Positions 1 through 64,000 of a stretch of DNA of 64,000 nucleotides are shown piece by piece. This stretch comes from Candidatus Bathyarchaeota archaeon. GTDB taxonomy: Archaea; Thermoproteota; Bathyarchaeia; Bathyarchaeales; Bathycorpusculaceae. The DNA lies in contig CAVZPM010000039.1 in NCBI GenBank assembly GCA_963777155.1, forward strand, positions 116,868 through 180,867, given 5' to 3'. The notes below the pieces were generated by a model, which worked only from the letters and a program-made list of their open reading frames with translations, was not told where the DNA came from and did not search any database. Within the stretch, counting starts at the first letter, position 1. Each line of letters starts with the position of its first letter. The position numbers and the translations under genes are program-made.

Positions 1-95
1 AATTCCTTGTTCCTTAACTCAGCGAATAATAAAGCTGTCACAGCAGGAAGAAAAAACTCGGAAATACTATAAGGTAGAGCATTCAAGAGAAAAGC

Positions 96-410
96 CTAGG
101 ATAATCCAAAGGGTGCCGTTCCCCATGTGAGAAAAACATAAACCATGGAACCCAATAAAACCCCAAAAAATAGGGCTAAAGTTGTCGATTTCCCGGCTGT
201 AATTTTGCTTGTATTTGCTAAAAGATAGAATGCTGCAAAGAATAATCCAATTTCTACTAAGCTAAGAGCAAAGTTTGAAAAGGCAGAATATGAGAAGCTG
301 GCTGGGATTGCTAAAGAGAGAAACGAAAATCCCACTGTTAATCCAAAAGCAATTAGAAAGGATATCAAAGGTTTTTTCAAATTTATTCGCCCTTTAGCCG
401 TGTTAGCCAT
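96..410 (-). CDS. small hypothetical membrane protein (3 TM)
   Basis: 104-aa ORF with three hydrophobic stretches; no family recognised. Confidence 0.6.
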   Translation of the reverse strand: MANTAKGRINLKKPLISFLIAFGLTVGFSFLSLAIPASFSYSAFSNFALSLVEIGLFFAAFYLLANTSKITAGKSTTLALFFGVLLGSMVYVFLTWGTAPFGLS

Positions 411-497
411 TGGATTATTAACGGATAAAAGGTTTTCTTGACTTCTCCCTAACAGGCATAGTAATATTTAATTTCAGGTTTTAAATACCCTAATTCC

Positions 498-1247
498 GTG
501 CGAGGAATCCCACTTCTTATTCTAATATCTTCTGTTTTTTTCTTATTCATAAGTTACTTGCTTATAGCTCCCAGTTCTGAACAAATGATGATGAGTCCCA
601 CCCCTACCCCCACTTCCACGGTAAATAACTCGGGAGTCTCCTTTGTCTTAATTGGGATAACAATAGTTGTTTCCATTGCAATTGTTGCCCTTTACTTTTT
701 CTATTCAAAAAATAAAACCAAAAAAAGAGAAGTATCTCCTGAATCAAAACCTGCAACAATCGCAGGAAGACAACCAGTCGGTTATTCAAGAATAGATGCC
801 AGCGACAAAGTCTTAAGACCTTTCGATGTCTTCTTGTGCTATAAAAAGAGTTCAGGAAAAGACTACGCTGACCATCTAAAAACAGGCTTAGAAGAGCTTG
901 GTTTACACACGTTCGAGGACTGCAAAGACATCCCTCAGACCGTCGACACTGAAGAAGGCTGGGCATGTTCTCGCGATAAAGCGTTGGAGGAAAGCAAGTA
1001 TTTTGTCCTCATTATGACTCCTGGCTTTGATTTATCACGTGAGGTGACTAACGAAATTGGAATGGCTAGAAAGCAAACCAATAAAACATTTATTTATTTT
1101 AGACATCGGAGCATGGGAAGAAACATAGTAGTTAATTTGGAAAATGATTCTTTAGACATTGGAAAACTCGAACAAGTATCTTTTGAAACAAAAGAGGAGC
1201 TACTACGGCTTGCACATAACATCCTTTTGAAAGCCAAGACTCCTTAG
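498..1247 (+). CDS. membrane-anchored TIR-domain protein
   Basis: Two N-terminal hydrophobic segments separated by a PTPTPT linker. C-terminal part FDVFLCY..DYADHLKTGLEELGLHTFED..ALEESKYFVLIMTPGF..SREVTNEIG matches the TIR_2 pattern, including the catalytic Glu. Confidence 0.8.
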   Translation: MRGIPLLILISSVFFLFISYLLIAPSSEQMMMSPTPTPTSTVNNSGVSFVLIGITIVVSIAIVALYFFYSKNKTKKREVSPESKPATIAGRQPVGYSRIDASDKVLRPFDVFLCYKKSSGKDYADHLKTGLEELGLHTFEDCKDIPQTVDTEEGWACSRDKALEESKYFVLIMTPGFDLSREVTNEIGMARKQTNKTFIYFRHRSMGRNIVVNLENDSLDIGKLEQVSFETKEELLRLAHNILLKAKTP

Positions 1248-1256
1248 TTCCAGCTT

Positions 1257-1922
1257 CTATTCTGAGCTTCTAACCCAATCGGAAACAATTATTTCGTTAG
1301 TATTCCCAAATTCCTTAACAGTGACGATGCCGCGTTGGGCAAAACGAGCTACGATTCGATGTGTCTTGAGCCTGCTAAGCCCGGCTTCTTTTCCAACATA
1401 CTTTTGAAGGTACTTTCCTTGATGCGTAACCAAAACATTCAGAACTTTCTGTTCTTCAGGCGTCATAGTCCTTAACAACACACCACAGGTATTAGATGCA
1501 ATTTCTGAATTAGCGACAGGTCCCGAATCACTTTTGTTAGTTTCCATAGAAACGTTGTTTGTATTTGGCATTTCACAGGTTCTTTTAACGTATCTAAGTT
1601 GAGGATATGCTAAGTAAAAAGCAACTCCAATTACCGATACTGCGACTATGGCAATTAATGCTGTTGGGATTAGCCACAGATAAGAAGTTGATGTTCCATT
1701 GCCGTCGCCCATCATTCCGCCCATTCCTCCATAGTTTCCATTAGTACCCAAATGGGAACCCCACATTTGGCTCATCCAACTTGACCCGTAATAAGACGGG
1801 GAAGTAGCAGCTAAATACCAACCCACCAAGGCAAGAGACAGAAAAACGCTGAGTGTAATTATGAAAATAGTGAGAAAGATGTACAATTTTCGCATAATAA
1901 AGAAGACTTCATGGCTGAACAT
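1257..1922 (-). CDS. membrane-bound winged-helix transcriptional regulator (COG2512-like)
   Basis: Two TM helices flank a Gly/Met-rich loop (GGMGGMMG). C-terminal MTPEEQKVLNVL..GKYLQKYVGKEAGLSRLKTHRIVARFAQRGIV is a wHTH. True start probably MRKLY (~1895). Confidence 0.75.
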   Translation of the reverse strand: MFSHEVFFIMRKLYIFLTIFIITLSVFLSLALVGWYLAATSPSYYGSSWMSQMWGSHLGTNGNYGGMGGMMGDGNGTSTSYLWLIPTALIAIVAVSVIGVAFYLAYPQLRYVKRTCEMPNTNNVSMETNKSDSGPVANSEIASNTCGVLLRTMTPEEQKVLNVLVTHQGKYLQKYVGKEAGLSRLKTHRIVARFAQRGIVTVKEFGNTNEIIVSDWVRSSE

Positions 1923-1970
1923 TAAGTTTTACCCAATAAACCATTCATCCACTATATTTCTCCATCTTGG

Positions 1971-2001
1971 ACTGTTTCAGAACTGTTTCATGTTTGTTTC
2001 A
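1971..2001. promoter_or_regulatory. three 11-bp-phased direct repeats (core TGTTTCA), candidate operator
   Basis: ACTGTTTCA at 1971, ACTGTTTCA at 1982 and TTTGTTTCA at 1993, in the divergent intergenic gap. Confidence 0.6.
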
Positions 2002-2037
2002 GCCAACTGCCATAAGCCTCTATTCACATATTGTAAT

Positions 2038-2346
2038 ATGGTGATAAATCAAATGCAAAAAACAAAAGTAATAATTGCCTTGGTCGCCGTTGCAGTATTA
2101 ACGTTGACCATAGTGGGATTAGCCACAGCCCAAATAACCGCCAATCAACCCTACACTGCCACAGGCTCCAACAATGGTTTCTGGGGATGGATGGGAAGAT
2201 GCTTTGGATTCACAACCAACCAACCTTACAACAATCCATATGTCGCTCCACCAACCGCAAACAGTCCAATTCCCACCCCAAGTCAAGGCAACGGCAACTA
2301 CTATGGATTTGGACCGTGCTGGGCACGACTTAATCCAATACCATAA
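2038..2346 (+). CDS. small secreted/membrane-anchored Gly/Asn/Pro-rich protein
   Basis: Signal-like KTKVIIALVAVAVLTLTIVGLATA followed by GFWGWMGRCFG...YGFGPCW. Start is 2038 or 2053; the 1861 start overlaps the divergent gene. T-tract follows the stop. Confidence 0.65.
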   Translation: MVINQMQKTKVIIALVAVAVLTLTIVGLATAQITANQPYTATGSNNGFWGWMGRCFGFTTNQPYNNPYVAPPTANSPIPTPSQGNGNYYGFGPCWARLNPIP

Positions 2347-2482
2347 TTTTTTTGTGCACAAGAATCTAATCTTTCTCTCTCTGATTCTTCAACAACTGCG
2401 AGTTCTTCTTATTCTTCTATCTTCTCACTTACAGCACTTACTCTACTCACTCACTCGCATCTAAGGACTGTGTTTTTGCAGC

Positions 2483-3397
2483 CTATTTTACCACAGCATG
2501 TTTCTGTGATTTCCTCAAAAAGAGTACAGCTACCACTACAATGACAAGAACTAACACTATTGCTACAACATAGATAAAGTATGGAAAGCTGTCTGGTTGA
2601 ACAGGCACAACGGTCTCTTCTGGAGTTCCTAACACATAAACTACTTCGGGATTAATTAGCTGCCCATCGGCTGTCCAAAGGCTATTATCGTAACCTTCAG
2701 CTGTCACGTCATATCTGTAAATCTCTTCCAATCTGCCTCCTTCATTAAACCCGTTTAAAGAAACGGAAAAAGGACCAGTTTCATTAGGTGCTAAGCCTCT
2801 GCCTCCTTCCGCTGAGACAGCCAATACATCTCCATTCTCTTTGTAATAGGTTACATAGACGCTAAGGCTGTCCATATTTGTTGAGCCCGTGTTTTCTACG
2901 TTACCTTCTACATATAATGTGCTGTCAGCTTCATGGGAACTGTTTGATGCAATCACAAGGCTAGGGTAATACGTGTCAGCTGGCGAAACTGTCAATACCA
3001 AATCGTAGTGGTCAGCTACTCTGAAGTTGCCTTGGTCATCAAACCTAGAAAACCACATCAGAAAAGGGGATTTTTGACTTGAAAGCAAGGCATGAAGGTA
3101 ACAAGCGGGAGCATCAGGTAAAGAATCAGACAGATATGAGGCGCCAAGAATAGTTCCTGATGCATCGTAGAAGGTAGCGGTCAGATTGAATTTTTGTGCT
3201 TCTGACCCAAGATTCTCAACTTCACCAGCGACCAGGTAGTCGCCTTTGCTAACGGAAAAAGGTGCAGAACCATATGTTTGATAAATTGTTGAAGACAAAA
3301 CTCTAACATTTTCTTCCCCACTTACTTCGCTAGAAAAACCGACATATAATAATGATGTTGCTATCAACCCCAACAAGATTAAAGCTCTAATTCTCAT
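2483..3397 (-). CDS. FxLYD-domain surface protein with C-terminal TM anchor
   Basis: Signal peptide, two GEVEN/GNVEN...ATFYD/VTYYKENG repeats (FxLYD Ig-like), C-terminal TM and basic tail. Confidence 0.75.
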   Translation of the reverse strand: MRIRALILLGLIATSLLYVGFSSEVSGEENVRVLSSTIYQTYGSAPFSVSKGDYLVAGEVENLGSEAQKFNLTATFYDASGTILGASYLSDSLPDAPACYLHALLSSQKSPFLMWFSRFDDQGNFRVADHYDLVLTVSPADTYYPSLVIASNSSHEADSTLYVEGNVENTGSTNMDSLSVYVTYYKENGDVLAVSAEGGRGLAPNETGPFSVSLNGFNEGGRLEEIYRYDVTAEGYDNSLWTADGQLINPEVVYVLGTPEETVVPVQPDSFPYFIYVVAIVLVLVIVVVAVLFLRKSQKHAVVK

Positions 3398-3637
3398 TTT
3401 GGCACCGCTGCTTAATTTGGAGTTAATTCAGCATATAACAATTTCGAGATACAATAGACTCTGTATTTACAAATTGCAGCTGTTAAATACAAAGAAAAGT
3501 GTTCATCGCTACCAGTTCCTTCTTACTTCGGGAATTACCCCACCGCCTCTAAAGGATAATTGTAGTATATTTCACATCTTTTACCTCTAAATTCCCATTT
3601 CTCTATCTTAGAGAACACATGGGTTGATACCTCAATC

Positions 3638-4117
3638 TTAGGCATGATTAGCTCTTACCCCAACTACCACTCCAGCAACATCGGAATGTCCATAGGTTGC
3701 ATAGATACCGAAACGGAACCCGCCGTAACGGGCGAAATCGTCTGTTTGCACGAGGAGAGATAATGGGTGACTACCTTTCAAAACAAAAACAATCTTCTCT
3801 AGATCTCCTTTTCCTTTTTTTAGGATAGCTGGTCCTGCGATTTTTGTAAGTTTTCCCTTCTCATTGAATGAGTAAAATCCTGACAATTCAGAACCTTTTT
3901 CTTCCAGATATAGCCATCTGCCTTTCAACCGCTCCTTTAATTCTGGGTTCTGGTCTATCTTTGTAAGTGCCTCTTGATAGGTTAGTGCTCTAAAACCGTT
4001 CTGTTTTAGTAGGTTCATCGAGTTTTCCTGATTGACTTGTGTGTAAGCCAGAAATACTCCAGTAGTGCCAACCTCTCTAAACTCTACTTGTATTGTTTCT
4101 TTTGTCATTAGAACCAC
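3638..4117 (-). CDS. hypothetical protein
   Basis: 159-aa ORF; no family securely recognised. Confidence 0.6.
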   Translation of the reverse strand: MVLMTKETIQVEFREVGTTGVFLAYTQVNQENSMNLLKQNGFRALTYQEALTKIDQNPELKERLKGRWLYLEEKGSELSGFYSFNEKGKLTKIAGPAILKKGKGDLEKIVFVLKGSHPLSLLVQTDDFARYGGFRFGIYATYGHSDVAGVVVGVRANHA

Positions 4118-4295
4118 AGAATAATTGTGAGCTTGCTTCCTATTTAGTTTGTTTCTGGGATTATTGGTGGTCTTTTTGCTGCATTTAGGATTTAGATAAG
4201 GCTTATAACTAGAAATATGCTTTCAATTTAGTCCCAGAAAATTACTTTGCCCTAAGGCTGAGACAGCGATATAATTCTCTTCCTGGCATCAAAAC

Positions 4296-4994
4296 TTAGA
4301 GGTGTTGTGCTACTATCATGGCGTGTGCTTTGTCGTAGGGTTCCAAATCGACGATTTCTTTAACGTCGAAACCCCTGTTTCTTAGGATGTTGGCTTCTTG
4401 GCGATAGACTGCGTTGGGGTCCATGGTTACGTCGATGCTTTGGGATTTGCAGGCTAGCATTACCCAGCCTTGGGATTTGAGGAAGACATCAGCGTTGTCC
4501 GCCAGCAATTTGGCCTGTTCAGGTTGTGCTACGTCGCAGTAGATTGTGTCTACTTTTCCTGAGATGAACATGGCATAGCGTTCGGGCATCCGCGCATCTT
4601 CCAACATTGGAGAGATGTTGGTTCGGTAAGCAGCAACGTTATTGACAAGGTCCCGAAGTGAGCGCTGCGCGAATTCAATGCAGTAAACATGTCCGCTGTC
4701 GCCTACGATGTCTGAGACGTGGCTGGGAGTGGTTCCCGAAGCAGCACCCAAATACAACACCTTAAAACCAGGCTCAATAGGAACGTTTTGCACGCCTTTA
4801 ATGATGCCTCCAGCAAGTTTGCTACGGAAAGCGTCCCAAACACGGTATTCAACGTATTTGAATTTGAAAAGCCGTTCACCATAAACCCTTAAACCAGGGG
4901 TTAAGTTTTTTGTAGCGAGACGTTGTGCGCCGTCTTCAAGCATTACTTGGTAGATCTCTTTGAATTTTGGGTGCGGTTTAACTTTGAGGTGCAC
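4296..4994 (-). CDS. flpA: fibrillarin-like rRNA/tRNA 2'-O-methyltransferase
   Basis: EYRVWDAFRSKLA, VLYLGAASGTTPSHVSDIVG, DVAQPEQA and LEPYDKAH motifs. Likely GTG start at 4994 overlaps the nop5 stop; the ORF-track extension to 5270 is an off-frame read of nop5. Confidence 0.95.
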   Translation of the reverse strand: MHLKVKPHPKFKEIYQVMLEDGAQRLATKNLTPGLRVYGERLFKFKYVEYRVWDAFRSKLAGGIIKGVQNVPIEPGFKVLYLGAASGTTPSHVSDIVGDSGHVYCIEFAQRSLRDLVNNVAAYRTNISPMLEDARMPERYAMFISGKVDTIYCDVAQPEQAKLLADNADVFLKSQGWVMLACKSQSIDVTMDPNAVYRQEANILRNRGFDVKEIVDLEPYDKAHAMIVAQHL

Positions 4995-6402
4995 GCCTGT
5001 CTGGTCCCCGGTTTTGACCGCCACCGCTACTGCCCCCGCGTCGCTCGCCTCTATCTCGCCCGCCGCCGTAACCAAAATTGCGGCCTCCACCTCCGCCGCC
5101 ACCGTTTCGTGGTGGTCTTGGACCTCGATCCCCGCCGCCAAAGTTTTTACCGCCACCTCTGAATCCTCCTCGATCGTCTCTCCGTGGAGGTCGTTGTTCT
5201 CGGCGTTCAAATGACCCTTCAGGTCTCGGTTTAGCTTCTTTTGGTGCTGGCGGTTCCTTGTATTTTTCATGGATTTCTTCTATGCGTTTGTTAATGTCCG
5301 CTTTTAATTTGTCTCCGATGTAGTGTCCTCCTCCGAAGGCGTCTGCTCTGGCTGCGATGGCTAGTTTGCCTGCGATGACTCTAGCGATTTTTCCTCGTTG
5401 CCACCTTTTCGCGTCATGGAGCAGGGTGTGCTGGAAGATTAAGCCGTGTTTTGGTGGTCGGGCTCCTGTTTTTAGGCTACGGAAGAGAGCTTTTTCTGCG
5501 CCTATGACTTGGATGGTGCTTGCTGGTCTCATAGCCAGATTCTGTAAGCTTCCAGCCATAGCGATTAAACGTGCACCCAGAAGGGCACCTGCAACTGAGC
5601 GGACGTTAGGTGCCAGTTCCTCCATGGTGTGGTCAACGTAGTCTTCCATGTTCTTGCGTAACAAATAGAAATCAAGTACGTCCTTAGCTAAGGCTTGTAT
5701 CATCTCAAGGTCGGCTTCTGCAATGTCTGCGCCCATGGATGATTCAGCTGCTTTGGCAACAAGTTCGCTTCGTTCTTTCGGAATATTCTCTTTTTCCAGA
5801 TTGTCAACGGTAAAGTCTTCCCTATCACCCAAGTTCAAAACAAGCCGTGAATAAGTTTCATGTTTCTCAACTAAGCGGTCAAGTTCAGGGAAGTACACGC
5901 CATACCATTCACGGAGTCTACCCATGAATAGGTTAACGGTTTGGTCTAAACTATCGAGCGTTTGAATGCCTTGAGCAACAATTAGATCGCGCTTTCCAGA
6001 GGCACCTTTAATCCTTAGCTTAGCAAGTTCCAAGCTGACATTGCGATTCCACGTGTTTAGTTCTTGTTCGTCTTGGGCAAAACCTGTTTCGATTGCAACC
6101 TCTCCCATACGGGAATGCAACACTGCGGTTTCTGCTGGCTTGGCAACTTCGACTGCGATTTTCAGCTTCTTTTGAGCTTCCTCTGCCAATTTGGCGGATT
6201 CAAAAGCAAACGTGTCATAACCAACGCTTGCTAAAAGTGTGATTAGTGAAGAGACTTGGTCGGATATTTTTCCCGATTCGGTTCTAAGCAGGCTCTTTGC
6301 TGCCGCCTGCGCCTTTTTTGGAAACAATGCTTTTTCTACTAAGCCGTTATTTTCGTCAAAGGCTGCTACGCCGAAGGGAAATTGAACTATGAATAGTTTC
6401 AT
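4978..6402 (-). CDS. nop5: box C/D RNP scaffold Nop5 (Nop56/58 homologue) with RGG-rich tail
   Basis: RLREWYGVYFPEL and PASTIQVIGAEKALFRSLKTGARPPKHGLIFQH (Nop domain); directly upstream of fibrillarin. Confidence 0.95.
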   Translation of the reverse strand: MKLFIVQFPFGVAAFDENNGLVEKALFPKKAQAAAKSLLRTESGKISDQVSSLITLLASVGYDTFAFESAKLAEEAQKKLKIAVEVAKPAETAVLHSRMGEVAIETGFAQDEQELNTWNRNVSLELAKLRIKGASGKRDLIVAQGIQTLDSLDQTVNLFMGRLREWYGVYFPELDRLVEKHETYSRLVLNLGDREDFTVDNLEKENIPKERSELVAKAAESSMGADIAEADLEMIQALAKDVLDFYLLRKNMEDYVDHTMEELAPNVRSVAGALLGARLIAMAGSLQNLAMRPASTIQVIGAEKALFRSLKTGARPPKHGLIFQHTLLHDAKRWQRGKIARVIAGKLAIAARADAFGGGHYIGDKLKADINKRIEEIHEKYKEPPAPKEAKPRPEGSFERREQRPPRRDDRGGFRGGGKNFGGGDRGPRPPRNGGGGGGGRNFGYGGGRDRGERRGGSSGGGQNRGPDRRAPQS

Positions 6403-6696
6403 TTTCTTGGCCCCGATAAACTATGTATTGTCACTGCATTGTCTTAATAAATAGTTTCGCTACCCTAAACTTAAAAGAACCGTTTTCTCCATGTTAGGGC
6501 TCACGGCAGTTCAGGGAAACTCGCCCATTATTTAAGGACAAAAACACGATCGAGATTTACCCTTTTCTTTAGCGGCCATTTGAATCGCCATAACAGTTGA
6601 AAAATAAAAAAATTGGCAGCCACAGTTTTCGGGGTCTTAATGTTTTTTATCCTCAAAAAATTTAATAGAACAGCTATAAATTAAGTTCCAACAAGG

Positions 6697-7626
6697 ATGG
6701 GCAAACACATACCCGCTCAGAAAACAAAACAAAAAGCAGCTGAAGCCAAAAATAAAACAGTTACAATTGGGCTTATCCAAACCGTCGTTTCAGAAAACAT
6801 AGCGGAAAACATGAAAAAAACTGCTGAAAAAATTGAACAAGCCGCTAAATTGGGTGCCCAAATCGTGTGCCTCCAAGAACTCTACCGCACAACGTACTTT
6901 CCACAGCTGGAAAATCAGGATACAAAGGGCTTAGCTGAAACCATTCCCGGCAAATCTACAGAGATATTTTCTGGGTTAGCGAAAAAGCATGGAATAGTTA
7001 TCGTTGCGCCCTTGTTTGAGAAAAGCAGAGAAGGAAAATTTTACAACACGGCAGTGGTGATTAACTGCGACGGCGAAATAATGGGCACCTACCGGAAAGC
7101 CCACATACCTTACGACCCCTACTTCTATGAGAAAAACTACTTTGAAGCAGGCGACACAGACTATCAGGTTTTTGATACAAGTTATGCTCGAATTGGGGTG
7201 CTCATCTGTTATGACCAATGGTTCCCCGAAGCAGCCCGCATCAATGCTTTGCGAGGTGCAGAAATCATCTTTTATCCAACCGCAATCGGTTACGTTAAAG
7301 GCTACACCTCCGCAGATGGAGACTGGCATGACGCCTGGAAAACCGTGCAGCGTGCCCACGCCATAGCAAACGGAATCCATGTCGCCTCAGTCAACCGAGT
7401 AGGCGAGGAGGGCGAGTTGGAGTTTTGGGGTGGCTCTTTTATCTGCGATAGTTTCGGCAAAGTTGTTGCTGAAGCCAGTACTTCAAAAGAAGAAGTGTTG
7501 ATTGCAACGTTGGATTTGGGTAAGAACAAGAAAATCCAAGAAGGCTGGGGGTTTCTGCGTAATCGACGCCCCGATACATACAAGCAGCTAACCATGGGCG
7601 GCAGGAAGGGTGCAGAAGATGAGTAA
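6697..7626 (+). CDS. aguB: N-carbamoylputrescine amidase (carbon-nitrogen hydrolase)
   Basis: Nitrilase triad CLQEL / YRKAHIP / ICYDQWFPEAAR; FYPTAIG and FLRNRRPDTY; overlaps agmatine deiminase. Confidence 0.88.
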   Translation: MGKHIPAQKTKQKAAEAKNKTVTIGLIQTVVSENIAENMKKTAEKIEQAAKLGAQIVCLQELYRTTYFPQLENQDTKGLAETIPGKSTEIFSGLAKKHGIVIVAPLFEKSREGKFYNTAVVINCDGEIMGTYRKAHIPYDPYFYEKNYFEAGDTDYQVFDTSYARIGVLICYDQWFPEAARINALRGAEIIFYPTAIGYVKGYTSADGDWHDAWKTVQRAHAIANGIHVASVNRVGEEGELEFWGGSFICDSFGKVVAEASTSKEEVLIATLDLGKNKKIQEGWGFLRNRRPDTYKQLTMGGRKGAEDE

Positions 7627-8668
7627 CTCCGAAAAAAGCTGCCGTGAACAGGGCTTTTGTATGCCTGCAGAATGGGAAAAACACGACGCTATCTGGCTCG
7701 CGTGGCCGTATGACCCGACAACTTTTCCGGACCGGGTGCATCGCGTTGAAGCCGTTTACGTCCAAATAATCAAAGAGATCCATGAGGGTGAACAAGTAAA
7801 CCTCTTTGTCATCGATCAGCCTACTAAACAGAAAGCAACAAAGTTGTTTAAAGAAGCGAACATCGACCTAAACAAAATCCATTTCTACGTTTCCGATTAT
7901 GCTGACGTCTGGTTTAGGGATTATGGCCCCATATTTGTTAGAAACCAGAACCACGAGCTTGCAATGGTTCACTGGGATTTTAATTCTTGGGGAGAAAAAT
8001 ACGAAACGCTCTTAAAAGACAAGCAAATCCCTGCCGTTATAAACCAAAAAATGTCCATTAAATGCTTTAAACCTGGCATCGTTCTGGAAGGTGGCTCAAT
8101 AGATGTCAACGGCAAAGGAAGCTTGCTGACCACAGAGCAATGCCTGCTTAATAAGAATCGTAACCCGCATCTTGGCAAAAAAGACATTGAAAAATTCCTA
8201 TCCGAATACTTGGGAGTAACCAATTTTATTTGGCTCAAGAACGGCATTTTGGGCGATGACACCGATGGCCACATCGACGACCTAGCCCGATTCGTCGACC
8301 CAGCTACAATCGTTTGCGCTTATCAAGACAACGAAAACGACGTAGACTACGATGCTCTAAAAGAAAACTATGACATCCTGTGCCAATCGCACGATCAAGA
8401 CGGCAAAAAATTCCGTATTATCAAGTTACCCATGCCCAAAGTCGTCAGCGACGAAGATGAACGACTGCCTGCAAGCTACACAAACTTCTACATCGGCAAC
8501 CAAAAAGTTCTGGTTCCAGTTTTCGATCACAAAAACGACTCAAAAGCTCTCTCGATTTTGCAAAAGCTGTTCCCAGCCCGTAAGGTGGTCGGCATCCGAT
8601 GCGTTGACTTGGTTTACGGCTTTGGCACAATCCACTGCATTAGTCAACAACAGCCCTGCGGTGTTTAA
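7619..8668 (+). CDS. aguA: agmatine deiminase
   Basis: MPAEWEKH, WFRDYGP, LEGGSIDVNG, DDTDGHIDD and GTIHCISQQQP motifs; ATG at 7619. Confidence 0.92.
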   Translation: MSNSEKSCREQGFCMPAEWEKHDAIWLAWPYDPTTFPDRVHRVEAVYVQIIKEIHEGEQVNLFVIDQPTKQKATKLFKEANIDLNKIHFYVSDYADVWFRDYGPIFVRNQNHELAMVHWDFNSWGEKYETLLKDKQIPAVINQKMSIKCFKPGIVLEGGSIDVNGKGSLLTTEQCLLNKNRNPHLGKKDIEKFLSEYLGVTNFIWLKNGILGDDTDGHIDDLARFVDPATIVCAYQDNENDVDYDALKENYDILCQSHDQDGKKFRIIKLPMPKVVSDEDERLPASYTNFYIGNQKVLVPVFDHKNDSKALSILQKLFPARKVVGIRCVDLVYGFGTIHCISQQQPCGV

Positions 8669-8772
8669 GAGTCAAACATAACATGGCAAAGTCCATTTTT
8701 AGTTAAGTTTAAACCCTTAACCTCCATAATAGGTAAACCCCACAGTTTGAGGAGTTCTGGAGAGAATAGGGC

Positions 8773-10989
8773 ATGGTAAATCAACCACCGATTCGTGCAC
8801 GCGGCGTCAAAGTGCTAAAAGCCGTTTCGTCACCGCTTAGGCTGCAAATTCTCAATTTACTCTTCGACAAAAGCGCCCTTAGCTATACCGAACTTATGAA
8901 CCAACTCAAAATGAACCCCAGCCGAGACGCAGGCAGATTCGCCTACCACCTAAAATTCATGCTTAAAGCTGACTTGGTTGAGGCAGATGTGGAAGCAAAA
9001 AAATATTACCTCACTGACCTCGGCAAGATGGTTTTGGATGTGGCTGACCGCGTGGAGAAAAAAGCAGTCAAGCCACGTGGCATGTTGGTTCGTACGTCAC
9101 ATTTGACGATGGAAGAGTTTGATGTTAATAAAATCGCAAATTCACTAATCAAAGAGGCGAAGGTTCCAGCGGAGTTGGCTCAGAAAGCCGCTAAAGAAGC
9201 CGAGAAACGCCTTATCAAATCCAAAACAAAGTACCTGACGGCAGCCTTGATCCGGGAAGTCGTGAACGGCATTTTGGTGGAGAAGGGCTATGAGGATTAC
9301 CGTCATAAGCTTACCCGAGTCGGGATGCCAATCCACGAAGTAACTTCTCTAATCGAAACTAAAGAGGGCATGCAGGACTGTCAAGCTACAATTAGCAAAG
9401 CAGGACAAGCAGTCTTAGGTGAATACACACTCCTGAATATTTTTCCAAGAGACATCGCTGACGCCCACCTGTCAGGCGCTATCCACGTCGACAACTTAGG
9501 CACCTGGGTCCTAAAACCCAACGAAGTAATCCATGACATACGATACTTCTTTCAACACGGTGTCAAACTTGACAACCTACTTCAAGTTGCAATGGAACCG
9601 CCAACTGACCTAAAATCCGCTCTATCTATCGCCTTTAACGTGCTTTTGCACGCCAGCAAAGAAACCAATCGGACTCAAAACTTCAACTACTTCAATGTAT
9701 TCCTCGCGCCTTATATCAGAGGCAACGAAGTGGCAAAAATTAAGGAAAACCTGCGGTTATTCATACAGAGCCTTAACCAGCACGTAGATGCAACATTAGG
9801 TCTTGAGATTGCAGTTCCCACGTTGTTGTCGGAAAAAGAAGCTGTGGGGTCGGGAGGCAAACTAAACGGTAAGTACAGCGATTTCTCCCAAGAAAGCCAA
9901 CTTGTAGCCTCACTTGTCATCGATGTCTTCACAGAAGAGAGTTCAGTTAAACCTCTTCTAAGCCCCAAACTAATAATAAAAATTAACAGTTTAGCTTTGG
10001 TTGATGAAAACGCCAAAGCGATTCTGCTTAAAGCTCACCAATTAGCTGTGAAAAGCGGTGTTCTATACTTTGCCAACATGACCAAAAAAGAAACCGAAAA
10101 CATAGCATTTTCATCCTCAGGGGTCAAGCTAGCTGCGGATTTGATAGGCGACTGGGAAACGGATACATTGCGAACCGGTTGTTTGGGCTGTGTAACCATA
10201 AACATGCCTAGAATTACTCAGGAATGTGAGAAAGACAAGAACAAGTTCTTCGATTTGATGCGTGAACGCTTCGAACTCGCCGCTCGTGCGCTGGGCATAA
10301 AGAACAATGCACTCAAGCAATTCGGGAAGAACTCGCTTCCATTTCTGTTGCAGAAATCAGACCGCGACACTTATTTCCGTCTTGAAAACTGTAGCCGAAT
10401 CGTAAACTTGGTCGGGTTCCGAGAAGCCATCGAAGCCTTCACAGAGAAAACTGTCAACTCAGAGGAGAGCCGTAAATTCACAGAAGAAATCATAAGCAAC
10501 CTGATGGCTTTTAGGCAGAAAATCGGCAGAAAATACGGGAAACGACTTTACCCCGTTATCCTCGGCAGTCCTGAAGCCTCTGAGCGGTTGGCACAACTGG
10601 ACATTGAACGGTACGGTGTTGCTAAAGTGAAGTTTTCAGGAACAAGAGACAAACCCTACTATTCAACGGTCAAACGGTTCCAGCTGAAACCCTCTGATTT
10701 TCTAGCTTTGCAGACGGATGCATTGGAGACAGCGAAGAGACTTAAGGGATTAAGCGCAGGGGGAAACCTGAGCATCATTGAACTTGAAAACGTCGAGTAC
10801 AAGCCGGAGGCGCTCATGGATCTGACGGTGCGTTTGATGGAGAACTACGCACTGGAGTTCTTTACGTACAACCGCCAAATCAGTGTCTGCGATAACTGCA
10901 AGAAGAATTGGTTTGGAACATTGCATAAGTGTCCTTCGTGCGGCTCTATGAGCAACCTGACAACGTTCGACCGGTTTACTTCGATTTGA
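8773..10989 (+). CDS. ArsR-HTH + ATP-cone + class III RNR (NrdD)-like fusion, apparently catalytically inactive
   Basis: aa ~10-95 ArsR wHTH (KAVSSPLRLQILNLL...FAYHLKFM..ADLV...YYLTDLG). aa ~104-185 ATP-cone (VRTS..EEFDVNKIANSLIKE...IREVVN). NrdD core motifs HLSGAIHVDNL and TLRTGCLGCVTINMPRI. C-terminal CxxC-CxxC zinc site, but no RxxGY. Confidence 0.85.
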   Translation: MVNQPPIRARGVKVLKAVSSPLRLQILNLLFDKSALSYTELMNQLKMNPSRDAGRFAYHLKFMLKADLVEADVEAKKYYLTDLGKMVLDVADRVEKKAVKPRGMLVRTSHLTMEEFDVNKIANSLIKEAKVPAELAQKAAKEAEKRLIKSKTKYLTAALIREVVNGILVEKGYEDYRHKLTRVGMPIHEVTSLIETKEGMQDCQATISKAGQAVLGEYTLLNIFPRDIADAHLSGAIHVDNLGTWVLKPNEVIHDIRYFFQHGVKLDNLLQVAMEPPTDLKSALSIAFNVLLHASKETNRTQNFNYFNVFLAPYIRGNEVAKIKENLRLFIQSLNQHVDATLGLEIAVPTLLSEKEAVGSGGKLNGKYSDFSQESQLVASLVIDVFTEESSVKPLLSPKLIIKINSLALVDENAKAILLKAHQLAVKSGVLYFANMTKKETENIAFSSSGVKLAADLIGDWETDTLRTGCLGCVTINMPRITQECEKDKNKFFDLMRERFELAARALGIKNNALKQFGKNSLPFLLQKSDRDTYFRLENCSRIVNLVGFREAIEAFTEKTVNSEESRKFTEEIISNLMAFRQKIGRKYGKRLYPVILGSPEASERLAQLDIERYGVAKVKFSGTRDKPYYSTVKRFQLKPSDFLALQTDALETAKRLKGLSAGGNLSIIELENVEYKPEALMDLTVRLMENYALEFFTYNRQISVCDNCKKNWFGTLHKCPSCGSMSNLTTFDRFTSI

Positions 10990-11910
<921 letters not shown>

Positions 11911-12269
11911 TTAGGCACCCAAAACAACAAAGCCCAAAACTGCTAAATAACACTTTGTATGCATGATCTTTAGTCAAATGGCTCGAGTAGTTTTTTCTTT
12001 GAGTAAGGGACGAGGTTTTATGAGAAACTCTTTTTTTATGTAACGCTAACCTGACTTTTATTCACGGGGTTATCGGAAAAAGTCAACGACGCCAGCTTAA
12101 AAACAAAAATCGCCTTAAGAATTGTCTTTACGTAAACTTTTTTCTCTCACCCAGTTAGCGCTTATATGTGTTTGTTGTTGTGCAACGACTGTAACACATT
12201 TTTAATAATCGGAAGCAAGCAATAGTATTTTGAATTCAAGCAAGCGAAAACTTGAAGGTGTTTTTGAAA

Positions 12270-12464
12270 ATGGAAGTAATGTTAGAAAAAGTCTCTAAAC
12301 GAGCAGCCCCTCAACAAAGAGTCGTTTTACGCGGATACATGCCAAGAATCCATGAAGTTCAGGCGCCATGCCAATGGCTAAATAATTGCTATGATGGGAA
12401 ATGCCCAAGCTTTGTGAGGCAGAACGGGAACTTTTACTGCGCTAAAATCAAAGCTCGAATATAG
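12270..12464 (+). CDS. small Cys-rich hypothetical protein
   Basis: Short ORF with four Cys (CQWLNNCYDGKC..YC); start 12252 (TTG), 12270 or 12279. Confidence 0.5.
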   Translation: MEVMLEKVSKRAAPQQRVVLRGYMPRIHEVQAPCQWLNNCYDGKCPSFVRQNGNFYCAKIKARI

Positions 12465-12483
12465 TCTTCCTTTAGGATTTTAG

Positions 12484-13395
12484 CTAACTCTTCAAAGCCG
12501 CTATCGCTTCTTTTAAGATAGCAACAGATTTCTCAAATTTCTCTTTTGTTTTCTCGGATAATTCTAATTCGATTATTTTTTCAACGCCATCTTTCCCTAA
12601 AACTACAGGAACTCCAATCGACAATCCAGAGGCACCATACTCACCATCAAGTAGCGTGGAAACACTCATGACTCGATTTCGCCCAGTCAAAATCGCATCG
12701 GCCATAATCGCAATAACCGTTCCAGGTGCATATACTGTACTGCCTTTAAGTTGGATAACATCTGCACCAGAAGTCACAGTCTGATGCACGATTCGCTCAA
12801 GTTGCTCATTCGTAAGCAGACTCGTAACTGGAATTCCAGAAACAGATGCATACTCAGTCAGCGGAACCATGCTATCCCCATGTTCTCCAATTACCAATGC
12901 ACGTGTATCTTCACGAGACACGTTAAGCTCGTTTGCGAGGTAGGTTCTAAAACGCATCGTATCCAAGATGTTGCCCATACCAAAGAGGCAGCACCGCGGA
13001 CGGCCTAGTTCCTTAAACGCAATGTAGGTCATGATGTCCACTGGGTTTGTTACCATCATAAGTTTGGCTTTGGGCGCATATTTGGCAACTTCTCTAACGA
13101 TGCCGCGTACGATTTGGGCGTTTGTATTCATGAGGTCAAAACGTGTCATGTCTGGTCGTCTCCCCAAACCAGCAGTCACAATAACGAGTTCAGAATCCTG
13201 CATTTCCCGGAAATCGCTGGTTCCGCGGATTTTGCCATCGAATTCGATGGCTGGCGCAGCCTGCATCATATCCAGGGCTTCTCCCTGCGCTGCCTTCTCG
13301 TTTGTGTCGATTAGAACGACATCACTTATTTTGTATCGTAAAATATCAAAAGCCGCCGCACTTCCAACTTTGCCTGCTCCAACAACAGTTATCAT
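12484..13395 (-). CDS. mdh: malate dehydrogenase (LDH-like)
   Basis: GAGKVG; GLGRRPDMTRFDL with Arg at the specificity position; TNPVD, LDTMR and GEHGD. Confidence 0.92.
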   Translation of the reverse strand: MITVVGAGKVGSAAAFDILRYKISDVVLIDTNEKAAQGEALDMMQAAPAIEFDGKIRGTSDFREMQDSELVIVTAGLGRRPDMTRFDLMNTNAQIVRGIVREVAKYAPKAKLMMVTNPVDIMTYIAFKELGRPRCCLFGMGNILDTMRFRTYLANELNVSREDTRALVIGEHGDSMVPLTEYASVSGIPVTSLLTNEQLERIVHQTVTSGADVIQLKGSTVYAPGTVIAIMADAILTGRNRVMSVSTLLDGEYGASGLSIGVPVVLGKDGVEKIIELELSEKTKEKFEKSVAILKEAIAALKS

Positions 13396-13472
13396 ACCAT
13401 AAAACCCAACTTAACTATGAGTTGAACGTTAAATATAAAACTAAAGCACTTTAGATATTTTGGAAAGTCCAG

Positions 13473-13922
13473 TTATCTTACAATTACTACTGGGCAGGGC
13501 GCTAAATGAGAAACCTTTTCACTAATATTCCCCAAAAAAAGCTCCCGCATCCTACCCTCACCCCTATGCCCAACCACAACTATATCAAATGCAGATTCCT
13601 TCGCTTCAGCAACAATTTCAGAAGCAGGGTTCCCCTCACGCAACTTTGACAAAACCGCCACCTTAGGGTTTACCTCTTTTGTATGGGCAACAGCTTTGCT
13701 TAGAATATCTTCATGAAGTCTCTGCAAATCCTTAGCAAATAGGACCATGCTGTCTCCTGAAACAGTCGTTGGTTCCAAAGGAACCGTGCCCATTACTGGT
13801 GGCTCACTAACGTTCAAAACTGTGATGGCAGCATTGTATTTTTCTGCCAAATCAATAGCAAAATCCAACGCTCTATTTGAATTTTCTGAGCCATCAACTG
13901 CCACTAAAATATTCTTAATCAC
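13473..13922 (-). CDS. universal stress protein
   Basis: ILVAVDGSENS...GNPASEIV...DIVVVGHRG...LGNISEKV...PCPVVIVR. Confidence 0.93.
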   Translation of the reverse strand: MIKNILVAVDGSENSNRALDFAIDLAEKYNAAITVLNVSEPPVMGTVPLEPTTVSGDSMVLFAKDLQRLHEDILSKAVAHTKEVNPKVAVLSKLREGNPASEIVAEAKESAFDIVVVGHRGEGRMRELFLGNISEKVSHLAPCPVVIVR

Positions 13923-14116
13923 AGAGGCGCTCTCCTTGAAAGAATTGTTTTAAGAGTCATTAAACTTTTCCTCAGAAATCCAAGATTCAGATACTGCTGA
14001 ATAATTCGGGAATCTTCCCATTATCCTTTAACCATATAAGCTTAAAGTGATATTTTATAGCAAAGAAAGCTCGCGAGGGACAATCGATACATAAGCATAT
14101 TCAAATCTTAGTCATA

Positions 14117-15682
14117 ATGCTTATTGCATTAACCCTTCTCCCAGCGCTTAATCTCAACTTACTCTCAGCTAGAGCGGCTACCACATCCTCATGGACCACC
14201 ATGTCTCCTATGCCTACTGCGCGTGGAGGAGTTGGAATAGCGGTGGTAGATGGAAAAATTTATGCAATCGGTGGCTTAAACGGAAACAACCAGCCTGTTA
14301 GCACTACAGAAGAATATGATCCTCAGACAAACGGGTGGACCAGCAAAATGGCGATGCCTACCCCTAGAAGCGGTTTTGCCATCACTGTTTACCAGAACAA
14401 AATCTACTGCATAGGTGGAACTGTTGGTAATGGGTACGTTGGAAACAATGAGGTTTTTGATCCTGTAAGTAACATTTGGGAAACAAAAACATCGATGCCG
14501 ACACCTAGGGCAGATTTAAGTGCGAATATTGTTGATGGTAACATCTATCTTATGGGCGGAAAAAGATACTCAAACATAAGTCCATTTTTCAACGAAACTA
14601 ATATTAACGAAGCCTATGATCCCACAAATGACAGTTGGGCAACAAAAACACCCATTCTGACGGCAGTTCAGGGTTACGCGTCAGCCGTTGAAGACGGTAA
14701 AATCTATCTTATGGGTGGCTCTGTTGCATCCTTATCGCTGCAAAATACCGTTACGACTGATGCAAACCAAGCGTATAATGCTCAGAATGACAGTTGGAGT
14801 TTAGCTGCAAATATGCCCAATGCTGACACCTATTTTGCGGCAGCGGCAACTGAAGGCTTTATGGCTTTTGCAAGTATCTACTGTGTAGGCGGTTATTCGG
14901 GTGGAGACTTTTCTTCGAAGGTTCAAGCTTATAATTGGATGAATAATTCGTGGAGCCTGGCTGAATCTATGCCTACTGCCCGTGCTTATTTGGGTGTAGC
15001 TGTAGTGGATGATGTTTTGTACGCCATCGGCGGATTTGACGGAACCAATTGGTTGGATGTTAATGAGCAGTACAAACCAGTTGGTTACGGAACAGTTCCG
15101 CCCAGAATACAGATAACATCCCCTGAAAACGAGACCTACTCTCAAGTGCAGTTAGCCTTTACCATTAATAGGGGTACTCAATGGATGGGTTATAGCTTGG
15201 ATAATAAATCAAATATGACCATTGAGGCAGAAACACGACTTTTGGATCTTTCACAGGGAATCCACAACGTAACAATGTATGCAAACGACACTTTTGGGAA
15301 CATGGGCGTTTCCAACACCGCAGTCTTTTCTGTAGATACTCTTCCCCCCCACATTGAAATTTCGCTTCCACAAAACAAATCCTATGATACAGTCGACATT
15401 CAGTTGATCTTTACATTAAATGAAGCTGTCACCTATTTGGCTTACAGTTTAGATGGGCAACAGCCTGTAAAAATTAATGGGAACCTTACTTTACCAGCCT
15501 TAGCGAATGGGCCTCACAGTTTAACGGTCTACGCCACTGATGAAGTCGACAACTCCGCTCAAAAAATGATTTCGTTTGATATTGCGCCTTTCCCAATTGT
15601 TACATATGTTGCAGTCATCACGGTGACAACCATTCTTTTGGCTACCTGTTATTTGCTTATTAAACAGAAAATGAAAAAATAG
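14117..15682 (+). CDS. Kelch-repeat surface protein with Ig-like domains and C-terminal TM
   Basis: Six MPT(A/P)R...GKIY(A/L)(I/M)GG Kelch repeats, two SPENxTY/LPQNKSY Ig-like modules and a C-terminal TM. The frame is open upstream to an ATA at 14087. Confidence 0.9.
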   Translation: MLIALTLLPALNLNLLSARAATTSSWTTMSPMPTARGGVGIAVVDGKIYAIGGLNGNNQPVSTTEEYDPQTNGWTSKMAMPTPRSGFAITVYQNKIYCIGGTVGNGYVGNNEVFDPVSNIWETKTSMPTPRADLSANIVDGNIYLMGGKRYSNISPFFNETNINEAYDPTNDSWATKTPILTAVQGYASAVEDGKIYLMGGSVASLSLQNTVTTDANQAYNAQNDSWSLAANMPNADTYFAAAATEGFMAFASIYCVGGYSGGDFSSKVQAYNWMNNSWSLAESMPTARAYLGVAVVDDVLYAIGGFDGTNWLDVNEQYKPVGYGTVPPRIQITSPENETYSQVQLAFTINRGTQWMGYSLDNKSNMTIEAETRLLDLSQGIHNVTMYANDTFGNMGVSNTAVFSVDTLPPHIEISLPQNKSYDTVDIQLIFTLNEAVTYLAYSLDGQQPVKINGNLTLPALANGPHSLTVYATDEVDNSAQKMISFDIAPFPIVTYVAVITVTTILLATCYLLIKQKMKK

Positions 15683-15848
15683 GCCGCCTAACCCCATTTT
15701 ACTCTTTTAAAATCAAGAGGCAATCGGCCCAGAGCGACTAAGGTTTAACTTGTTTTATGTATTCATCCGCTCAGAGGTATTTTTCTTGTTTTCGAATCAA
15801 AAATTTTAAGTAACGATTAACCTACGCATTCATAGGGATCTCTAAATA

Positions 15849-16100
15849 ATGGTCTTTGAAATCGATTACAGTGCTGGCGAACAAGTAGGTTGTTCCTCCA
15901 AAATAATTATTGCCGACCGAATCTTCTACGTAAAACTATTTTCTAGTGGGCCTTCAAGGTTCTTCTCAGGAGACCAACAAGGCGTAATACAGAAGGAAAT
16001 CTCAGAAGCTGAGTTTAACCTGTGGATTACCATCTTGGCTGACTGCGAAGCAGATGTGGGAATGATACAAAAAAAACTCAACGTCGGAAAAAAATATTAA
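15849..16100 (+). CDS. small hypothetical protein
   Basis: 83-aa ATG ORF in an otherwise empty gap. Confidence 0.6.
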   Translation: MVFEIDYSAGEQVGCSSKIIIADRIFYVKLFSSGPSRFFSGDQQGVIQKEISEAEFNLWITILADCEADVGMIQKKLNVGKKY

Positions 16101-16301
16101 CCCTTCAGATATTTCCGCCAAATCTCTATGATCTTTGGACCATTGTTAAGATTGTGGTATTCCAAGTTGCCAATTGATCAATCTGCTTGCAAACTGCATT
16201 AGTATTGTTTTACTGACTGAATTTTCTTCACTAAATATTAACCCAATCAACACCAAAGTTTATACCAACTTTTCAATACAACATGAGGTAGGAATAGGGT
16301 T

Positions 16302-17327
16302 ATGACTGTCCATTTAGTTCCATGGAATACTGAACGCAATTTGCTTGAAGAAACTAATCGCCTCTATGAAGCAGCAGGAACCTTTGATTGTATACAGAAA
16401 GGTGACCTCGTCGCCGTTAAATTGCATGTGGGTGAATTGGGCAACCCCTACTATGTGCAACCATTCTTCGTTCATGATATTATTCGTCGAGTTAAGGAGG
16501 CAGGTGGCAAACCCTTCCTAACGGATTCAAATACAGCCTACCAAGCGCATCGAAGCAACGCATATGATCATATGATTAATGCCTCATTAAACGGGTTCGG
16601 ATCAGAGGTTTTCATCGTTGCAGACGGATTGAAAGGCGAAAACTATAGGCTTACAAAAACCAAGGGTATTCTCAAAGAAATAGAGGTTTCTGGCGCAATC
16701 GCCGAGGCAGACGCCATGATTGTAGTTACTCACTGTAAGGGACATGAACTCAGCGGGTTTGGTGGTGCTATCAAGAACCTTGGTATGGGCTGCACGCCAA
16801 GCGACGGCAAAATTAGGCAACATCGAACTGTCGGCTTAGAAATCGATGCCTCCAAATGTGTGGGTTGCGGGAAATGCAAAGATGTTTGCCCCAAAAATCT
16901 GCCTAAAATAATTGAGGGGAAAGCGCACAATTCTTCACTGCAATGTATGCGGTGCCCAATATGTATTGGTGCCTGTCCCATGGACGCCATAAGATTCTTG
17001 GATAAAGAAAACCTCTGCAAAGCGCTTGCTTCAGCAGCCTATGGCGTACTGTCTACTTTCAAACCAGGTAAAGTTGCATTCGTAAGTTTTGCTAAAGATA
17101 TCACCCAATACTGCGATTGCTTGCCTAATCCGGGTCAAATTCTCCTCAAAGACGTCGGTGTTTTCGCTGCGGATTCACCTGTTTCAATAGATGCCGCTTT
17201 TTTGCATTCGGTTGACTACAAAATATTAAACGATGCGTCAGAGGTGGATTGCATGGCGCAAGTGAAAGAGGCAAAAGCTATAGGTATCACAGGTGAACTC
17301 AAGCCCAAAATAGAAGTTTTAAGTTAA
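16302..17327 (+). CDS. DUF362-domain 4Fe-4S protein
   Basis: VAVKLHVGELGN, THCKGHELSGFGGAIKNLGMGC, two CxxCxxCxxxCP motifs and CDC. Confidence 0.88.
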   Translation: MTVHLVPWNTERNLLEETNRLYEAAGTFDCIQKGDLVAVKLHVGELGNPYYVQPFFVHDIIRRVKEAGGKPFLTDSNTAYQAHRSNAYDHMINASLNGFGSEVFIVADGLKGENYRLTKTKGILKEIEVSGAIAEADAMIVVTHCKGHELSGFGGAIKNLGMGCTPSDGKIRQHRTVGLEIDASKCVGCGKCKDVCPKNLPKIIEGKAHNSSLQCMRCPICIGACPMDAIRFLDKENLCKALASAAYGVLSTFKPGKVAFVSFAKDITQYCDCLPNPGQILLKDVGVFAADSPVSIDAAFLHSVDYKILNDASEVDCMAQVKEAKAIGITGELKPKIEVLS

Positions 17328-18076
17328 CTAGCTTGAATTGCTTGCCTTTGGGCTTTTTTTATTCTTTTTCTTCGCCTAATTAAGTAGACCGCAAATATTG
17401 CTACCAACGTTGCCGATACAGCTATGATAAGGTAGTGAGAGACACCTGCGACTTCTTCCCACTTGTTACCTAAATAGTAACCCACGTAGATGAGCAGACT
17501 ATTCCAAAGGATGCAGCCAGCAACGGTAAAAGTCAGAAATTTTGCTAATGGCATCCTTACCGCACCAGCGGGGAATGAAATAAGTGTTCTAACTGCTGGA
17601 ATTAGTCGTCCGACGAAAACCATGGCTGAGCCATATTTGCTGAAATAACCAACTGCGATTTTTAGTTGGTTCTCTGAGAATATTACCCTGCCTAACAGAC
17701 GGTATTTTGTTAGGACTTCAACACCCTTCAACCCTATGAAGTAGTCAATCAATGAACCTGCTACTGCAGCTGTGGTTGCAACGATGAGTGTTATCCAAAA
17801 GTCTAGGTGCCCCAAGGAGACGAGGTAGCCTGCGAAGGGTAGTATAACTTCGCTGGGTATGGGTAGTGAACTGGCTTCGAGTATCATCAAGCCGAAGACG
17901 CCGCCGTATCCCCATGAACTCACTGTACGGGTGAAGGATATAGGTTCACCTTTAATGAATGTGTCAGCTAAAACCTCAAGCAGCACATAGGTACACAGTA
18001 TTATTGCGACTGCAACAACAATGATTTGCGGCGCTTTCTTTCGTATCTGCGCAAACTTTGAGTTAGGTGCATCCAA
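17324..18076 (-). CDS. DedA family membrane protein
   Basis: LEASSLPIPSEVILPFAGYL and GRLIPAVRTLISFPAG. Confidence 0.92.
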   Translation of the reverse strand: MDAPNSKFAQIRKKAPQIIVVAVAIILCTYVLLEVLADTFIKGEPISFTRTVSSWGYGGVFGLMILEASSLPIPSEVILPFAGYLVSLGHLDFWITLIVATTAAVAGSLIDYFIGLKGVEVLTKYRLLGRVIFSENQLKIAVGYFSKYGSAMVFVGRLIPAVRTLISFPAGAVRMPLAKFLTFTVAGCILWNSLLIYVGYYLGNKWEEVAGVSHYLIIAVSATLVAIFAVYLIRRRKRIKKAQRQAIQAS

Positions 18077-18297
18077 TCTAATCGGTTGAGTTTAATGTGT
18101 AACTTGAATTTATCTTAGCCTCTAGAAAATTGCAAAATAAAACGCAGTCAGTCTGAGCTTGCGAAAGGCTAAACTGTATAATTTGGGTTTAACCTTAAAA
18201 GCGTGTGATTGACGCAACTGGCTAATGAAACTTTCTACGGTTACACTTTTTATACTTGCTAACTCTAAGCCTTCTATGTTAGACTCGAGGCTGTTTT

Positions 18298-18984
18298 ATG
18301 GAAATCATCGAGGGAATCCACAGAGTAGACGAAGCCAGCGGCAACATAGCACACAGTAACGTATACCTCATAATTAACGGACAAGAACTGCTTATTGTTG
18401 ACACCGGAACGCCTGGAAACGCAAAGAAAATCGTTGAGTACATCCAAAAAATTGGGCGACAACCCATCGAAGTCTCAACAATTATCTTGACGCATTACCA
18501 CATGGACCACGCTGGCAGCGTTAAAGATCTAAAGGATTTAACAAACGCAAAGATCGCCGTAAGCGCAGAGGACAAGGACTATGTTTCAGGAGCTAAACCT
18601 TACCCAAAACCCAAAAATATTTTCGTGCGTGCAGCCTCATCATTCATCAAAGTATCACCCGCTAACGTTGACATAACGCTTAGAGATGGCGACAAAATAG
18701 GCGGCCTAACCGTTGTTGATGCTGCCGGTCACACACCTGGAAGCATATTTCTCTATGACCCTCAAAGAAAGGTGCTTTTTGCAGGTGATACTTTGCGGTT
18801 GGATGGTCGCAAGGTTGTGGCTGGACCTAAACAATATGTTTGGGATGAGAACAAAGAGAATCAATCTATCGCTAAACTCAAGGGTCTAGATTTCAACATT
18901 ATGTTGCCTGGTCACGGCGACGTTTTGATGACAAACGCTTCGAACGCAGTAAAAGAGTATCTTAATTCATCTGCAAAAGCCTAA
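18298..18984 (+). CDS. MBL-fold metallo-hydrolase
   Basis: THYHMDHAG, GHTPGS, FAGD and PGHG motifs. Confidence 0.92.
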   Translation: MEIIEGIHRVDEASGNIAHSNVYLIINGQELLIVDTGTPGNAKKIVEYIQKIGRQPIEVSTIILTHYHMDHAGSVKDLKDLTNAKIAVSAEDKDYVSGAKPYPKPKNIFVRAASSFIKVSPANVDITLRDGDKIGGLTVVDAAGHTPGSIFLYDPQRKVLFAGDTLRLDGRKVVAGPKQYVWDENKENQSIAKLKGLDFNIMLPGHGDVLMTNASNAVKEYLNSSAKA

Positions 18985-19001
18985 AAAATCGATCCAGGGG
19001 T

Positions 19002-20396
19002 CTATGGACATTCTGGTTCCATATGAACGGTAACCACCGAATTAGCAAAATGCTCCTTAGTTTCCTTTTCAATCTGAGAAGCTATCCTATGTGCATCTTT
19101 GACTTGAACCTGCTTGGTAAAACAGCAATCAATGTTGATATAACGTTTTCCAGTTGCGGCGTAGGTCACTACTCGTTTAATCCGAAGGTTGTTGGCGATT
19201 TTTTTGGCGACTTCAGTTACAATTCTTCTTAGTTGTGCCTCAGTAACTTCGGTAGCTGGAATTGCGACTCCTGCAGGCTCTACGTGAACTGTAACGTTCT
19301 CAATCGCCTTTATGTCTGCTTTTATATTGCTTTCAATGGTTTCAGCGATTCTGTGCGCTTCTTCAACAGAAAGTTCTGGGTTAACGTATGCATGTAGGGT
19401 AATGTAGAGTTTGCCACCGAGAAAATTGGTGGAGATTTCATGGACTTCTTTGACGCCTTCAACTGTTGCCAATTTTTCAACTAATTTGTCCATTTTTCTC
19501 TCGGTGTCGGAGGGTTCAATGTGGATTGTGGCATCTACGTTGCCCAAGTTTTCTTTTAAACAGGATTCAATCTTGGAAGCTAATGCGTGGGCTTCTTCTA
19601 GACTCATAAGGTTGGGTACCTGAACTGATGCTTCAACAAAAATCTTTGAACTAACCTTGCGGACTTTCAGATTCTCAGTTTTGAGAACACCTTCGCAGGA
19701 AAGAATAACTTTTCTTGTTTTTTCCACAAGATCCTTAGAAGCAGTATCGCTTAGCTCCATAACGCTAAACTTTACAAGTTTGAGACTCAAGTAAGTAAGC
19801 ATGGCTCCAAGGAAGATGGAGGCGAAGGCGTCTCCTCCTGTGAACCCTAAAATTGCTAAGCCGAAACCCAAGAGGGCGATAAGGGTTGAGCTTAAATCTG
19901 AAATAGCATCATAAAATCCCGCCTTCATAGATGTGCTTTGAGTGTGCTGAAACTTCTTAAAAACTGTGACTCGTAATGAAGCGACGAAAAGAGCGTAGCC
20001 TATTGCAATGAAACCTGCGAGTTCTACTCCAGCGTTAAGTTGGGGAGGATTAAGAAGACGCATAGCAGCCTCGTAGAAAATTAAGACCGCAACAGCAATC
20101 AGGACTATGCCGCCGATTAGTCCTCCTATAGTTTCAAACTTTTCGTGTCCGTAAGTGTGGTCTTCGTCGGCTGGCTTCATCGCAGCTCGGACTGCAAAAA
20201 AAAGCATAACACTCGAAAGTGCATCGAGTAGGGCATGTAAACCGTCACTTATTATCGCTAAACTGTTAACCAGATAACCAACCGTAACCTCAGCTATCAC
20301 AACGCTAAAGATTGCAACTGCTGAGATCTTTAAGGCCTTAAGCTTTAAGTTTCCAACTCGTGCATCTTGCATTTTATCTGGTCTACCTAAGCTCAT
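19002..20396 (-). CDS. cation diffusion facilitator with three C-terminal ZT-dimer domains
   Basis: SLAIISDGLH and KPADEDHTYGHEKFE; three AH..A..IE....(T/V)H(I/V/M)EP repeats. Confidence 0.9.
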   Translation of the reverse strand: MSLGRPDKMQDARVGNLKLKALKISAVAIFSVVIAEVTVGYLVNSLAIISDGLHALLDALSSVMLFFAVRAAMKPADEDHTYGHEKFETIGGLIGGIVLIAVAVLIFYEAAMRLLNPPQLNAGVELAGFIAIGYALFVASLRVTVFKKFQHTQSTSMKAGFYDAISDLSSTLIALLGFGLAILGFTGGDAFASIFLGAMLTYLSLKLVKFSVMELSDTASKDLVEKTRKVILSCEGVLKTENLKVRKVSSKIFVEASVQVPNLMSLEEAHALASKIESCLKENLGNVDATIHIEPSDTERKMDKLVEKLATVEGVKEVHEISTNFLGGKLYITLHAYVNPELSVEEAHRIAETIESNIKADIKAIENVTVHVEPAGVAIPATEVTEAQLRRIVTEVAKKIANNLRIKRVVTYAATGKRYINIDCCFTKQVQVKDAHRIASQIEKETKEHFANSVVTVHMEPECP

Positions 20397-20531
20397 AACT
20401 AGGGCGATTTAAGATTTGCGGGTTAGCATACATAAATTGATTTTCTAAAAGTCTGTTTGGGGCACTTTTAATCGAAATAATTCTCAGCTGATTTTTGGAA
20501 TAAAGATTTTCAGCTTCGCATTTGCAGGTGA

Positions 20532-21386
20532 CTAAGATAGTCCCATGAAAGATAAGTAGATGAGTGTTAGTGAGGAAAGGGTAACACCCATGGTTATTGC
20601 TGTTTTGGCTCGGTTCCAAGCATTTACAAAGTTTTCTTTGTACACTTCAATTATATTCTGGTCATTCGTGCAGAGCATGCATGGATGGCCTGTTTCAGTT
20701 ATTTGTTGAGTAGCTATCCATATTTCTTTGTTATCAATGATTTGGTAATTTTTACACGCTGTCTTATCTATAGATTTGGCAATAAATTGACCAGCAAATG
20801 GCGCTATCTTTTCTATGGCTTCCTTTGTTACCTCATCATCTTCTTTTGTGACTACTATTAGTCTCGTCGCGGCTTTAGTTTGAGCTATGGTTTGGAGGAA
20901 ATCGCGGAAATTATTGGACCGCGTTTGGATATTCTCAAGGGAGGAGACTAACTGTGCTTCTTTTTCTATTTTCTTAAACGTTAGAGTTCTTCGGTTCTTT
21001 ATCGCTTCATCGGTGGTCAAAAGACTGAATTGAGTTTCCTCTTTAATCTGCGGTTGGTTTTGAATGGAATCTACCATTTCTTTAAGATTGTTCTCTAAAT
21101 GAAGAATCCTATCTTCGGATTTTTTTCTTTCTTTCAAAATCAACGTTTCAAAGGCTTCTTCTATCGGAATAGATTCAATCATGAAGGGTTTGTCAATGGT
21201 TCTAGTGATTAAACCCATTTTTTCAAGTTTAGGTAATAGCTTGTAAATGTCTTGTCTATGTAACTGGGTTGTCTTGGCGATTTGTCCCACCCGAGTTTTT
21301 CCAGATTGAACAATGCACAGATAGACTTTGGCCTGATTGACTGTGAAACCGAAGCTTTCTAATTTGACAACCAAGTCTTCTTCCAT
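20532..21386 (-). CDS. TrmB-family transcriptional regulator
   Basis: LESFGFTVNQAKVYL...IAKTTQLHRQDIYKLLPKLEKMGLI HTH; C-terminal IIDNKEI effector domain. Confidence 0.85.
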   Translation of the reverse strand: MEEDLVVKLESFGFTVNQAKVYLCIVQSGKTRVGQIAKTTQLHRQDIYKLLPKLEKMGLITRTIDKPFMIESIPIEEAFETLILKERKKSEDRILHLENNLKEMVDSIQNQPQIKEETQFSLLTTDEAIKNRRTLTFKKIEKEAQLVSSLENIQTRSNNFRDFLQTIAQTKAATRLIVVTKEDDEVTKEAIEKIAPFAGQFIAKSIDKTACKNYQIIDNKEIWIATQQITETGHPCMLCTNDQNIIEVYKENFVNAWNRAKTAITMGVTLSSLTLIYLSFMGLS

Positions 21387-21694
21387 AGCTGCTTTTTCCT
21401 TTTTCTTCTTAAATGCCCTGCCAATTTTTCTATTTGTCTCCGAAGTCTTTCATAAGACTTTCGGAATTCCCTCGAGTGTTTAGGCAAAGTCCAATTCCCC
21501 ATCAGCTTTTTTAAGATTTGACCTAACAGAATCAACAAATATTGGGCAAAACACGTTTTCATTATCATATTGTGAGCAATTATTCTATTTTTGCCCAAAC
21601 ACAAGATTCTTCCTTACCCAGCTATGTTAAGACAACAACAATCGATAGGCATTTAGGGTTGGAAACAAGTAATACAGGAAATAGTTGATGCTCG

Positions 21695-22978
21695 ATGGCT
21701 TTAGTTAAAATAAACGAAATATTAGAGGGCAAACGTACTGACCAAAAAGTTACGGTTCGCGGTTGGGTTTACCGCAAACGTGAAGGCAAAGAACTCATCT
21801 TCATAGTTATTCGCGACTCCACAGGCGTTATCCAATGCACCTTGAAGAAAAACTGCCCCGGCTGGAGTGAAGCACAAAAACTAACAATAGAATCCTCGCT
21901 CTCGCTGGAAGGCATTGCAAAAGAGGATAAACGAGCTCCAGGTGGCTTCGAAATCAGCGCAGAGAACCTAAACACCATCGGTTTAGCAGAAACCTTCCCG
22001 ATTTCAAAGGACAAAAGCGAAGAATTCATCCGTGACATGCGGCATCTTTGGCTAAGAAGTCGAAAAATGAACCTTGTTATGAAGGTTCGAGGCGATGTTT
22101 TAGAAGCCTCAAGGGAATACTTCAAAACCCAGGAGTTCACTGAGGTATCGCCTCCCATGTTTATTTCTGCAGCAGTTGAAGGCGGCTCAACGCTATTTGG
22201 CTTAAAATACTTCGACCAAGACCTATACCTAACCCAGAGCAGCCAGCTTTACCTAGAAATACTGATTTACTCCTTAGAAAGAGTCTACTGCATCGCCCCC
22301 TCGTTCCGCGCGGAAAAAAGCCGAACAATTCGCCACTTAACTGAGTATTGGCACATGGAGGGAGAGTGGCCTTTTGCAGATATGAATGATTTGATGAAGT
22401 TTGAGGAAGGTTTGATGACGCATGTTTGCCACTCAATCGCGGACAAATGCCAAAAAGAATTCAAGGAACTGGGCGCAGACATAGAGAAATTAAAAGCAGT
22501 CAAGACGCCTTTCCCAAAAATAACCTACAAAGAAGCCATTGAACGCCTAAAACCCAAAAACCCAGCGTTGAATTGGGGCGCTGACCTTGGCTATGAGGAC
22601 GAGAAGGTTTTAGCTGAAGACTTCGGCAAACCCTTCTTCGTTTACGATTACCCAACTGAAATCAAAGCCTTCTACTGCAAAACCTACAGCGACCACCCAG
22701 AAGTTGCCATGTCTGTGGACATGATGGTGCCCCGTATCGGCGAAATCAGCACAGGCGGCGCAAGAGAAGACAACAAAGACATACTCACCGAACGCATGAA
22801 GGCGCAGGGCCTCAAGCCTGAAGATTACGAGTGGTACCTTGACCTAAGACGCTACGGCACCGTACCCCACGTAGGCTTCGGCATGGGACTGGAGCGGCTG
22901 CTGGTTTGGATGCTTGACTTAGACAACATCATCGACGCTATCCCGTTTCCAAGAACCACCCGCAGGTTCTACCCTTAA
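21695..22978 (+). CDS. asnS: asparagine--tRNA ligase
   Basis: OB-fold RGWVYR; YLTQSSQLYLE, FRAEKSRTIRHLTEYW, PHVGFGMGLER and IPFPR. Confidence 0.92.
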   Translation: MALVKINEILEGKRTDQKVTVRGWVYRKREGKELIFIVIRDSTGVIQCTLKKNCPGWSEAQKLTIESSLSLEGIAKEDKRAPGGFEISAENLNTIGLAETFPISKDKSEEFIRDMRHLWLRSRKMNLVMKVRGDVLEASREYFKTQEFTEVSPPMFISAAVEGGSTLFGLKYFDQDLYLTQSSQLYLEILIYSLERVYCIAPSFRAEKSRTIRHLTEYWHMEGEWPFADMNDLMKFEEGLMTHVCHSIADKCQKEFKELGADIEKLKAVKTPFPKITYKEAIERLKPKNPALNWGADLGYEDEKVLAEDFGKPFFVYDYPTEIKAFYCKTYSDHPEVAMSVDMMVPRIGEISTGGAREDNKDILTERMKAQGLKPEDYEWYLDLRRYGTVPHVGFGMGLERLLVWMLDLDNIIDAIPFPRTTRRFYP

Positions 22979-22990
22979 ACCCTTTTTTTG
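22979..22990 (+). terminator. oligo-T terminator after asnS
   Basis: CCCTTTTTTTG immediately after the stop. Confidence 0.5.
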
Positions 22991-23698
22991 TTAGTAGCCT
23001 GAAAAGTACTCGCGCTTCAATTTCTCTTTGGACAAACCTAAACTCTCCACGAGTTTTTCCATAGCTTCAACCATCGGCGGTGGTCCACATGTATAGAACA
23101 TGTTCTCTTGGTAGTTGGGTAATTGCTCCTTTATCATGTCAGCGTTAATTATGCCTGTTGCTCCCTTCCAATCAGGGGTAGGTTGGTTAACTATGAAGAC
23201 TAGCTTGATGTTCTTGTTTATTTGTGCTAAGTCCTCGAACTCCTTTTTGAAAGCTATATCTTCTGGTGTGCGGCAACCATAAAACAGAGTGATTTTGTTG
23301 CTTAGACCCTTGTCTGTAGCGTTTTTACAGTAACTCATAAAAGGAGTTATCCCGATGCCTCCACCGAGCAAAGCGATTTGTGGATATTCGCCCTCGAAAA
23401 TGAATTGTCCAAATGGTGCCTCTATTCGCGCCCAGTCGCCTACTTTTGCCGCTTTTAGAGCGAGTGAATATTCGTGGTCGGTGAATTTTTTAGTAAATTC
23501 GATGTGTTCTTTTTCTGTTGGGCTACTGCTGAAGCTGAAATGTTTCTTCAATTCTTTATCGCCTTGCTTTAGGGTGACAAAAAAGAATTGCCCTGGTTTA
23601 TAAGCTAACTCAGCAGGTCGGGGAAATCTAAAGCTAACTACATCATGTGTTCGCTGAATTATTTCTTGGAAATTAGTTTCAAAAATCATTAGAGGCAC
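22991..23698 (-). CDS. FAD/NAD(P)-binding oxidoreductase (ferredoxin-NADP reductase family)
   Basis: YKPGQF, FSFSSSP, GGGIGITPF and YTCGPPPM. Confidence 0.88.
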   Translation of the reverse strand: MPLMIFETNFQEIIQRTHDVVSFRFPRPAELAYKPGQFFFVTLKQGDKELKKHFSFSSSPTEKEHIEFTKKFTDHEYSLALKAAKVGDWARIEAPFGQFIFEGEYPQIALLGGGIGITPFMSYCKNATDKGLSNKITLFYGCRTPEDIAFKKEFEDLAQINKNIKLVFIVNQPTPDWKGATGIINADMIKEQLPNYQENMFYTCGPPPMVEAMEKLVESLGLSKEKLKREYFSGY

Positions 23699-23837
23699 CT
23701 AAAAAGTACAGTTTGTTATATGTTTCTTTGTCATTATAACTTTTTTGGCTAAAATAAATCTGAAGCAACCTTTCTATCTTTTGAAAACAGATATATCGTT
23801 TAGATGCACTAAATCAACGTAAAGCTAGGGCACATCA

Positions 23838-24417
23838 ATGAATGACAGCTGTCTAGAACAAACAAGTTACTCTAACAGGGTTTCCAGTTACGCTAAGAGC
23901 CATTGGGTGTCGCTTGGCTTGTTTTTATCAGCTTACGGAGCACTATACCTCTCCTCAGTAATTCTCAACCGCCACACTACAGCTGACTGGGAAAAAGCCA
24001 TCGCAATTTATTCCCCAACATCCATTAACCCCGTGTTGCCTCGAAGTTTAATCGACCCATTATTCTTTGCCACAAGCTTCCCAGCCTTAATCATAGGCCT
24101 CAGTCTGCTATGCTATTACAGTATACACGGAACAGAGCCCAAGACAGATGCCAATAAACAGTACGTCGCGATATTGCTGACCGTTTCGGGATTCACCTAC
24201 CAAGTAATCGGGGCTTGGCCGCTTCAACATCAAACAGATTTCCCCTGGCAATGGCAAAAACAAATCGTCAGCTTCGGACCAATTTTCGCTTGGGCCCTCT
24301 ACATTTCTAAGTTTAACAACTCTGGTAATAGGCGCTTTTTCACTATACAAACATAGTGTGGTTTACCATCAAAAACACTCCTACGAGGAAAACCAAAATG
24401 GCGAAACAGTGGCATAG
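23838..24417 (+). CDS. hypothetical membrane protein (one apparent frameshift near 24305)
   Basis: Several TM segments; the last TM continues in another frame to TAG at 24415-24417. Confidence 0.55.
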
Positions 24418-27169
24418 CAAAACCGCTCAAGAAGCGATGAGCGAATTAAATATAACCAGCAAAGGATTAACTACCCAGCAAGCGCAAGAACGCCTTGCAC
24501 AATATGGACTTAACGAACTCAAAAAAGAAAAAGGCAAATCACCCCTCAAACTTCTACTCGGCCAATTCACCGACATACTCATGATTATACTTCTCATCGC
24601 CATAGCGCTCTCGTTTGCGGTTGGGGAAGTCACCGATGCAGCCATTATCTTAGCCATAGTCATCGCAAGTGCAACGTTGGGTTTCACACAAGAATACCGC
24701 AGCGAAAAAGCTGTAGAAGCCCTCAAAAAAATGACAGCGCCCACCGCAAATGTCCTACGGGATGGAAAGGAAGTAAGAATCCCGGCCACTCAACTGGTTC
24801 CCGGAGACGTAATTCTTCTTTATACAGGTGACAAGATTCCTGCAGACGCCCGACTTCTAGAATCTTTCACCATGAAAACAGATGAAGCCTCCCTAACAGG
24901 CGAATCCTCACCAGTCAACAAATCAAGCGGTGAGCTGCCTGAACAAACCCAACTAAACGACCGCCGCAACATAGTTTATACAGGGACCGTTGTCGTTTAT
25001 GGCAGAGGAAAAGCTGTAGTTACAACTTCAGGTATGAATACTGAGTTTGGAAAAATTGCTCAGATGGTGCAAGCTGCCCCTGAAGCTCAAACGCCCCTGG
25101 AGAAGCGTTTGAGCGGGGTGGGTAAATGGATTGGCATTTTGGCTTTAGTGGTTGCAGTAAGCGTTGGTGTAGTTGGTATAGTCGTTGAACAACGCCCAGT
25201 TTTAGACATGGTCTTGTGGGCTATCAGTTTAGCTGTCGCAGCTGTGCCAGAAGCGTTGCCCGCTATCGTTACAGGTGCCCTCGCTATCGGTATGTACCGT
25301 ATGGCTAAAGTCAGCGCCATCGTTAAACGTCTACCCGCCGTGGAAACTCTTGGAAGCACCAGCGTCATCTGCAGCGACAAAACAGGCACTATGACCAAAG
25401 GCGAAATGACCGTCCAACGAATCTACGTAAATGAACAAGACATCAAAGTCACAGGCATAGGATACGCTCCAGAGGGCGAATTCCAAGATAAAGACAAAAA
25501 AGTAACCACTGACAAGAACCTCGCAACCCTTCTTAAAGTCGCAGTCCTATGCAACGACTCAGCCCTTGAACAAGACACCCAAACAGGCAAATGGATCATA
25601 AGAGGTGACCCAACCGAAGGCGCACTAGTTGTTGCCGCCGAGAAAGCAGGCATAAGTAAAGACGACCTCGAAGACCAAGAACCCCGTGTCTCTGAAGTTC
25701 CGTTCTCTTCTGAGCGAAAACGCATGACCACCATCCATGCCAAAGATGGCAAAAAAATTGCCTACATGAAGGGTGCCCCAGAAATGGTCTTAGAACGATG
25801 CAGCAAAATCGTCTTAGACGGTAAAGTCCAGCCGTTTAGCAGAGAGAGCCAAGCTAAGCACTTCAAAGTCACCGAAGATTTAGCCCTGCAAGCTCTCCGT
25901 AACCTAGCTTTCGCATACAAGGAACTCCCCAGCGGAGCAGACGAGTTCAAGGAAGAGATGGAGGAAGGCTTCGTCTTTGTTGGTATCATGAGCATGATTG
26001 ATCCACCGCGCCCCGAAGTTAAAGACGCCATAGCAATCTGTAAGAAGGCAGGCATACGTGTCGTCATGATTACAGGCGACCATAAACTCACAGCCACCGC
26101 CGTCGGCAAAGAGCTCAAGTTGCTTGAAGAAAAAGACATGGCAAGTCACGTATTAACCGGACAAGAACTCGAACAAATGACTGATGAACAACTTGCCGAG
26201 GTAGTGGAAAATGTGGTAATTTATGCGCGGGTCGCTCCAGAACATAAAGTTCGCATTGTGAAAGCTTGGAAACAAAAAGACCAAGTGGTCGCTATGACAG
26301 GTGACGGCGTTAACGATGCTCCAGCGCTCAAAATGAGTGATATAGGAATAGCCATGGGCATCAGCGGCACCGAAGTCACCAAAGAAGCGGCGGATATGGT
26401 TTTAGCAGACGACAACTTTGCAAGCATCGTTAAAGCCGTTAGAGAAGGGCGTGAAATCTTTGATAACATCAAAAAATACCTCACCTATCTGCTTCAATGT
26501 AACATCATGGAAATTCTAGTAATGTTCATTGCTGTGGTGAGCGTGCCCTACATAGCCAGAGTCATCTCACCGGGCTCAAATGTTGATTTAATAAATGATG
26601 CAGCTATCGCTTTGACAGCTGTGCAGATTCTTTGGATGAACCTTGTTACCGATGGGCTGCCTGCCATCGCTTTAGGCGTAGACCCCGGCGACCCCGACTT
26701 GATGGCGCGTAAACCACGTAAACCCAACGAGAGCGTCTTTAGCAAGGATGTCAAGGTTTACCTTAGCACTATACCAATACTCATGACGATTTTGCTTTTA
26801 GTTGCGTTCTACTCACATCTGCCGTGGCTAAGCGAGTTCAGATTACTGGAAGCTAGAACACAATTGTTAACTGCAATGATAGCGATGGAATTAGTCATCG
26901 CCATATCGATGCGATCGTTGAAGTATCCAGTATACAAGGTTGGAGCGTTCAAGAACAAGTGGTTATGGTATGCAATCCTAGTGTCCTTCGCATTGCAATT
27001 GGTAATCCTATATGTGCCCAGCCTACAAACTCTCTTCGACGTGCACTCCCCAGAACTCATCGATTGGGCAATCGCTGCGTTGTATGCAGTTATAGTATTT
27101 TCATCTTTAGAAGTTGGTAAATATGTAGCTTCAAGAAAGCGAAACGTATCGGTCTCCAAAGCTTTATAA
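24398..27169 (+). CDS. P-type ATPase, type IIA (Ca2+-transporting)
   Basis: LTGES, VPEALP, CSDKTGT, KGAPE, TGDGVNDAPAL and WMNLVTDGLPA; ATG at 24398. Confidence 0.93.
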   Translation: MAKQWHSKTAQEAMSELNITSKGLTTQQAQERLAQYGLNELKKEKGKSPLKLLLGQFTDILMIILLIAIALSFAVGEVTDAAIILAIVIASATLGFTQEYRSEKAVEALKKMTAPTANVLRDGKEVRIPATQLVPGDVILLYTGDKIPADARLLESFTMKTDEASLTGESSPVNKSSGELPEQTQLNDRRNIVYTGTVVVYGRGKAVVTTSGMNTEFGKIAQMVQAAPEAQTPLEKRLSGVGKWIGILALVVAVSVGVVGIVVEQRPVLDMVLWAISLAVAAVPEALPAIVTGALAIGMYRMAKVSAIVKRLPAVETLGSTSVICSDKTGTMTKGEMTVQRIYVNEQDIKVTGIGYAPEGEFQDKDKKVTTDKNLATLLKVAVLCNDSALEQDTQTGKWIIRGDPTEGALVVAAEKAGISKDDLEDQEPRVSEVPFSSERKRMTTIHAKDGKKIAYMKGAPEMVLERCSKIVLDGKVQPFSRESQAKHFKVTEDLALQALRNLAFAYKELPSGADEFKEEMEEGFVFVGIMSMIDPPRPEVKDAIAICKKAGIRVVMITGDHKLTATAVGKELKLLEEKDMASHVLTGQELEQMTDEQLAEVVENVVIYARVAPEHKVRIVKAWKQKDQVVAMTGDGVNDAPALKMSDIGIAMGISGTEVTKEAADMVLADDNFASIVKAVREGREIFDNIKKYLTYLLQCNIMEILVMFIAVVSVPYIARVISPGSNVDLINDAAIALTAVQILWMNLVTDGLPAIALGVDPGDPDLMARKPRKPNESVFSKDVKVYLSTIPILMTILLLVAFYSHLPWLSEFRLLEARTQLLTAMIAMELVIAISMRSLKYPVYKVGAFKNKWLWYAILVSFALQLVILYVPSLQTLFDVHSPELIDWAIAALYAVIVFSSLEVGKYVASRKRNVSVSKAL

Positions 27170-27217
27170 AAAAGCACGCTGAATTCAGTTAAAACATTAA
27201 ATCGGGGAAATATAGAA

Positions 27218-27798
27218 ATGAGCATAATACAGAAATTAGCTAATCCTGCTCCTCTAGGACTCTTGGGCTTCGGATTAACAACGGTACTTCTGAACTTACA
27301 CAATGCAGGCTTATTTGGACTCAACGCCATGATACTTGCCATGGGCTTAGCGTACGGTGGTCTCGCACAAATCATCGTCGGCATTATGGAATTTAAAAAA
27401 GGTAACACTTTTGGCATGACCGCGTTTCTCAGCTACGGCTTCTTCTGGTGGTCTCTTGTCGCATCTGGTTTTGTTGCCTGGAACAACATTCTTCGGTAGT
27501 GTCCTTGCCGCTGACTCAACCGCGATGGCAGCATACTTCATCATGTGGGGACTTTTCACGTTTGCAATGTTCTTTGGCACACTAAAAGCAAATCGTGCTC
27601 TTCAATTCGTCTTTGGCAGCCTATTCGATACTCTTCTTCATGCTCGCAGCAACACGACTAACAGGAAACGCAATGCTTGGACAAATCACAGGGATCGAGG
27701 GTATAATCTGCGGCGGCAGTGCAGTGTACCTTGGTCTTGCAGAAGTATTGAATGAAGCAAACGGAAAAACCGTTTTGCCAATACTACCAGTACAGTAA
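27218..27798 (+). CDS. satP: acetate uptake transporter (SatP / GPR1-FUN34-YaaH), split by two apparent indels
   Basis: [20 protein letters not shown] and GNTFG..AF.SYG.FW across three overlapping frames. Confidence 0.88.
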
Positions 27799-27954
27799 AA
27801 ACTTTACCTTCTTTTTTATATTATTTTTAGTTTAGTTTGAGTGCAGGGCACTTAGGCTTTAACGTAGAAGCGGATTAATTCGTTTTATTTTTGTTGAAAA
27901 AACTTATATTCTCTAGGGCTCACTGTTCCCAACATCTATAGGAAATGATAGCAT

Positions 27955-29916
27955 ATGGCAGAAGCTAGTTTACCTTTCAACGAGAAGTATAGTCCAAGTA
28001 TTGCAAAGGTTTCTTCTGGAGAAATACGCAAAGCAGAATGGGAAAAATCCATTAAAAACCCCACCGAGTTCTGGGCAGAGAAAGCAAAAGCCATCGACTG
28101 GTTCAAAGCACCCACCAAAATCGTGGATGACTCGAACCCGCCGTTCTTCAAATGGTTCCCCGATGGAGAACTCAACATCTGCTACAACGCAGTTGACCGA
28201 CACGTAAAAACCGCACGCAAAAACAAGCTTGCCTACATTTGGGAAGGCGAGATGGGTGAAGTAAAAACTTACACTTATTACCAATTATACCGTGAAATAA
28301 ACAAACTTGCAAAAGCACTAAAGGACCTGGGCGTTAAAAAAGGCGACCGCGTCGCAGTTTTTCTCCCAGTCATCCCAGAGTTGCCAATCGCTTTGCTTGC
28401 AACCGCAAGAATCGGTGGAGTCCACACAGTTGTCTTTTCAGGATTCAGCGCTGAAGCATTAGCTGACAGAGTCAACGATTGCGGAGCAAAAATCCTCATT
28501 ACAGCAGATGGCTCTTTCCGTCGTGGCAAACCAGTAGGAATCAAAGACAACGCAGACAAAGCATCACCCTTGATGCCGAACATCGAGAAAGTCCTCGTTG
28601 TCAAACGCACAGGTCAACCAATCCAAATGAAGGAAGGCAGAGACATTTGGTACCACGATGCATTGACAGCAGCAGGCGCAAGCGCTTACGTTGAACCAGA
28701 AAGCATGAAATCAACTGACCCACTGTTCATACTCTACACTTCAGGAACCACAGGTAAGCCAAAAGGCGTACAACACGGCACAGGCGGTTACCTGGTTTGG
28801 GCTTACTGGACTCTTAAATGGGCATTTAACCCCACAGACGAAGACATCTACTGGTGCGTCGCAGACATCGGCTGGATCACCGGTCACACATACAACGTTT
28901 ACGCACCCCTTAGCCACGGAATAACCGCGTTTCTCTTCGAAGGCACACCTGACTTCCCAGCTCAAGACCGCTGGTGGAGCATGATTGAAAACCACGGCGT
29001 CACCATACTCTACGGAACCCCAACCGCAGTCCGCATGTTCATGAAATTCGGCGAAGAATGGGTTAACAAACACGACCTAAGCACCCTGCGTGAACTCGGC
29101 TCAGTCGGCGAAGCCATAAATCCGGAAGCATGGAAATGGTATTACCGCGTCATCGGCAAAGAACGCTTACCAATCATCGACACTTGGTGGCAGACTGAAA
29201 CAGGCGGCTTCATGATTTCACCCGCAGCAGGCATCGAATTAACACCCCTAAAGCCAGGAAGCGCAACCCTTCCAATGCCTGGAGTGAACATAGACATCTT
29301 CGACGACGCAGGAAAACCACTCCCAGCAGAAAACAAAGGCTACCTAGTAATAAAGTCCCCATGGCCAGGAATGTTGCAGACAGTCTGGAAAGACCCCGAC
29401 CGTTACAAATCAGCATATTTCGGCAGATGGCCAGGAATCTACGTTACAGGCGACTACGCAATCCGCGACCAAGATGGGTACTTCTGGCTCTTAGGAAGAG
29501 CAGACGAAGTCCTCAAAGTAGCAGGCCACAGAATCGGCACCGTCGAACTCGAAAGCGCACTTGTTTCGCATCCAGCAGTCTCTGAAGCCGCAGTCATGGG
29601 CAAAGAAGATGCAGTCAAAGGCGAAGTCCCAGTAGCATTCGTTGTGTTGCGCGGCGGATTTGTCGCATCAGACGAGCTACGAGCGGAACTAACAAAACAC
29701 GTGCGAACAACCATCGGTCCAATCGCAACCCCAGATGCAGTCATTATCGTCAACAAACTACCAAAAACCAGAAGCGGCAAAATCATGCGTAGACTCCTCA
29801 AAGCAGTCCTCACAGGTGCACCACTAGGTGACACATCCACCATCGAAGACGAAGGCAGCATCGAAGACATCAAAGCAACCTACGCAGAACTACGCAAGCA
29901 ACTTGAGAAAAAATAA
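27955..29916 (+). CDS. acs: acetyl-CoA synthetase (AMP-forming)
   Basis: YTSGTTGKPKG, ADIGWITGH, DTWWQTETGG and PKTRSGKIMRR. Confidence 0.96.
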   Translation: MAEASLPFNEKYSPSIAKVSSGEIRKAEWEKSIKNPTEFWAEKAKAIDWFKAPTKIVDDSNPPFFKWFPDGELNICYNAVDRHVKTARKNKLAYIWEGEMGEVKTYTYYQLYREINKLAKALKDLGVKKGDRVAVFLPVIPELPIALLATARIGGVHTVVFSGFSAEALADRVNDCGAKILITADGSFRRGKPVGIKDNADKASPLMPNIEKVLVVKRTGQPIQMKEGRDIWYHDALTAAGASAYVEPESMKSTDPLFILYTSGTTGKPKGVQHGTGGYLVWAYWTLKWAFNPTDEDIYWCVADIGWITGHTYNVYAPLSHGITAFLFEGTPDFPAQDRWWSMIENHGVTILYGTPTAVRMFMKFGEEWVNKHDLSTLRELGSVGEAINPEAWKWYYRVIGKERLPIIDTWWQTETGGFMISPAAGIELTPLKPGSATLPMPGVNIDIFDDAGKPLPAENKGYLVIKSPWPGMLQTVWKDPDRYKSAYFGRWPGIYVTGDYAIRDQDGYFWLLGRADEVLKVAGHRIGTVELESALVSHPAVSEAAVMGKEDAVKGEVPVAFVVLRGGFVASDELRAELTKHVRTTIGPIATPDAVIIVNKLPKTRSGKIMRRLLKAVLTGAPLGDTSTIEDEGSIEDIKATYAELRKQLEKK

Positions 29917-29928
29917 ACCAACCTAACC

Positions 29929-29951
29929 TCTCTTTCTTTTTTTATCTTTTT
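29929..29951 (+). terminator. oligo-T terminator after acs
   Basis: TCTCTTTCTTTTTTTATCTTTTT downstream of the stop. Confidence 0.55.
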
Positions 29952-30422
29952 GTCAATAGTCTCTTCTTATTTTAAACTAAATATTCAATAATTTCTAGGA
30001 TTCAATGAACGATAGAATTAAGACAGATATGTCTTAACTGCTACTCCAATTCAACAACATTACTTAAGATCTCACTATTCACTCTTCTTAACTTTTGACA
30101 TTTTTTGGTTCATAAAATAAATGTAGATACCGCCGTGATAGCTTTGGTTTTTAAGAGCCGTTTTGGTATTGTTCATTTTCTATTCCTTGGTTGCACATAA
30201 GGTCCCAGAGCGTTGTTGTAATTTGGGGCTTGATTTAATAGCTCAAAGTTGCTTTCCATTAACTCAACCTGATAGCAAGCTATCTTTAGGGTTAAATAAT
30301 GATTCTTGAGAACGCTAGTTTGCCAACTCTGCAAAGCACACGTTGCTTTTTGAGAATTTGGCTTTTCAATTTTAGCAAACTTTTCTTGGCATTGAACTAG
30401 AGACTATAGACAAAGGATGTTT

Positions 30423-30833
30423 CTAGAAAGGGTTGGTTATAGGTATCAAACCTGCTCCGATGCCGATTAACGCTAGCACAAAGACTATGACGAATAGGAT
30501 TATGATGGCGATGATTACGGTGATTATGGTTATTGCCAAGGCTTTTGGCCACCCGCAGTCGAAGAAGTGCTTGATCAACGCAAGCCAAATAACGAACATT
30601 GCGATGTAGGCGATTATATTGGCGACCCCTGAGAGGGCATCCGTTAACAAGTAGTTGAAGAAGTAGAAAACCACGGTGCCTATTAATATGATCCATAGGG
30701 AATCAGTGAATTTAGCTTTCTGTTTACCAGCCAAGAGCCTGCCAGCAATCCAGAGAAATGGCGACACAAAAATCAGGTTCACCAAAATATTCACAATGAG
30801 CTGAATCAGTGCAGTCTCTATGTCGAATACCAT
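30423..30833 (-). CDS. hypothetical 4-TM membrane protein
   Basis: Four hydrophobic helices; KAKFTD and IKHFFDCGW motifs. Confidence 0.7.
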   Translation of the reverse strand: MVFDIETALIQLIVNILVNLIFVSPFLWIAGRLLAGKQKAKFTDSLWIILIGTVVFYFFNYLLTDALSGVANIIAYIAMFVIWLALIKHFFDCGWPKALAITIITVIIAIIILFVIVFVLALIGIGAGLIPITNPF

Positions 30834-30904
30834 TTTATTTCTTCCTAAAATTTGTGATAACTAGTATCTCTGAGTTGATTTAAAAATTTTATGCAAATGC
30901 CAAC

Positions 30905-32023
30905 TTAGAGGTGGAACTTGCGGTTCTTCGCTGCAACGTCATTGCCGAACTCCTTAGCCAACTGTTCAATGAGAACCCGTTGTTGATTTGTAAGTTTTTC
31001 GGGAATAGAAAGGCCAATACGCACTAGCAAATCGCCTCTGCCGTAACCTCGGAAATGCGGCATCCCCCTGCCTCTCAAGGTTACAGTTTCCCCAGGTTGG
31101 GTACCAGGACGCACCCTAATGATTGTTGGGCCTTCCAAAGTTGGTATAGATATTTCTGCACCCAAGGCCGCTTGAGGATAAGTGATAAATGCAATGTGCC
31201 AGAGGTCGTCGCCTTCCCGCATGAATTGGGGGTTTGGCTTCACATGCACAATGACATAAAGGTCGCCTGCTTCGCCGTCAATAACTTCCATCTCGCCTTC
31301 ACCGCGGAGCCGTAGCTGGTAGCCTTCGTCTATACCCATTGGGATTTTAACGGTGATTTTACGTCTACGCCGGAAGAGGCCTGCACCGTGGCAATTGGTG
31401 CAAGGCGAATCAATGAGTCTGCCTTTGCCTTTGCATGTTGGACAAGGTGCAACCTGAACGTACGTGGCAAAGCCGGCTTTGCGCATGTTCTGAATTTTTC
31501 CTGAGCCACCACAACGGGGACAGGTACGTGCTTGGGTACCTGGATTTGCTCCTGAGCCGCCGCAGACTTCGCAGCGTTCTGTTCTGGGTATTTCGACTTC
31601 TTTTTCGGTACCTTTAGCGGCTTCTTCTAAGGTGATTTCAAGGTTGTATGCGAGATCTTGTCCGCGGTTGCGTTCTTCGTAGCCGCTAAACCCACTTTGA
31701 CCTCCAAATATGGTTCGAAACAGATCGCCGAAGCCCATGTCTCGGAAGACGGAGTCGAAGTCTGCTCCGCGGAAAATGTCTTCCGAAGTATAGCGTTGGT
31801 CAAATCCTTGGTGTCCAAGGTTATCGTATGTTTGACGTTTCTGGTCGTCGGATAAAACGGCATAGGCTTCTGAGATTTCCTTGAAACGTTCCTCGGCGCC
31901 AACGTCTTTATTACGATCTGGATGAAACTGCATGGCAAGTTTCCTATACGCGTCCTTGATTTCGTCCTTGGAAGCACTTTTCTGAACGCCTAAAACCTCG
32001 TAGTAGTCTCTTTTTTCAGCCAT
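30905..32023 (-). CDS. dnaJ: chaperone DnaJ
   Basis: J domain with HPD; four CxxCxGxG repeats; C-terminal domain. Confidence 0.97.
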   Translation of the reverse strand: MAEKRDYYEVLGVQKSASKDEIKDAYRKLAMQFHPDRNKDVGAEERFKEISEAYAVLSDDQKRQTYDNLGHQGFDQRYTSEDIFRGADFDSVFRDMGFGDLFRTIFGGQSGFSGYEERNRGQDLAYNLEITLEEAAKGTEKEVEIPRTERCEVCGGSGANPGTQARTCPRCGGSGKIQNMRKAGFATYVQVAPCPTCKGKGRLIDSPCTNCHGAGLFRRRRKITVKIPMGIDEGYQLRLRGEGEMEVIDGEAGDLYVIVHVKPNPQFMREGDDLWHIAFITYPQAALGAEISIPTLEGPTIIRVRPGTQPGETVTLRGRGMPHFRGYGRGDLLVRIGLSIPEKLTNQQRVLIEQLAKEFGNDVAAKNRKFHL

Positions 32024-32370
32024 GTGACCTTACCGTTAGGGTGATTTTTTGAACTTTGATACAATGCTTTAGACTGAGATTTAAGGTATTTCCCAGCTTC
32101 TACTGTTTTAGGGTGTTGAGCATTTAGACGCGATTTCTTCTATAGCCTTTAAGATAGACGCGAATACAAATCGGTTTGCGTTTGTTAAGTTGCAGAACTT
32201 TTTGCTATGATTGGTATTCTGGAGACGCTGAAAAACCTTAATTGACCAAAGAGTAAATTCCCCCAGTTTCTACCACTTAAAATTGTACTATACACTAGTA
32301 AGTATCGAGTTGTAGTTAAAAAAACTGGAAATTAACTATTTTATGCAAGGAGAGGAAATTTAGCTTAGGA

Positions 32371-33018
32371 TTACTCTATAGAATTTGCCGCCGTCAAATT
32401 GGTCGAGAAGGTTTGAATTGTGGATCCCCGAATCCATGCGTCCGGGTTTTGATATTTCACAACCGGAGTTATTTGTCTAAGTCTGTTTGCTTCAGTTTGT
32501 TCCAACGCAAAAATAATCTCAACCAACTCTTCTCTATGTCGCTCTTTTTCTTCAGCGATTTTTTCAAAGACCTTGGCAAAATTCTCAACGTTAGCATTTG
32601 AGTATTTGGTTACTTCTTGAGCTATAGCATTAGTTGCTGTTGAATGCGCGTAGCTGCTGTAGGCGTCTGTTAGGAACTTTTCGAGTTTGGTTAATTCTTT
32701 TAGTACTTCACAGCTTGATTGATAGTTTAGGCAGTTGATTCTTTGGATTTCTTTTGAGAAGATTGAAAGTTGCGTGGCCAAGTCGGTTAGGTCTTTTTTG
32801 GTTTTTACGTTTTCAGTATTAGTTTGATCAAAACAATCGAGAATAGCTTGCATGATTTTCGAACATTTTAGGCTATCGTAAGCCATTCCTAAGACGAGGC
32901 TGCTTTCTGGATGATTTATTTTCTTTGATAATTTGTCGTAGATGTTGAAACACTCGTTTTCTATGAGTCCAAAACCTCGTAGGTATTGTGTACTTTCTTC
33001 TAACTTCATTTTACCCAC
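32371..33018 (-). CDS. ferritin-like helical-bundle protein (degenerate ligands)
   Basis: IENECFNIY...LEKFLTDAY...IAEEKERHREEL pattern of a rubrerythrin/ferritin-like fold. Confidence 0.55.
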   Translation of the reverse strand: MGKMKLEESTQYLRGFGLIENECFNIYDKLSKKINHPESSLVLGMAYDSLKCSKIMQAILDCFDQTNTENVKTKKDLTDLATQLSIFSKEIQRINCLNYQSSCEVLKELTKLEKFLTDAYSSYAHSTATNAIAQEVTKYSNANVENFAKVFEKIAEEKERHREELVEIIFALEQTEANRLRQITPVVKYQNPDAWIRGSTIQTFSTNLTAANSIE

Positions 33019-33161
33019 AGAATAAGGTTCTATCGTGAATATTAATAAACATTATTGTTCCGAGAAACAAACAAACACCTGTTCTACAAAGCAACTTACT
33101 GGACAAATTGCCTGTCAATATAAGGAGTATCTTAAAAAAAGGTAAGATTTGTAGCCTAGGG

Positions 33162-35072
33162 CTACTTTACCTTGTAGTCTTCTGAGTCAACTACGTGTTC
33201 GCCTTCGGGTCCTGCTTGGGGTGCCTCGCTTTGTTGTGGTTCTGGTCCTGCTCCAGGCTGCGGTCCCGCTTGCTGACCTCCTGGCTGTTGTTGAGCATAT
33301 TGCTGGGCGGCTTGCTGATAGACTTTGGTTCCGACTTCCTGCAGAACCTTCTGTAATGCATCGGATTTGGCTTTAACAGCTGCCATGTCGTTGCTGGCTA
33401 AGGCATTCTTAAGTTCAGTTACAGCTGCGTCGATTTTGGCAACCTCTTCAGGGCTGATTTTGCCTGCAAGATCTGCTTTAGTTCGGTCAGCGGTATAGAC
33501 AAGGCTGTCGGCGTTGTTGCGGGTTTCGGCTTCTTCTCTCTTTTGGCGGTCTTGTTCTTGGAATTGTTCGGCGTCTTTGATTAGGCGTTCCTTTTCTTCT
33601 TTGTTGAGCTTGGTTGAGGCGGTTATACGGATTTTGTTTTCTTTGCCTGTGCCGCGGTCTTTAGCGGTGACATTTAGGATGCCGTTGGCATCTATATCAA
33701 AGGTGACTTCGATCTGTGGGACGCCTCTTGGTGCAGGTGGCAAATCGACGAGGTTAAACATACCTAGTGAGACGTTGTCAGTTGACATGGCGCGTTCGCC
33801 TTGCAACACATGGATAGTGACTGCAGTTTGGAAGTCAGCGGCTGTAGTGAAGACTTGGCTGCGTTTGGTGGGGATGGTAGTGTTCTTTTCGAGGACTTTG
33901 GTCATGACGCCGCCCATGGTTTCAACACCGAGGCTTAGGGGGGTAACATCGAGGAGCAGTAGGTCTGTGACTTCTCCAGTGATGACGCCTGCTTGGATAG
34001 CTGCGCCGATGGCGACACATTCCATGGGGTCTAGTCCGCGTTCGGGAGCTTTTCCGAGGATTTGCTCTACGAAGCGTTGGACAAGGGGCATTCTGGTCAT
34101 GCCGCCGATGAGGATGATTTTGTCAACTTGTGTTGGATTCAGTTTGGCGTCTTCTAAGGCTTTTAGCAGGGTGGGCCTTGTGCGCTCGACGACGGGTTGT
34201 GCAAGGGATTCTAGTTTAGTTCGAGTTAGGGTTAGGCGTAGGTGTTTGGGTCCCGAGGCGTCTGAGGTTAAGAATGGTAGATCGATGTCGGTGCTCATGA
34301 GAGTGGAGAGTTCGATTTTGGCTTTCTCTGCCGCTTCTTTTAGTCTGGACATGGCCATGCGGTCGCCTGATACATCCACTCCTGACTGGCGCTTGAATTC
34401 GTCGAGGATATAACCCACGACTGCTTTGTCCACGTCGGTTCCACCCAACTGAGTATCGCCACTGGTGCTTAGAACCTGAAAAACGCCCTTGCCAAAGTCC
34501 ATTAAGGTGACGTCGTGAGTTCCGCCTCCGAAACTGAATACGAGAATTTTCATTTCGTGCTCCAGTTTGTCGATGCCGTATGCGAGGCAGGCTGCAGTGG
34601 GTTCGTTGATAATGCGCATGACTTCGAACCCAGCAATTTCGCCTGAATCTTTAGTGGCCTGTCGCTGGTTGTCGTTGAAGTGGGCGGGCACTGTGATGAC
34701 GGCTTTGTTTATGTTTCCGCCAAGGTAGGTTTCGGCGTCTTTCTTTATCTTCTGCAGTATGAACGCTGAAATCTGTTGTGGGCTGTATTCTTTTCCATAT
34801 GCGTTCACTTTCGCATCGCTGCCCATTTTGCGTTTTATCTCAAAGAAGGTGCCTTCGGGGTTGGTGGTTGCTTGGCGTTTGGCTGATTCTCCAACTAAAA
34901 GTTGCCCATCCTTTGTGAAGGCAACAACTGATGGAAACATTTTCCCAGCCATTGTGGGGCCTTCCGCACTCGGAATAACTGTTGCGTGTCCCCCCTCGTA
35001 GATGGCGGCTGCTGAATTGGTTGTTCCCAAATCGATACCTAATACTTTTTGATTTGTTTTTTGATTACTCAT
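33162..35072 (-). CDS. dnaK: chaperone DnaK (Hsp70)
   Basis: [37 protein letters not shown] and [14 protein letters not shown]. Confidence 0.97.
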
Positions 35073-35611
35073 TCTTGTTTTTCCTCCATTTTGTTATTCT
35101 TATTACTCTGATTTTTTGGCTTGACTGCCACACGTACAATACTGGGGCGAATTACTCTACCCCTTAAAGTATACCCTTTCCGTATCTGGTCGATTACGGT
35201 TGATTCTGCAACATCCTCTCGTTCCTCGGTTGCTATGGCGTTGTGTAATGAGGAGTCAAAAGGTTTGCCTTGTGGGTCGGGTATTTCACACACTCCTTCT
35301 TGCTCAAGAGCCTTTCTGAGCTTGTTTAGCGTCATTTCTACCCCCTCCAGTAAGTTCTGGGTAGATTGGTTAGAGATTTCCCCATTCTTCACTGCAAGCT
35401 CCAATTCATCAACTACATCCAACAGCTGCATAACAATACGTTCGTTGCAGTAGCATTTTATCTGCTCAGTCTCACGATCGAAGCGTTTTTTAACGTTTTC
35501 GAAATCTGCTTGCAAATATTTTAGTCTAGTCAGGTAGTCCTCGGATCGTTTCTTCTCGTTTTCTAGTAGTTGCTCAAAATTTTCAGGCTGAGACTCTTTG
35601 GCGTCGGTCAT
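35069..35611 (-). CDS. grpE: nucleotide exchange factor GrpE
   Basis: [20 protein letters not shown] and [15 protein letters not shown]. Confidence 0.95.
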
Positions 35612-35637
35612 GATGGATTTGTCCCTCTTGGCTTATT

Positions 35638-36081
35638 CTATGCGATGTATTTTTCCTTTTTTGTGTCTCTTGGTTTTAGTTGTTCTGCAGGCAACGCCGG
35701 GATTTGTTCTTGTTGGATTTGATTGTATGATGCTTGGCTCGTTTGTTCTACGAATTTTTTGAATATTATTTCAGCGACTAGGTCTCCGACTGCTTCTTCT
35801 TTGAGTTCATTATTGAAGAAGTGTTTCTTGAAGGATTCTGTAATTTCGTTCTTGTCTACGATGACTTTTTGGTTTGCGCTGTCATTCCATGCTTGGGTCA
35901 TTAGCTTGTAGCCTAATTCTATGAAGATGTTGACCATCGTGGTGTAGTCTATATCGAACGGAGCGTCTCCAGTTAAGAAACGCCCTTTTGTGAGCAAGAT
36001 TTTTTTGTCGTTTTCTGGGGTTACTGTTAAGCTTCTGCGCATTTTTTCACCAGTGTCATGGTGCATTTTGCACCGCTTCAC
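35638..36081 (-). CDS. hypothetical protein heading the grpE-dnaK operon (possible DNA-binding protein)
   Basis: Co-oriented, 26 bp upstream of grpE; N-terminal RRSLTV strand followed by helices. Confidence 0.6.
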   Translation of the reverse strand: MKRCKMHHDTGEKMRRSLTVTPENDKKILLTKGRFLTGDAPFDIDYTTMVNIFIELGYKLMTQAWNDSANQKVIVDKNEITESFKKHFFNNELKEEAVGDLVAEIIFKKFVEQTSQASYNQIQQEQIPALPAEQLKPRDTKKEKYIA

Positions 36082-36234
36082 CTAAAGCACACCTGTGCAT
36101 GCTTGCTTATATATTTTCTGCCAAAAAACTCGAAAAAGAATCAAAGAGTGTCCAAATTACATCTCGTTACATCTAATGGATTCACTCGAGTCGCGAATCT
36201 CACTGACCAAAAACAAGTAACTAAAGAAAAGAGG

Positions 36235-37201
36235 CTAGGCTGACTCGCATTTCTGCAAGAGCCGACTCCAACGCTCATCAGTTGCATCGTTGCATCTCGT
36301 CTAGGATATGGCTATTCTGTGGTGTAAACAGGTGCCTGAACCTACCCTGCCCCTCCAAGTACGCTTTCACCGGCTTCTTTTTCTGCGGCGCCAAAGCAAT
36401 CAGTTTACTTGGGGTTGAGAGTTGTCGTTTGCCGTTGACGGCTTCCCAAATCGGGAATACGCAGGATTCCACTGAGAGTTTGCTGTACTCCATTGTTTTT
36501 GCGGGTTCGCTTCTCCAACCTCGAGGGCATGGAGCAAATACATGCAAAAACGCTGGTCCCTCAACCTCTATGCCTTTGCGGACTTTGGTTAGCATGTCTT
36601 TCCAGTAGTAGGGTGTTGCTGTGGCGACATATTCCATTTCGTGAGCGAGCATGATTTCGGTTATGGGTTTTTTCTTCTCGAGTTTGCCTGGGTTTACTGA
36701 GCCTGCGGGGGTGGTTGTAGTTGCTGCACCTGTTGGGGTTCCGCCACTACGCTGGATTCCAGTATTCATGTAACCTTCATTATCGTAAAGTATGAAGAGG
36801 AAATCATGTCCACGTTCAACTGCACCCGAGAGAGCTTGTAAACCAATATCTATGGTTCCGCCGTCACCAGCCAACGCGATGACATCGACGTGCTCCTGCT
36901 TGATTTTGCCTTTCTTACGCATAATTTTCAGAGCAGCCTCAATGCCTGAAGCATTTGCCGCAGCGTTTTCAAAGGCGGTATGCAGCCAAGGGAGCGCCCA
37001 AGATGTGTACGGATAGATAGAGCCGACGATTTCCATACAGCCTGTTGCTTGGGTTACAATGGTTGGTCCGCGGGTTGCTTTCATTATTAGCCGTAACGCT
37101 GCAGCTGGTCCGCAGCCTGCACATGCACGGTGTCCTGAAAGGAACAGGTCGGGTTTTAGCGCGATGTCTTTTGCGGTAAATTTCCATTCTTGAGTGGTCA
37201 T
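36235..37201 (-). CDS. porB: pyruvate:ferredoxin oxidoreductase beta subunit (indel near the C-terminus)
   Basis: SGHRACAGCG, GDGG..DIG...DNEGYMNTGIQRS TPP motif and APCPRGW; tail TDERWSRLLQKCESA* in a shifted frame. Confidence 0.92.
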
Positions 37202-37212
37202 TTTCTTATCTC

Positions 37213-38451
37213 CTACTCCCTTAATCCAAAATAATGCACGGTTTTCTCTACCTGTCCAGTTTTAGCTATGCGGATGAGGTCCTCAAATATGCGGCGTAGG
37301 TCACGTGGGCTACTGTCTCTACCACCAAGACCAAAAATGTAATCCACCATTATTGGGCGTTCTTTTAGATCGTAGAGTGCGTTTCGGACTTCATGGAAAA
37401 CTGCGGCGCCTAAGCCACCGGGACTCATGCTCTTATCCATAACTGCAACAGCTTTAATGTTTTTTAGAGCATTTTTAAGATCTTCGACGGGTAGAGGCCG
37501 GAACGTTCGAAGTCTTAGAACACCTGCTTTGATGCCTTCCTCTCTTAGTTTATCAACAATGACTTTCAGGGTTCCAGCGGTTGAGCCTATGCAAACAATA
37601 GCGATTTCGGCGTCGTCAAGCTTATATTCGTCGATCAGTCCGTTGCCGTAACTCCTACCGCTGATGGTTGCGTATTCGCTGTTGACTTCTTGGATCTTTT
37701 TTAGGGCGTTTCTCATGCCTTCTTCCTGTTGCCGCTTGAACTCAAAATAGTAGTTTTGTAATGCATTGGGTCCCATGGTCATTGGATTTTCGGGGTCAAG
37801 CTTGAATGGAACTGTTTTTCCCTCGTGAGTCAGCACCAAAGGATATTGGCGTTCCCCGACGAATTTTTTGACGGCTGTCTTCGTTGAGCACGTCAACTCT
37901 TTCCAACGTGTGGCTGATAGTGAATCCGTCTAAACCGACTATTATCGGCAGTGAAATCCCCAGTGTCTTCGGCAATCTTGAAGGCTTGAATTATGCAGTC
38001 GTAGGCTTCTTGGGCGTTTTCAACGTAAATTTGTAATCCACCCGCTGTCTCGTTCAGCCATGCTGTCTGAGTGGTCACCATGAATGTTCAGCGGTGCAGA
38101 CAGATGCTCGGTTTGCAACAGCCATTACAACTGGTGCTCGTGAACCTGAAGTCACAAATAGCATTTCATGCATCAGCGCTAAGCCTGCTGATGCGCTGGC
38201 TGTGAAGGTGCGCGCTCCTGTGGCTGCCGCTGCAAGACAAGCCGTCATGGCGCTGTGCTCTGATTCAGTGCAGACAAATTCCGTTTGGACTTCTCCGTTT
38301 GCAACATATTCGCTGAATTTTTCGACGATGATTGTTTGCGGAGTAATGGGGTACGCTGCAACAACGTCAACGTTACATTGTTTAACGGCGAAGGCAACTG
38401 CTTCGTCTCCGTTCATAGCAATAGGTTCTTGTTTAGTTTGTTGAGTGTCAT
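37213..38451 (-). CDS. porA: pyruvate:ferredoxin oxidoreductase alpha subunit (split by apparent indels)
   Basis: [16 protein letters not shown] and LRTFRPLP...FGLGGRD across ORFs 38075-38416, 37893-38081 and 37213-37896. Confidence 0.9.
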
Positions 38452-38453
38452 TT

Positions 38454-38738
38454 TTATTCCTCGGGCATTTTCATGGTTATTGCTTTGGTTGGGCATTCGT
38501 TGGCGCATATTCCACAACCTTTGCAGAAGCTGAAGTCAAACTCGATTTTACCCATTTCTGGACGCCATTTTATCGCGCCTTCTGGACACATCATCACGCA
38601 TGTCAAGCATACAGTGCATTTTTCTAGGTCGCGTATTGGCATGTAGGTTTTCCAGTCGCCGGTCATAAATCCGATGCTTGATTTTGGAGGAACACCTGCT
38701 ATCGAGATTTCTTTCCAAGTTTTTTCTTTGCTGCTCAT
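38454..38738 (-). CDS. porD: pyruvate:ferredoxin oxidoreductase delta subunit
   Basis: [18 protein letters not shown] and [12 protein letters not shown]. Confidence 0.93.
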
Positions 38739-39299
38739 ATGACTTTTGCCTCTTTGTATGCTTCTTGGATAACTGCAAAGTTCTTCTCAGCTAAATCCGG
38801 TCGGAAACGTCCCTTGAGGGTTTTCTCGTATCCCTTTAAGCGTAACGATCTCGGTTGCTTTAGCTACAACACCTAGTAATGCAGTGTTGGTTATTGGGGC
38901 ACCGAGGATTCGCAGGGCAATTTCGGTGGCGGGAACTGTCCACACCTTGCCTTTGGTCACACGCAGGTTTTCTTTAAGAACTGCTGGGTCCTCACTGGAA
39001 TTAATGATTAAAGAGGCTTCATCTCGATTTAATCCAGCGGTTACTGGGACAGTTTTCAACAATGTATTGTCTAGAACCACTACAACATCTGGGTCGTAGA
39101 TTGCACAATGTAGCCGTATTGGTTCAGTGCTAATTCTGGTGAAGGCAGTTACTGGTGCGCCCATTCTTTCGGGTCCAAACTCTGGAAAAGATTGGATGTA
39201 CTTACCCTCGTCGAGGGCTGTTCTTGCCAAAAGTTCACTGGCTGTCCAAGCACCTTGCCCACCTCTACCATGCCATCTAAACTCTACCATAGTTTTCAA
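38735..39299 (-). CDS. porG: pyruvate:ferredoxin oxidoreductase gamma subunit (indel near the C-terminus)
   Basis: WHGRGGQG, FPEFGPERMGAP and NTALLG; tail continues in a shifted frame to a TGA overlapping the porD ATG. Confidence 0.92.
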
Positions 39300-39685
39300 A
39301 GCATTCCCCTCACTAAAGTATGTTCTGAAGTAAATTGACGATTACCTTGATATACATTTTTCTCTGAATTCTTGACATTTCTAAGTGTTTTGGGCTTTTT
39401 TCTTTCCAATCCTATTTCTTCTTCTTGAAAATCTTAACGCTTTCTCCGCCATTCGACATCTTGGAAGCCAAGTTCTGTAAACTTATTGACTACAAAATTG
39501 TTTGGGGTCAGGTGGTTGCGTAAACTGTCGGTTGGTCTTTTTCAGGCAGGTGATATTCCAGCTTCATGAAGGACCTTTAAAAGGTCTTCTAGGATTGACT
39601 GCAATGTACATAAGGTTAGAGGCGAAGGCTACGAGTAAGCTTAAATACTTTTGTGGAACTGAAAGTGGCAGAGCACTGATGGTTT

Positions 39686-39762
39686 GCCGCCGTTGCACAG
39701 CCCGGTAGTGCAACTGACTGTTAATCAGTAGGTCAAAGGTTCGAGTCCTTTCGGCGGCGCCA
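39686..39762 (+). tRNA. tRNA-Asn(GTT), intronless, CCA encoded
   Basis: Acceptor GCCGCCG/CGGCGGC; anticodon arm ACTGA-CTGTTAA-TCAGT; T arm AAAGG-TTCGAGT-CCTTT; 3' G-CCA; TTAAATA box at 39641. Confidence 0.96.
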
Positions 39763-40296
39763 CTTCCCAATTACATTTCAAAACGTTTTCTCTCTTCATT
39801 TCCAATCTTTGCCTTTTTAGGAGGTAGTACCTAAAATAGATAAATTGGTTTTTTAGTTTTTTTAGGGTTTACGGATAAGAACTGGCTTGTATCTCTTTTA
39901 TGTGCTAACAAAGTAACAAATAAGGAGAAAAAGTATTACAATGTTTGAATCTATAAGGCATGCCAAAAATAATGACAAATCCCGCTTCTATGAAAAGAGA
40001 ATTGCAAAAACGTGAGCTACTTTAGAAACTAATTTTAGACAAAGTTTATCAAAACATGGCTTAATAAATATCATTTTCCACGCAGTGGATCAAACAGGTG
40101 CTTAAAGGTAAAAAACCCTTGACTTAGGTTTTTTTAACATAAACAATGTGCAAAAACGCCATTCAAAAATACATCTTATTATTAATTTTTATAGACAAAA
40201 ACATTAATTAAATTTCACATATTTGCGCTCTTTACAAAGTTTTATAAATTGAACTGTTGACTGTAGAGGCACCGAAAAAAGGAAGAGAAGAAAAAA

Positions 40297-42786
40297 ATGA
40301 ATCAAAACCTAAAACAAATATTCGCAATATGTCTACTACTATCATTTGCAGTTTCAATAGTGGCAGCATTTCCACTAAGCAATGCGCAAACAACAGCTAA
40401 AAAAACCTACGCATTCATTAACGCTACACCCAACCCCGTCGGTGTCGGCCAAGAAACGCTGCTTCACATCGGCATTTCAGAAGCCACCAACGGAACATAC
40501 TTTGGCTGGACAGGCTTGACAGTAACAATGACCAAACCCGACGGCACTGTACAAACCTTGGGTCCTTTCAAAACAGATGCAACAGGAGGCACAGGCTACT
40601 CAATTACACCCGACCAAGTCGGAACATACACACTTCAGACACACTTCCCAGAACAGAAAATGGTCCCAGGCTTTGCCTTCCCACCAGTTGAACGAACATA
40701 CGCCGCCAGTGACAGCCCAGTGGTCAACCTCGTCGTACAACAAGATCCAATCGCCTACTTCCCAGCATTTCCCACTACCGACTGAATACTGGAACAGACC
40801 AATCAACGCACAATTCTACGAATGGGCTCCATTGACAGGTGACTGGCTAAGACCCGCTGGAAGCTACACTATGCCACCAATTGACAAGTACCATGATGGC
40901 AACGCAAACGCACCCGAAACAGCCCACATTCTCTGGACTACTCCGTATGCCGAAGGCGGCATGGCTGGAAGTGAACAGGGTGTAATGGGTTATGAAATGG
41001 GTGACGCATACGTTGGCAAATTCTTAGGAACAGTCGTAATCAACGGCGTAATGTACTACAACAGTTATCAAGCAACAGGCGGAACTGCGGTTGAACAAAC
41101 CGTACATGCAGTAAATCTAAAGACTGGCGAAGAACTCTGGGTTAAAAACTGGAACAATTCAAGACTAGCCTTTGGTCAAGTATACAACTTCCAAGGATTC
41201 AACTACTACGGCTGCTTCGCATACCTATGGACCGTATCAGGCACCACTTGGGATGCATACGACGCACTCACTGGACGCTGGGTATACGAAATAACAAACG
41301 TACCTGCAGCAAACCCCAACTATAACTACTATGGAGAAAGAGGCGAAATCATAAGATACACTGTTAACCAACAAGCCGGCTGGATGGCTATGTGGAACTC
41401 AAGCAGAGCTACTAACCCACAGATCGCACAAGGCGTTGCAGACGGCAGCTGGGATATACCTGGAAGCAAATTCGACGGTTCAAGAGGTATACAATGGAAC
41501 GTAACCATACCCACAGGCTTACCGGGCGCTGTTTGCCACGCAGCAGTCAACGATTGCGTACTTGGATCACAATCATCAGCCTTCCCAAGCTTTAGCGGCG
41601 CAACAATCACGTCATGGGCAATAAGTACAAAGAACGAAAACGCAGGAACACTGATTTTCAAGAACACTTGGACAGTACCATCAGGCGAAGAAGAGGCAAC
41701 TTGGGTTTGGAGTGATGTAAGCTTTGATGACCGCGTCTTTATCATGTCATGCAAGGAGAATCTCAAATTCTACGGCTTTGACTTAAACACTGGAAACTAT
41801 AAGTGGACAACAGAACCAGAAAGCTACCTACAATACTACGACAAATGGTATGGACCAATGCACGCATACGGAATGTTCTACAGTGAACGCATGAGCGGAC
41901 AGATAATTGCTTATGATATACAGACAGGTCAAAGAGTTTGGAACTTCAACGTTACTGATCCCTACTCCGAAATTCTGTGGAGTGAGAACTTCCCAACCGA
42001 ATTCCACTTCGCTACAGACGGAAAAATCTACGCTTCCTACGCAGAGCACTCACCTAACCTCAGCTCACGAGGCGCACCTATGGTCTGCCTTAACGCAACA
42101 ACCGGTGAAGAAATCTGGAGAATAAGCTGGTTTGGTAACTGGTGGGGCGGAACTAATGTTATCGGTGACAGTGTAATGGCAGGACTCAACGCAGGCTACG
42201 ACAACCGTATATACTCTTTCGGTCAAGGACCAAGTGCAACATCCGTTGAAGCATCACCTAAAGTCTCAACCAACGGCGACAAAGTCTTAGTCGAAGGATA
42301 CGTAACTGACATAGCTCCAGGCTTAAGCAAATATGACATCGCTGCAAGATTCCCCAACGGAGTTCCAGCAGTCTCTGACGCAAGCATGACAGACTTTATG
42401 CAATACGTTTGGATGCAATACCCCACACGCCCAGCAAGCACAGGTGTCCCAGTTACTATATTCGTAACTGACCCCAACGGCAATAGTTACCAAGTAGCCA
42501 CAGCGACAAGCGACGCAAACGGCTTCTACAGCACTAACTTTGTACCCGAAGTTCCAGGTCAATACACAATCATGGCTGTATTCGAAGGCACTAAATCATT
42601 CTATGGTTCCAACGCAGTAACAGCCATAAACGTTGGCGATGCTCCAACAGCTACTCCACAACCAACACAAGCCAGCTACATCAATGGCTGACCAATACCT
42701 CTTACCGGGTATAGTTGGCATAATTGTCGCAATCGCAGTCGTAGGCGCAATACTAGCATTCGCTAGTCACAAAGAAAAGACCATAA
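40297..42786 (+). CDS. secreted PQQ-like beta-propeller surface protein with C-terminal TM (two apparent indels)
   Basis: Signal peptide, PNPVGVGQ, repeated A(V/Y/L)(N/D)xxTGxxxW propeller blades, Ig-like TDPNG..SDANGFY and a TM with basic tail. Confidence 0.85.
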
Positions 42787-43018
42787 GAAAAACAACCAAA
42801 CAACAAACACCTTTCCTTTTTTTATTTTCCAAGAAGCAATGCCTAATAAATGGCTCTAAGTGGGTTCTAATAATATTCTCAAATAGCTACTAACAAGAAG
42901 GACTTTTACATCTGCTCTTCTCCTTAAAAAGCCAGAACCTCAGTAAACCCCTAAAGATACTTGTGTTCGGAATCACAATTGTCATGTGCATAAGTCGCTG
43001 GGTTGTGGCTTCAGGTTC

Positions 43019-44002
43019 TTATTTTTGTGAGTCAATTTTGGCGTTGGCTATAGCCTGGCTTTTCTCGCTTAACATAGTTCTGTAGTTTGGGCTGACTGGA
43101 AAATCAACGTTGTTAACGCAGGAAAATTCAACCCTTTGTATATTAGGTGCTTTTCTAGCTTCTTCTAACAATATTTGAATACTCTTTAAGTCTGTAATTG
43201 GAGCCATTACCATAAGGTCATAGGGTCCGATGGTTTGTGTTACTATCAACACATTTTTTATGGTACTAAGATATGTTATTGTTTCTGATTTACTGCAGTT
43301 TGGAGTTAACGTAATCAACAAAAAGGTTTTGCCCTGGAAACCTAATTTCCCTAAGTCTATTGATACCCTGCATCCAAATATTATACCCTCTTTTTTCATC
43401 CTTTCGAAGCGTCTTTTAACTGTGCATGGGGTTGCACCAACCTTTTTGGCAATATCGACAAAAGAAAGTGCCGCATCTCTCTCAAGTTCGCTCAGAATAA
43501 GGTAGTCTGTTTTATTCGTGTTATTTTCCCTCTTTAAGCGGAAGATTAATATTATCAAAATTTAGGCAAGGTATCCCTGACCAAACAGACACAACTACCC
43601 TTCTAATTCCAGGAAGCCTTTTTACCAAATCCACGCGCTCGTTCAATTTTGTTAAATCCTCTGCATAGATTACTGCTTGGAAGTCATATTTTCCTAAACT
43701 AGTTGAGGGTTCAACCAAATAGGTATGTTCACTAAAAAATCTGAAGATTTGTGAAATATTAGCGTCAGAATCAAGTTCCATTCCAATTGAAGCGACAACT
43801 CGAAAGCCGAAAGTATCTAACGATGCGAAAAGTGTTGCGCCGGTTATTACACCAAGCTCTTTAAGTCGTTTTACTCTATTTAAGACCGAAACTGATGAAA
43901 TTCCACATTCTTTACCTATATTTTTTAAACTTCTTCGGGCATCTTGAATAAGAATGTGAAGAATTTGTTATCTATTTGATCTATTTCAACGATTGAGTTC
44001 AT
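43019..44002 (-). CDS. tandem Lrp/AsnC regulator modules (probably one double-domain gene, frameshifted)
   Basis: Module 1 from ATG 44002: IDQID..IL..LIQDARRSL..IGKECGISSVSVLNRVKRLKELGVI...GKYD. Module 2: DYLILSELERDAALSFVDIAKKVG...GPYDL. Confidence 0.8.
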
Positions 44003-44401
44003 TTTGCACATTTAAGGGCGGCGGATTAAATAAATTTTAGCCTAAAATTGACACTGCAGGAAAAATAATTTTTTCAACGCTTCTTGAAAGCAACTCTGTT
44101 ATGTCTAGAATATTGCTTTATTTTTCTAGAAATATTTCGGTTTTAGAACTATCTTTATATATGTTTTTTGGAGTTGTTTGTACTACGCCTAAATTGTGAA
44201 TTAGGTTCGCGGAAAGATCATAGATGTAACGTCAAGAAGGACCTCTCTTGCCGTTTGATTGCCCTTTCGATGAATTCAAAGGGAAACATGGTTTAAAGTT
44301 TGAAACCCTAAAATTACATAATGCTTACTTGTCCGCTTCCTTCAGGAAGGGATTTAAATAGTGTTACTTTTGCAAAATTGTGAATCATAAATTATTAGAG
44401 G

Positions 44402-44722
44402 ATGAAGTATTTGGGCAAAAATCGCGATGGTTTAAGCATAATTGCTGCCATTTTGGATGCTTGTAGTACTCAAACAAATAAGACCCACATTATGTTTTCG
44501 GCGAATCTGAGTTTCAAGTTACTAGAAAAGTACTTAGAAACTCTAACTCGGGCAAGGCTAATTAAAGTTGAAGGAAACAAATATGAATTAACAGAAGAAG
44601 GCCACGAGTTTATTGCTAATTTTAGAAATGTTCATGAGCGCTACATTTCTGCTCAAAAAACTTTCGAGTCCGTTGAATCCGAACGAAAAAAATTAGCATT
44701 AATGTATGAGGGAATCAGCTGA
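44402..44722 (+). CDS. archaeal winged-helix regulator (COG3432/HTH_45-like)
   Basis: RDGLSIIAAIL...KTHIMFSANLSFKLLEKYL..L...YELTEEG. Confidence 0.85.
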   Translation: MKYLGKNRDGLSIIAAILDACSTQTNKTHIMFSANLSFKLLEKYLETLTRARLIKVEGNKYELTEEGHEFIANFRNVHERYISAQKTFESVESERKKLALMYEGIS

Positions 44723-44824
44723 TTCTCAGTTTCAGTTAATATGTCCGGTTCAGAAGACCAGCTTTTTGAAGCAGAATATGGTGTTTCAAAAGATCAACGA
44801 CACTGATGCGAAGCAACAAATAGA

Positions 44825-45349
44825 TTGGAGGTACAAAAAATAAGAAACTGCCACAAACTTCTCGTTGTCACATTATCCATTTTGACGTTTAGCTATTGCC
44901 TTTGCAGCGAGAATTATGTTTTTGCCCAAACTGATTCGTCTGCCTTGAAACTGCAGGCGGCCAACAGCGTCGTCGGAAAGGCTTTCAACTCTGTTTTGGA
45001 AGCTGAAAAAGTAGGCGGAAACGTTTCCCAACTCTTAGTAAAACTAAATACTGCTGGAAGGTTTTTAGCAGATGCTCAAAACGCTTACAACAGTGGAAAT
45101 TCAACTAATGTTACATCCATGGTGGAAAATGCCCTTCAAATAGCCAATGAGGTTAATGCCGATGCGGTTAATTTGCGTAATGCAAGTCTTGTTGAATCTC
45201 AAAATAGTTTCTGGTTATCCTTGACTTTTTCCACTGTTGGCGCTGTTGTTTTTGCTGTCTCTTTGTTGTTTATTTGGCGACGATTTAGGCGCTCTTTCAT
45301 AAAGAAGTTGCTTTCTATGAAGCCTGAGGTGGCTGAAAATACAGCTTGA
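44825..45349 (+). CDS. hypothetical exported helical protein with C-terminal TM
   Basis: Signal-like N-terminus, AFNSVLEAEKVGGNVSQL helical bundle and a TM with basic tail. Confidence 0.7.
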   Translation: MEVQKIRNCHKLLVVTLSILTFSYCLCSENYVFAQTDSSALKLQAANSVVGKAFNSVLEAEKVGGNVSQLLVKLNTAGRFLADAQNAYNSGNSTNVTSMVENALQIANEVNADAVNLRNASLVESQNSFWLSLTFSTVGAVVFAVSLLFIWRRFRRSFIKKLLSMKPEVAENTA

Positions 45350-45932
45350 AAACATTCGAATTATCTTTATCACGATTGGCTTAATCGGAGTTTTACTGTT
45401 TGCATCACCAACTATAAGCTTTTTAATAAAACCGCCTGCAAACCAAGAGTTCTCTGAACTCTACATACTTGGACCCAATCACACCTTTGAAGACATTCCA
45501 TTTAACATTAAGGCTAAAGTGAACTATTCGGTTTATTTAGGTGTAGTCAATCATATGGGGACCTCATTTTACTACACATCTTTTGTTAAAATCACAAACC
45601 AGACCGAATCCCTTCCTAATGCAAATCTTGGTACACCCAGCCAACTTCCTGCTTTGTATGAATTCAAGTCGTTTATTAGCGATGGGGGAATATGGGAGGT
45701 GCCATTAACATTTCGAGTTAACGAATTAACCTTTACTGATGGGACGTCGCGGATCTCCAGTATAACTATTAATGGAATAGAATTATCTGTTAACCAAACA
45801 TCTGCATGGAATTCAGACAAAGCAGGATATTACTATAATCTTTTTGTCGAACTTTGGATATATAATTCTTCATTGGGAATCTCACAATTCCATAACAGGT
45901 TTGTTTCTTTACTTCTCAACATGACACAATGA
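45333..45932 (+). CDS. DUF1616-like membrane-anchored protein
   Basis: Frame open from 45321 through a TM and EFSELYILG...VYLGVVNHMG. No ATG/GTG/TTG before 45519, so the start is probably CTG 45333 or ATA 45339 after GAGGTG. Confidence 0.7.
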   Translation: MKIQLENIRIIFITIGLIGVLLFASPTISFLIKPPANQEFSELYILGPNHTFEDIPFNIKAKVNYSVYLGVVNHMGTSFYYTSFVKITNQTESLPNANLGTPSQLPALYEFKSFISDGGIWEVPLTFRVNELTFTDGTSRISSITINGIELSVNQTSAWNSDKAGYYYNLFVELWIYNSSLGISQFHNRFVSLLLNMTQ

Positions 45933-46018
45933 TTTGAAATATTGTGAAGAATCCTGCTTGAGTCAAACTGCTAGAGATAGTCAAATGTTGGAATGTTAGA
46001 TTAAGGGGTGTTGATAAA

Positions 46019-47229
46019 ATGAGTATTATTGAAATATTATTTTGGTTATGTCTTGGGGGACTTACATTATTTTACGGTACTTATTCAAGTTTGATGTATA
46101 AGTCAGCAAAAAGAAAACCAATTAAAGTTCATGAATCAATCATCAAATTCCCAGAGAAACAGGGATTCACTCCCAAAGTATCCTTAATTGTTGCAACATA
46201 TAATGAAGCAAAAGTTATTCAAAGAAAACTAATGAATATACAAGAATTAGAATATCCAAAAGATGACTTGGAAATCATAATAGTTGATAGTGCTTCCACT
46301 GACAACACTGTGGAATTAGCTAAGGCTTTTTTGGAAAATCAGAGTACTCTCTCTTTTCGCATTTTAACTCAAGCAAGAAGGGAAGGGAAAGCTTCAGCGT
46401 TGAATTATTGTCGACCATTTTGTAGTGGCAATATTGTAGTACTGACTGATGCGGATGTAATTTATGATAAGTGTGCATTAGCTCTACTTGTGGCTGGTTT
46501 TAGAGATCAATCTGTTGGAGCGATTTCTGGAAAAATAGTTATATGCAATCCCGACGAGTCATCGTCAACCAAATGCGAAAAATCATATAGAGGTATTTTC
46601 GAGATTCTTAGGATAGGCGAATCCAATCTTGATTCAACACCGATATTTAACGGTCCAATTTCTGCATTTAGAAAAGAACTATTAGATGACCTTAATCCTG
46701 CAACAGTTGCAGACGATACTGAATTGTCTTTGAAAATACGAGAAAAAGGCTTGGAAATCTATCTACGAACCTTTCGCTATAGCTTATGAATATACTCCAG
46801 ACAATTTCAAGTCTAGAAACAAACAAAAAATCAGAAGAGGTCAGGGCGTCATCCAATCATTTTTGTGGCATCGAAAAATGTTTTTCCGCTCCAAATACGG
46901 CTTTTATGGACTATTTATTTTGCCAGCTGAAATTTTCATGCATGTTATTTCTCCACTACTTGTCGTTGCGACAATTTCGTTAGGATTTTTGAATTTAGCA
47001 TTTACACCAGGTTTTATTTTGTTTGGGTTACTGGCAATAGTTATATTGGCTTTATTTAGCCTTATTAAATTAATTCTGAAATTCTTCGAGCCAAAGGAAT
47101 ATTTTCGACCCAATTGATGCACTTATTACTTTTCTAAATATCCAATATAACCTTATATTCAGTATGATTTCCCTCGTTTCAAAGAAAAACGGTTCTATGT
47201 GGGAAAAGATTGAAGATGTCAGGCACTAA
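46019..47229 (+). CDS. GT2 glycosyltransferase, cellulose-synthase-like membrane type (frameshifted)
   Basis: N-terminal TM; IVATYNE, VDSASTD, GKASALN, TDAD and ADDTEL; C-terminal TMs in shifted frames. Confidence 0.85.
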
Positions 47230-47563
47230 ATTAAATTTTCTTGGTGTTTGAATTAATTATTCTTACTCGATTGGAATGGTTCATTTTTGATTGTTTTAGG
47301 ATGCATTTTTGTTGCGTGAAAATTAATCGCTCAAAAATGGAATACGACATTTTACAAAAGAATAATGGTCTGTTCAAATCTTGATTTAAGGGTACTCGAA
47401 GATATGCTGGAAAATAGTAAAACATTTCTTTGCATATCTGTACTCAAATAAGGTTCTCTTTTAGACTTTCTTATTAAGAGATTTTATTGAGTTTGGTCGG
47501 ACTTACAAAATCAAACTATGACAATGTTCACGAAAAGATAAAATCGCTGATAACTGGCGGGGC

Positions 47564-48360
47564 ATGAATCTTGAAAATGGTGATACCGTAGGTCTAAGAT
47601 TAATTTGTGTGATTTCTGATTGACCTGAGACTGGAGCTGTTACTCACCCGATGTCTTTCTTGATGCTACATTGAGGTATCTTACGATCAGAATTTAAAAA
47701 TTTGAACATTTTGTTGTTGAGAGTGATGCATCTATGCTCGTCCAGATCTTCTAATTAAATGGCTTGGATTTGAGAGTATTCTCAAGAGGAATAATGCAAA
47801 ATACATCAATCTTTCAAAAACTGCAACATTCCAAAAAGTCTATAAATGGGCGGTATTTCAAAGAAATGGATATTCCAGCACTATTTGTTGGCTCAAATTA
47901 TTTTATTTCTATGGCCAAACTGAAAACAGCCATGCTTACAAAAGTTACATGTTGCTTGAAAAATCAGTTTGGATGTATTCCTTATCGAAAAAAAAGTTTC
48001 ATACTAATCTGGATGACGTTATTGTAGATTCTAACCTAGCAATGAAACCGGATTTTTGTATTGTAGATGGAATTGTAGCTATGGGCGGAACTAAAGGACC
48101 AAATGATGGAGTTCCCTAAATTATGGAACAATAATTTCTGGGAAAGATCCAGTAGCTGTTGATAGTGTATGTGCAAAAATTTTAGGATTTTAACCCTTAT
48201 TTTGTTGGTCACATTAGAAAAGCTCAGGGATCATCCTCAGGACGTAAAATGTAAGATAATCGGTGAAAATCTTGATGCAGTAGCAAAGAATTCGGAATAT
48301 AGCGATTCATATGCAAGAATTTTAAGGTGGACCATGGGTTTAAAAAATAGTATAGGGTGA
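47564..48360 (+). pseudogene. DUF362-like protein, heavily fragmented (errors or decay)
   Basis: Fragments TGAVTHP, VVESDAS, MAKLKT..TKVTCCLKNQFGC, IVDGIVAM and DPVAVD; 5' end uncertain. Confidence 0.6.
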
Positions 48361-48365
48361 AAAAA

Positions 48366-49409
48366 ATGAAAGTTGGTGTAATTGGTTGCGGGATGATCGC
48401 AAAAAAGGCTCATTTGCCAGCTTATCGGAGCCTTGAAAATGTTGACATAATAGGCGTCTCTGATATTGAAGAGGACAAGCCAAATCAATAGGCAAGAAGT
48501 TCGGCGCAAACAAATGGTTTACAGACTATCATGAGTTGTTAAAGGAAGATTTAGATTTAGTGAGTATTTGTACTCCTATTTCTACTCATGCTCAAATTAC
48601 CAAAGATGCAGCTGAAGCAGGTGTAAACGTGCTTGTAGAGAAACCGATGGCGACAACCACTCAGGAAGCGGATGAGATGATTGATGCATGCAGGCAATCT
48701 GGCGTGCAACTATGTGTTATGCATAACTTTCGGTTTGTTCCATGTCTTCTGGAGACTAACAAGAGAATTGACGATGGTCGGATAGGTCGTATAGTCAGTA
48801 TTCAAGCAACTAAATATGACCTGATTCCAATGTCTTGGAGTCATAGTTCGTGGTTCTAATTATAAATGGGGTCTTCTAGAAGATGTTGGGATTCATATGA
48901 TTGATGCGATAAATTTTTTATGCAACTCTGAACTTGAAGATGTTAAAGTTATTGCAAGAGACTATACCGATAATATGGGTTGCTTGAACCACGTCTTATC
49001 AATGATGTTGTTCAAGAACAAAGCCACTGCATCTCTTGATCTTTCATGGGTTTCAGGTTGCGTTGAAAGCTCATTGAAGGTACAAGGTACAGGAGGAATG
49101 TTAAATGTTGATATTAGAAATAACCATATGCAGGAAATTCACGGATATTCTACTCCTTTGGAAGACTTGAAGAGCCAGACAAAGAAATCATTTAGAACCA
49201 TGAGGAGTGCTCTCAATAAAACATACTTTAAAGGCACAATGTTATATCACAGGCAAATTATAGAGGATTTTATTTCAAGCATTACAGAAGGAAGAGAACC
49301 TCCGGTAACTGGGGAAGAAGGAAGAAAATCGATTGCGATCTTGGGTGCGATAAAGCATTCTCAAGAAAACACCTTCGAAAAAGAATCAGATTGCAGGCTT
49401 TCATCTTGA
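48366..49409 (+). CDS. Gfo/Idh/MocA oxidoreductase (frameshifted)
   Basis: MKVGVIGCGMIA, ICTP..H, VLVEKPMA, HNFRF and DVGIHMID. Confidence 0.85.
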
Positions 49410-49424
49410 TTGTCCAAGCAATAG

Positions 49425-50777
49425 TCAATGAGACGAATAGTAGTTCTTTATAATGTTTCCGTATGGTGTTGGGGTTCCGTTCCAATCTGCTATTAGCATG
49501 TCTGCGTTGTCGTAAGCTGATGTACTCCATCTCCAAGCAGTATATCCACTGTACCCGTCTGCATCACTTACCGCCATGAAATTATTAAGCCATGTAGTAA
49601 CGAAAGCATTAGGGTTGCCTGTGGTACTCCAGTCTGGACCAAATTCAGTGAAGATTACGGGGTAACGTGCTTTTACCCAATCAGCATATAAAGTGTAGTC
49701 GCCGTTGCTACCTAAACAATATCGTATGCCTGACTGAGAATTATCTGTTTTCCCTTGTGCGTATAGATGACCACAATAAACTATGTTAGGCCGATTTATA
49801 GCATAAGATTGGACAAACTGTAAACTTAATGTGTCCCAATCCCCAGAACCAGCAGCTTGAACAACAACTATGGCCTGAGAGTCGTAAGCTCGTATTGCAT
49901 CAATCGCCGCTTCATTTTGAACTTTATATGTTGCAAGGTTACAATTTAGTGGTTCATTATATAGTTCATACATTACGCCTTTGCCAGCATATCGTTGTGC
50001 TAACTGTGAATAAACTGAAGTATAGTCAGCCCATGTATGATGCACAGACATATAGTGAGCAACGTTCATCGTGTCTATACCGTGAGAACATTTTCCCATT
50101 GTTGCCCAGCCGCATATGATTGGGTAGATGCCGTTTGCTATTGCTGCGTTGACTTGGCTGTCAAGACGTGTCCAGAAAGCAGAATTGCTATAGACGCCAA
50201 GATTTCCTGGTGAAGTTCCGATGTCCCAATCGGAAATTGTGAGGCGTACCGCGTTGCATCCCCAGTTCTTCATGTAAGCGTATTGTGCTGCGTCGTAGCC
50301 TACTCCTGCATCCCACCATGTTGTAATAGAGTTATCTACACCTCTTAGAATTACAGTGTTGCCGTTTGCATCTTTGATTTTGTTTCCATCAACATGTAAA
50401 CTAGAGTATTGTTGTGTTGGGGTAGGAGTCGGACTCGGTGTCGATGTAGGACGCGGAGTTGACGTTGGCGTAGCTGTGGGTTGAGGTGTCGATGTAGGAC
50501 GCGGAGTTGACGTTGGCGTAGCTGTGGGTTGAGGTGTTGAAGTAGGAATCGGGGTTGATGTCGGCGTTGGTATTGGCGTTGAAGTTGTACTTGGCGCAGG
50601 TGCCAGTGTTGGTGTCGATGCTACAATTTGGGAATAAATAATTGATCCGTTGGATAAAATATTCGTGGATGTGCTTGCATTAGATTGTGCAACTATAATC
50701 GGCAATGACGTTAGGAAAGTAACAGAAATAAGAAACGTGAACAGCAGAGTTACTGATGACTTGTGACTGTGTTTTAT
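49425..50777 (-). CDS. secreted glycoside hydrolase family 5 with Pro/Thr linker
   Basis: [36 protein letters not shown] (acid/base) and IFTEFG (nucleophile). The signal peptide extends in frame upstream of TTG 50705 to ATA 50777. Confidence 0.88.
50437..50532. repeat. perfect 48-bp tandem duplication in the GH5 PT linker
   Basis: GGTGTCGATGTAGGACGCGGAGTTGACGTTGGCGTAGCTGTGGGTTGA at 50437 and 50485. Confidence 0.9.
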
Positions 50778-51564
50778 CTTCTCACCCTTTTGTTATTGTG
50801 TATTAAGATATAATATATATGTTCCTTTTTGTCGTTTCAAATCTCCAATGTGTCCAACTTGTATACAAAAGGTGGCTGAATACTCAATAGCTCGAAAAAT
50901 GCCTATAAAAGAACCGAATGCACATCAAAGAGAATTAATACAAACTAAAGGCTATGCGCTTCTGCTTTTAATGAAATATTATCTTCAAAGAAACAAAACA
51001 AAATATTTAGGTATCTGAGGTATAAGAAATAATGGATATTATCTACTCCTGTCAGCAGGAGATTATTAGATCTATCTTCATCTTCAATTTTTCAACTAAA
51101 CTACAATATAACGGATTTCTTGCTGTAGCCAAGATAGATTTGAAATACGCAACACTAACGTATTTTTAGATCGCTAAAAATCTAAGAAATCGTTGATGAA
51201 AAAAAGTGATTTGGATTTTTGGTATGATTGAGTAAAAAGCAAATATGCCTGATTACAAGAGCTTTGAAAATGATGAATTACTAGCTGTTTCATGCAACAC
51301 TGAACAGAGAACGCAAACCATTTGTACCCTCAACTTCACTTAAATATTGCTGAGGAAGCTGCGAAGTTGTTTTTCAACGTGCCCTTTTGAGTAATCAAAA
51401 GTGTCTCAACAGAGGCTATTTCAAGGTGTCCTCAATTATTATAAACTGAATGCGGGAAGATTCTTCCAGCAAACCATCTCTCCTGAATGCCATAAAGCAA
51501 TCATCAACTATTCAGAGAAAAAAGAAAAAAAATAATTACCGCGTATTACCCGAGTGACAGCATT

Positions 51565-52539
51565 ATGAAAACTTTGGACTCTCCGACGCCAACAGTATCT
51601 GTAATTATCCCAACAAGGAATGAGGAACAAGGTATTGCTGAGTGTTTAACTGCTGTTTTTAATCAATCATTTAAACTCTTTGAAGTTATTATTGTTGATG
51701 GACGATCAACCGATAATACCATAAAAGTGGCTAGCAAATTTCCAGTAAAAGTATTTACTGAGTCTGAACCATCTTCTCTGCCAAATGCAAGAAACATTGG
51801 CGCTGAGAACGCTCAAGGCGACATATTGTTCATTATGGATGCTGATGTCATAATAGACAAAGATTGTATAATGAACGCTGTAAAATATTTTGAAGACTCA
51901 CAAATAATAGGTGTAATCCCTATGGAAAACAATATAGCTCATTCCAGACTAGAAAAAATCCAGATTGACTGGTATCGAGGTAGCGCAAATCCAATTAGAA
52001 GTGGTATTGGTATTTCAGTTTTTGCTGAATTTTTGCGAAAATCCATATTTGAAAAAATAAAGTTTGATCCTTGCCTCGGTTACGGGGAGGATGGCGATTT
52101 TCAACGAAGAATGCTTAGTTCTTATGGCAACTCTGGCAAAATAGTGCGTTCTTCTGATAGTAAAATATCAGCCCATTATTGTCACACGTTAAAGGATTTG
52201 TATTCGCAATACTGTTGGTATGGCAGGACTTTTATAGGATACTTACGGAAGAATTTTCAGCTAAAACCAATCCTGAACCTTGGAAGTTTACTTGCTCCTG
52301 CATTATTAATAATCTTAGGATTGATCACTATTGTTTTTCCTATATTGCTCCCCCTATTCATAGTACTTGCTGTTCTTATATCTGCAAGAAACCTCATGGT
52401 ATGCATTCGCTCCCGAAGTTCGACCTTTTTTGAGTTTCTAGGATTCGAATTCTTGAGATCTTTATTCTTCTTAAGAGGTCTTCTCCAAGGCTTCATTTTC
52501 CAAGAAAAGAGGCAGATAATGGACAGATGGTCCATTTAA
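51565..52539 (+). CDS. GT2 glycosyltransferase
   Basis: VSVIIPTRNEE, VDGRSTD, ARNIG, MDAD and GED; C-terminal TM. Confidence 0.9.
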   Translation: MKTLDSPTPTVSVIIPTRNEEQGIAECLTAVFNQSFKLFEVIIVDGRSTDNTIKVASKFPVKVFTESEPSSLPNARNIGAENAQGDILFIMDADVIIDKDCIMNAVKYFEDSQIIGVIPMENNIAHSRLEKIQIDWYRGSANPIRSGIGISVFAEFLRKSIFEKIKFDPCLGYGEDGDFQRRMLSSYGNSGKIVRSSDSKISAHYCHTLKDLYSQYCWYGRTFIGYLRKNFQLKPILNLGSLLAPALLIILGLITIVFPILLPLFIVLAVLISARNLMVCIRSRSSTFFEFLGFEFLRSLFFLRGLLQGFIFQEKRQIMDRWSI

Positions 52540-52552
52540 CGAGAGTGCAACA

Positions 52553-54219
52553 ATGAAGGGAAGAACTACTCTTTGGATAGTAGGGATTGCAAGCGTTTTA
52601 CTACTTTCCTTTCAAGTATTACTTTCAACAAAAATAACTAGTTATAGTTCAACCGATTGGGGGCTAATATTACGATTACCACCGACTTTTTGGATAGGCT
52701 TATCTCTTCTTGGGGTGCTTCTCTACACCGGCAGAAAGTCTGAACGTGAAACAGTCATCGCCACAATACTGATCTTTTTCTTTTTATTCGTCATACCTAT
52801 ACTAGTATTAGAGAATAGAGCAGCATGGCTTTCAATATCCTACTATCGCGCTGGTCAAACGGATTATATTCTATCATCTGGTCACCTTCAATTCAATGAC
52901 ATCAATCCTTGGGAGCTACTTAACTGGCCCGGATTCTTTTTTATTTCAGCTTTTGTGACAGCAACAACCGGTTTGCCAACAACATTGATGGCAGAAGGGT
53001 TTCCCCTTTAATCTCTAGCTTTAATAGGGATTGTAACTTATGCCATTCTAAAACTAAGATTCAACAATATTTACTCCTGCCTCGGCGCTTTATGGGTTAT
53101 TGCCAGTTTTTATACTGGTCAACAATATTTTTCTCCACAAGCAACCGCTTATGTATTTTACCTCGCAATTCTATTGCTTGTCGGCAGACTTTTCTTAACA
53201 AAGTCTTGGAGCACTGCCTTAACAGCAAGCATTTTGATACTTTTCGTCGCTTCTGTAACCACACACCTGCTTACATCTTTCTTAATTATGGGTGGCGTTG
53301 TTGCAGTTTATCTTCAAGAAAAATATTCCTTAGAAAAGTCAACTTATCCCCTTTCTTCTCCATAACTATTTGTCTCTTGCTCATGTCAATATTCTTTGTC
53401 TATCAAACAATGATTATAAAGGGTAGTTTTATTGAACTCACAAGTTCTCTTTACGGGCAGATTATGGGTCAAGATACTCATATAACCCAAGTAGCTGGGA
53501 TATCGCAGAATCGAGTGATTGGCTCAACTGCTTATACCTTGGAGATATTTGGAACTTACAGCATAACTATACTTTCTGTAATTATAGCAGTTGCTTCAAC
53601 TCTAATCGTGTTATACGGTCTATTAAAGCATAAGACAGGGGCCAAATCAGATGTTTTCTGGATAGGCTGGATCATCATCGCTGCCATGCTTGGCCTTTCT
53701 ATAAGTTACGGAGGCGAGGGGATAGCTCGTGCTTTCATGTTCATTCTAATACCAACCTGCTATTTTGCCATAAAATACTTAAGGAAAAAACCCCGAATAC
53801 TAATAGTTATTATTATTCTACTAATATTCATTCATTTTCCTGCTTCATACGCACGCGAAAACTATATTTACGTTCCAACAACTGAAATCAAAGGAGCAAC
53901 CGCATTATCGCAATATACACCTCCAACTGCACTAATATTCTATGAGTTTCTTGCGCCAATGCCTTTTTCAATAAACGAAACCCGTCATTTTGTTAACATT
54001 CAGGTGCTTGTAGGTTTTTACTCGCTGCCCAGTTCCGAGATAATCAACGCTGCTTTAGGTGAAGCACAATTCGTTGTTTCCTCAAGTCTACAAAACAATG
54101 TATATCAATACTTTTTCGGAACAAACATCCTCGCAAAATACGACCTTAATCAAAATCAAAGTCGTCTCTATGATAACGGGGAATTCACAATATTCAGCAA
54201 AACTATACCAACCCCATAG
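52553..54219 (+). CDS. polytopic membrane protein of the glycan cluster (GT-C/polymerase-like), frameshifted
   Basis: More than 10 hydrophobic segments over three frames; NWPGFF, QYFSPQ, TTHLLTS and RLYDNG motifs. Confidence 0.6.
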
Positions 54220-54251
54220 CATTAAACTAATAAAAAATATTTAGAAAAAAG

Positions 54252-55016
54252 ATGTTAATAATGAATAAACTCGCCGCATACTTTAGTTGTTCGAAAAATA
54301 TTAGTTCTAATGAGCCTCAGGGACTATTCCTCTCAAACCGGCTTAGTGGCTCAAGCGTAGTGCTAAAAGGCAAGCTACTGGCCGAGTATTGGACGTTTCG
54401 GATGAAAATATTTGCTCGTTATCACAAATCTAAGCTTAAAAACAAGGAATTCTCAATCATATGCAACAATTGTGTCGCAGGCTTATTATATCAAAAATTT
54501 GGTCTCCCTTACTTAACACCCACTGTAGGCCTTTTCTTCTATTCTGAGGATTACATAAAATTCCTGCAAAACTTTGAATACAACATACGGCAACCTCTAA
54601 AGTTCGTGACAGCTTCTAAACATCCTGAATCGAATACTTTATTGAAAAAGAAACCCTATCCAGTGGGGCTCTTGGGCACCGATGTTGAAATTCATTTTAT
54701 CCATTACAAGACTTCAGAAGAAGCTCTTGAAAAATGGAACAGGCGAAAAGAGCGCATAGATTTCAAGAATCTCTTCTTCATCTACTCAGACAGAGATAAC
54801 TTCCATGAAGAATTCTTGCAGACATACAAAAAATTGCCATTTAAGCATAAGATATTTTTGTCATCAAAACCCCGAGGAAATAGCGACTTGGTAGTTTTCG
54901 TCAAAGATTATGAGAAAGAATCTCAAGTTGGCGAGTCTGAACATAATGGCAAATATCTTAAATATATTGACATAGTGAAATGGCTTAACGGAGAACCAGA
55001 TTATATCATAAACTAA
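54252..55016 (+). CDS. DUF1919 exopolysaccharide biosynthesis protein
   Basis: FSIICNNCVAG..YQKFGLPY.TPTVGLF, YPVG and IHFIHY...EKWNRRKERI. Confidence 0.85.
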   Translation: MLIMNKLAAYFSCSKNISSNEPQGLFLSNRLSGSSVVLKGKLLAEYWTFRMKIFARYHKSKLKNKEFSIICNNCVAGLLYQKFGLPYLTPTVGLFFYSEDYIKFLQNFEYNIRQPLKFVTASKHPESNTLLKKKPYPVGLLGTDVEIHFIHYKTSEEALEKWNRRKERIDFKNLFFIYSDRDNFHEEFLQTYKKLPFKHKIFLSSKPRGNSDLVVFVKDYEKESQVGESEHNGKYLKYIDIVKWLNGEPDYIIN

Positions 55017-55100
55017 AGTTCTGATTAGGCTTTAGCAACTCAGTGGTCAAAAATATTAGATCTGTAATGGAACTATTTAACGGGGGCTCTTAAGAAGAGT

Positions 55101-56020
55101 ATGAAAGAATGTAGAGTTACAGTTGATGTCAGCATTGGCATTTGCGTTAAAGATAGTGAAAGAACTATCAGAGAAGCTTTAGTAAGTATATTAAACCAAT
55201 CTTTTGACAAAAAACGAATGGAAATCGTAGTTATAGACGACGGCTGCAAGGACCAAACAATACCTATTATTACTAATGTTCTCTCGAAAACTAATTTATC
55301 ACTTCGCATGTTTTCAACGAATGGAGGAGGATTAACCAAAGCTAGACAAATGGTTATAGATAATTCATGTGCTTATCTCGTCATTTTTATGGACGGTGAT
55401 ATGGTTTTCCCGCAGGATTTCGTCAAAAAACAAGTTGAGCTAATGGAGAAAAACCCCTCGATAGGTGTGGCTCAAGGCGCCATGATTGGCCAAAAAGCAG
55501 AAGTCCAGTTGTAGAACTCGAAGATTTATCTTTTTCCAGTTCTTTTGAGATTGGTATTCACAGAACCTGGAGACGTAATCCTCAAGCTTTAGGAACCGGT
55601 GGAAGCATATTTCGCGTCGCAGCGGTTAAGGCAGTTGGAGGTTTTGATAAACAAATAAAAGGTGCTGCGGAGGATGCCGATCTCACAACAAAAATTAAGA
55701 ATAAGGGGTACTCGCTTGCTATAAGCGACGCTGTATTTGAGCATGAATTTAAAAAAGACTTGAAGGCTTTATGGAAGCAATATACTTGGTATGGTTTTGG
55801 GATGCATTATTTTTATCATAAGCATGGAAACATTAGAGAAATGATGCTGGTTTATTTTTGGCCCGTTAGCTATGCTTGGGGTCTTGTTCGTGCAGTATTG
55901 GTTTTCAGAGCAACTAAGAAAAAAATAGCTTTTTTTCTTCCTTCGTATAACTTCTTTAGGGCCACCGCGTGGTGGTTTGGTTTTTTGGATGCTCACCTCA
56001 AAGGTTACGGGCATGAATAG
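55101..56020 (+). CDS. GT2 glycosyltransferase (frameshifted)
   Basis: SIGICVKD, IDDGCKD, GLTKARQ, MDGD and GGFD...AAEDAD. Confidence 0.85.
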
Positions 56021-56047
56021 CTGGTTGCATAGAAACAAAACGTTTAA

Positions 56048-56823
56048 TTGCCCAAAAATGACTTAATGAGAATAATCAAGTCGAACATTCAAACGGGCAC
56101 AACTATGCTTAAAGAATATGTGAAAAAACATAAGCGGCTGTGTACCCTTGTGCTTATAAATCGCAGAGTTTTCTTTCGGTTTTTCTTTTCAATTCGCCAT
56201 AAGCTAATAACCAGAAAATATTTTGAGAATAATGAACTTCTGAAATTAAATCTTGCATGCGGACGAAATCCTTTACCTGGCTGGCTAAATACTGACATCG
56301 ATACAGCTCTTACTAAAGAAACAGTGTTCTTGGATGTTAGAAAGAGATTTCCTTTCAGCAATTCCATTTTTAGCTACGTTTATTGTGAGCATCTTATTGA
56401 ACATTTAGAATATGAACAGGGAGTAAAAATGGTTAACGAGGTATTTCGAGTTGTTAAACCAGGCGGAAAAATTCGGGTTTCAACTCCAGACTTGAATTTC
56501 CTCGTTGAACTTCACGCAGAAAATAAGCTAGACTACAGGAAGACTACATCGATTGGGCATCAACTAACTTCTCCGATACTGCCTTGAATAATGATACTGC
56601 TGTCATCAATACTTTCTTTAGATCATGGGGTCATAAGTTCATCTACGATTTAAAAACGTTGATACTGGTCTTAGAGAAATCGGGCTTTATTAATATCATC
56701 ACAACTAAGATAGGAGTAAGCGATGATAAGAGTCTTCAGAATCTTGAAGCACACAATAAAGAAATTGGGGACGAATTCAATAGATTAGAATCATTAGTGG
56801 TTGAAGCAACAAAACCTCTTTAG
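56048..56823 (+). CDS. class I SAM-dependent methyltransferase (frameshifted)
   Basis: KLNLACG...GWLNTDI, EHLIEHL, RVVKPGG.IRVSTPD and WGHKFIYD. Confidence 0.85.
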
Positions 56824-56983
56824 TTATAATTAGTCACTTAAGATTGTATAAAAAAATTGATTGCTAGTGAGAGCGTCTTATTAGGAACAATCACAATTCA
56901 CAGAAGAGGAAGTAGACGGCATAAGGGGCTCTTCATAGTTCACCAAAAATTGGCGCCAGCAAAAAATGTGCAGAGGTCTTAAT

Positions 56984-57987
56984 ATGAATAGGGTAGTTGA
57001 AGGAAATGTTCCCTTTGTAAGCATTGGGTTACCAGTATATAACGGCGAAGAGTTTCTTAGAAGAAGCAGTAGATTCCATTCTTGCTCAAACATTCACGGA
57101 TTTTGAGCTTGTGATATGTGATAATGCCTCAACAGATAATACAGAACCAATTTGTCGCTATTATGCAAAGAAAGACACCCGTGTACGTTATTATCGTAAC
57201 CCCCGCAATTTTGGTGCTCCTGCGAATTACAATCGAACAGTCAAGCTATCAAGAGGCAAATATTTCAAATGGGCAGCCGCTGACGACGTCCATGCACCAG
57301 ATTACCTTAAAAAATGTGTCGAGGTTCTTGAAAATGATCTCATCGATTGTCTTATGCCACTCTAAAATGTACCGTATTAATGAATACGGAGTTATTGATG
57401 GTAAATATGAACATACCATGAGAATGGATTCTCCAAAAATTCAAGAACGTTTCGGTGATTTGATAAGCCTCATGACTAACATCTGCTTCCCTATGTTTGG
57501 ATTGATGCGAAAAGATATTCTTGAAAAGACACGGCTTCATGGAGATTATCGAGGTGCAGATGCAAATTTCCTTGCGGAATTGAGTCTCTATGGCCGATTA
57601 TATGAGGTTCCTGAATACTTATTTTTAAGACGAGAGCACTCACACGCTTATACTCAACAGTTCTGCTCCAGCAAGAAACTGAAAGTCAATAAAAGTTTGG
57701 AACAGCAAAAAGCTTGGTGGTCAAGCAATAGCTGGATTAACTATACCAACTGGAAGAATTGTTATGAATTTTTCAATTCTGTCAACCGCGCGCCGTTAAA
57801 GTCGTGGGAGAGGTTGCTTTGTTATCGAGAGATATTCAGATGGTTCTTTAAAGAAGGGTGGAAACTGTTCGGTAATGATGTCGAACAATACTTTTTAAGT
57901 CGATACAGCATAGGGCGAACATCAATCAAAGTGGTTAAGAATTTAATGAGCCATATCGGAATTAATATTGTTGACAGGGAAAATTAA
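56984..57987 (+). CDS. GT2 glycosyltransferase (frameshifted)
   Basis: VSIGLPVYNGE, CDNASTD, YFKWAAADD and VPEYLFLRREH. Confidence 0.87.
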
Positions 57988-58244
57988 AATTGGTGCCATC
58001 GACTGGACACACCTGCTGTAGGTTTATTTAAAACTTTTCAGAAGCGACTGGCTTCTTTGCAGAGAGTGTAACTCGATATCAGTAGTTTCATATAAACATG
58101 TGATTACTGTCAATCTGATCTAAACATTGACTATCAGCGGAGTTAAGGATTTGATATATTGATTTGGGCTGCATTAGGTTTTATAACACCAGTTGCAGCT
58201 GACTTAAGTTAACCATATTTACGGTAAATGATGGAGTTAGAGAT

Positions 58245-59434
58245 ATGTCATTGTCAATCAAAAATATTTGTCCAAGCTGTAAAACACCTGGAATGAAAGT
58301 TTTTTATGAAGCTAAAAGTGTACCGATCAATAGTTGTTTGATGTTCTCAACTCAGCAAGAAGCCGTTAGTTTTCCTCGAGGCGATGTGATTCTTGGTTTT
58401 TGTAAGACTTGTGGTTTCATTTCTAACATGGCTTTTGATCCTTCAAAAGTCGATTATGCCTCGCTTGCTCCTGAAGAACAAGGTTTTTCAGCAACATTTA
58501 ATACCTATGCACAAAAATTGGTTAATCATCTAATCGATACTTATGATCTTCATGGTAAACATGTTTCAGAGATTGGTTGTGGAAGAGGCGATTTCTTGGC
58601 ACTGCTTTGTGAATTAGGCAACAATTATGGTGTTGGAATCGATCCTTCTACTGTAAGTGGCGGCGTTCAAAGCAAAGCTTTAGATCGTATGATGTTCATC
58701 AGAGATTATTACTCTGAACGTTATGCTCAACACCTCGGCGATTTTGTTTGTTGTCGTCACACACTCGAACATATTCCCAATACAGCTGAATTCATAAATA
58801 GCGTTCGAACATCCATCGGTACTAACAATACCCCAGTATTCTTTGAAGTGCCCGATATCTGTCGTATTCTTCAATGAAGTTGCTTTTTGGGATATTTACT
58901 ATGAACATTGTTCTTATTTCAATCTCAGATCATTAGGCACAACTATTTCGTTACTGCAATTTTGAAGTGACAAATCTAGTTAAAGACTATTTTGACCAAT
59001 ATCTTCTCATCGAAGCAAAACCTGTTAATCAACAATCAATAAAGTATTTGACAAAGAAGAAAGCGTAGAAGAGACAGCTAAGATGGTTAATCTTTTCTCA
59101 GCGAGATGTCACAGAAAAGTTAAGGACTTGGAAAAAAGAGTTAAAGCGCATTAAGGACGAGAAAAAAAGGGCAATTGTTTGGGGATCAGGATCAAAATGT
59201 GTTGCTTTTATGACAACGCTGGAAATTAAAGATGAAATTCAATACATTGTTGACATTAATCCCCACAGGCATGGAAAATTTATTCCAGGAGTTGGTAAAC
59301 AAATAGTTTCGCCAGAATTTCTAAGGGAGTACAAACCTGAGACAATAATTGTAATGAATCCAATGTATTGTAATGAAATTAGGAAAATGGTGGAAGCTAT
59401 GGGTATTCAGGCTGAATATCTTCCATGCACCTGA
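58245..59434 (+). CDS. NDP-sugar C-methyltransferase-like protein (frameshifted)
   Basis: CPSC..CKTC zinc motif; EIGCGRG, RHTLEHI, YYEHCSYF, WGSGSK and VDINPHRHGKFIPG. Confidence 0.83.
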
Positions 59435-59602
59435 GACATCATGAGTTCGCATGTCCAATCACAAACTCGGGTGTTTTTTCTTTCCTTTTTTTCCTAACTA
59501 TGAATTAACAGGATTCGTAAGTTACATATCTAAAATTAATACTACCATGGAATATACTTAATATATTAAGACTTCTCAACTGAGAAAGAGAGGCATTGAG
59601 AA

Positions 59603-60648
59603 TTGAAGGTATTGGTAACAGGAAACAATGGGTATATCGGAACTGTAATGGTGCCGATGCTACAAGCAGAAGGTTTTGAAGTAACAGGCTTAGATAGTGA
59701 TCTTTTTAAGATCTTGTGTATTTGGTAATCCATCTGTAACTGGAGCCATTTCAAAAATTCCTTACTTAAGAAAGGATATTCGCGACATAGAACGTTCAGA
59801 TTTAGTGGGTTTTGATGCTAGTCGTGCATCTTTGCGCATTATCTAACGATCCTCTTGGAAATCTTAACCCAAGAATGACTTATGAAATTAACCATGAAGC
59901 CTCAGTTAGATTAGCAGAGCTTGCAAAGAGTGCAGGTGTTGAACGATATGTTCTTTCTTCTTCATGCAGTGTGTATGGTGCTTCAACAAAACCAATAGTA
60001 AATGAAGAATCTGAACCAAAACCTGTTACTCCTTATGCAGAGTCAAAAGTATTCGCTGAAAGAGATATTTCAAAATTAGCAGACTCTGACTTCACCCCAA
60101 CCTTTCTGCGATCATCAACAGCATACGGGCTTTCTCCCATGCTTCGATTCGATCTTGTTGTCAACAACTTCATCGCTTGGTCATTTACTAAAGGAATAGT
60201 TCTGCTAAAAAGTGATGGAAGCGCTTGGAGACCATTTGTTCACATTCAAGATATTTCACGTGCTTTCATTGCCGTTCTACATGCACCTAAAGATGTAGTT
60301 CACAACCAAATTTTCAATGTCGGAAAAAATGACCAGAACTTCAGAATACGAGAAGTAGCAGAAATTGCAAAACAAACCGTTCCCAACTCTGAAATAAAAT
60401 ATGTGGAAGGCGCTGAACCAGATGAACGCTCTTATAGAGTTGAATTCGACAAAATAGCCGCTGCTTTGCCCGAGTTTAAACCACAATGGACTGTTCCTAT
60501 GGGCGCAAAACAGCTTTATGAGGCATACAAGAAAGTTGGTTTGCTAGTTGAAGAATTTGAAGGTCCCAGATACAGACGCATAACTCATCTGGAAAATAGC
60601 CTAAAATCTGGAGAAGTGGATGCGACCCTAAGAAGGGTAGCATATTAA
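59603..60648 (+). CDS. NAD-dependent epimerase/dehydratase (frameshifted)
   Basis: KVLVTGNNGYIG from TTG 59603; ALSNDPLG, SSCSVYG, YAESK and RFDLVVN. Confidence 0.88.
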
Positions 60649-60696
60649 TTCGCTCTATAGACTTGATTCACTAGGCTGGTAAACAATGGAAAGAAC

Positions 60697-61950
60697 TTGA
60701 ATTGCAGGTTCTGCGGTGAACCTCTTGAGTCTACATTTGCTGATCTTGGTGTACAACCATTATGCGAAAGCTATCTCTCTGCTGATCAACTAAATAAAAT
60801 GGAACCCTTCTATCCACTACACGTTTACTTCTGCAAGAAATGCTTCTTAGTCCAATTAGAAGAATCGATCACTCCCCAAGAGATTTATCAAAAGTATGCA
60901 TATTTTTCTTCCTCCTCAAAAGGTTGGTTGAAGCATTGCGAAAACTATGCAGATATGATTACAAAAAAACTAAAGTTAAATTCTAATAGTCAAGTTATTG
61001 AAGTCGGAAGCAACGATGGTTACCTTCTTCAATTTTTTGCTCAACGAAACATTCCAGTTCATAGGTATTGAACCAGCAAAAAATGTTGCGGAAGAAGCAC
61101 TAAAAAAGGGAATTCCAACAATTATCAAGTTCTTTGATAAGGAAACAGCAAATGACCTGGTTAAAGCAAAACAAGCAAGCCGACTTGTTGATTGGAAACA
61201 ACATAATTGCTCAAGTCCCTGATCGTTCATGGCTTTTTAGAAGGCTTGAAGACTTTGCTTAAGCCATCAGGAATAATTACAATGGAATTTCATTACCTAA
61301 AAAATCTAATCGATAAGAACCAGTTTGATACTATAAGTCACGAACGTTTCTCATACTTTTCCTTTTTTGTTATCGAGAAATTGCTTGCATCTCATGGCTT
61401 AACAATTTTCGATGTTGAAGAAATCCCAACTCATGGGGGTTCTTGAGAATTTATGCTTGTCACTGCTGAAAATCACCAAATATCCAAAACAAACCATCCT
61501 GACGAAATCAGAGCTGCTGAAATAGCAGGAGGGTTTTACTGAAGTAGAAAAATATCTTTCATATTGTGAGAAGGTAGAAGCAGACTAAGCGCAACCTCTT
61601 GAACACGCTTAATCAAAATTAAAAGTAGCGGAAAATCAGTAATTGGATATGGTGCACATGCAGAAGCTCATACTTTACTAAATTATTGTGGCATTCGAAC
61701 AGACTTTCTTGATTATTTAGCTGATCGTAATCCAAGTAAACAAGGAAAGTTTCTAGCAGGTGTACACTTGCCAATTTTCAGTCCTGACAAAATTCAAGAA
61801 ACCAAACCTGATTATATATTAATTTTGCCTTGGAGCATAAAGGCTGAGTTGATGAATCAAATGTCATTTATTGACAATTGGGGTGGTCGTTTCATAGTGC
61901 CAATCCCAAAATTAGAAGTCTATGATGCTAAAGCGAAACGAAATAACTAA
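60697..61950 (+). CDS. NDP-hexose C3-methyltransferase (frameshifted)
   Basis: CRFCG..DLG.QPL...CFLVQL, EVGSNDGYLL, FDTISHE, EIPTHGGS, LLNYCG and KPDYILILPW. Confidence 0.87.
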
Positions 61951-61974
61951 TTTGATACTTAAGGAAGAAGTTGT

Positions 61975-62784
61975 ATGAAGGTAGTTCTATTTTGCGGTGG
62001 CTTAGGCCTAAGACTTTATCCCTCAACTGAGAACACTCCAAAACCATTGGTTTCTATTGGCGGACAACCAATTATGTTGCAGCTCATGAAATACTATTCT
62101 TACTATGGACACAAAGAATTCATCCTATGTCTGGGCTACAAGGGTGAGAGCATAAAAGAGTTTTTCCTAAATTACGATGAATGCTTATCAGGCGATTTTG
62201 TCTTAAGTGGAAAGAAGAAACATAAACTCTTCAAAAGTGAGATCGAAGACTGGAAAATAATTTTTGCAGAGACTGGATTAAACTCAACCGCTGGAGAAAG
62301 ACTGTTAGCAGTTAAAAAATACGTTGGTGACGATGAAATGTTTTTGGCAAATTATTCAGACGGCATAACTGACTTGCCCCTTCCTGATTTAATCGACTTC
62401 TCCATTAAACGGGGAAAGATAGGAACTTTCATGACAGTCAAACCATCAGTTGCCTTCCATTATGTATCTTCAGATAAAGATAATTTTGTTGAGGACATTT
62501 GCCAACTAAACCAAACAACCCTTAGAATCAACGCGGGATTTTTTGTCTTCAAGAATCAAATATTCGATTACATAAATCCTGGAGAAGATCTAATCAACGA
62601 GCCCTTCCAGCGACTTATGAAGAAACGTGAACTACTTGCTTACCCGTATGATGGTTTCTGGGCTAGTTTGGATACTTACAAAGATAAACAACGGTTAGAC
62701 GAATTAGCTTCAAAGAATGCTTCAACATGGGAAATATGGAATCACCACAACCAGAAAACAAACGGAAATACAACACATGCATAA
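61975..62784 (+). CDS. rfbF: glucose-1-phosphate cytidylyltransferase
   Basis: VLFCGGLGLR, PKPLV, FILCLGYKG, NYSDG, INAGFF and GFWASLDT. Confidence 0.9.
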   Translation: MKVVLFCGGLGLRLYPSTENTPKPLVSIGGQPIMLQLMKYYSYYGHKEFILCLGYKGESIKEFFLNYDECLSGDFVLSGKKKHKLFKSEIEDWKIIFAETGLNSTAGERLLAVKKYVGDDEMFLANYSDGITDLPLPDLIDFSIKRGKIGTFMTVKPSVAFHYVSSDKDNFVEDICQLNQTTLRINAGFFVFKNQIFDYINPGEDLINEPFQRLMKKRELLAYPYDGFWASLDTYKDKQRLDELASKNASTWEIWNHHNQKTNGNTTHA

Positions 62785-63457
62785 AATCAATCTTTTTAGC
62801 TGATAATCAAAAACCAAAAATCCTCTGCTTAGGCGCCCATTCAGACGATATAGAAATAGGCTGCGGCGGCACAATTCTAAAACTTGCCCAAGAATATCCC
62901 AAAGCTCAGTTCTACTGGGTTGTTTTTTCTGCCGAAGGAAAACGAGCAAAAGAAGCTCATAAAAGCGCAGAAGCTTTTCTTAGCAACATAAATTCAAAAG
63001 TTATAGATGTTCAAGCTTTCAGAGATTCATATTTTCCTTTCATAGGTGCTGCAATAAAGGATCATTTTGTCAACTTTAAAAAAGGAATTTGATCCAGATA
63101 TTAATATTTACTCATTTTTCAAATGATGCCCATCAAGATCATCGATTAATCGCTGAACTTACATGGAATGCTTTTCGAGACCACTTAATTTTGGAATACG
63201 AGATCGCCAAATATGATGCAGATTTAGGGATTCCCAACTTCTACGTTCACTTAAACGAAGTCATTTGTCAAAGAAAAATTTCTAATATTATGCAAAGTGT
63301 TTCAGAGTCAAATTAAAGAGATTGGTTTGGAGAAGAAACTTTCCGATCCATAATGCGAATTCGAGGTATAGAGTCTAATTCACCCAGCAAGTATTCTGAA
63401 GCCTTCTACTGCCGCAAAATGGTATGTATGATACTTGTGAATGTTAGTGGTGTATAA
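62777..63457 (+). CDS. PIG-L/LmbE family deacetylase (frameshifted)
   Basis: GAHSDDIEIGCGG, DAHQDH, YEIAKYD and MRIRG.E...EAFYCRK. Confidence 0.85.
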
Positions 63458-63487
63458 CCTTTGAAACTAATGATGGTGACTGGAAAA

Positions 63488-64000
63488 ATGAGCAGAAAAT
63501 CAAAGGTTTTGACACAGGTCGGTATCAAAGGTTCCCGCTTGATTGCCGCAGAAACGTTAGACAGGATTTATACGCAAAGTCTCCTATGAGAACCCTTTGC
63601 TTAGGGCGTTATCCCACCCGAAAATTTCTGCCTTGTACCCTAGAGGTTAGTAGCAAATGCAATTTAAATTGCAAAATGTGCACTTATAAAAAGAGCATGT
63701 AGTCCACAGGTTTTATGTCTTGGTCCTTATTTACAAAATGTGTAGATGAAGCCTCAAAAATGGGTGTTAAAGAAGTGCTATTGCATTTTGGGGGCGAGAG
63801 TTTACTTCATCCTCAATTCAAAGAATACCTGAAATATGCTGTTGACCATCGCGATCACGGGGGGATCCAAAAGGTCTCATGGATAGACAATGGAATGTTA
63901 TTCAATGAGGATATAGCTAATTTGGTGGTCGACTAAAGGTTGACGCTATCGGATTCAGCATAGATGGTGTAGGGGCTTTAAATGATTCGATAAGGTTAGG
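63488..64000 (+). CDS. radical SAM protein (partial, frameshifted)
   Basis: CNLNCKMC (CxxxCxxC) at 63658-63681 and HFGGESLLHP; runs off the window end. Confidence 0.8.

Follow-up and report, generated by a model that had tools for sequence, protein, structure and literature searches.

In the window, a 64,000-nt stretch of contig CAVZPM010000039.1 from a Candidatus Bathyarchaeota archaeon (assembly GCA_963777155.1), one open reading frame encodes a protein in which an ArsR-type winged helix-turn-helix (wHTH) precedes an ATP-cone-like domain, an NrdD-type barrel, a zinc ribbon and a short tail (Table 1). The intact 738-aa ORF and its Pfam matches agree with the architecture proposed in a preliminary description of this DNA, and the residue numbers given there are exact (KPNE 248-251, ETNRTQ 297-302, SLNQHVDAT 333-341, SSGVK 448-452, zinc-site Cys 706, 709, 720 and 723, and DRFTSI 733-738). 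The next gene is pyrB, whose ORF begins at the base right after the gene's end.

Table 1. Features of the fusion gene and its flanks, in window coordinates
Feature	Position	Strand	Basis
TATA/BRE-like AT-rich box (8699-8714) and second conserved block (8726-8735) in the promoter region; putative promoter or operator elements	8699..8735	+	21 same-genus upstream regions
Whole gene, 738 aa: wHTH, ATP-cone-like domain, predicted dead NrdD barrel, Zn ribbon, truncated tail	8773..10989	+	ORF and Pfam architecture
ArsR-type wHTH, residues 14-89	8812..9039	+	DUF7347 31.5 bits (cut-off 27.6); HTH_5 27.2 bits (cut-off 22)
Divergent ATP-cone and conserved linker, residues 105-186	9085..9330	+	Pfam ATP-cone 28.8 bits (cut-off 25.8)
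NrdD-type barrel without catalytic residues, residues 204-734	9382..10974	+	Pfam NRDD 223.2 bits
Eroded substrate-site motifs: H238-V-D-N241 for HxHD; E251 for the betaA Cys	9484..9525	+	alignments
Finger-loop tip S448-S-G-V-K452 replacing M-C/G-C-R; no thiyl-radical Cys	10114..10128	+	alignments
Cys4 zinc ribbon, retained: C706, C709, C720, C723	10888..10941	+	conservation in family
Degenerate glycyl-radical motif R734-F-T-S-I, then stop	10972..10989	+	alignments
Convergent pyrB (aspartate carbamoyltransferase), tail-to-tail neighbour	10990..11910	-	TIGR00670 395.5 bits

Both wHTH matches score above their curated Pfam cut-offs, and HlyU/ArsR structures are matched by the family profile at E values of 3e-4 to 1e-2. 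Because residues 1-100 contain no Cys, and a single His (H59), the wHTH region has no ArsR-type thiolate metal site; the NCBIfam metalloregulator model gives the 738-aa protein 31.5 bits against a cut-off of 55. The barrel match covers positions 10-538 of the 562 in the NRDD model, NrdD structures are matched by the family profile at an E value of about 2e-42, and a profile-profile comparison by hhalign with 14 real NrdDs returns a probability of 100% (E 5e-146). The NrdD equivalog model TIGR02487 gives 248.8 bits, under its cut-off of 326.35, and for comparison gives 514.3 to a real NrdD of the neighbouring type. At E values up to 1, Pfam gives ten families for the 738-aa protein, and the NrdR zinc ribbon (PF22811) is not one of them.

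Catalytic residues and conservation of the gene

Residue equivalences were taken from a 110-row MAFFT alignment, from HMMER alignments to the T4, E. coli-type and Prevotella NrdD structures, and from hhalign, and all three upheld the Cys and Gly equivalences that had been claimed for E251, SSGVK and RFTSI. Against the 14 real NrdDs, hhalign places E251 opposite the canonical C that follows RPF, S448-S449-G450 opposite MCCR/QCC, and D-R734-F-T-S737-I738 opposite S-R-I/V-T-G-Y. The finger-loop thiyl Cys motif of class III ribonucleotide reductases (RNRs) is described as MGCR or MCCR, and the betaA Cys as conserved in 92.6% of them (PMC9669993). The two GGQ substrate loops, earlier said to look eroded, are both gone in the same alignment: the first, A-G-G-Q, is aligned with N-R-T-Q302, and the second, R-G-G-Q, falls inside an 8-residue deletion ahead of H337. 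Two losses come in addition to those described earlier, namely HxHD, the triphosphate-binding motif of NrdD, and the invariant N-x-N flap, the region of which is a gap or a variable stretch (for both motifs, see PMC11226230). The barrel motifs common to NrdD are kept (DAH.SG, LNLPR, GL.EA, RLA.LD and GG). On these alignments, the protein is confirmed as an NrdD, predicted to be catalytically dead, that is fused to a wHTH.

The losses are shared by the close homologues, and the protein is conserved under purifying selection. Among 120 close homologues, position 251 is E in 118 and Cys in none, no Cys occurs anywhere within residues 444-456, and the tail has R734 in 117, F735 in 116 and S737 in 113, with Gly at position 737 in none; no homologue among the 120 keeps GCR and RxxGY. 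The zinc-ribbon Cys4 is present in 119 of the 120 and is invariant in 50 family members; some members of the wider family have no zinc ribbon, and many have no tail. In comparisons with two same-genus orthologues, the whole-gene pN is 0.12-0.19 and the pS is 0.76-0.81, which is saturated, so that pN lies far below pS. By domain, pN is lowest in the HTH (0.05, the most constrained), followed by the cone (0.06-0.07) and the barrel (0.15-0.24).

A sequencing error concealing an RxTGY tail was looked for at the end of the gene and none was found: DNA contigs from other samples have no indels there, and the homologues share the tail. An independent DNA contig covers positions 8922-11052 with 89 substitutions and zero gaps. 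Contigs from one metatranscriptome library (run X23) cover parts of the gene, and contigs of this kind cannot show transcription. Because 120 homologues share the losses, and because replacements are far rarer than silent changes, the gene is neither a pseudogene nor an assembly error.

The protein might be a bifunctional enzyme-regulator whose barrel still performs non-radical chemistry or nucleotide turnover. The purifying selection on the barrel would suit such a role, as would the retention in this lineage of H238, the LNLPR strand, the S-P-E loop and the GG motif. However, every residue with a known part in NrdD chemistry or in holding the substrate is lost or variable (the Gly, the two Cys, HxHD, the two GGQ loops and the NxN flap), and the tail and the zinc ribbon are themselves dispensed with by many and by some members, respectively; we regard a retained enzymatic activity as very unlikely.

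The allosteric activity and specificity sites had been claimed as kept, and this part of the preliminary description is not supported. The cone itself spans residues 105-177 and contains V106-R-T-S109, with T108-S109 where the canonical K-R phosphate-binding pair is expected; it is short of about 7 residues of the last helix, and the family profile matches no solved ATP-cone. The loop-2 and s-site region is not conserved, and the substrate motifs are eroded as described above. Within the family, no part is more invariant than the cone and its linker (V106, R107, F116, I121, L125, E128, R161, L168, R177, R182, G184 and P186 are invariant in 50 members), and this points to a ligand or contact site that is conserved.

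RNR genes and family distribution

The 738-aa protein is the sole NRDD match in this 90.6%-complete genome, no class I or class II RNR was found in the assembly, and the absence of a nearby nrdG activase, noted earlier, extends to the whole genome, where no NrdG match reaches its cut-off. These observations, together with the name 'anaerobic RNR' that databases give to the family, would be expected if the protein were a working class III RNR whose radical site is unusual, or else a decaying pseudogene or an assembly artefact. That is almost certainly not the case, as the Gly and Cys are absent in 120 of 120 homologues, the score falls under the NrdD equivalog cut-off, the reading frame is unbroken and shows few replacements against saturated silent sites, the contigs of other samples have no indels, a separate full nrdD exists within the genus, and the family is conserved in obligately aerobic ammonia oxidisers.

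A separate intact nrdD or nrdG, which the preliminary description proposed to look for, is missing from this assembly, but a separate full nrdD is present in 35 of 36 same-genus genomes (read from printed coordinates) and adjoins nrdG in both loci examined. Same-genus genomes contain a true nrdR-nrdD-nrdG operon, the whole of which is missing here; the operon of this genome is merely unassembled. A reading prompted by the lack of any other RNR in the assembly was dropped in view of the relatives' separate full nrdD and the absence of this operon from the assembly. Since NrdR is already at the nrdR-nrdD-nrdG operon in the same genus, the fusion protein, hereafter the paralogue, is not needed there as a regulator of nrdD. 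The same-genus nrdR promoter has NrdR-box-like repeats and nothing that resembles the motif upstream of the paralogue.

More than 120 full-length homologues share the architecture, and all four Pfam domains occur in 118 of the best 120; the HTH, which might have been a separate gene in relatives, is fused. The family is found in Bathyarchaeia, ammonia oxidisers, Asgard and DPANN, and in every case its members carry the annotation "anaerobic RNR" or "ArsR regulator". In nearly all of 60 relatives, the paralogue (190-320 bits, matching the model to about position 538) is accompanied by a single full NrdD (480-680 bits, to position 562). In a phylogenetic tree, one branch with an SH-aLRT of 100 parts 43 family rows from 17 real NrdDs; the 60 rows were hand-picked from about 130 and labelled by hand, the real NrdDs are all matches of this query, and the tree came from a quick search under the LG+G4 model. 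When length is used to tell rows with the HTH from those without, P0182, P0183 and P0207 are wrongly placed among the HTH rows; these three are real NrdDs whose N-termini are long and whose matches begin at query residues 67-102.

Gene neighbourhoods and promoters

The stop codon of the gene does abut a convergent pyrB, as had been described, and the arrangement is conserved: of the 73 related species loci with enough flank, 70 have a convergent pyrB no more than 300 nt from the end of the gene, although gene order shared by related genomes does not count as independent evidence. It also occurs in 20 of 28 metagenome loci, where the paralogue is only about 32% identical; these loci came from a scan with an Asgard member and hold 26-36% identical relatives of unassigned lineage. 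Being convergent, pyrB shares no promoter with the gene. RNR genes lie within 7 kb in none of the 80 loci of this lineage. In another family, a possible pyr link was rejected, since the carbamoyltransferase beside the paralogue is argF (TIGR00658, 405 bits) and not pyrB.

In other Bathyarchaeia families, the paralogue lies directly upstream of nrdD, on the same strand, in 11 of 12 genomes; these 12 are the genomes of the order in which nrdD is of the 480-550-bit type, and the count was read from printed coordinates. A glutaredoxin-fold CxxC (redoxin) gene stands between the paralogue and nrdD in four of the seven loci read. The ammonia oxidisers, identified by AmoA in five of five genomes tested, carry the paralogue only and no real nrdD; in a sample of the phylum, all 45 genomes of the ammonia-oxidiser family have weak NRDD matches only (E 1e-14 to 1e-23). 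A class II nrdJ (PF02867 486.5 bits, TIGR02504 727.8 bits) is found no more than about 2 kb from their paralogue (NRDD 88-91 bits, ATP-cone 31-38 bits, DUF7347 about 41 bits) in 55 of the 60 genomes having both genes, out of 61 searched, a count likewise read from printed coordinates; the paralogue is upstream on the same strand in 54 of these pairs and divergent in one. The NrdR zinc ribbon was found in none of five genomes in which the paralogue abuts an RNR gene.

Such neighbourhoods may be read without transcription, with the dead barrel acting as a regulatory or scaffolding subunit of NrdD, NrdJ or replication proteins, and with the HTH tethering the complex to DNA, for example for local dNTP supply. 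A partner of this kind would account for a paralogue that co-occurs with and adjoins real RNR genes, that retains the barrel motifs common to NrdD, and that keeps its zinc ribbon though the Gly loop normally supported by the ribbon is gone. However, the neighbouring RNR is of class III in one lineage and of class II in another, and because the dimer interfaces of the two classes are reported to differ (PMC9669993), one conserved heteromer is unlikely. Moreover, the gene is strongly conserved in a lineage where 80 of 80 loci lack an RNR gene within 7 kb, and the HTH is its most constrained domain. We consider a non-transcriptional partner unlikely.

We now turn to the promoters of these genes. 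The combined motif upstream of the paralogue occurs nowhere else in this genome and is unique to this gene. Upstream of nrdJ, a dyad with 7-nt arms and a 5-nt spacer is conserved in 20 aligned ammonia-oxidiser loci, and its exact core occurs one to two times per genome, once at nrdJ, in four of five ammonia-oxidiser genomes. Nothing links the nrdJ dyad to this protein over another factor. Allowing up to 2 mismatches, the ammonia-oxidiser dyad has 9 matches in this genome and 7-12 in five shuffles, and neither the upstream motif nor the dyad searches found targets or an operator here. Seven Bathyarchaeia nrdH-nrdD promoters have in common only two AT-rich boxes and a short element that resembles a half-site, and no full dyad could be defined in these loci. 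Scanning for promoters and terminators with bacterial-type models, which are inapplicable to an archaeon, gave no more than chance-level matches.

The empty searches of this genome would also be expected of a regulator that senses a non-nucleotide ligand, or that senses nothing and uses the barrel as a pure dimerisation scaffold, with a regulon not centred on RNR and with the RNR and pyrB adjacency as inherited synteny. The cone without its canonical ligand pair, the eroded substrate-site and specificity-site motifs, and argF, neither an RNR nor a pyr gene, as the neighbour in one other family are consistent with this. In contrast, distant lineages have the paralogue next to RNR genes of two unrelated classes, and the cone and linker are what the family conserves most; we find a regulator of this kind improbable.

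A candidate regulator of dNTP supply

To our knowledge, the control of RNR transcription in most archaea is not known. Adjacency to RNR genes of two classes fits an RNR-linked regulator analogous to NrdR, and the explanation that we consider probable is a one-component, nucleotide-responsive transcription regulator of dNTP-supply genes, derived from a class III RNR that is no longer catalytic. The N-terminal ArsR-type wHTH would bind DNA, and the RNR-derived part (the divergent ATP-cone, the barrel and the zinc ribbon) would serve as a dimerisation and ligand-sensing module. The sensed ligands would most likely be adenine nucleotides or deoxynucleotides, and their sensing would tune the transcription of dNTP-supply genes. 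In this genome, the adjoining nrdH-nrdD pair would have been lost, leaving pyrB alone beside the gene.

NrdR is described as a bacterial regulator, present in only some archaea (PMC9110341), that senses ATP/dATP and controls RNR transcription (PMC9110341, PMC12176259). Both proteins have a DNA-binding module and an ATP-cone-type domain, genes of both families are found beside RNR genes, and in the ammonia oxidisers a dyad lies in the neighbouring RNR promoter. Unlike NrdR, the protein here has a wHTH and not a zinc ribbon as its DNA-binding module, is about 740 aa long with a whole dead RNR barrel, and has a cone without the K-R pair; it would be an analogue in function and is not a homologue in architecture. 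The functional analogy with NrdR, proposed in the preliminary description, is thus favoured by adjacency to two RNR classes in relatives, whereas the true nrdR in the same genus speaks against a simple replacement.

The protein is homologous to class III NrdD over the cone, barrel, zinc ribbon and tail remnant, and a very similar N-terminal domain and linker are found in the archaeal nrdD type that adjoins the paralogue in other families. It differs from NrdD in lacking the radical Gly-Tyr, the finger Cys, the betaA Cys, HxHD, the NxN flap and the GGQ loops, in its added wHTH, and in its own side of the tree. One-component regulators of the MocR/GabR type are HTH-aminotransferase fusions with an enzyme-derived sensor domain, and they would share with this protein the general design of an HTH fused to a metabolic-enzyme fold from the regulated pathway; here, the donor enzyme is a radical RNR.

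We found no description of the family in the literature, although subscription-journal and supplementary data (such as RNRdb-derived sets) may list its sequences, and no report of an RNR barrel as the sensor of an HTH regulator. Widespread in archaea, and as a rule encoded next to genes of DNA-precursor synthesis, the family is probably an undescribed regulator of that pathway. More tentatively, and as a possibility that we hold a little short of even, a class III RNR may have been duplicated, lost its radical chemistry and gained a wHTH, giving rise to a pan-archaeal master regulator of dNTP synthesis, the archaeal counterpart of NrdR, of which this protein would be the founding example. By its cone and barrel, such a regulator would sense nucleotide pools, and it would control whichever RNR a lineage uses: the class III enzyme in Bathyarchaeia, and the B12-dependent class II enzyme in all ammonia-oxidising archaea via the 7-5-7 dyad of nrdJ.

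In hundreds of genomes, such proteins bear the label "anaerobic ribonucleoside-triphosphate reductase", which suggests, wrongly, that dNTPs are made anaerobically (in the aerobic Nitrososphaeria, for example), and which can mask the absence of a real RNR from a bin, as in this genome. In ammonia oxidisers, a family member lies upstream of the single essential nrdJ. If the proposed role is true, the family offers a candidate RNR regulator that is directly testable, including in cultured ammonia oxidisers, and it would show clearly how an ancient radical enzyme has become a sensor domain.

Domain architecture and the catalytic site

The gene is a single intact open reading frame that joins an ArsR-type winged-helix domain (wHTH), an ATP-cone, an NrdD barrel and a zinc site, as the preliminary description had stated and as the ORF call and Pfam matches bear out. 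The NrdD equivalog model scores the query at 248.8 bits, below its cut-off of 326.35, and scores a real NrdD (class III ribonucleotide reductase, RNR) from a related genome at 514.3 bits. The closest solved structures are NrdDs (E = 1e-10 for the single query sequence, about 2e-42 for the family profile), and the family's HTH matches HlyU/ArsR structures.

Coordinates of the gene, its domains and other features of the window
Feature	Position	Strand	Evidence
Gene under study	8773-10989	+	Unbroken ORF; product 738 aa
wHTH	residues 14-89		Pfam DUF7347 31.5 bits, HTH_5 27.2 bits
ATP-cone	residues 105-177		Pfam 28.8 bits, barely above the threshold of 25.8
NrdD barrel	residues 204-734		Pfam 223.2 bits; match ends at model position 538 of 562
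pyrB, convergent	10990-11910	-	TIGR00670, 395.5 bits; starts one base past the ORF
Conserved upstream blocks	8699-8714, 8726-8735		Genus-wide conservation
Two polyamine-pathway-type genes, upstream	6697-8668		Carbon-nitrogen hydrolase 214.7 bits; agmatine-deiminase-type PAD_porph protein 410.5 bits
474-aa ORF	4978-6402	-	Long Gly/Arg-rich C-terminal tail; Nop56/58-type by eye
Low-G+C stretch	~44000-64000		G+C 0.34-0.39, against 0.41-0.49 across the first 44 kb

Residue equivalences were checked with a 110-row MAFFT alignment including real NrdDs from related genomes, with HMMER alignments to the T4, E. coli-type and Prevotella NrdD chains, with a comparison of two profiles, one built from 50 family members and one from 14 real NrdDs (profile-profile alignment, probability 100%, E = 5e-146), and with residue counts across 120 close homologues. 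The motifs R-P-F-C, M/Q-C-C-R or M-G-C-R, and S-R-I/V-T-G-Y of real NrdDs correspond in the query to K-P-N-E251, S448-S-G-V-K452 and D-R734-F-T-S-I-stop. Depending on the alignment, the radical cysteine's position falls on S449, G450 or V451; residues 444-456 contain no cysteine at all. All four checks agree with the earlier assignment of the lost radical motif, GCR and PNC. The suspected erosion of the GGQ loops is also real: in the profile-profile alignment, A-G-G-Q becomes N-R-T-Q302 and the second loop, R-G-G-Q, falls inside an 8-residue deletion of the query. Two further losses, additional to those described before, affect the invariant N-x-N flap, which is absent, and the HxHD site, which reads H238-V-D-N241. 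HxHD is triphosphate-binding; what HxHD, the flap, Cys416 and Gly711-Tyr712 do in NrdD is taken from PMC11226230, and the finger-loop motifs, with the 92.6% figure for conservation of the betaA Cys, from PMC9669993. All four zinc cysteines are retained in the query.

Conservation, breadth and origin of the family

The losses are shared by the best 120 homologues, which are 75-100% identical to the query. All four domains are present in 118 of them and the zinc site is preserved in 119, as the retained site of the preliminary description would have it. A cysteine is found in none, whether in the finger window or at position 251, where 118 have E; glycine is likewise absent from position 737, where 113 have S, and their conserved C-terminal end is F-D-R-F-x-S-T/I. 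Against two same-genus orthologues, pS is 0.76-0.81 (saturated) and pN is 0.12-0.19; by domain, pN is 0.05 in the HTH and 0.06-0.07 in the cone and linker, with a looser barrel at 0.15-0.24. DNA of another sample gave an independent contig that covers 8922-11052 without a gap and with 89 substitutions, and no indels within the ORF were reported across four runs. The conserved motifs, the low pN relative to pS and the gap-free contig rule out an assembly artefact or a pseudogene, and the protein that carries the Cys and Gly losses is indeed under purifying selection.

The HTH, ATP-cone and NRDD architecture is widespread in archaeal genomes. In a representative library, 1722 relatives reach E <= 0.001 and 325 of them E <= 1e-30, family members and real NrdDs mixed, and among the 599 pattern matches listed on contigs of one genome per species, 589 encode relatives. 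Family sources include Bathyarchaeota, Jordarchaeia/Freyarchaeota, Promethearchaeota, Odinarchaeia and Nitrososphaerales, under the database names 'anaerobic ribonucleoside-triphosphate reductase', 'ArsR family transcriptional regulator' and 'hypothetical'. Querying the ESM Atlas with a stored homologue (P0045) returned DUF7347, ATP-cone and NRDD clusters, most commonly from Bathyarchaeota, Nitrososphaerota and Promethearchaeota, together with related HTH-bearing clusters from Thermoproteota and Nanobdellota. In the literature searched, passages of RNR papers included, we found no description of the family.

None of the HTH-bearing rows of the 110-row alignment has the full catalytic set; some distant members keep the Gly only, many are without the tail and some without the zinc ribbon. 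A quick maximum-likelihood tree of 60 chosen rows separates 43 family rows from 17 real NrdDs by one branch (SH-aLRT 100), which would fit a single origin of the family, the tree being unrooted and its enzyme sample narrow. In its cone and linker the family is very similar to the N-terminus of one archaeal nrdD type, the one adjoining the paralogue in other families, a likeness that suggests descent by duplication of that enzyme.

Several irregular copies were also seen. Among ammonia oxidisers, one genome has a paralogue interrupted by an in-frame TGA (G359:C1:1756001-1758057), and another has, elsewhere in the genome, an additional HTH-only 78-aa fragment with stop codons (G071:C1:1091142-1091396). 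Some families of the phylum have partial NRDD matches inside open frames of 1100-2800 aa (for example G097:C7:309471-310364 and G066:C11:8839-9867), which may be intein-bearing or fused nrdD genes.

Gene neighbourhoods and reductase genes

The only NRDD match in the window's genome (2.29 Mb, 90.6% complete) is this ORF. The assembly contains no class I or II RNR barrel, no NrdR ribbon and no NrdG above cut-off, which extends to the whole assembly the earlier remark that no nrdG lies nearby. Nearly all of 60 related genomes carry a full NRDD match (480-680 bits, reaching model position 562) beside a divergent one like this ORF (190-320 bits, ending near 538). To the question of a separate intact nrdD/nrdG or nrdJ, the answer is divided: there is none in this assembly, and match coordinates place a full nrdD in 35 of 36 same-genus genomes. 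We consequently reject a genome truly without a real RNR. In a complete same-genus genome, the full nrdD sits in an nrdR-nrdD-nrdG operon encoding NrdR (Zn ribbon 53.7 bits, ATP-cone 74.2 bits), NrdD (661.6 bits, cone 84.6 bits) and a radical-SAM activase; inverted repeats resembling NrdR boxes precede nrdR. No part of this operon is present in the window's assembly; since same-genus relatives carry it, it most likely lies in the unassembled part of the bin. Its presence in the genus also speaks against a simple replacement of NrdR by the paralogue. This bacterial-style operon was seen at two same-genus loci, L016 (G003:C1:352500-357500) and L025 (G014).

No RNR gene lies within 7 kb of the paralogue in any of 80 species loci of the window's lineage. 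The pyrB neighbour noticed before is real and conserved: of the 73 loci whose flank is long enough, 70 have it convergent within 300 nt. The same arrangement, pyrB downstream and convergent, recurs in 20 of 28 metagenome loci, where the paralogue is only ~32% identical. The polyamine-type neighbours are not conserved at the same-genus locus L017. The low-G+C end of the window may mark an island or genes of another class.

Within the order, other families have the paralogue directly upstream of a real nrdD (480-550-bit type), on the same strand, in 11 of 12 genomes by a reading of match coordinates; in the twelfth, the two are on separate short contigs. A 101-aa glutaredoxin-fold CxxC protein (PF00462, 36.9 bits), which we take to resemble an NrdH-like reductant for the adjoining NrdD type, is encoded between them in four of seven loci read. 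The gene for this protein stands immediately before the real nrdD at L018 4552-4857 (G052), and in the same place in G060, G042 and G038. NrdG is encoded elsewhere in genomes with the pair, and in three of these pyrB converges on the nrdD end. The simplest history begins with an ancestral paralogue-redoxin-nrdD cluster that faced pyrB tail-to-tail; the window's lineage would then have dropped the redoxin gene and nrdD.

The ammonia-oxidiser family (archaeal AmoA in all five genomes tested) has no real nrdD, only weak NRDD matches in all 45 of its genomes within the phylum sample. These matches are a 690-720-aa protein of the same architecture that ends straight after the zinc ribbon (DUF7347 ~41 bits, ATP-cone 31-38 bits, NRDD 88-91 bits). 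Both the paralogue and nrdJ, the class II RNR gene (TIGR02504, 727.8 bits), are present in 60 of 61 genomes from 27 genera. By the same reading of coordinates, they lie at most ~2 kb apart on one contig in 55 of the 60 (paralogue upstream on the same strand in 54, divergent in one) and on different contigs in the other five. An NrdR ribbon was found in none of five genomes with the paralogue beside nrdD or nrdJ. In G077, a 602-aa member without a zinc ribbon (L144 5755-8633) is divergent from argF (ornithine carbamoyltransferase), a neighbour that is neither an RNR nor a pyr gene.

Possible ligand sensing and candidate regulatory elements

Invariance within the family is highest in the cone and linker (V106, R107, F116, I121, L125, E128, R161, L168, R177, R182, G184, P186); in the barrel, H238, the LNLPR strand and further motifs persist. 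Set against true cones, those of NrdD, NrdJ and NrdR in related genomes, the query reads V106-R-T-S109 where V-x-K-R-D-G is canonical, and it lacks about seven residues ahead of Y176-R177. The family profile matches no solved cone, and the loop-2 and specificity-site stretch is variable. With the K-R replaced, cone residues missing and loop-2 variable, the proposal that the protein keeps its allosteric activity and specificity sites is unsupported by the sequence; nucleotide sensing itself is plausible.

Across 20 aligned ammonia-oxidiser loci, a conserved block upstream of nrdJ has at its end a dyad, two 7-nt arms around a 5-nt spacer, some 60-80 nt ahead of a TATA-like box. In four of five genomes, the exact dyad core has one or two copies, one always at nrdJ. 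The block stands between paralogue and nrdJ (L141-L143, L146-L165); upstream of the paralogue itself a different box is conserved, ~30 nt ahead of its start codon. The dyad's left arm resembles a short element recurring upstream of the redoxin-nrdD pair in Bathyarchaeia, where no dyad could be defined. In the window's genome, the dyad is not enriched, both upstream blocks of the gene are unique, and scans with the blocks and the dyad yielded no operator or targets.

The original observation is confirmed throughout. Its interpretation has support in the core, a probable HTH regulator that is built on a dead RNR and tied to RNR genes, but not in the specifics of retained allosteric sites, a replacement of NrdR or a pyrB target.
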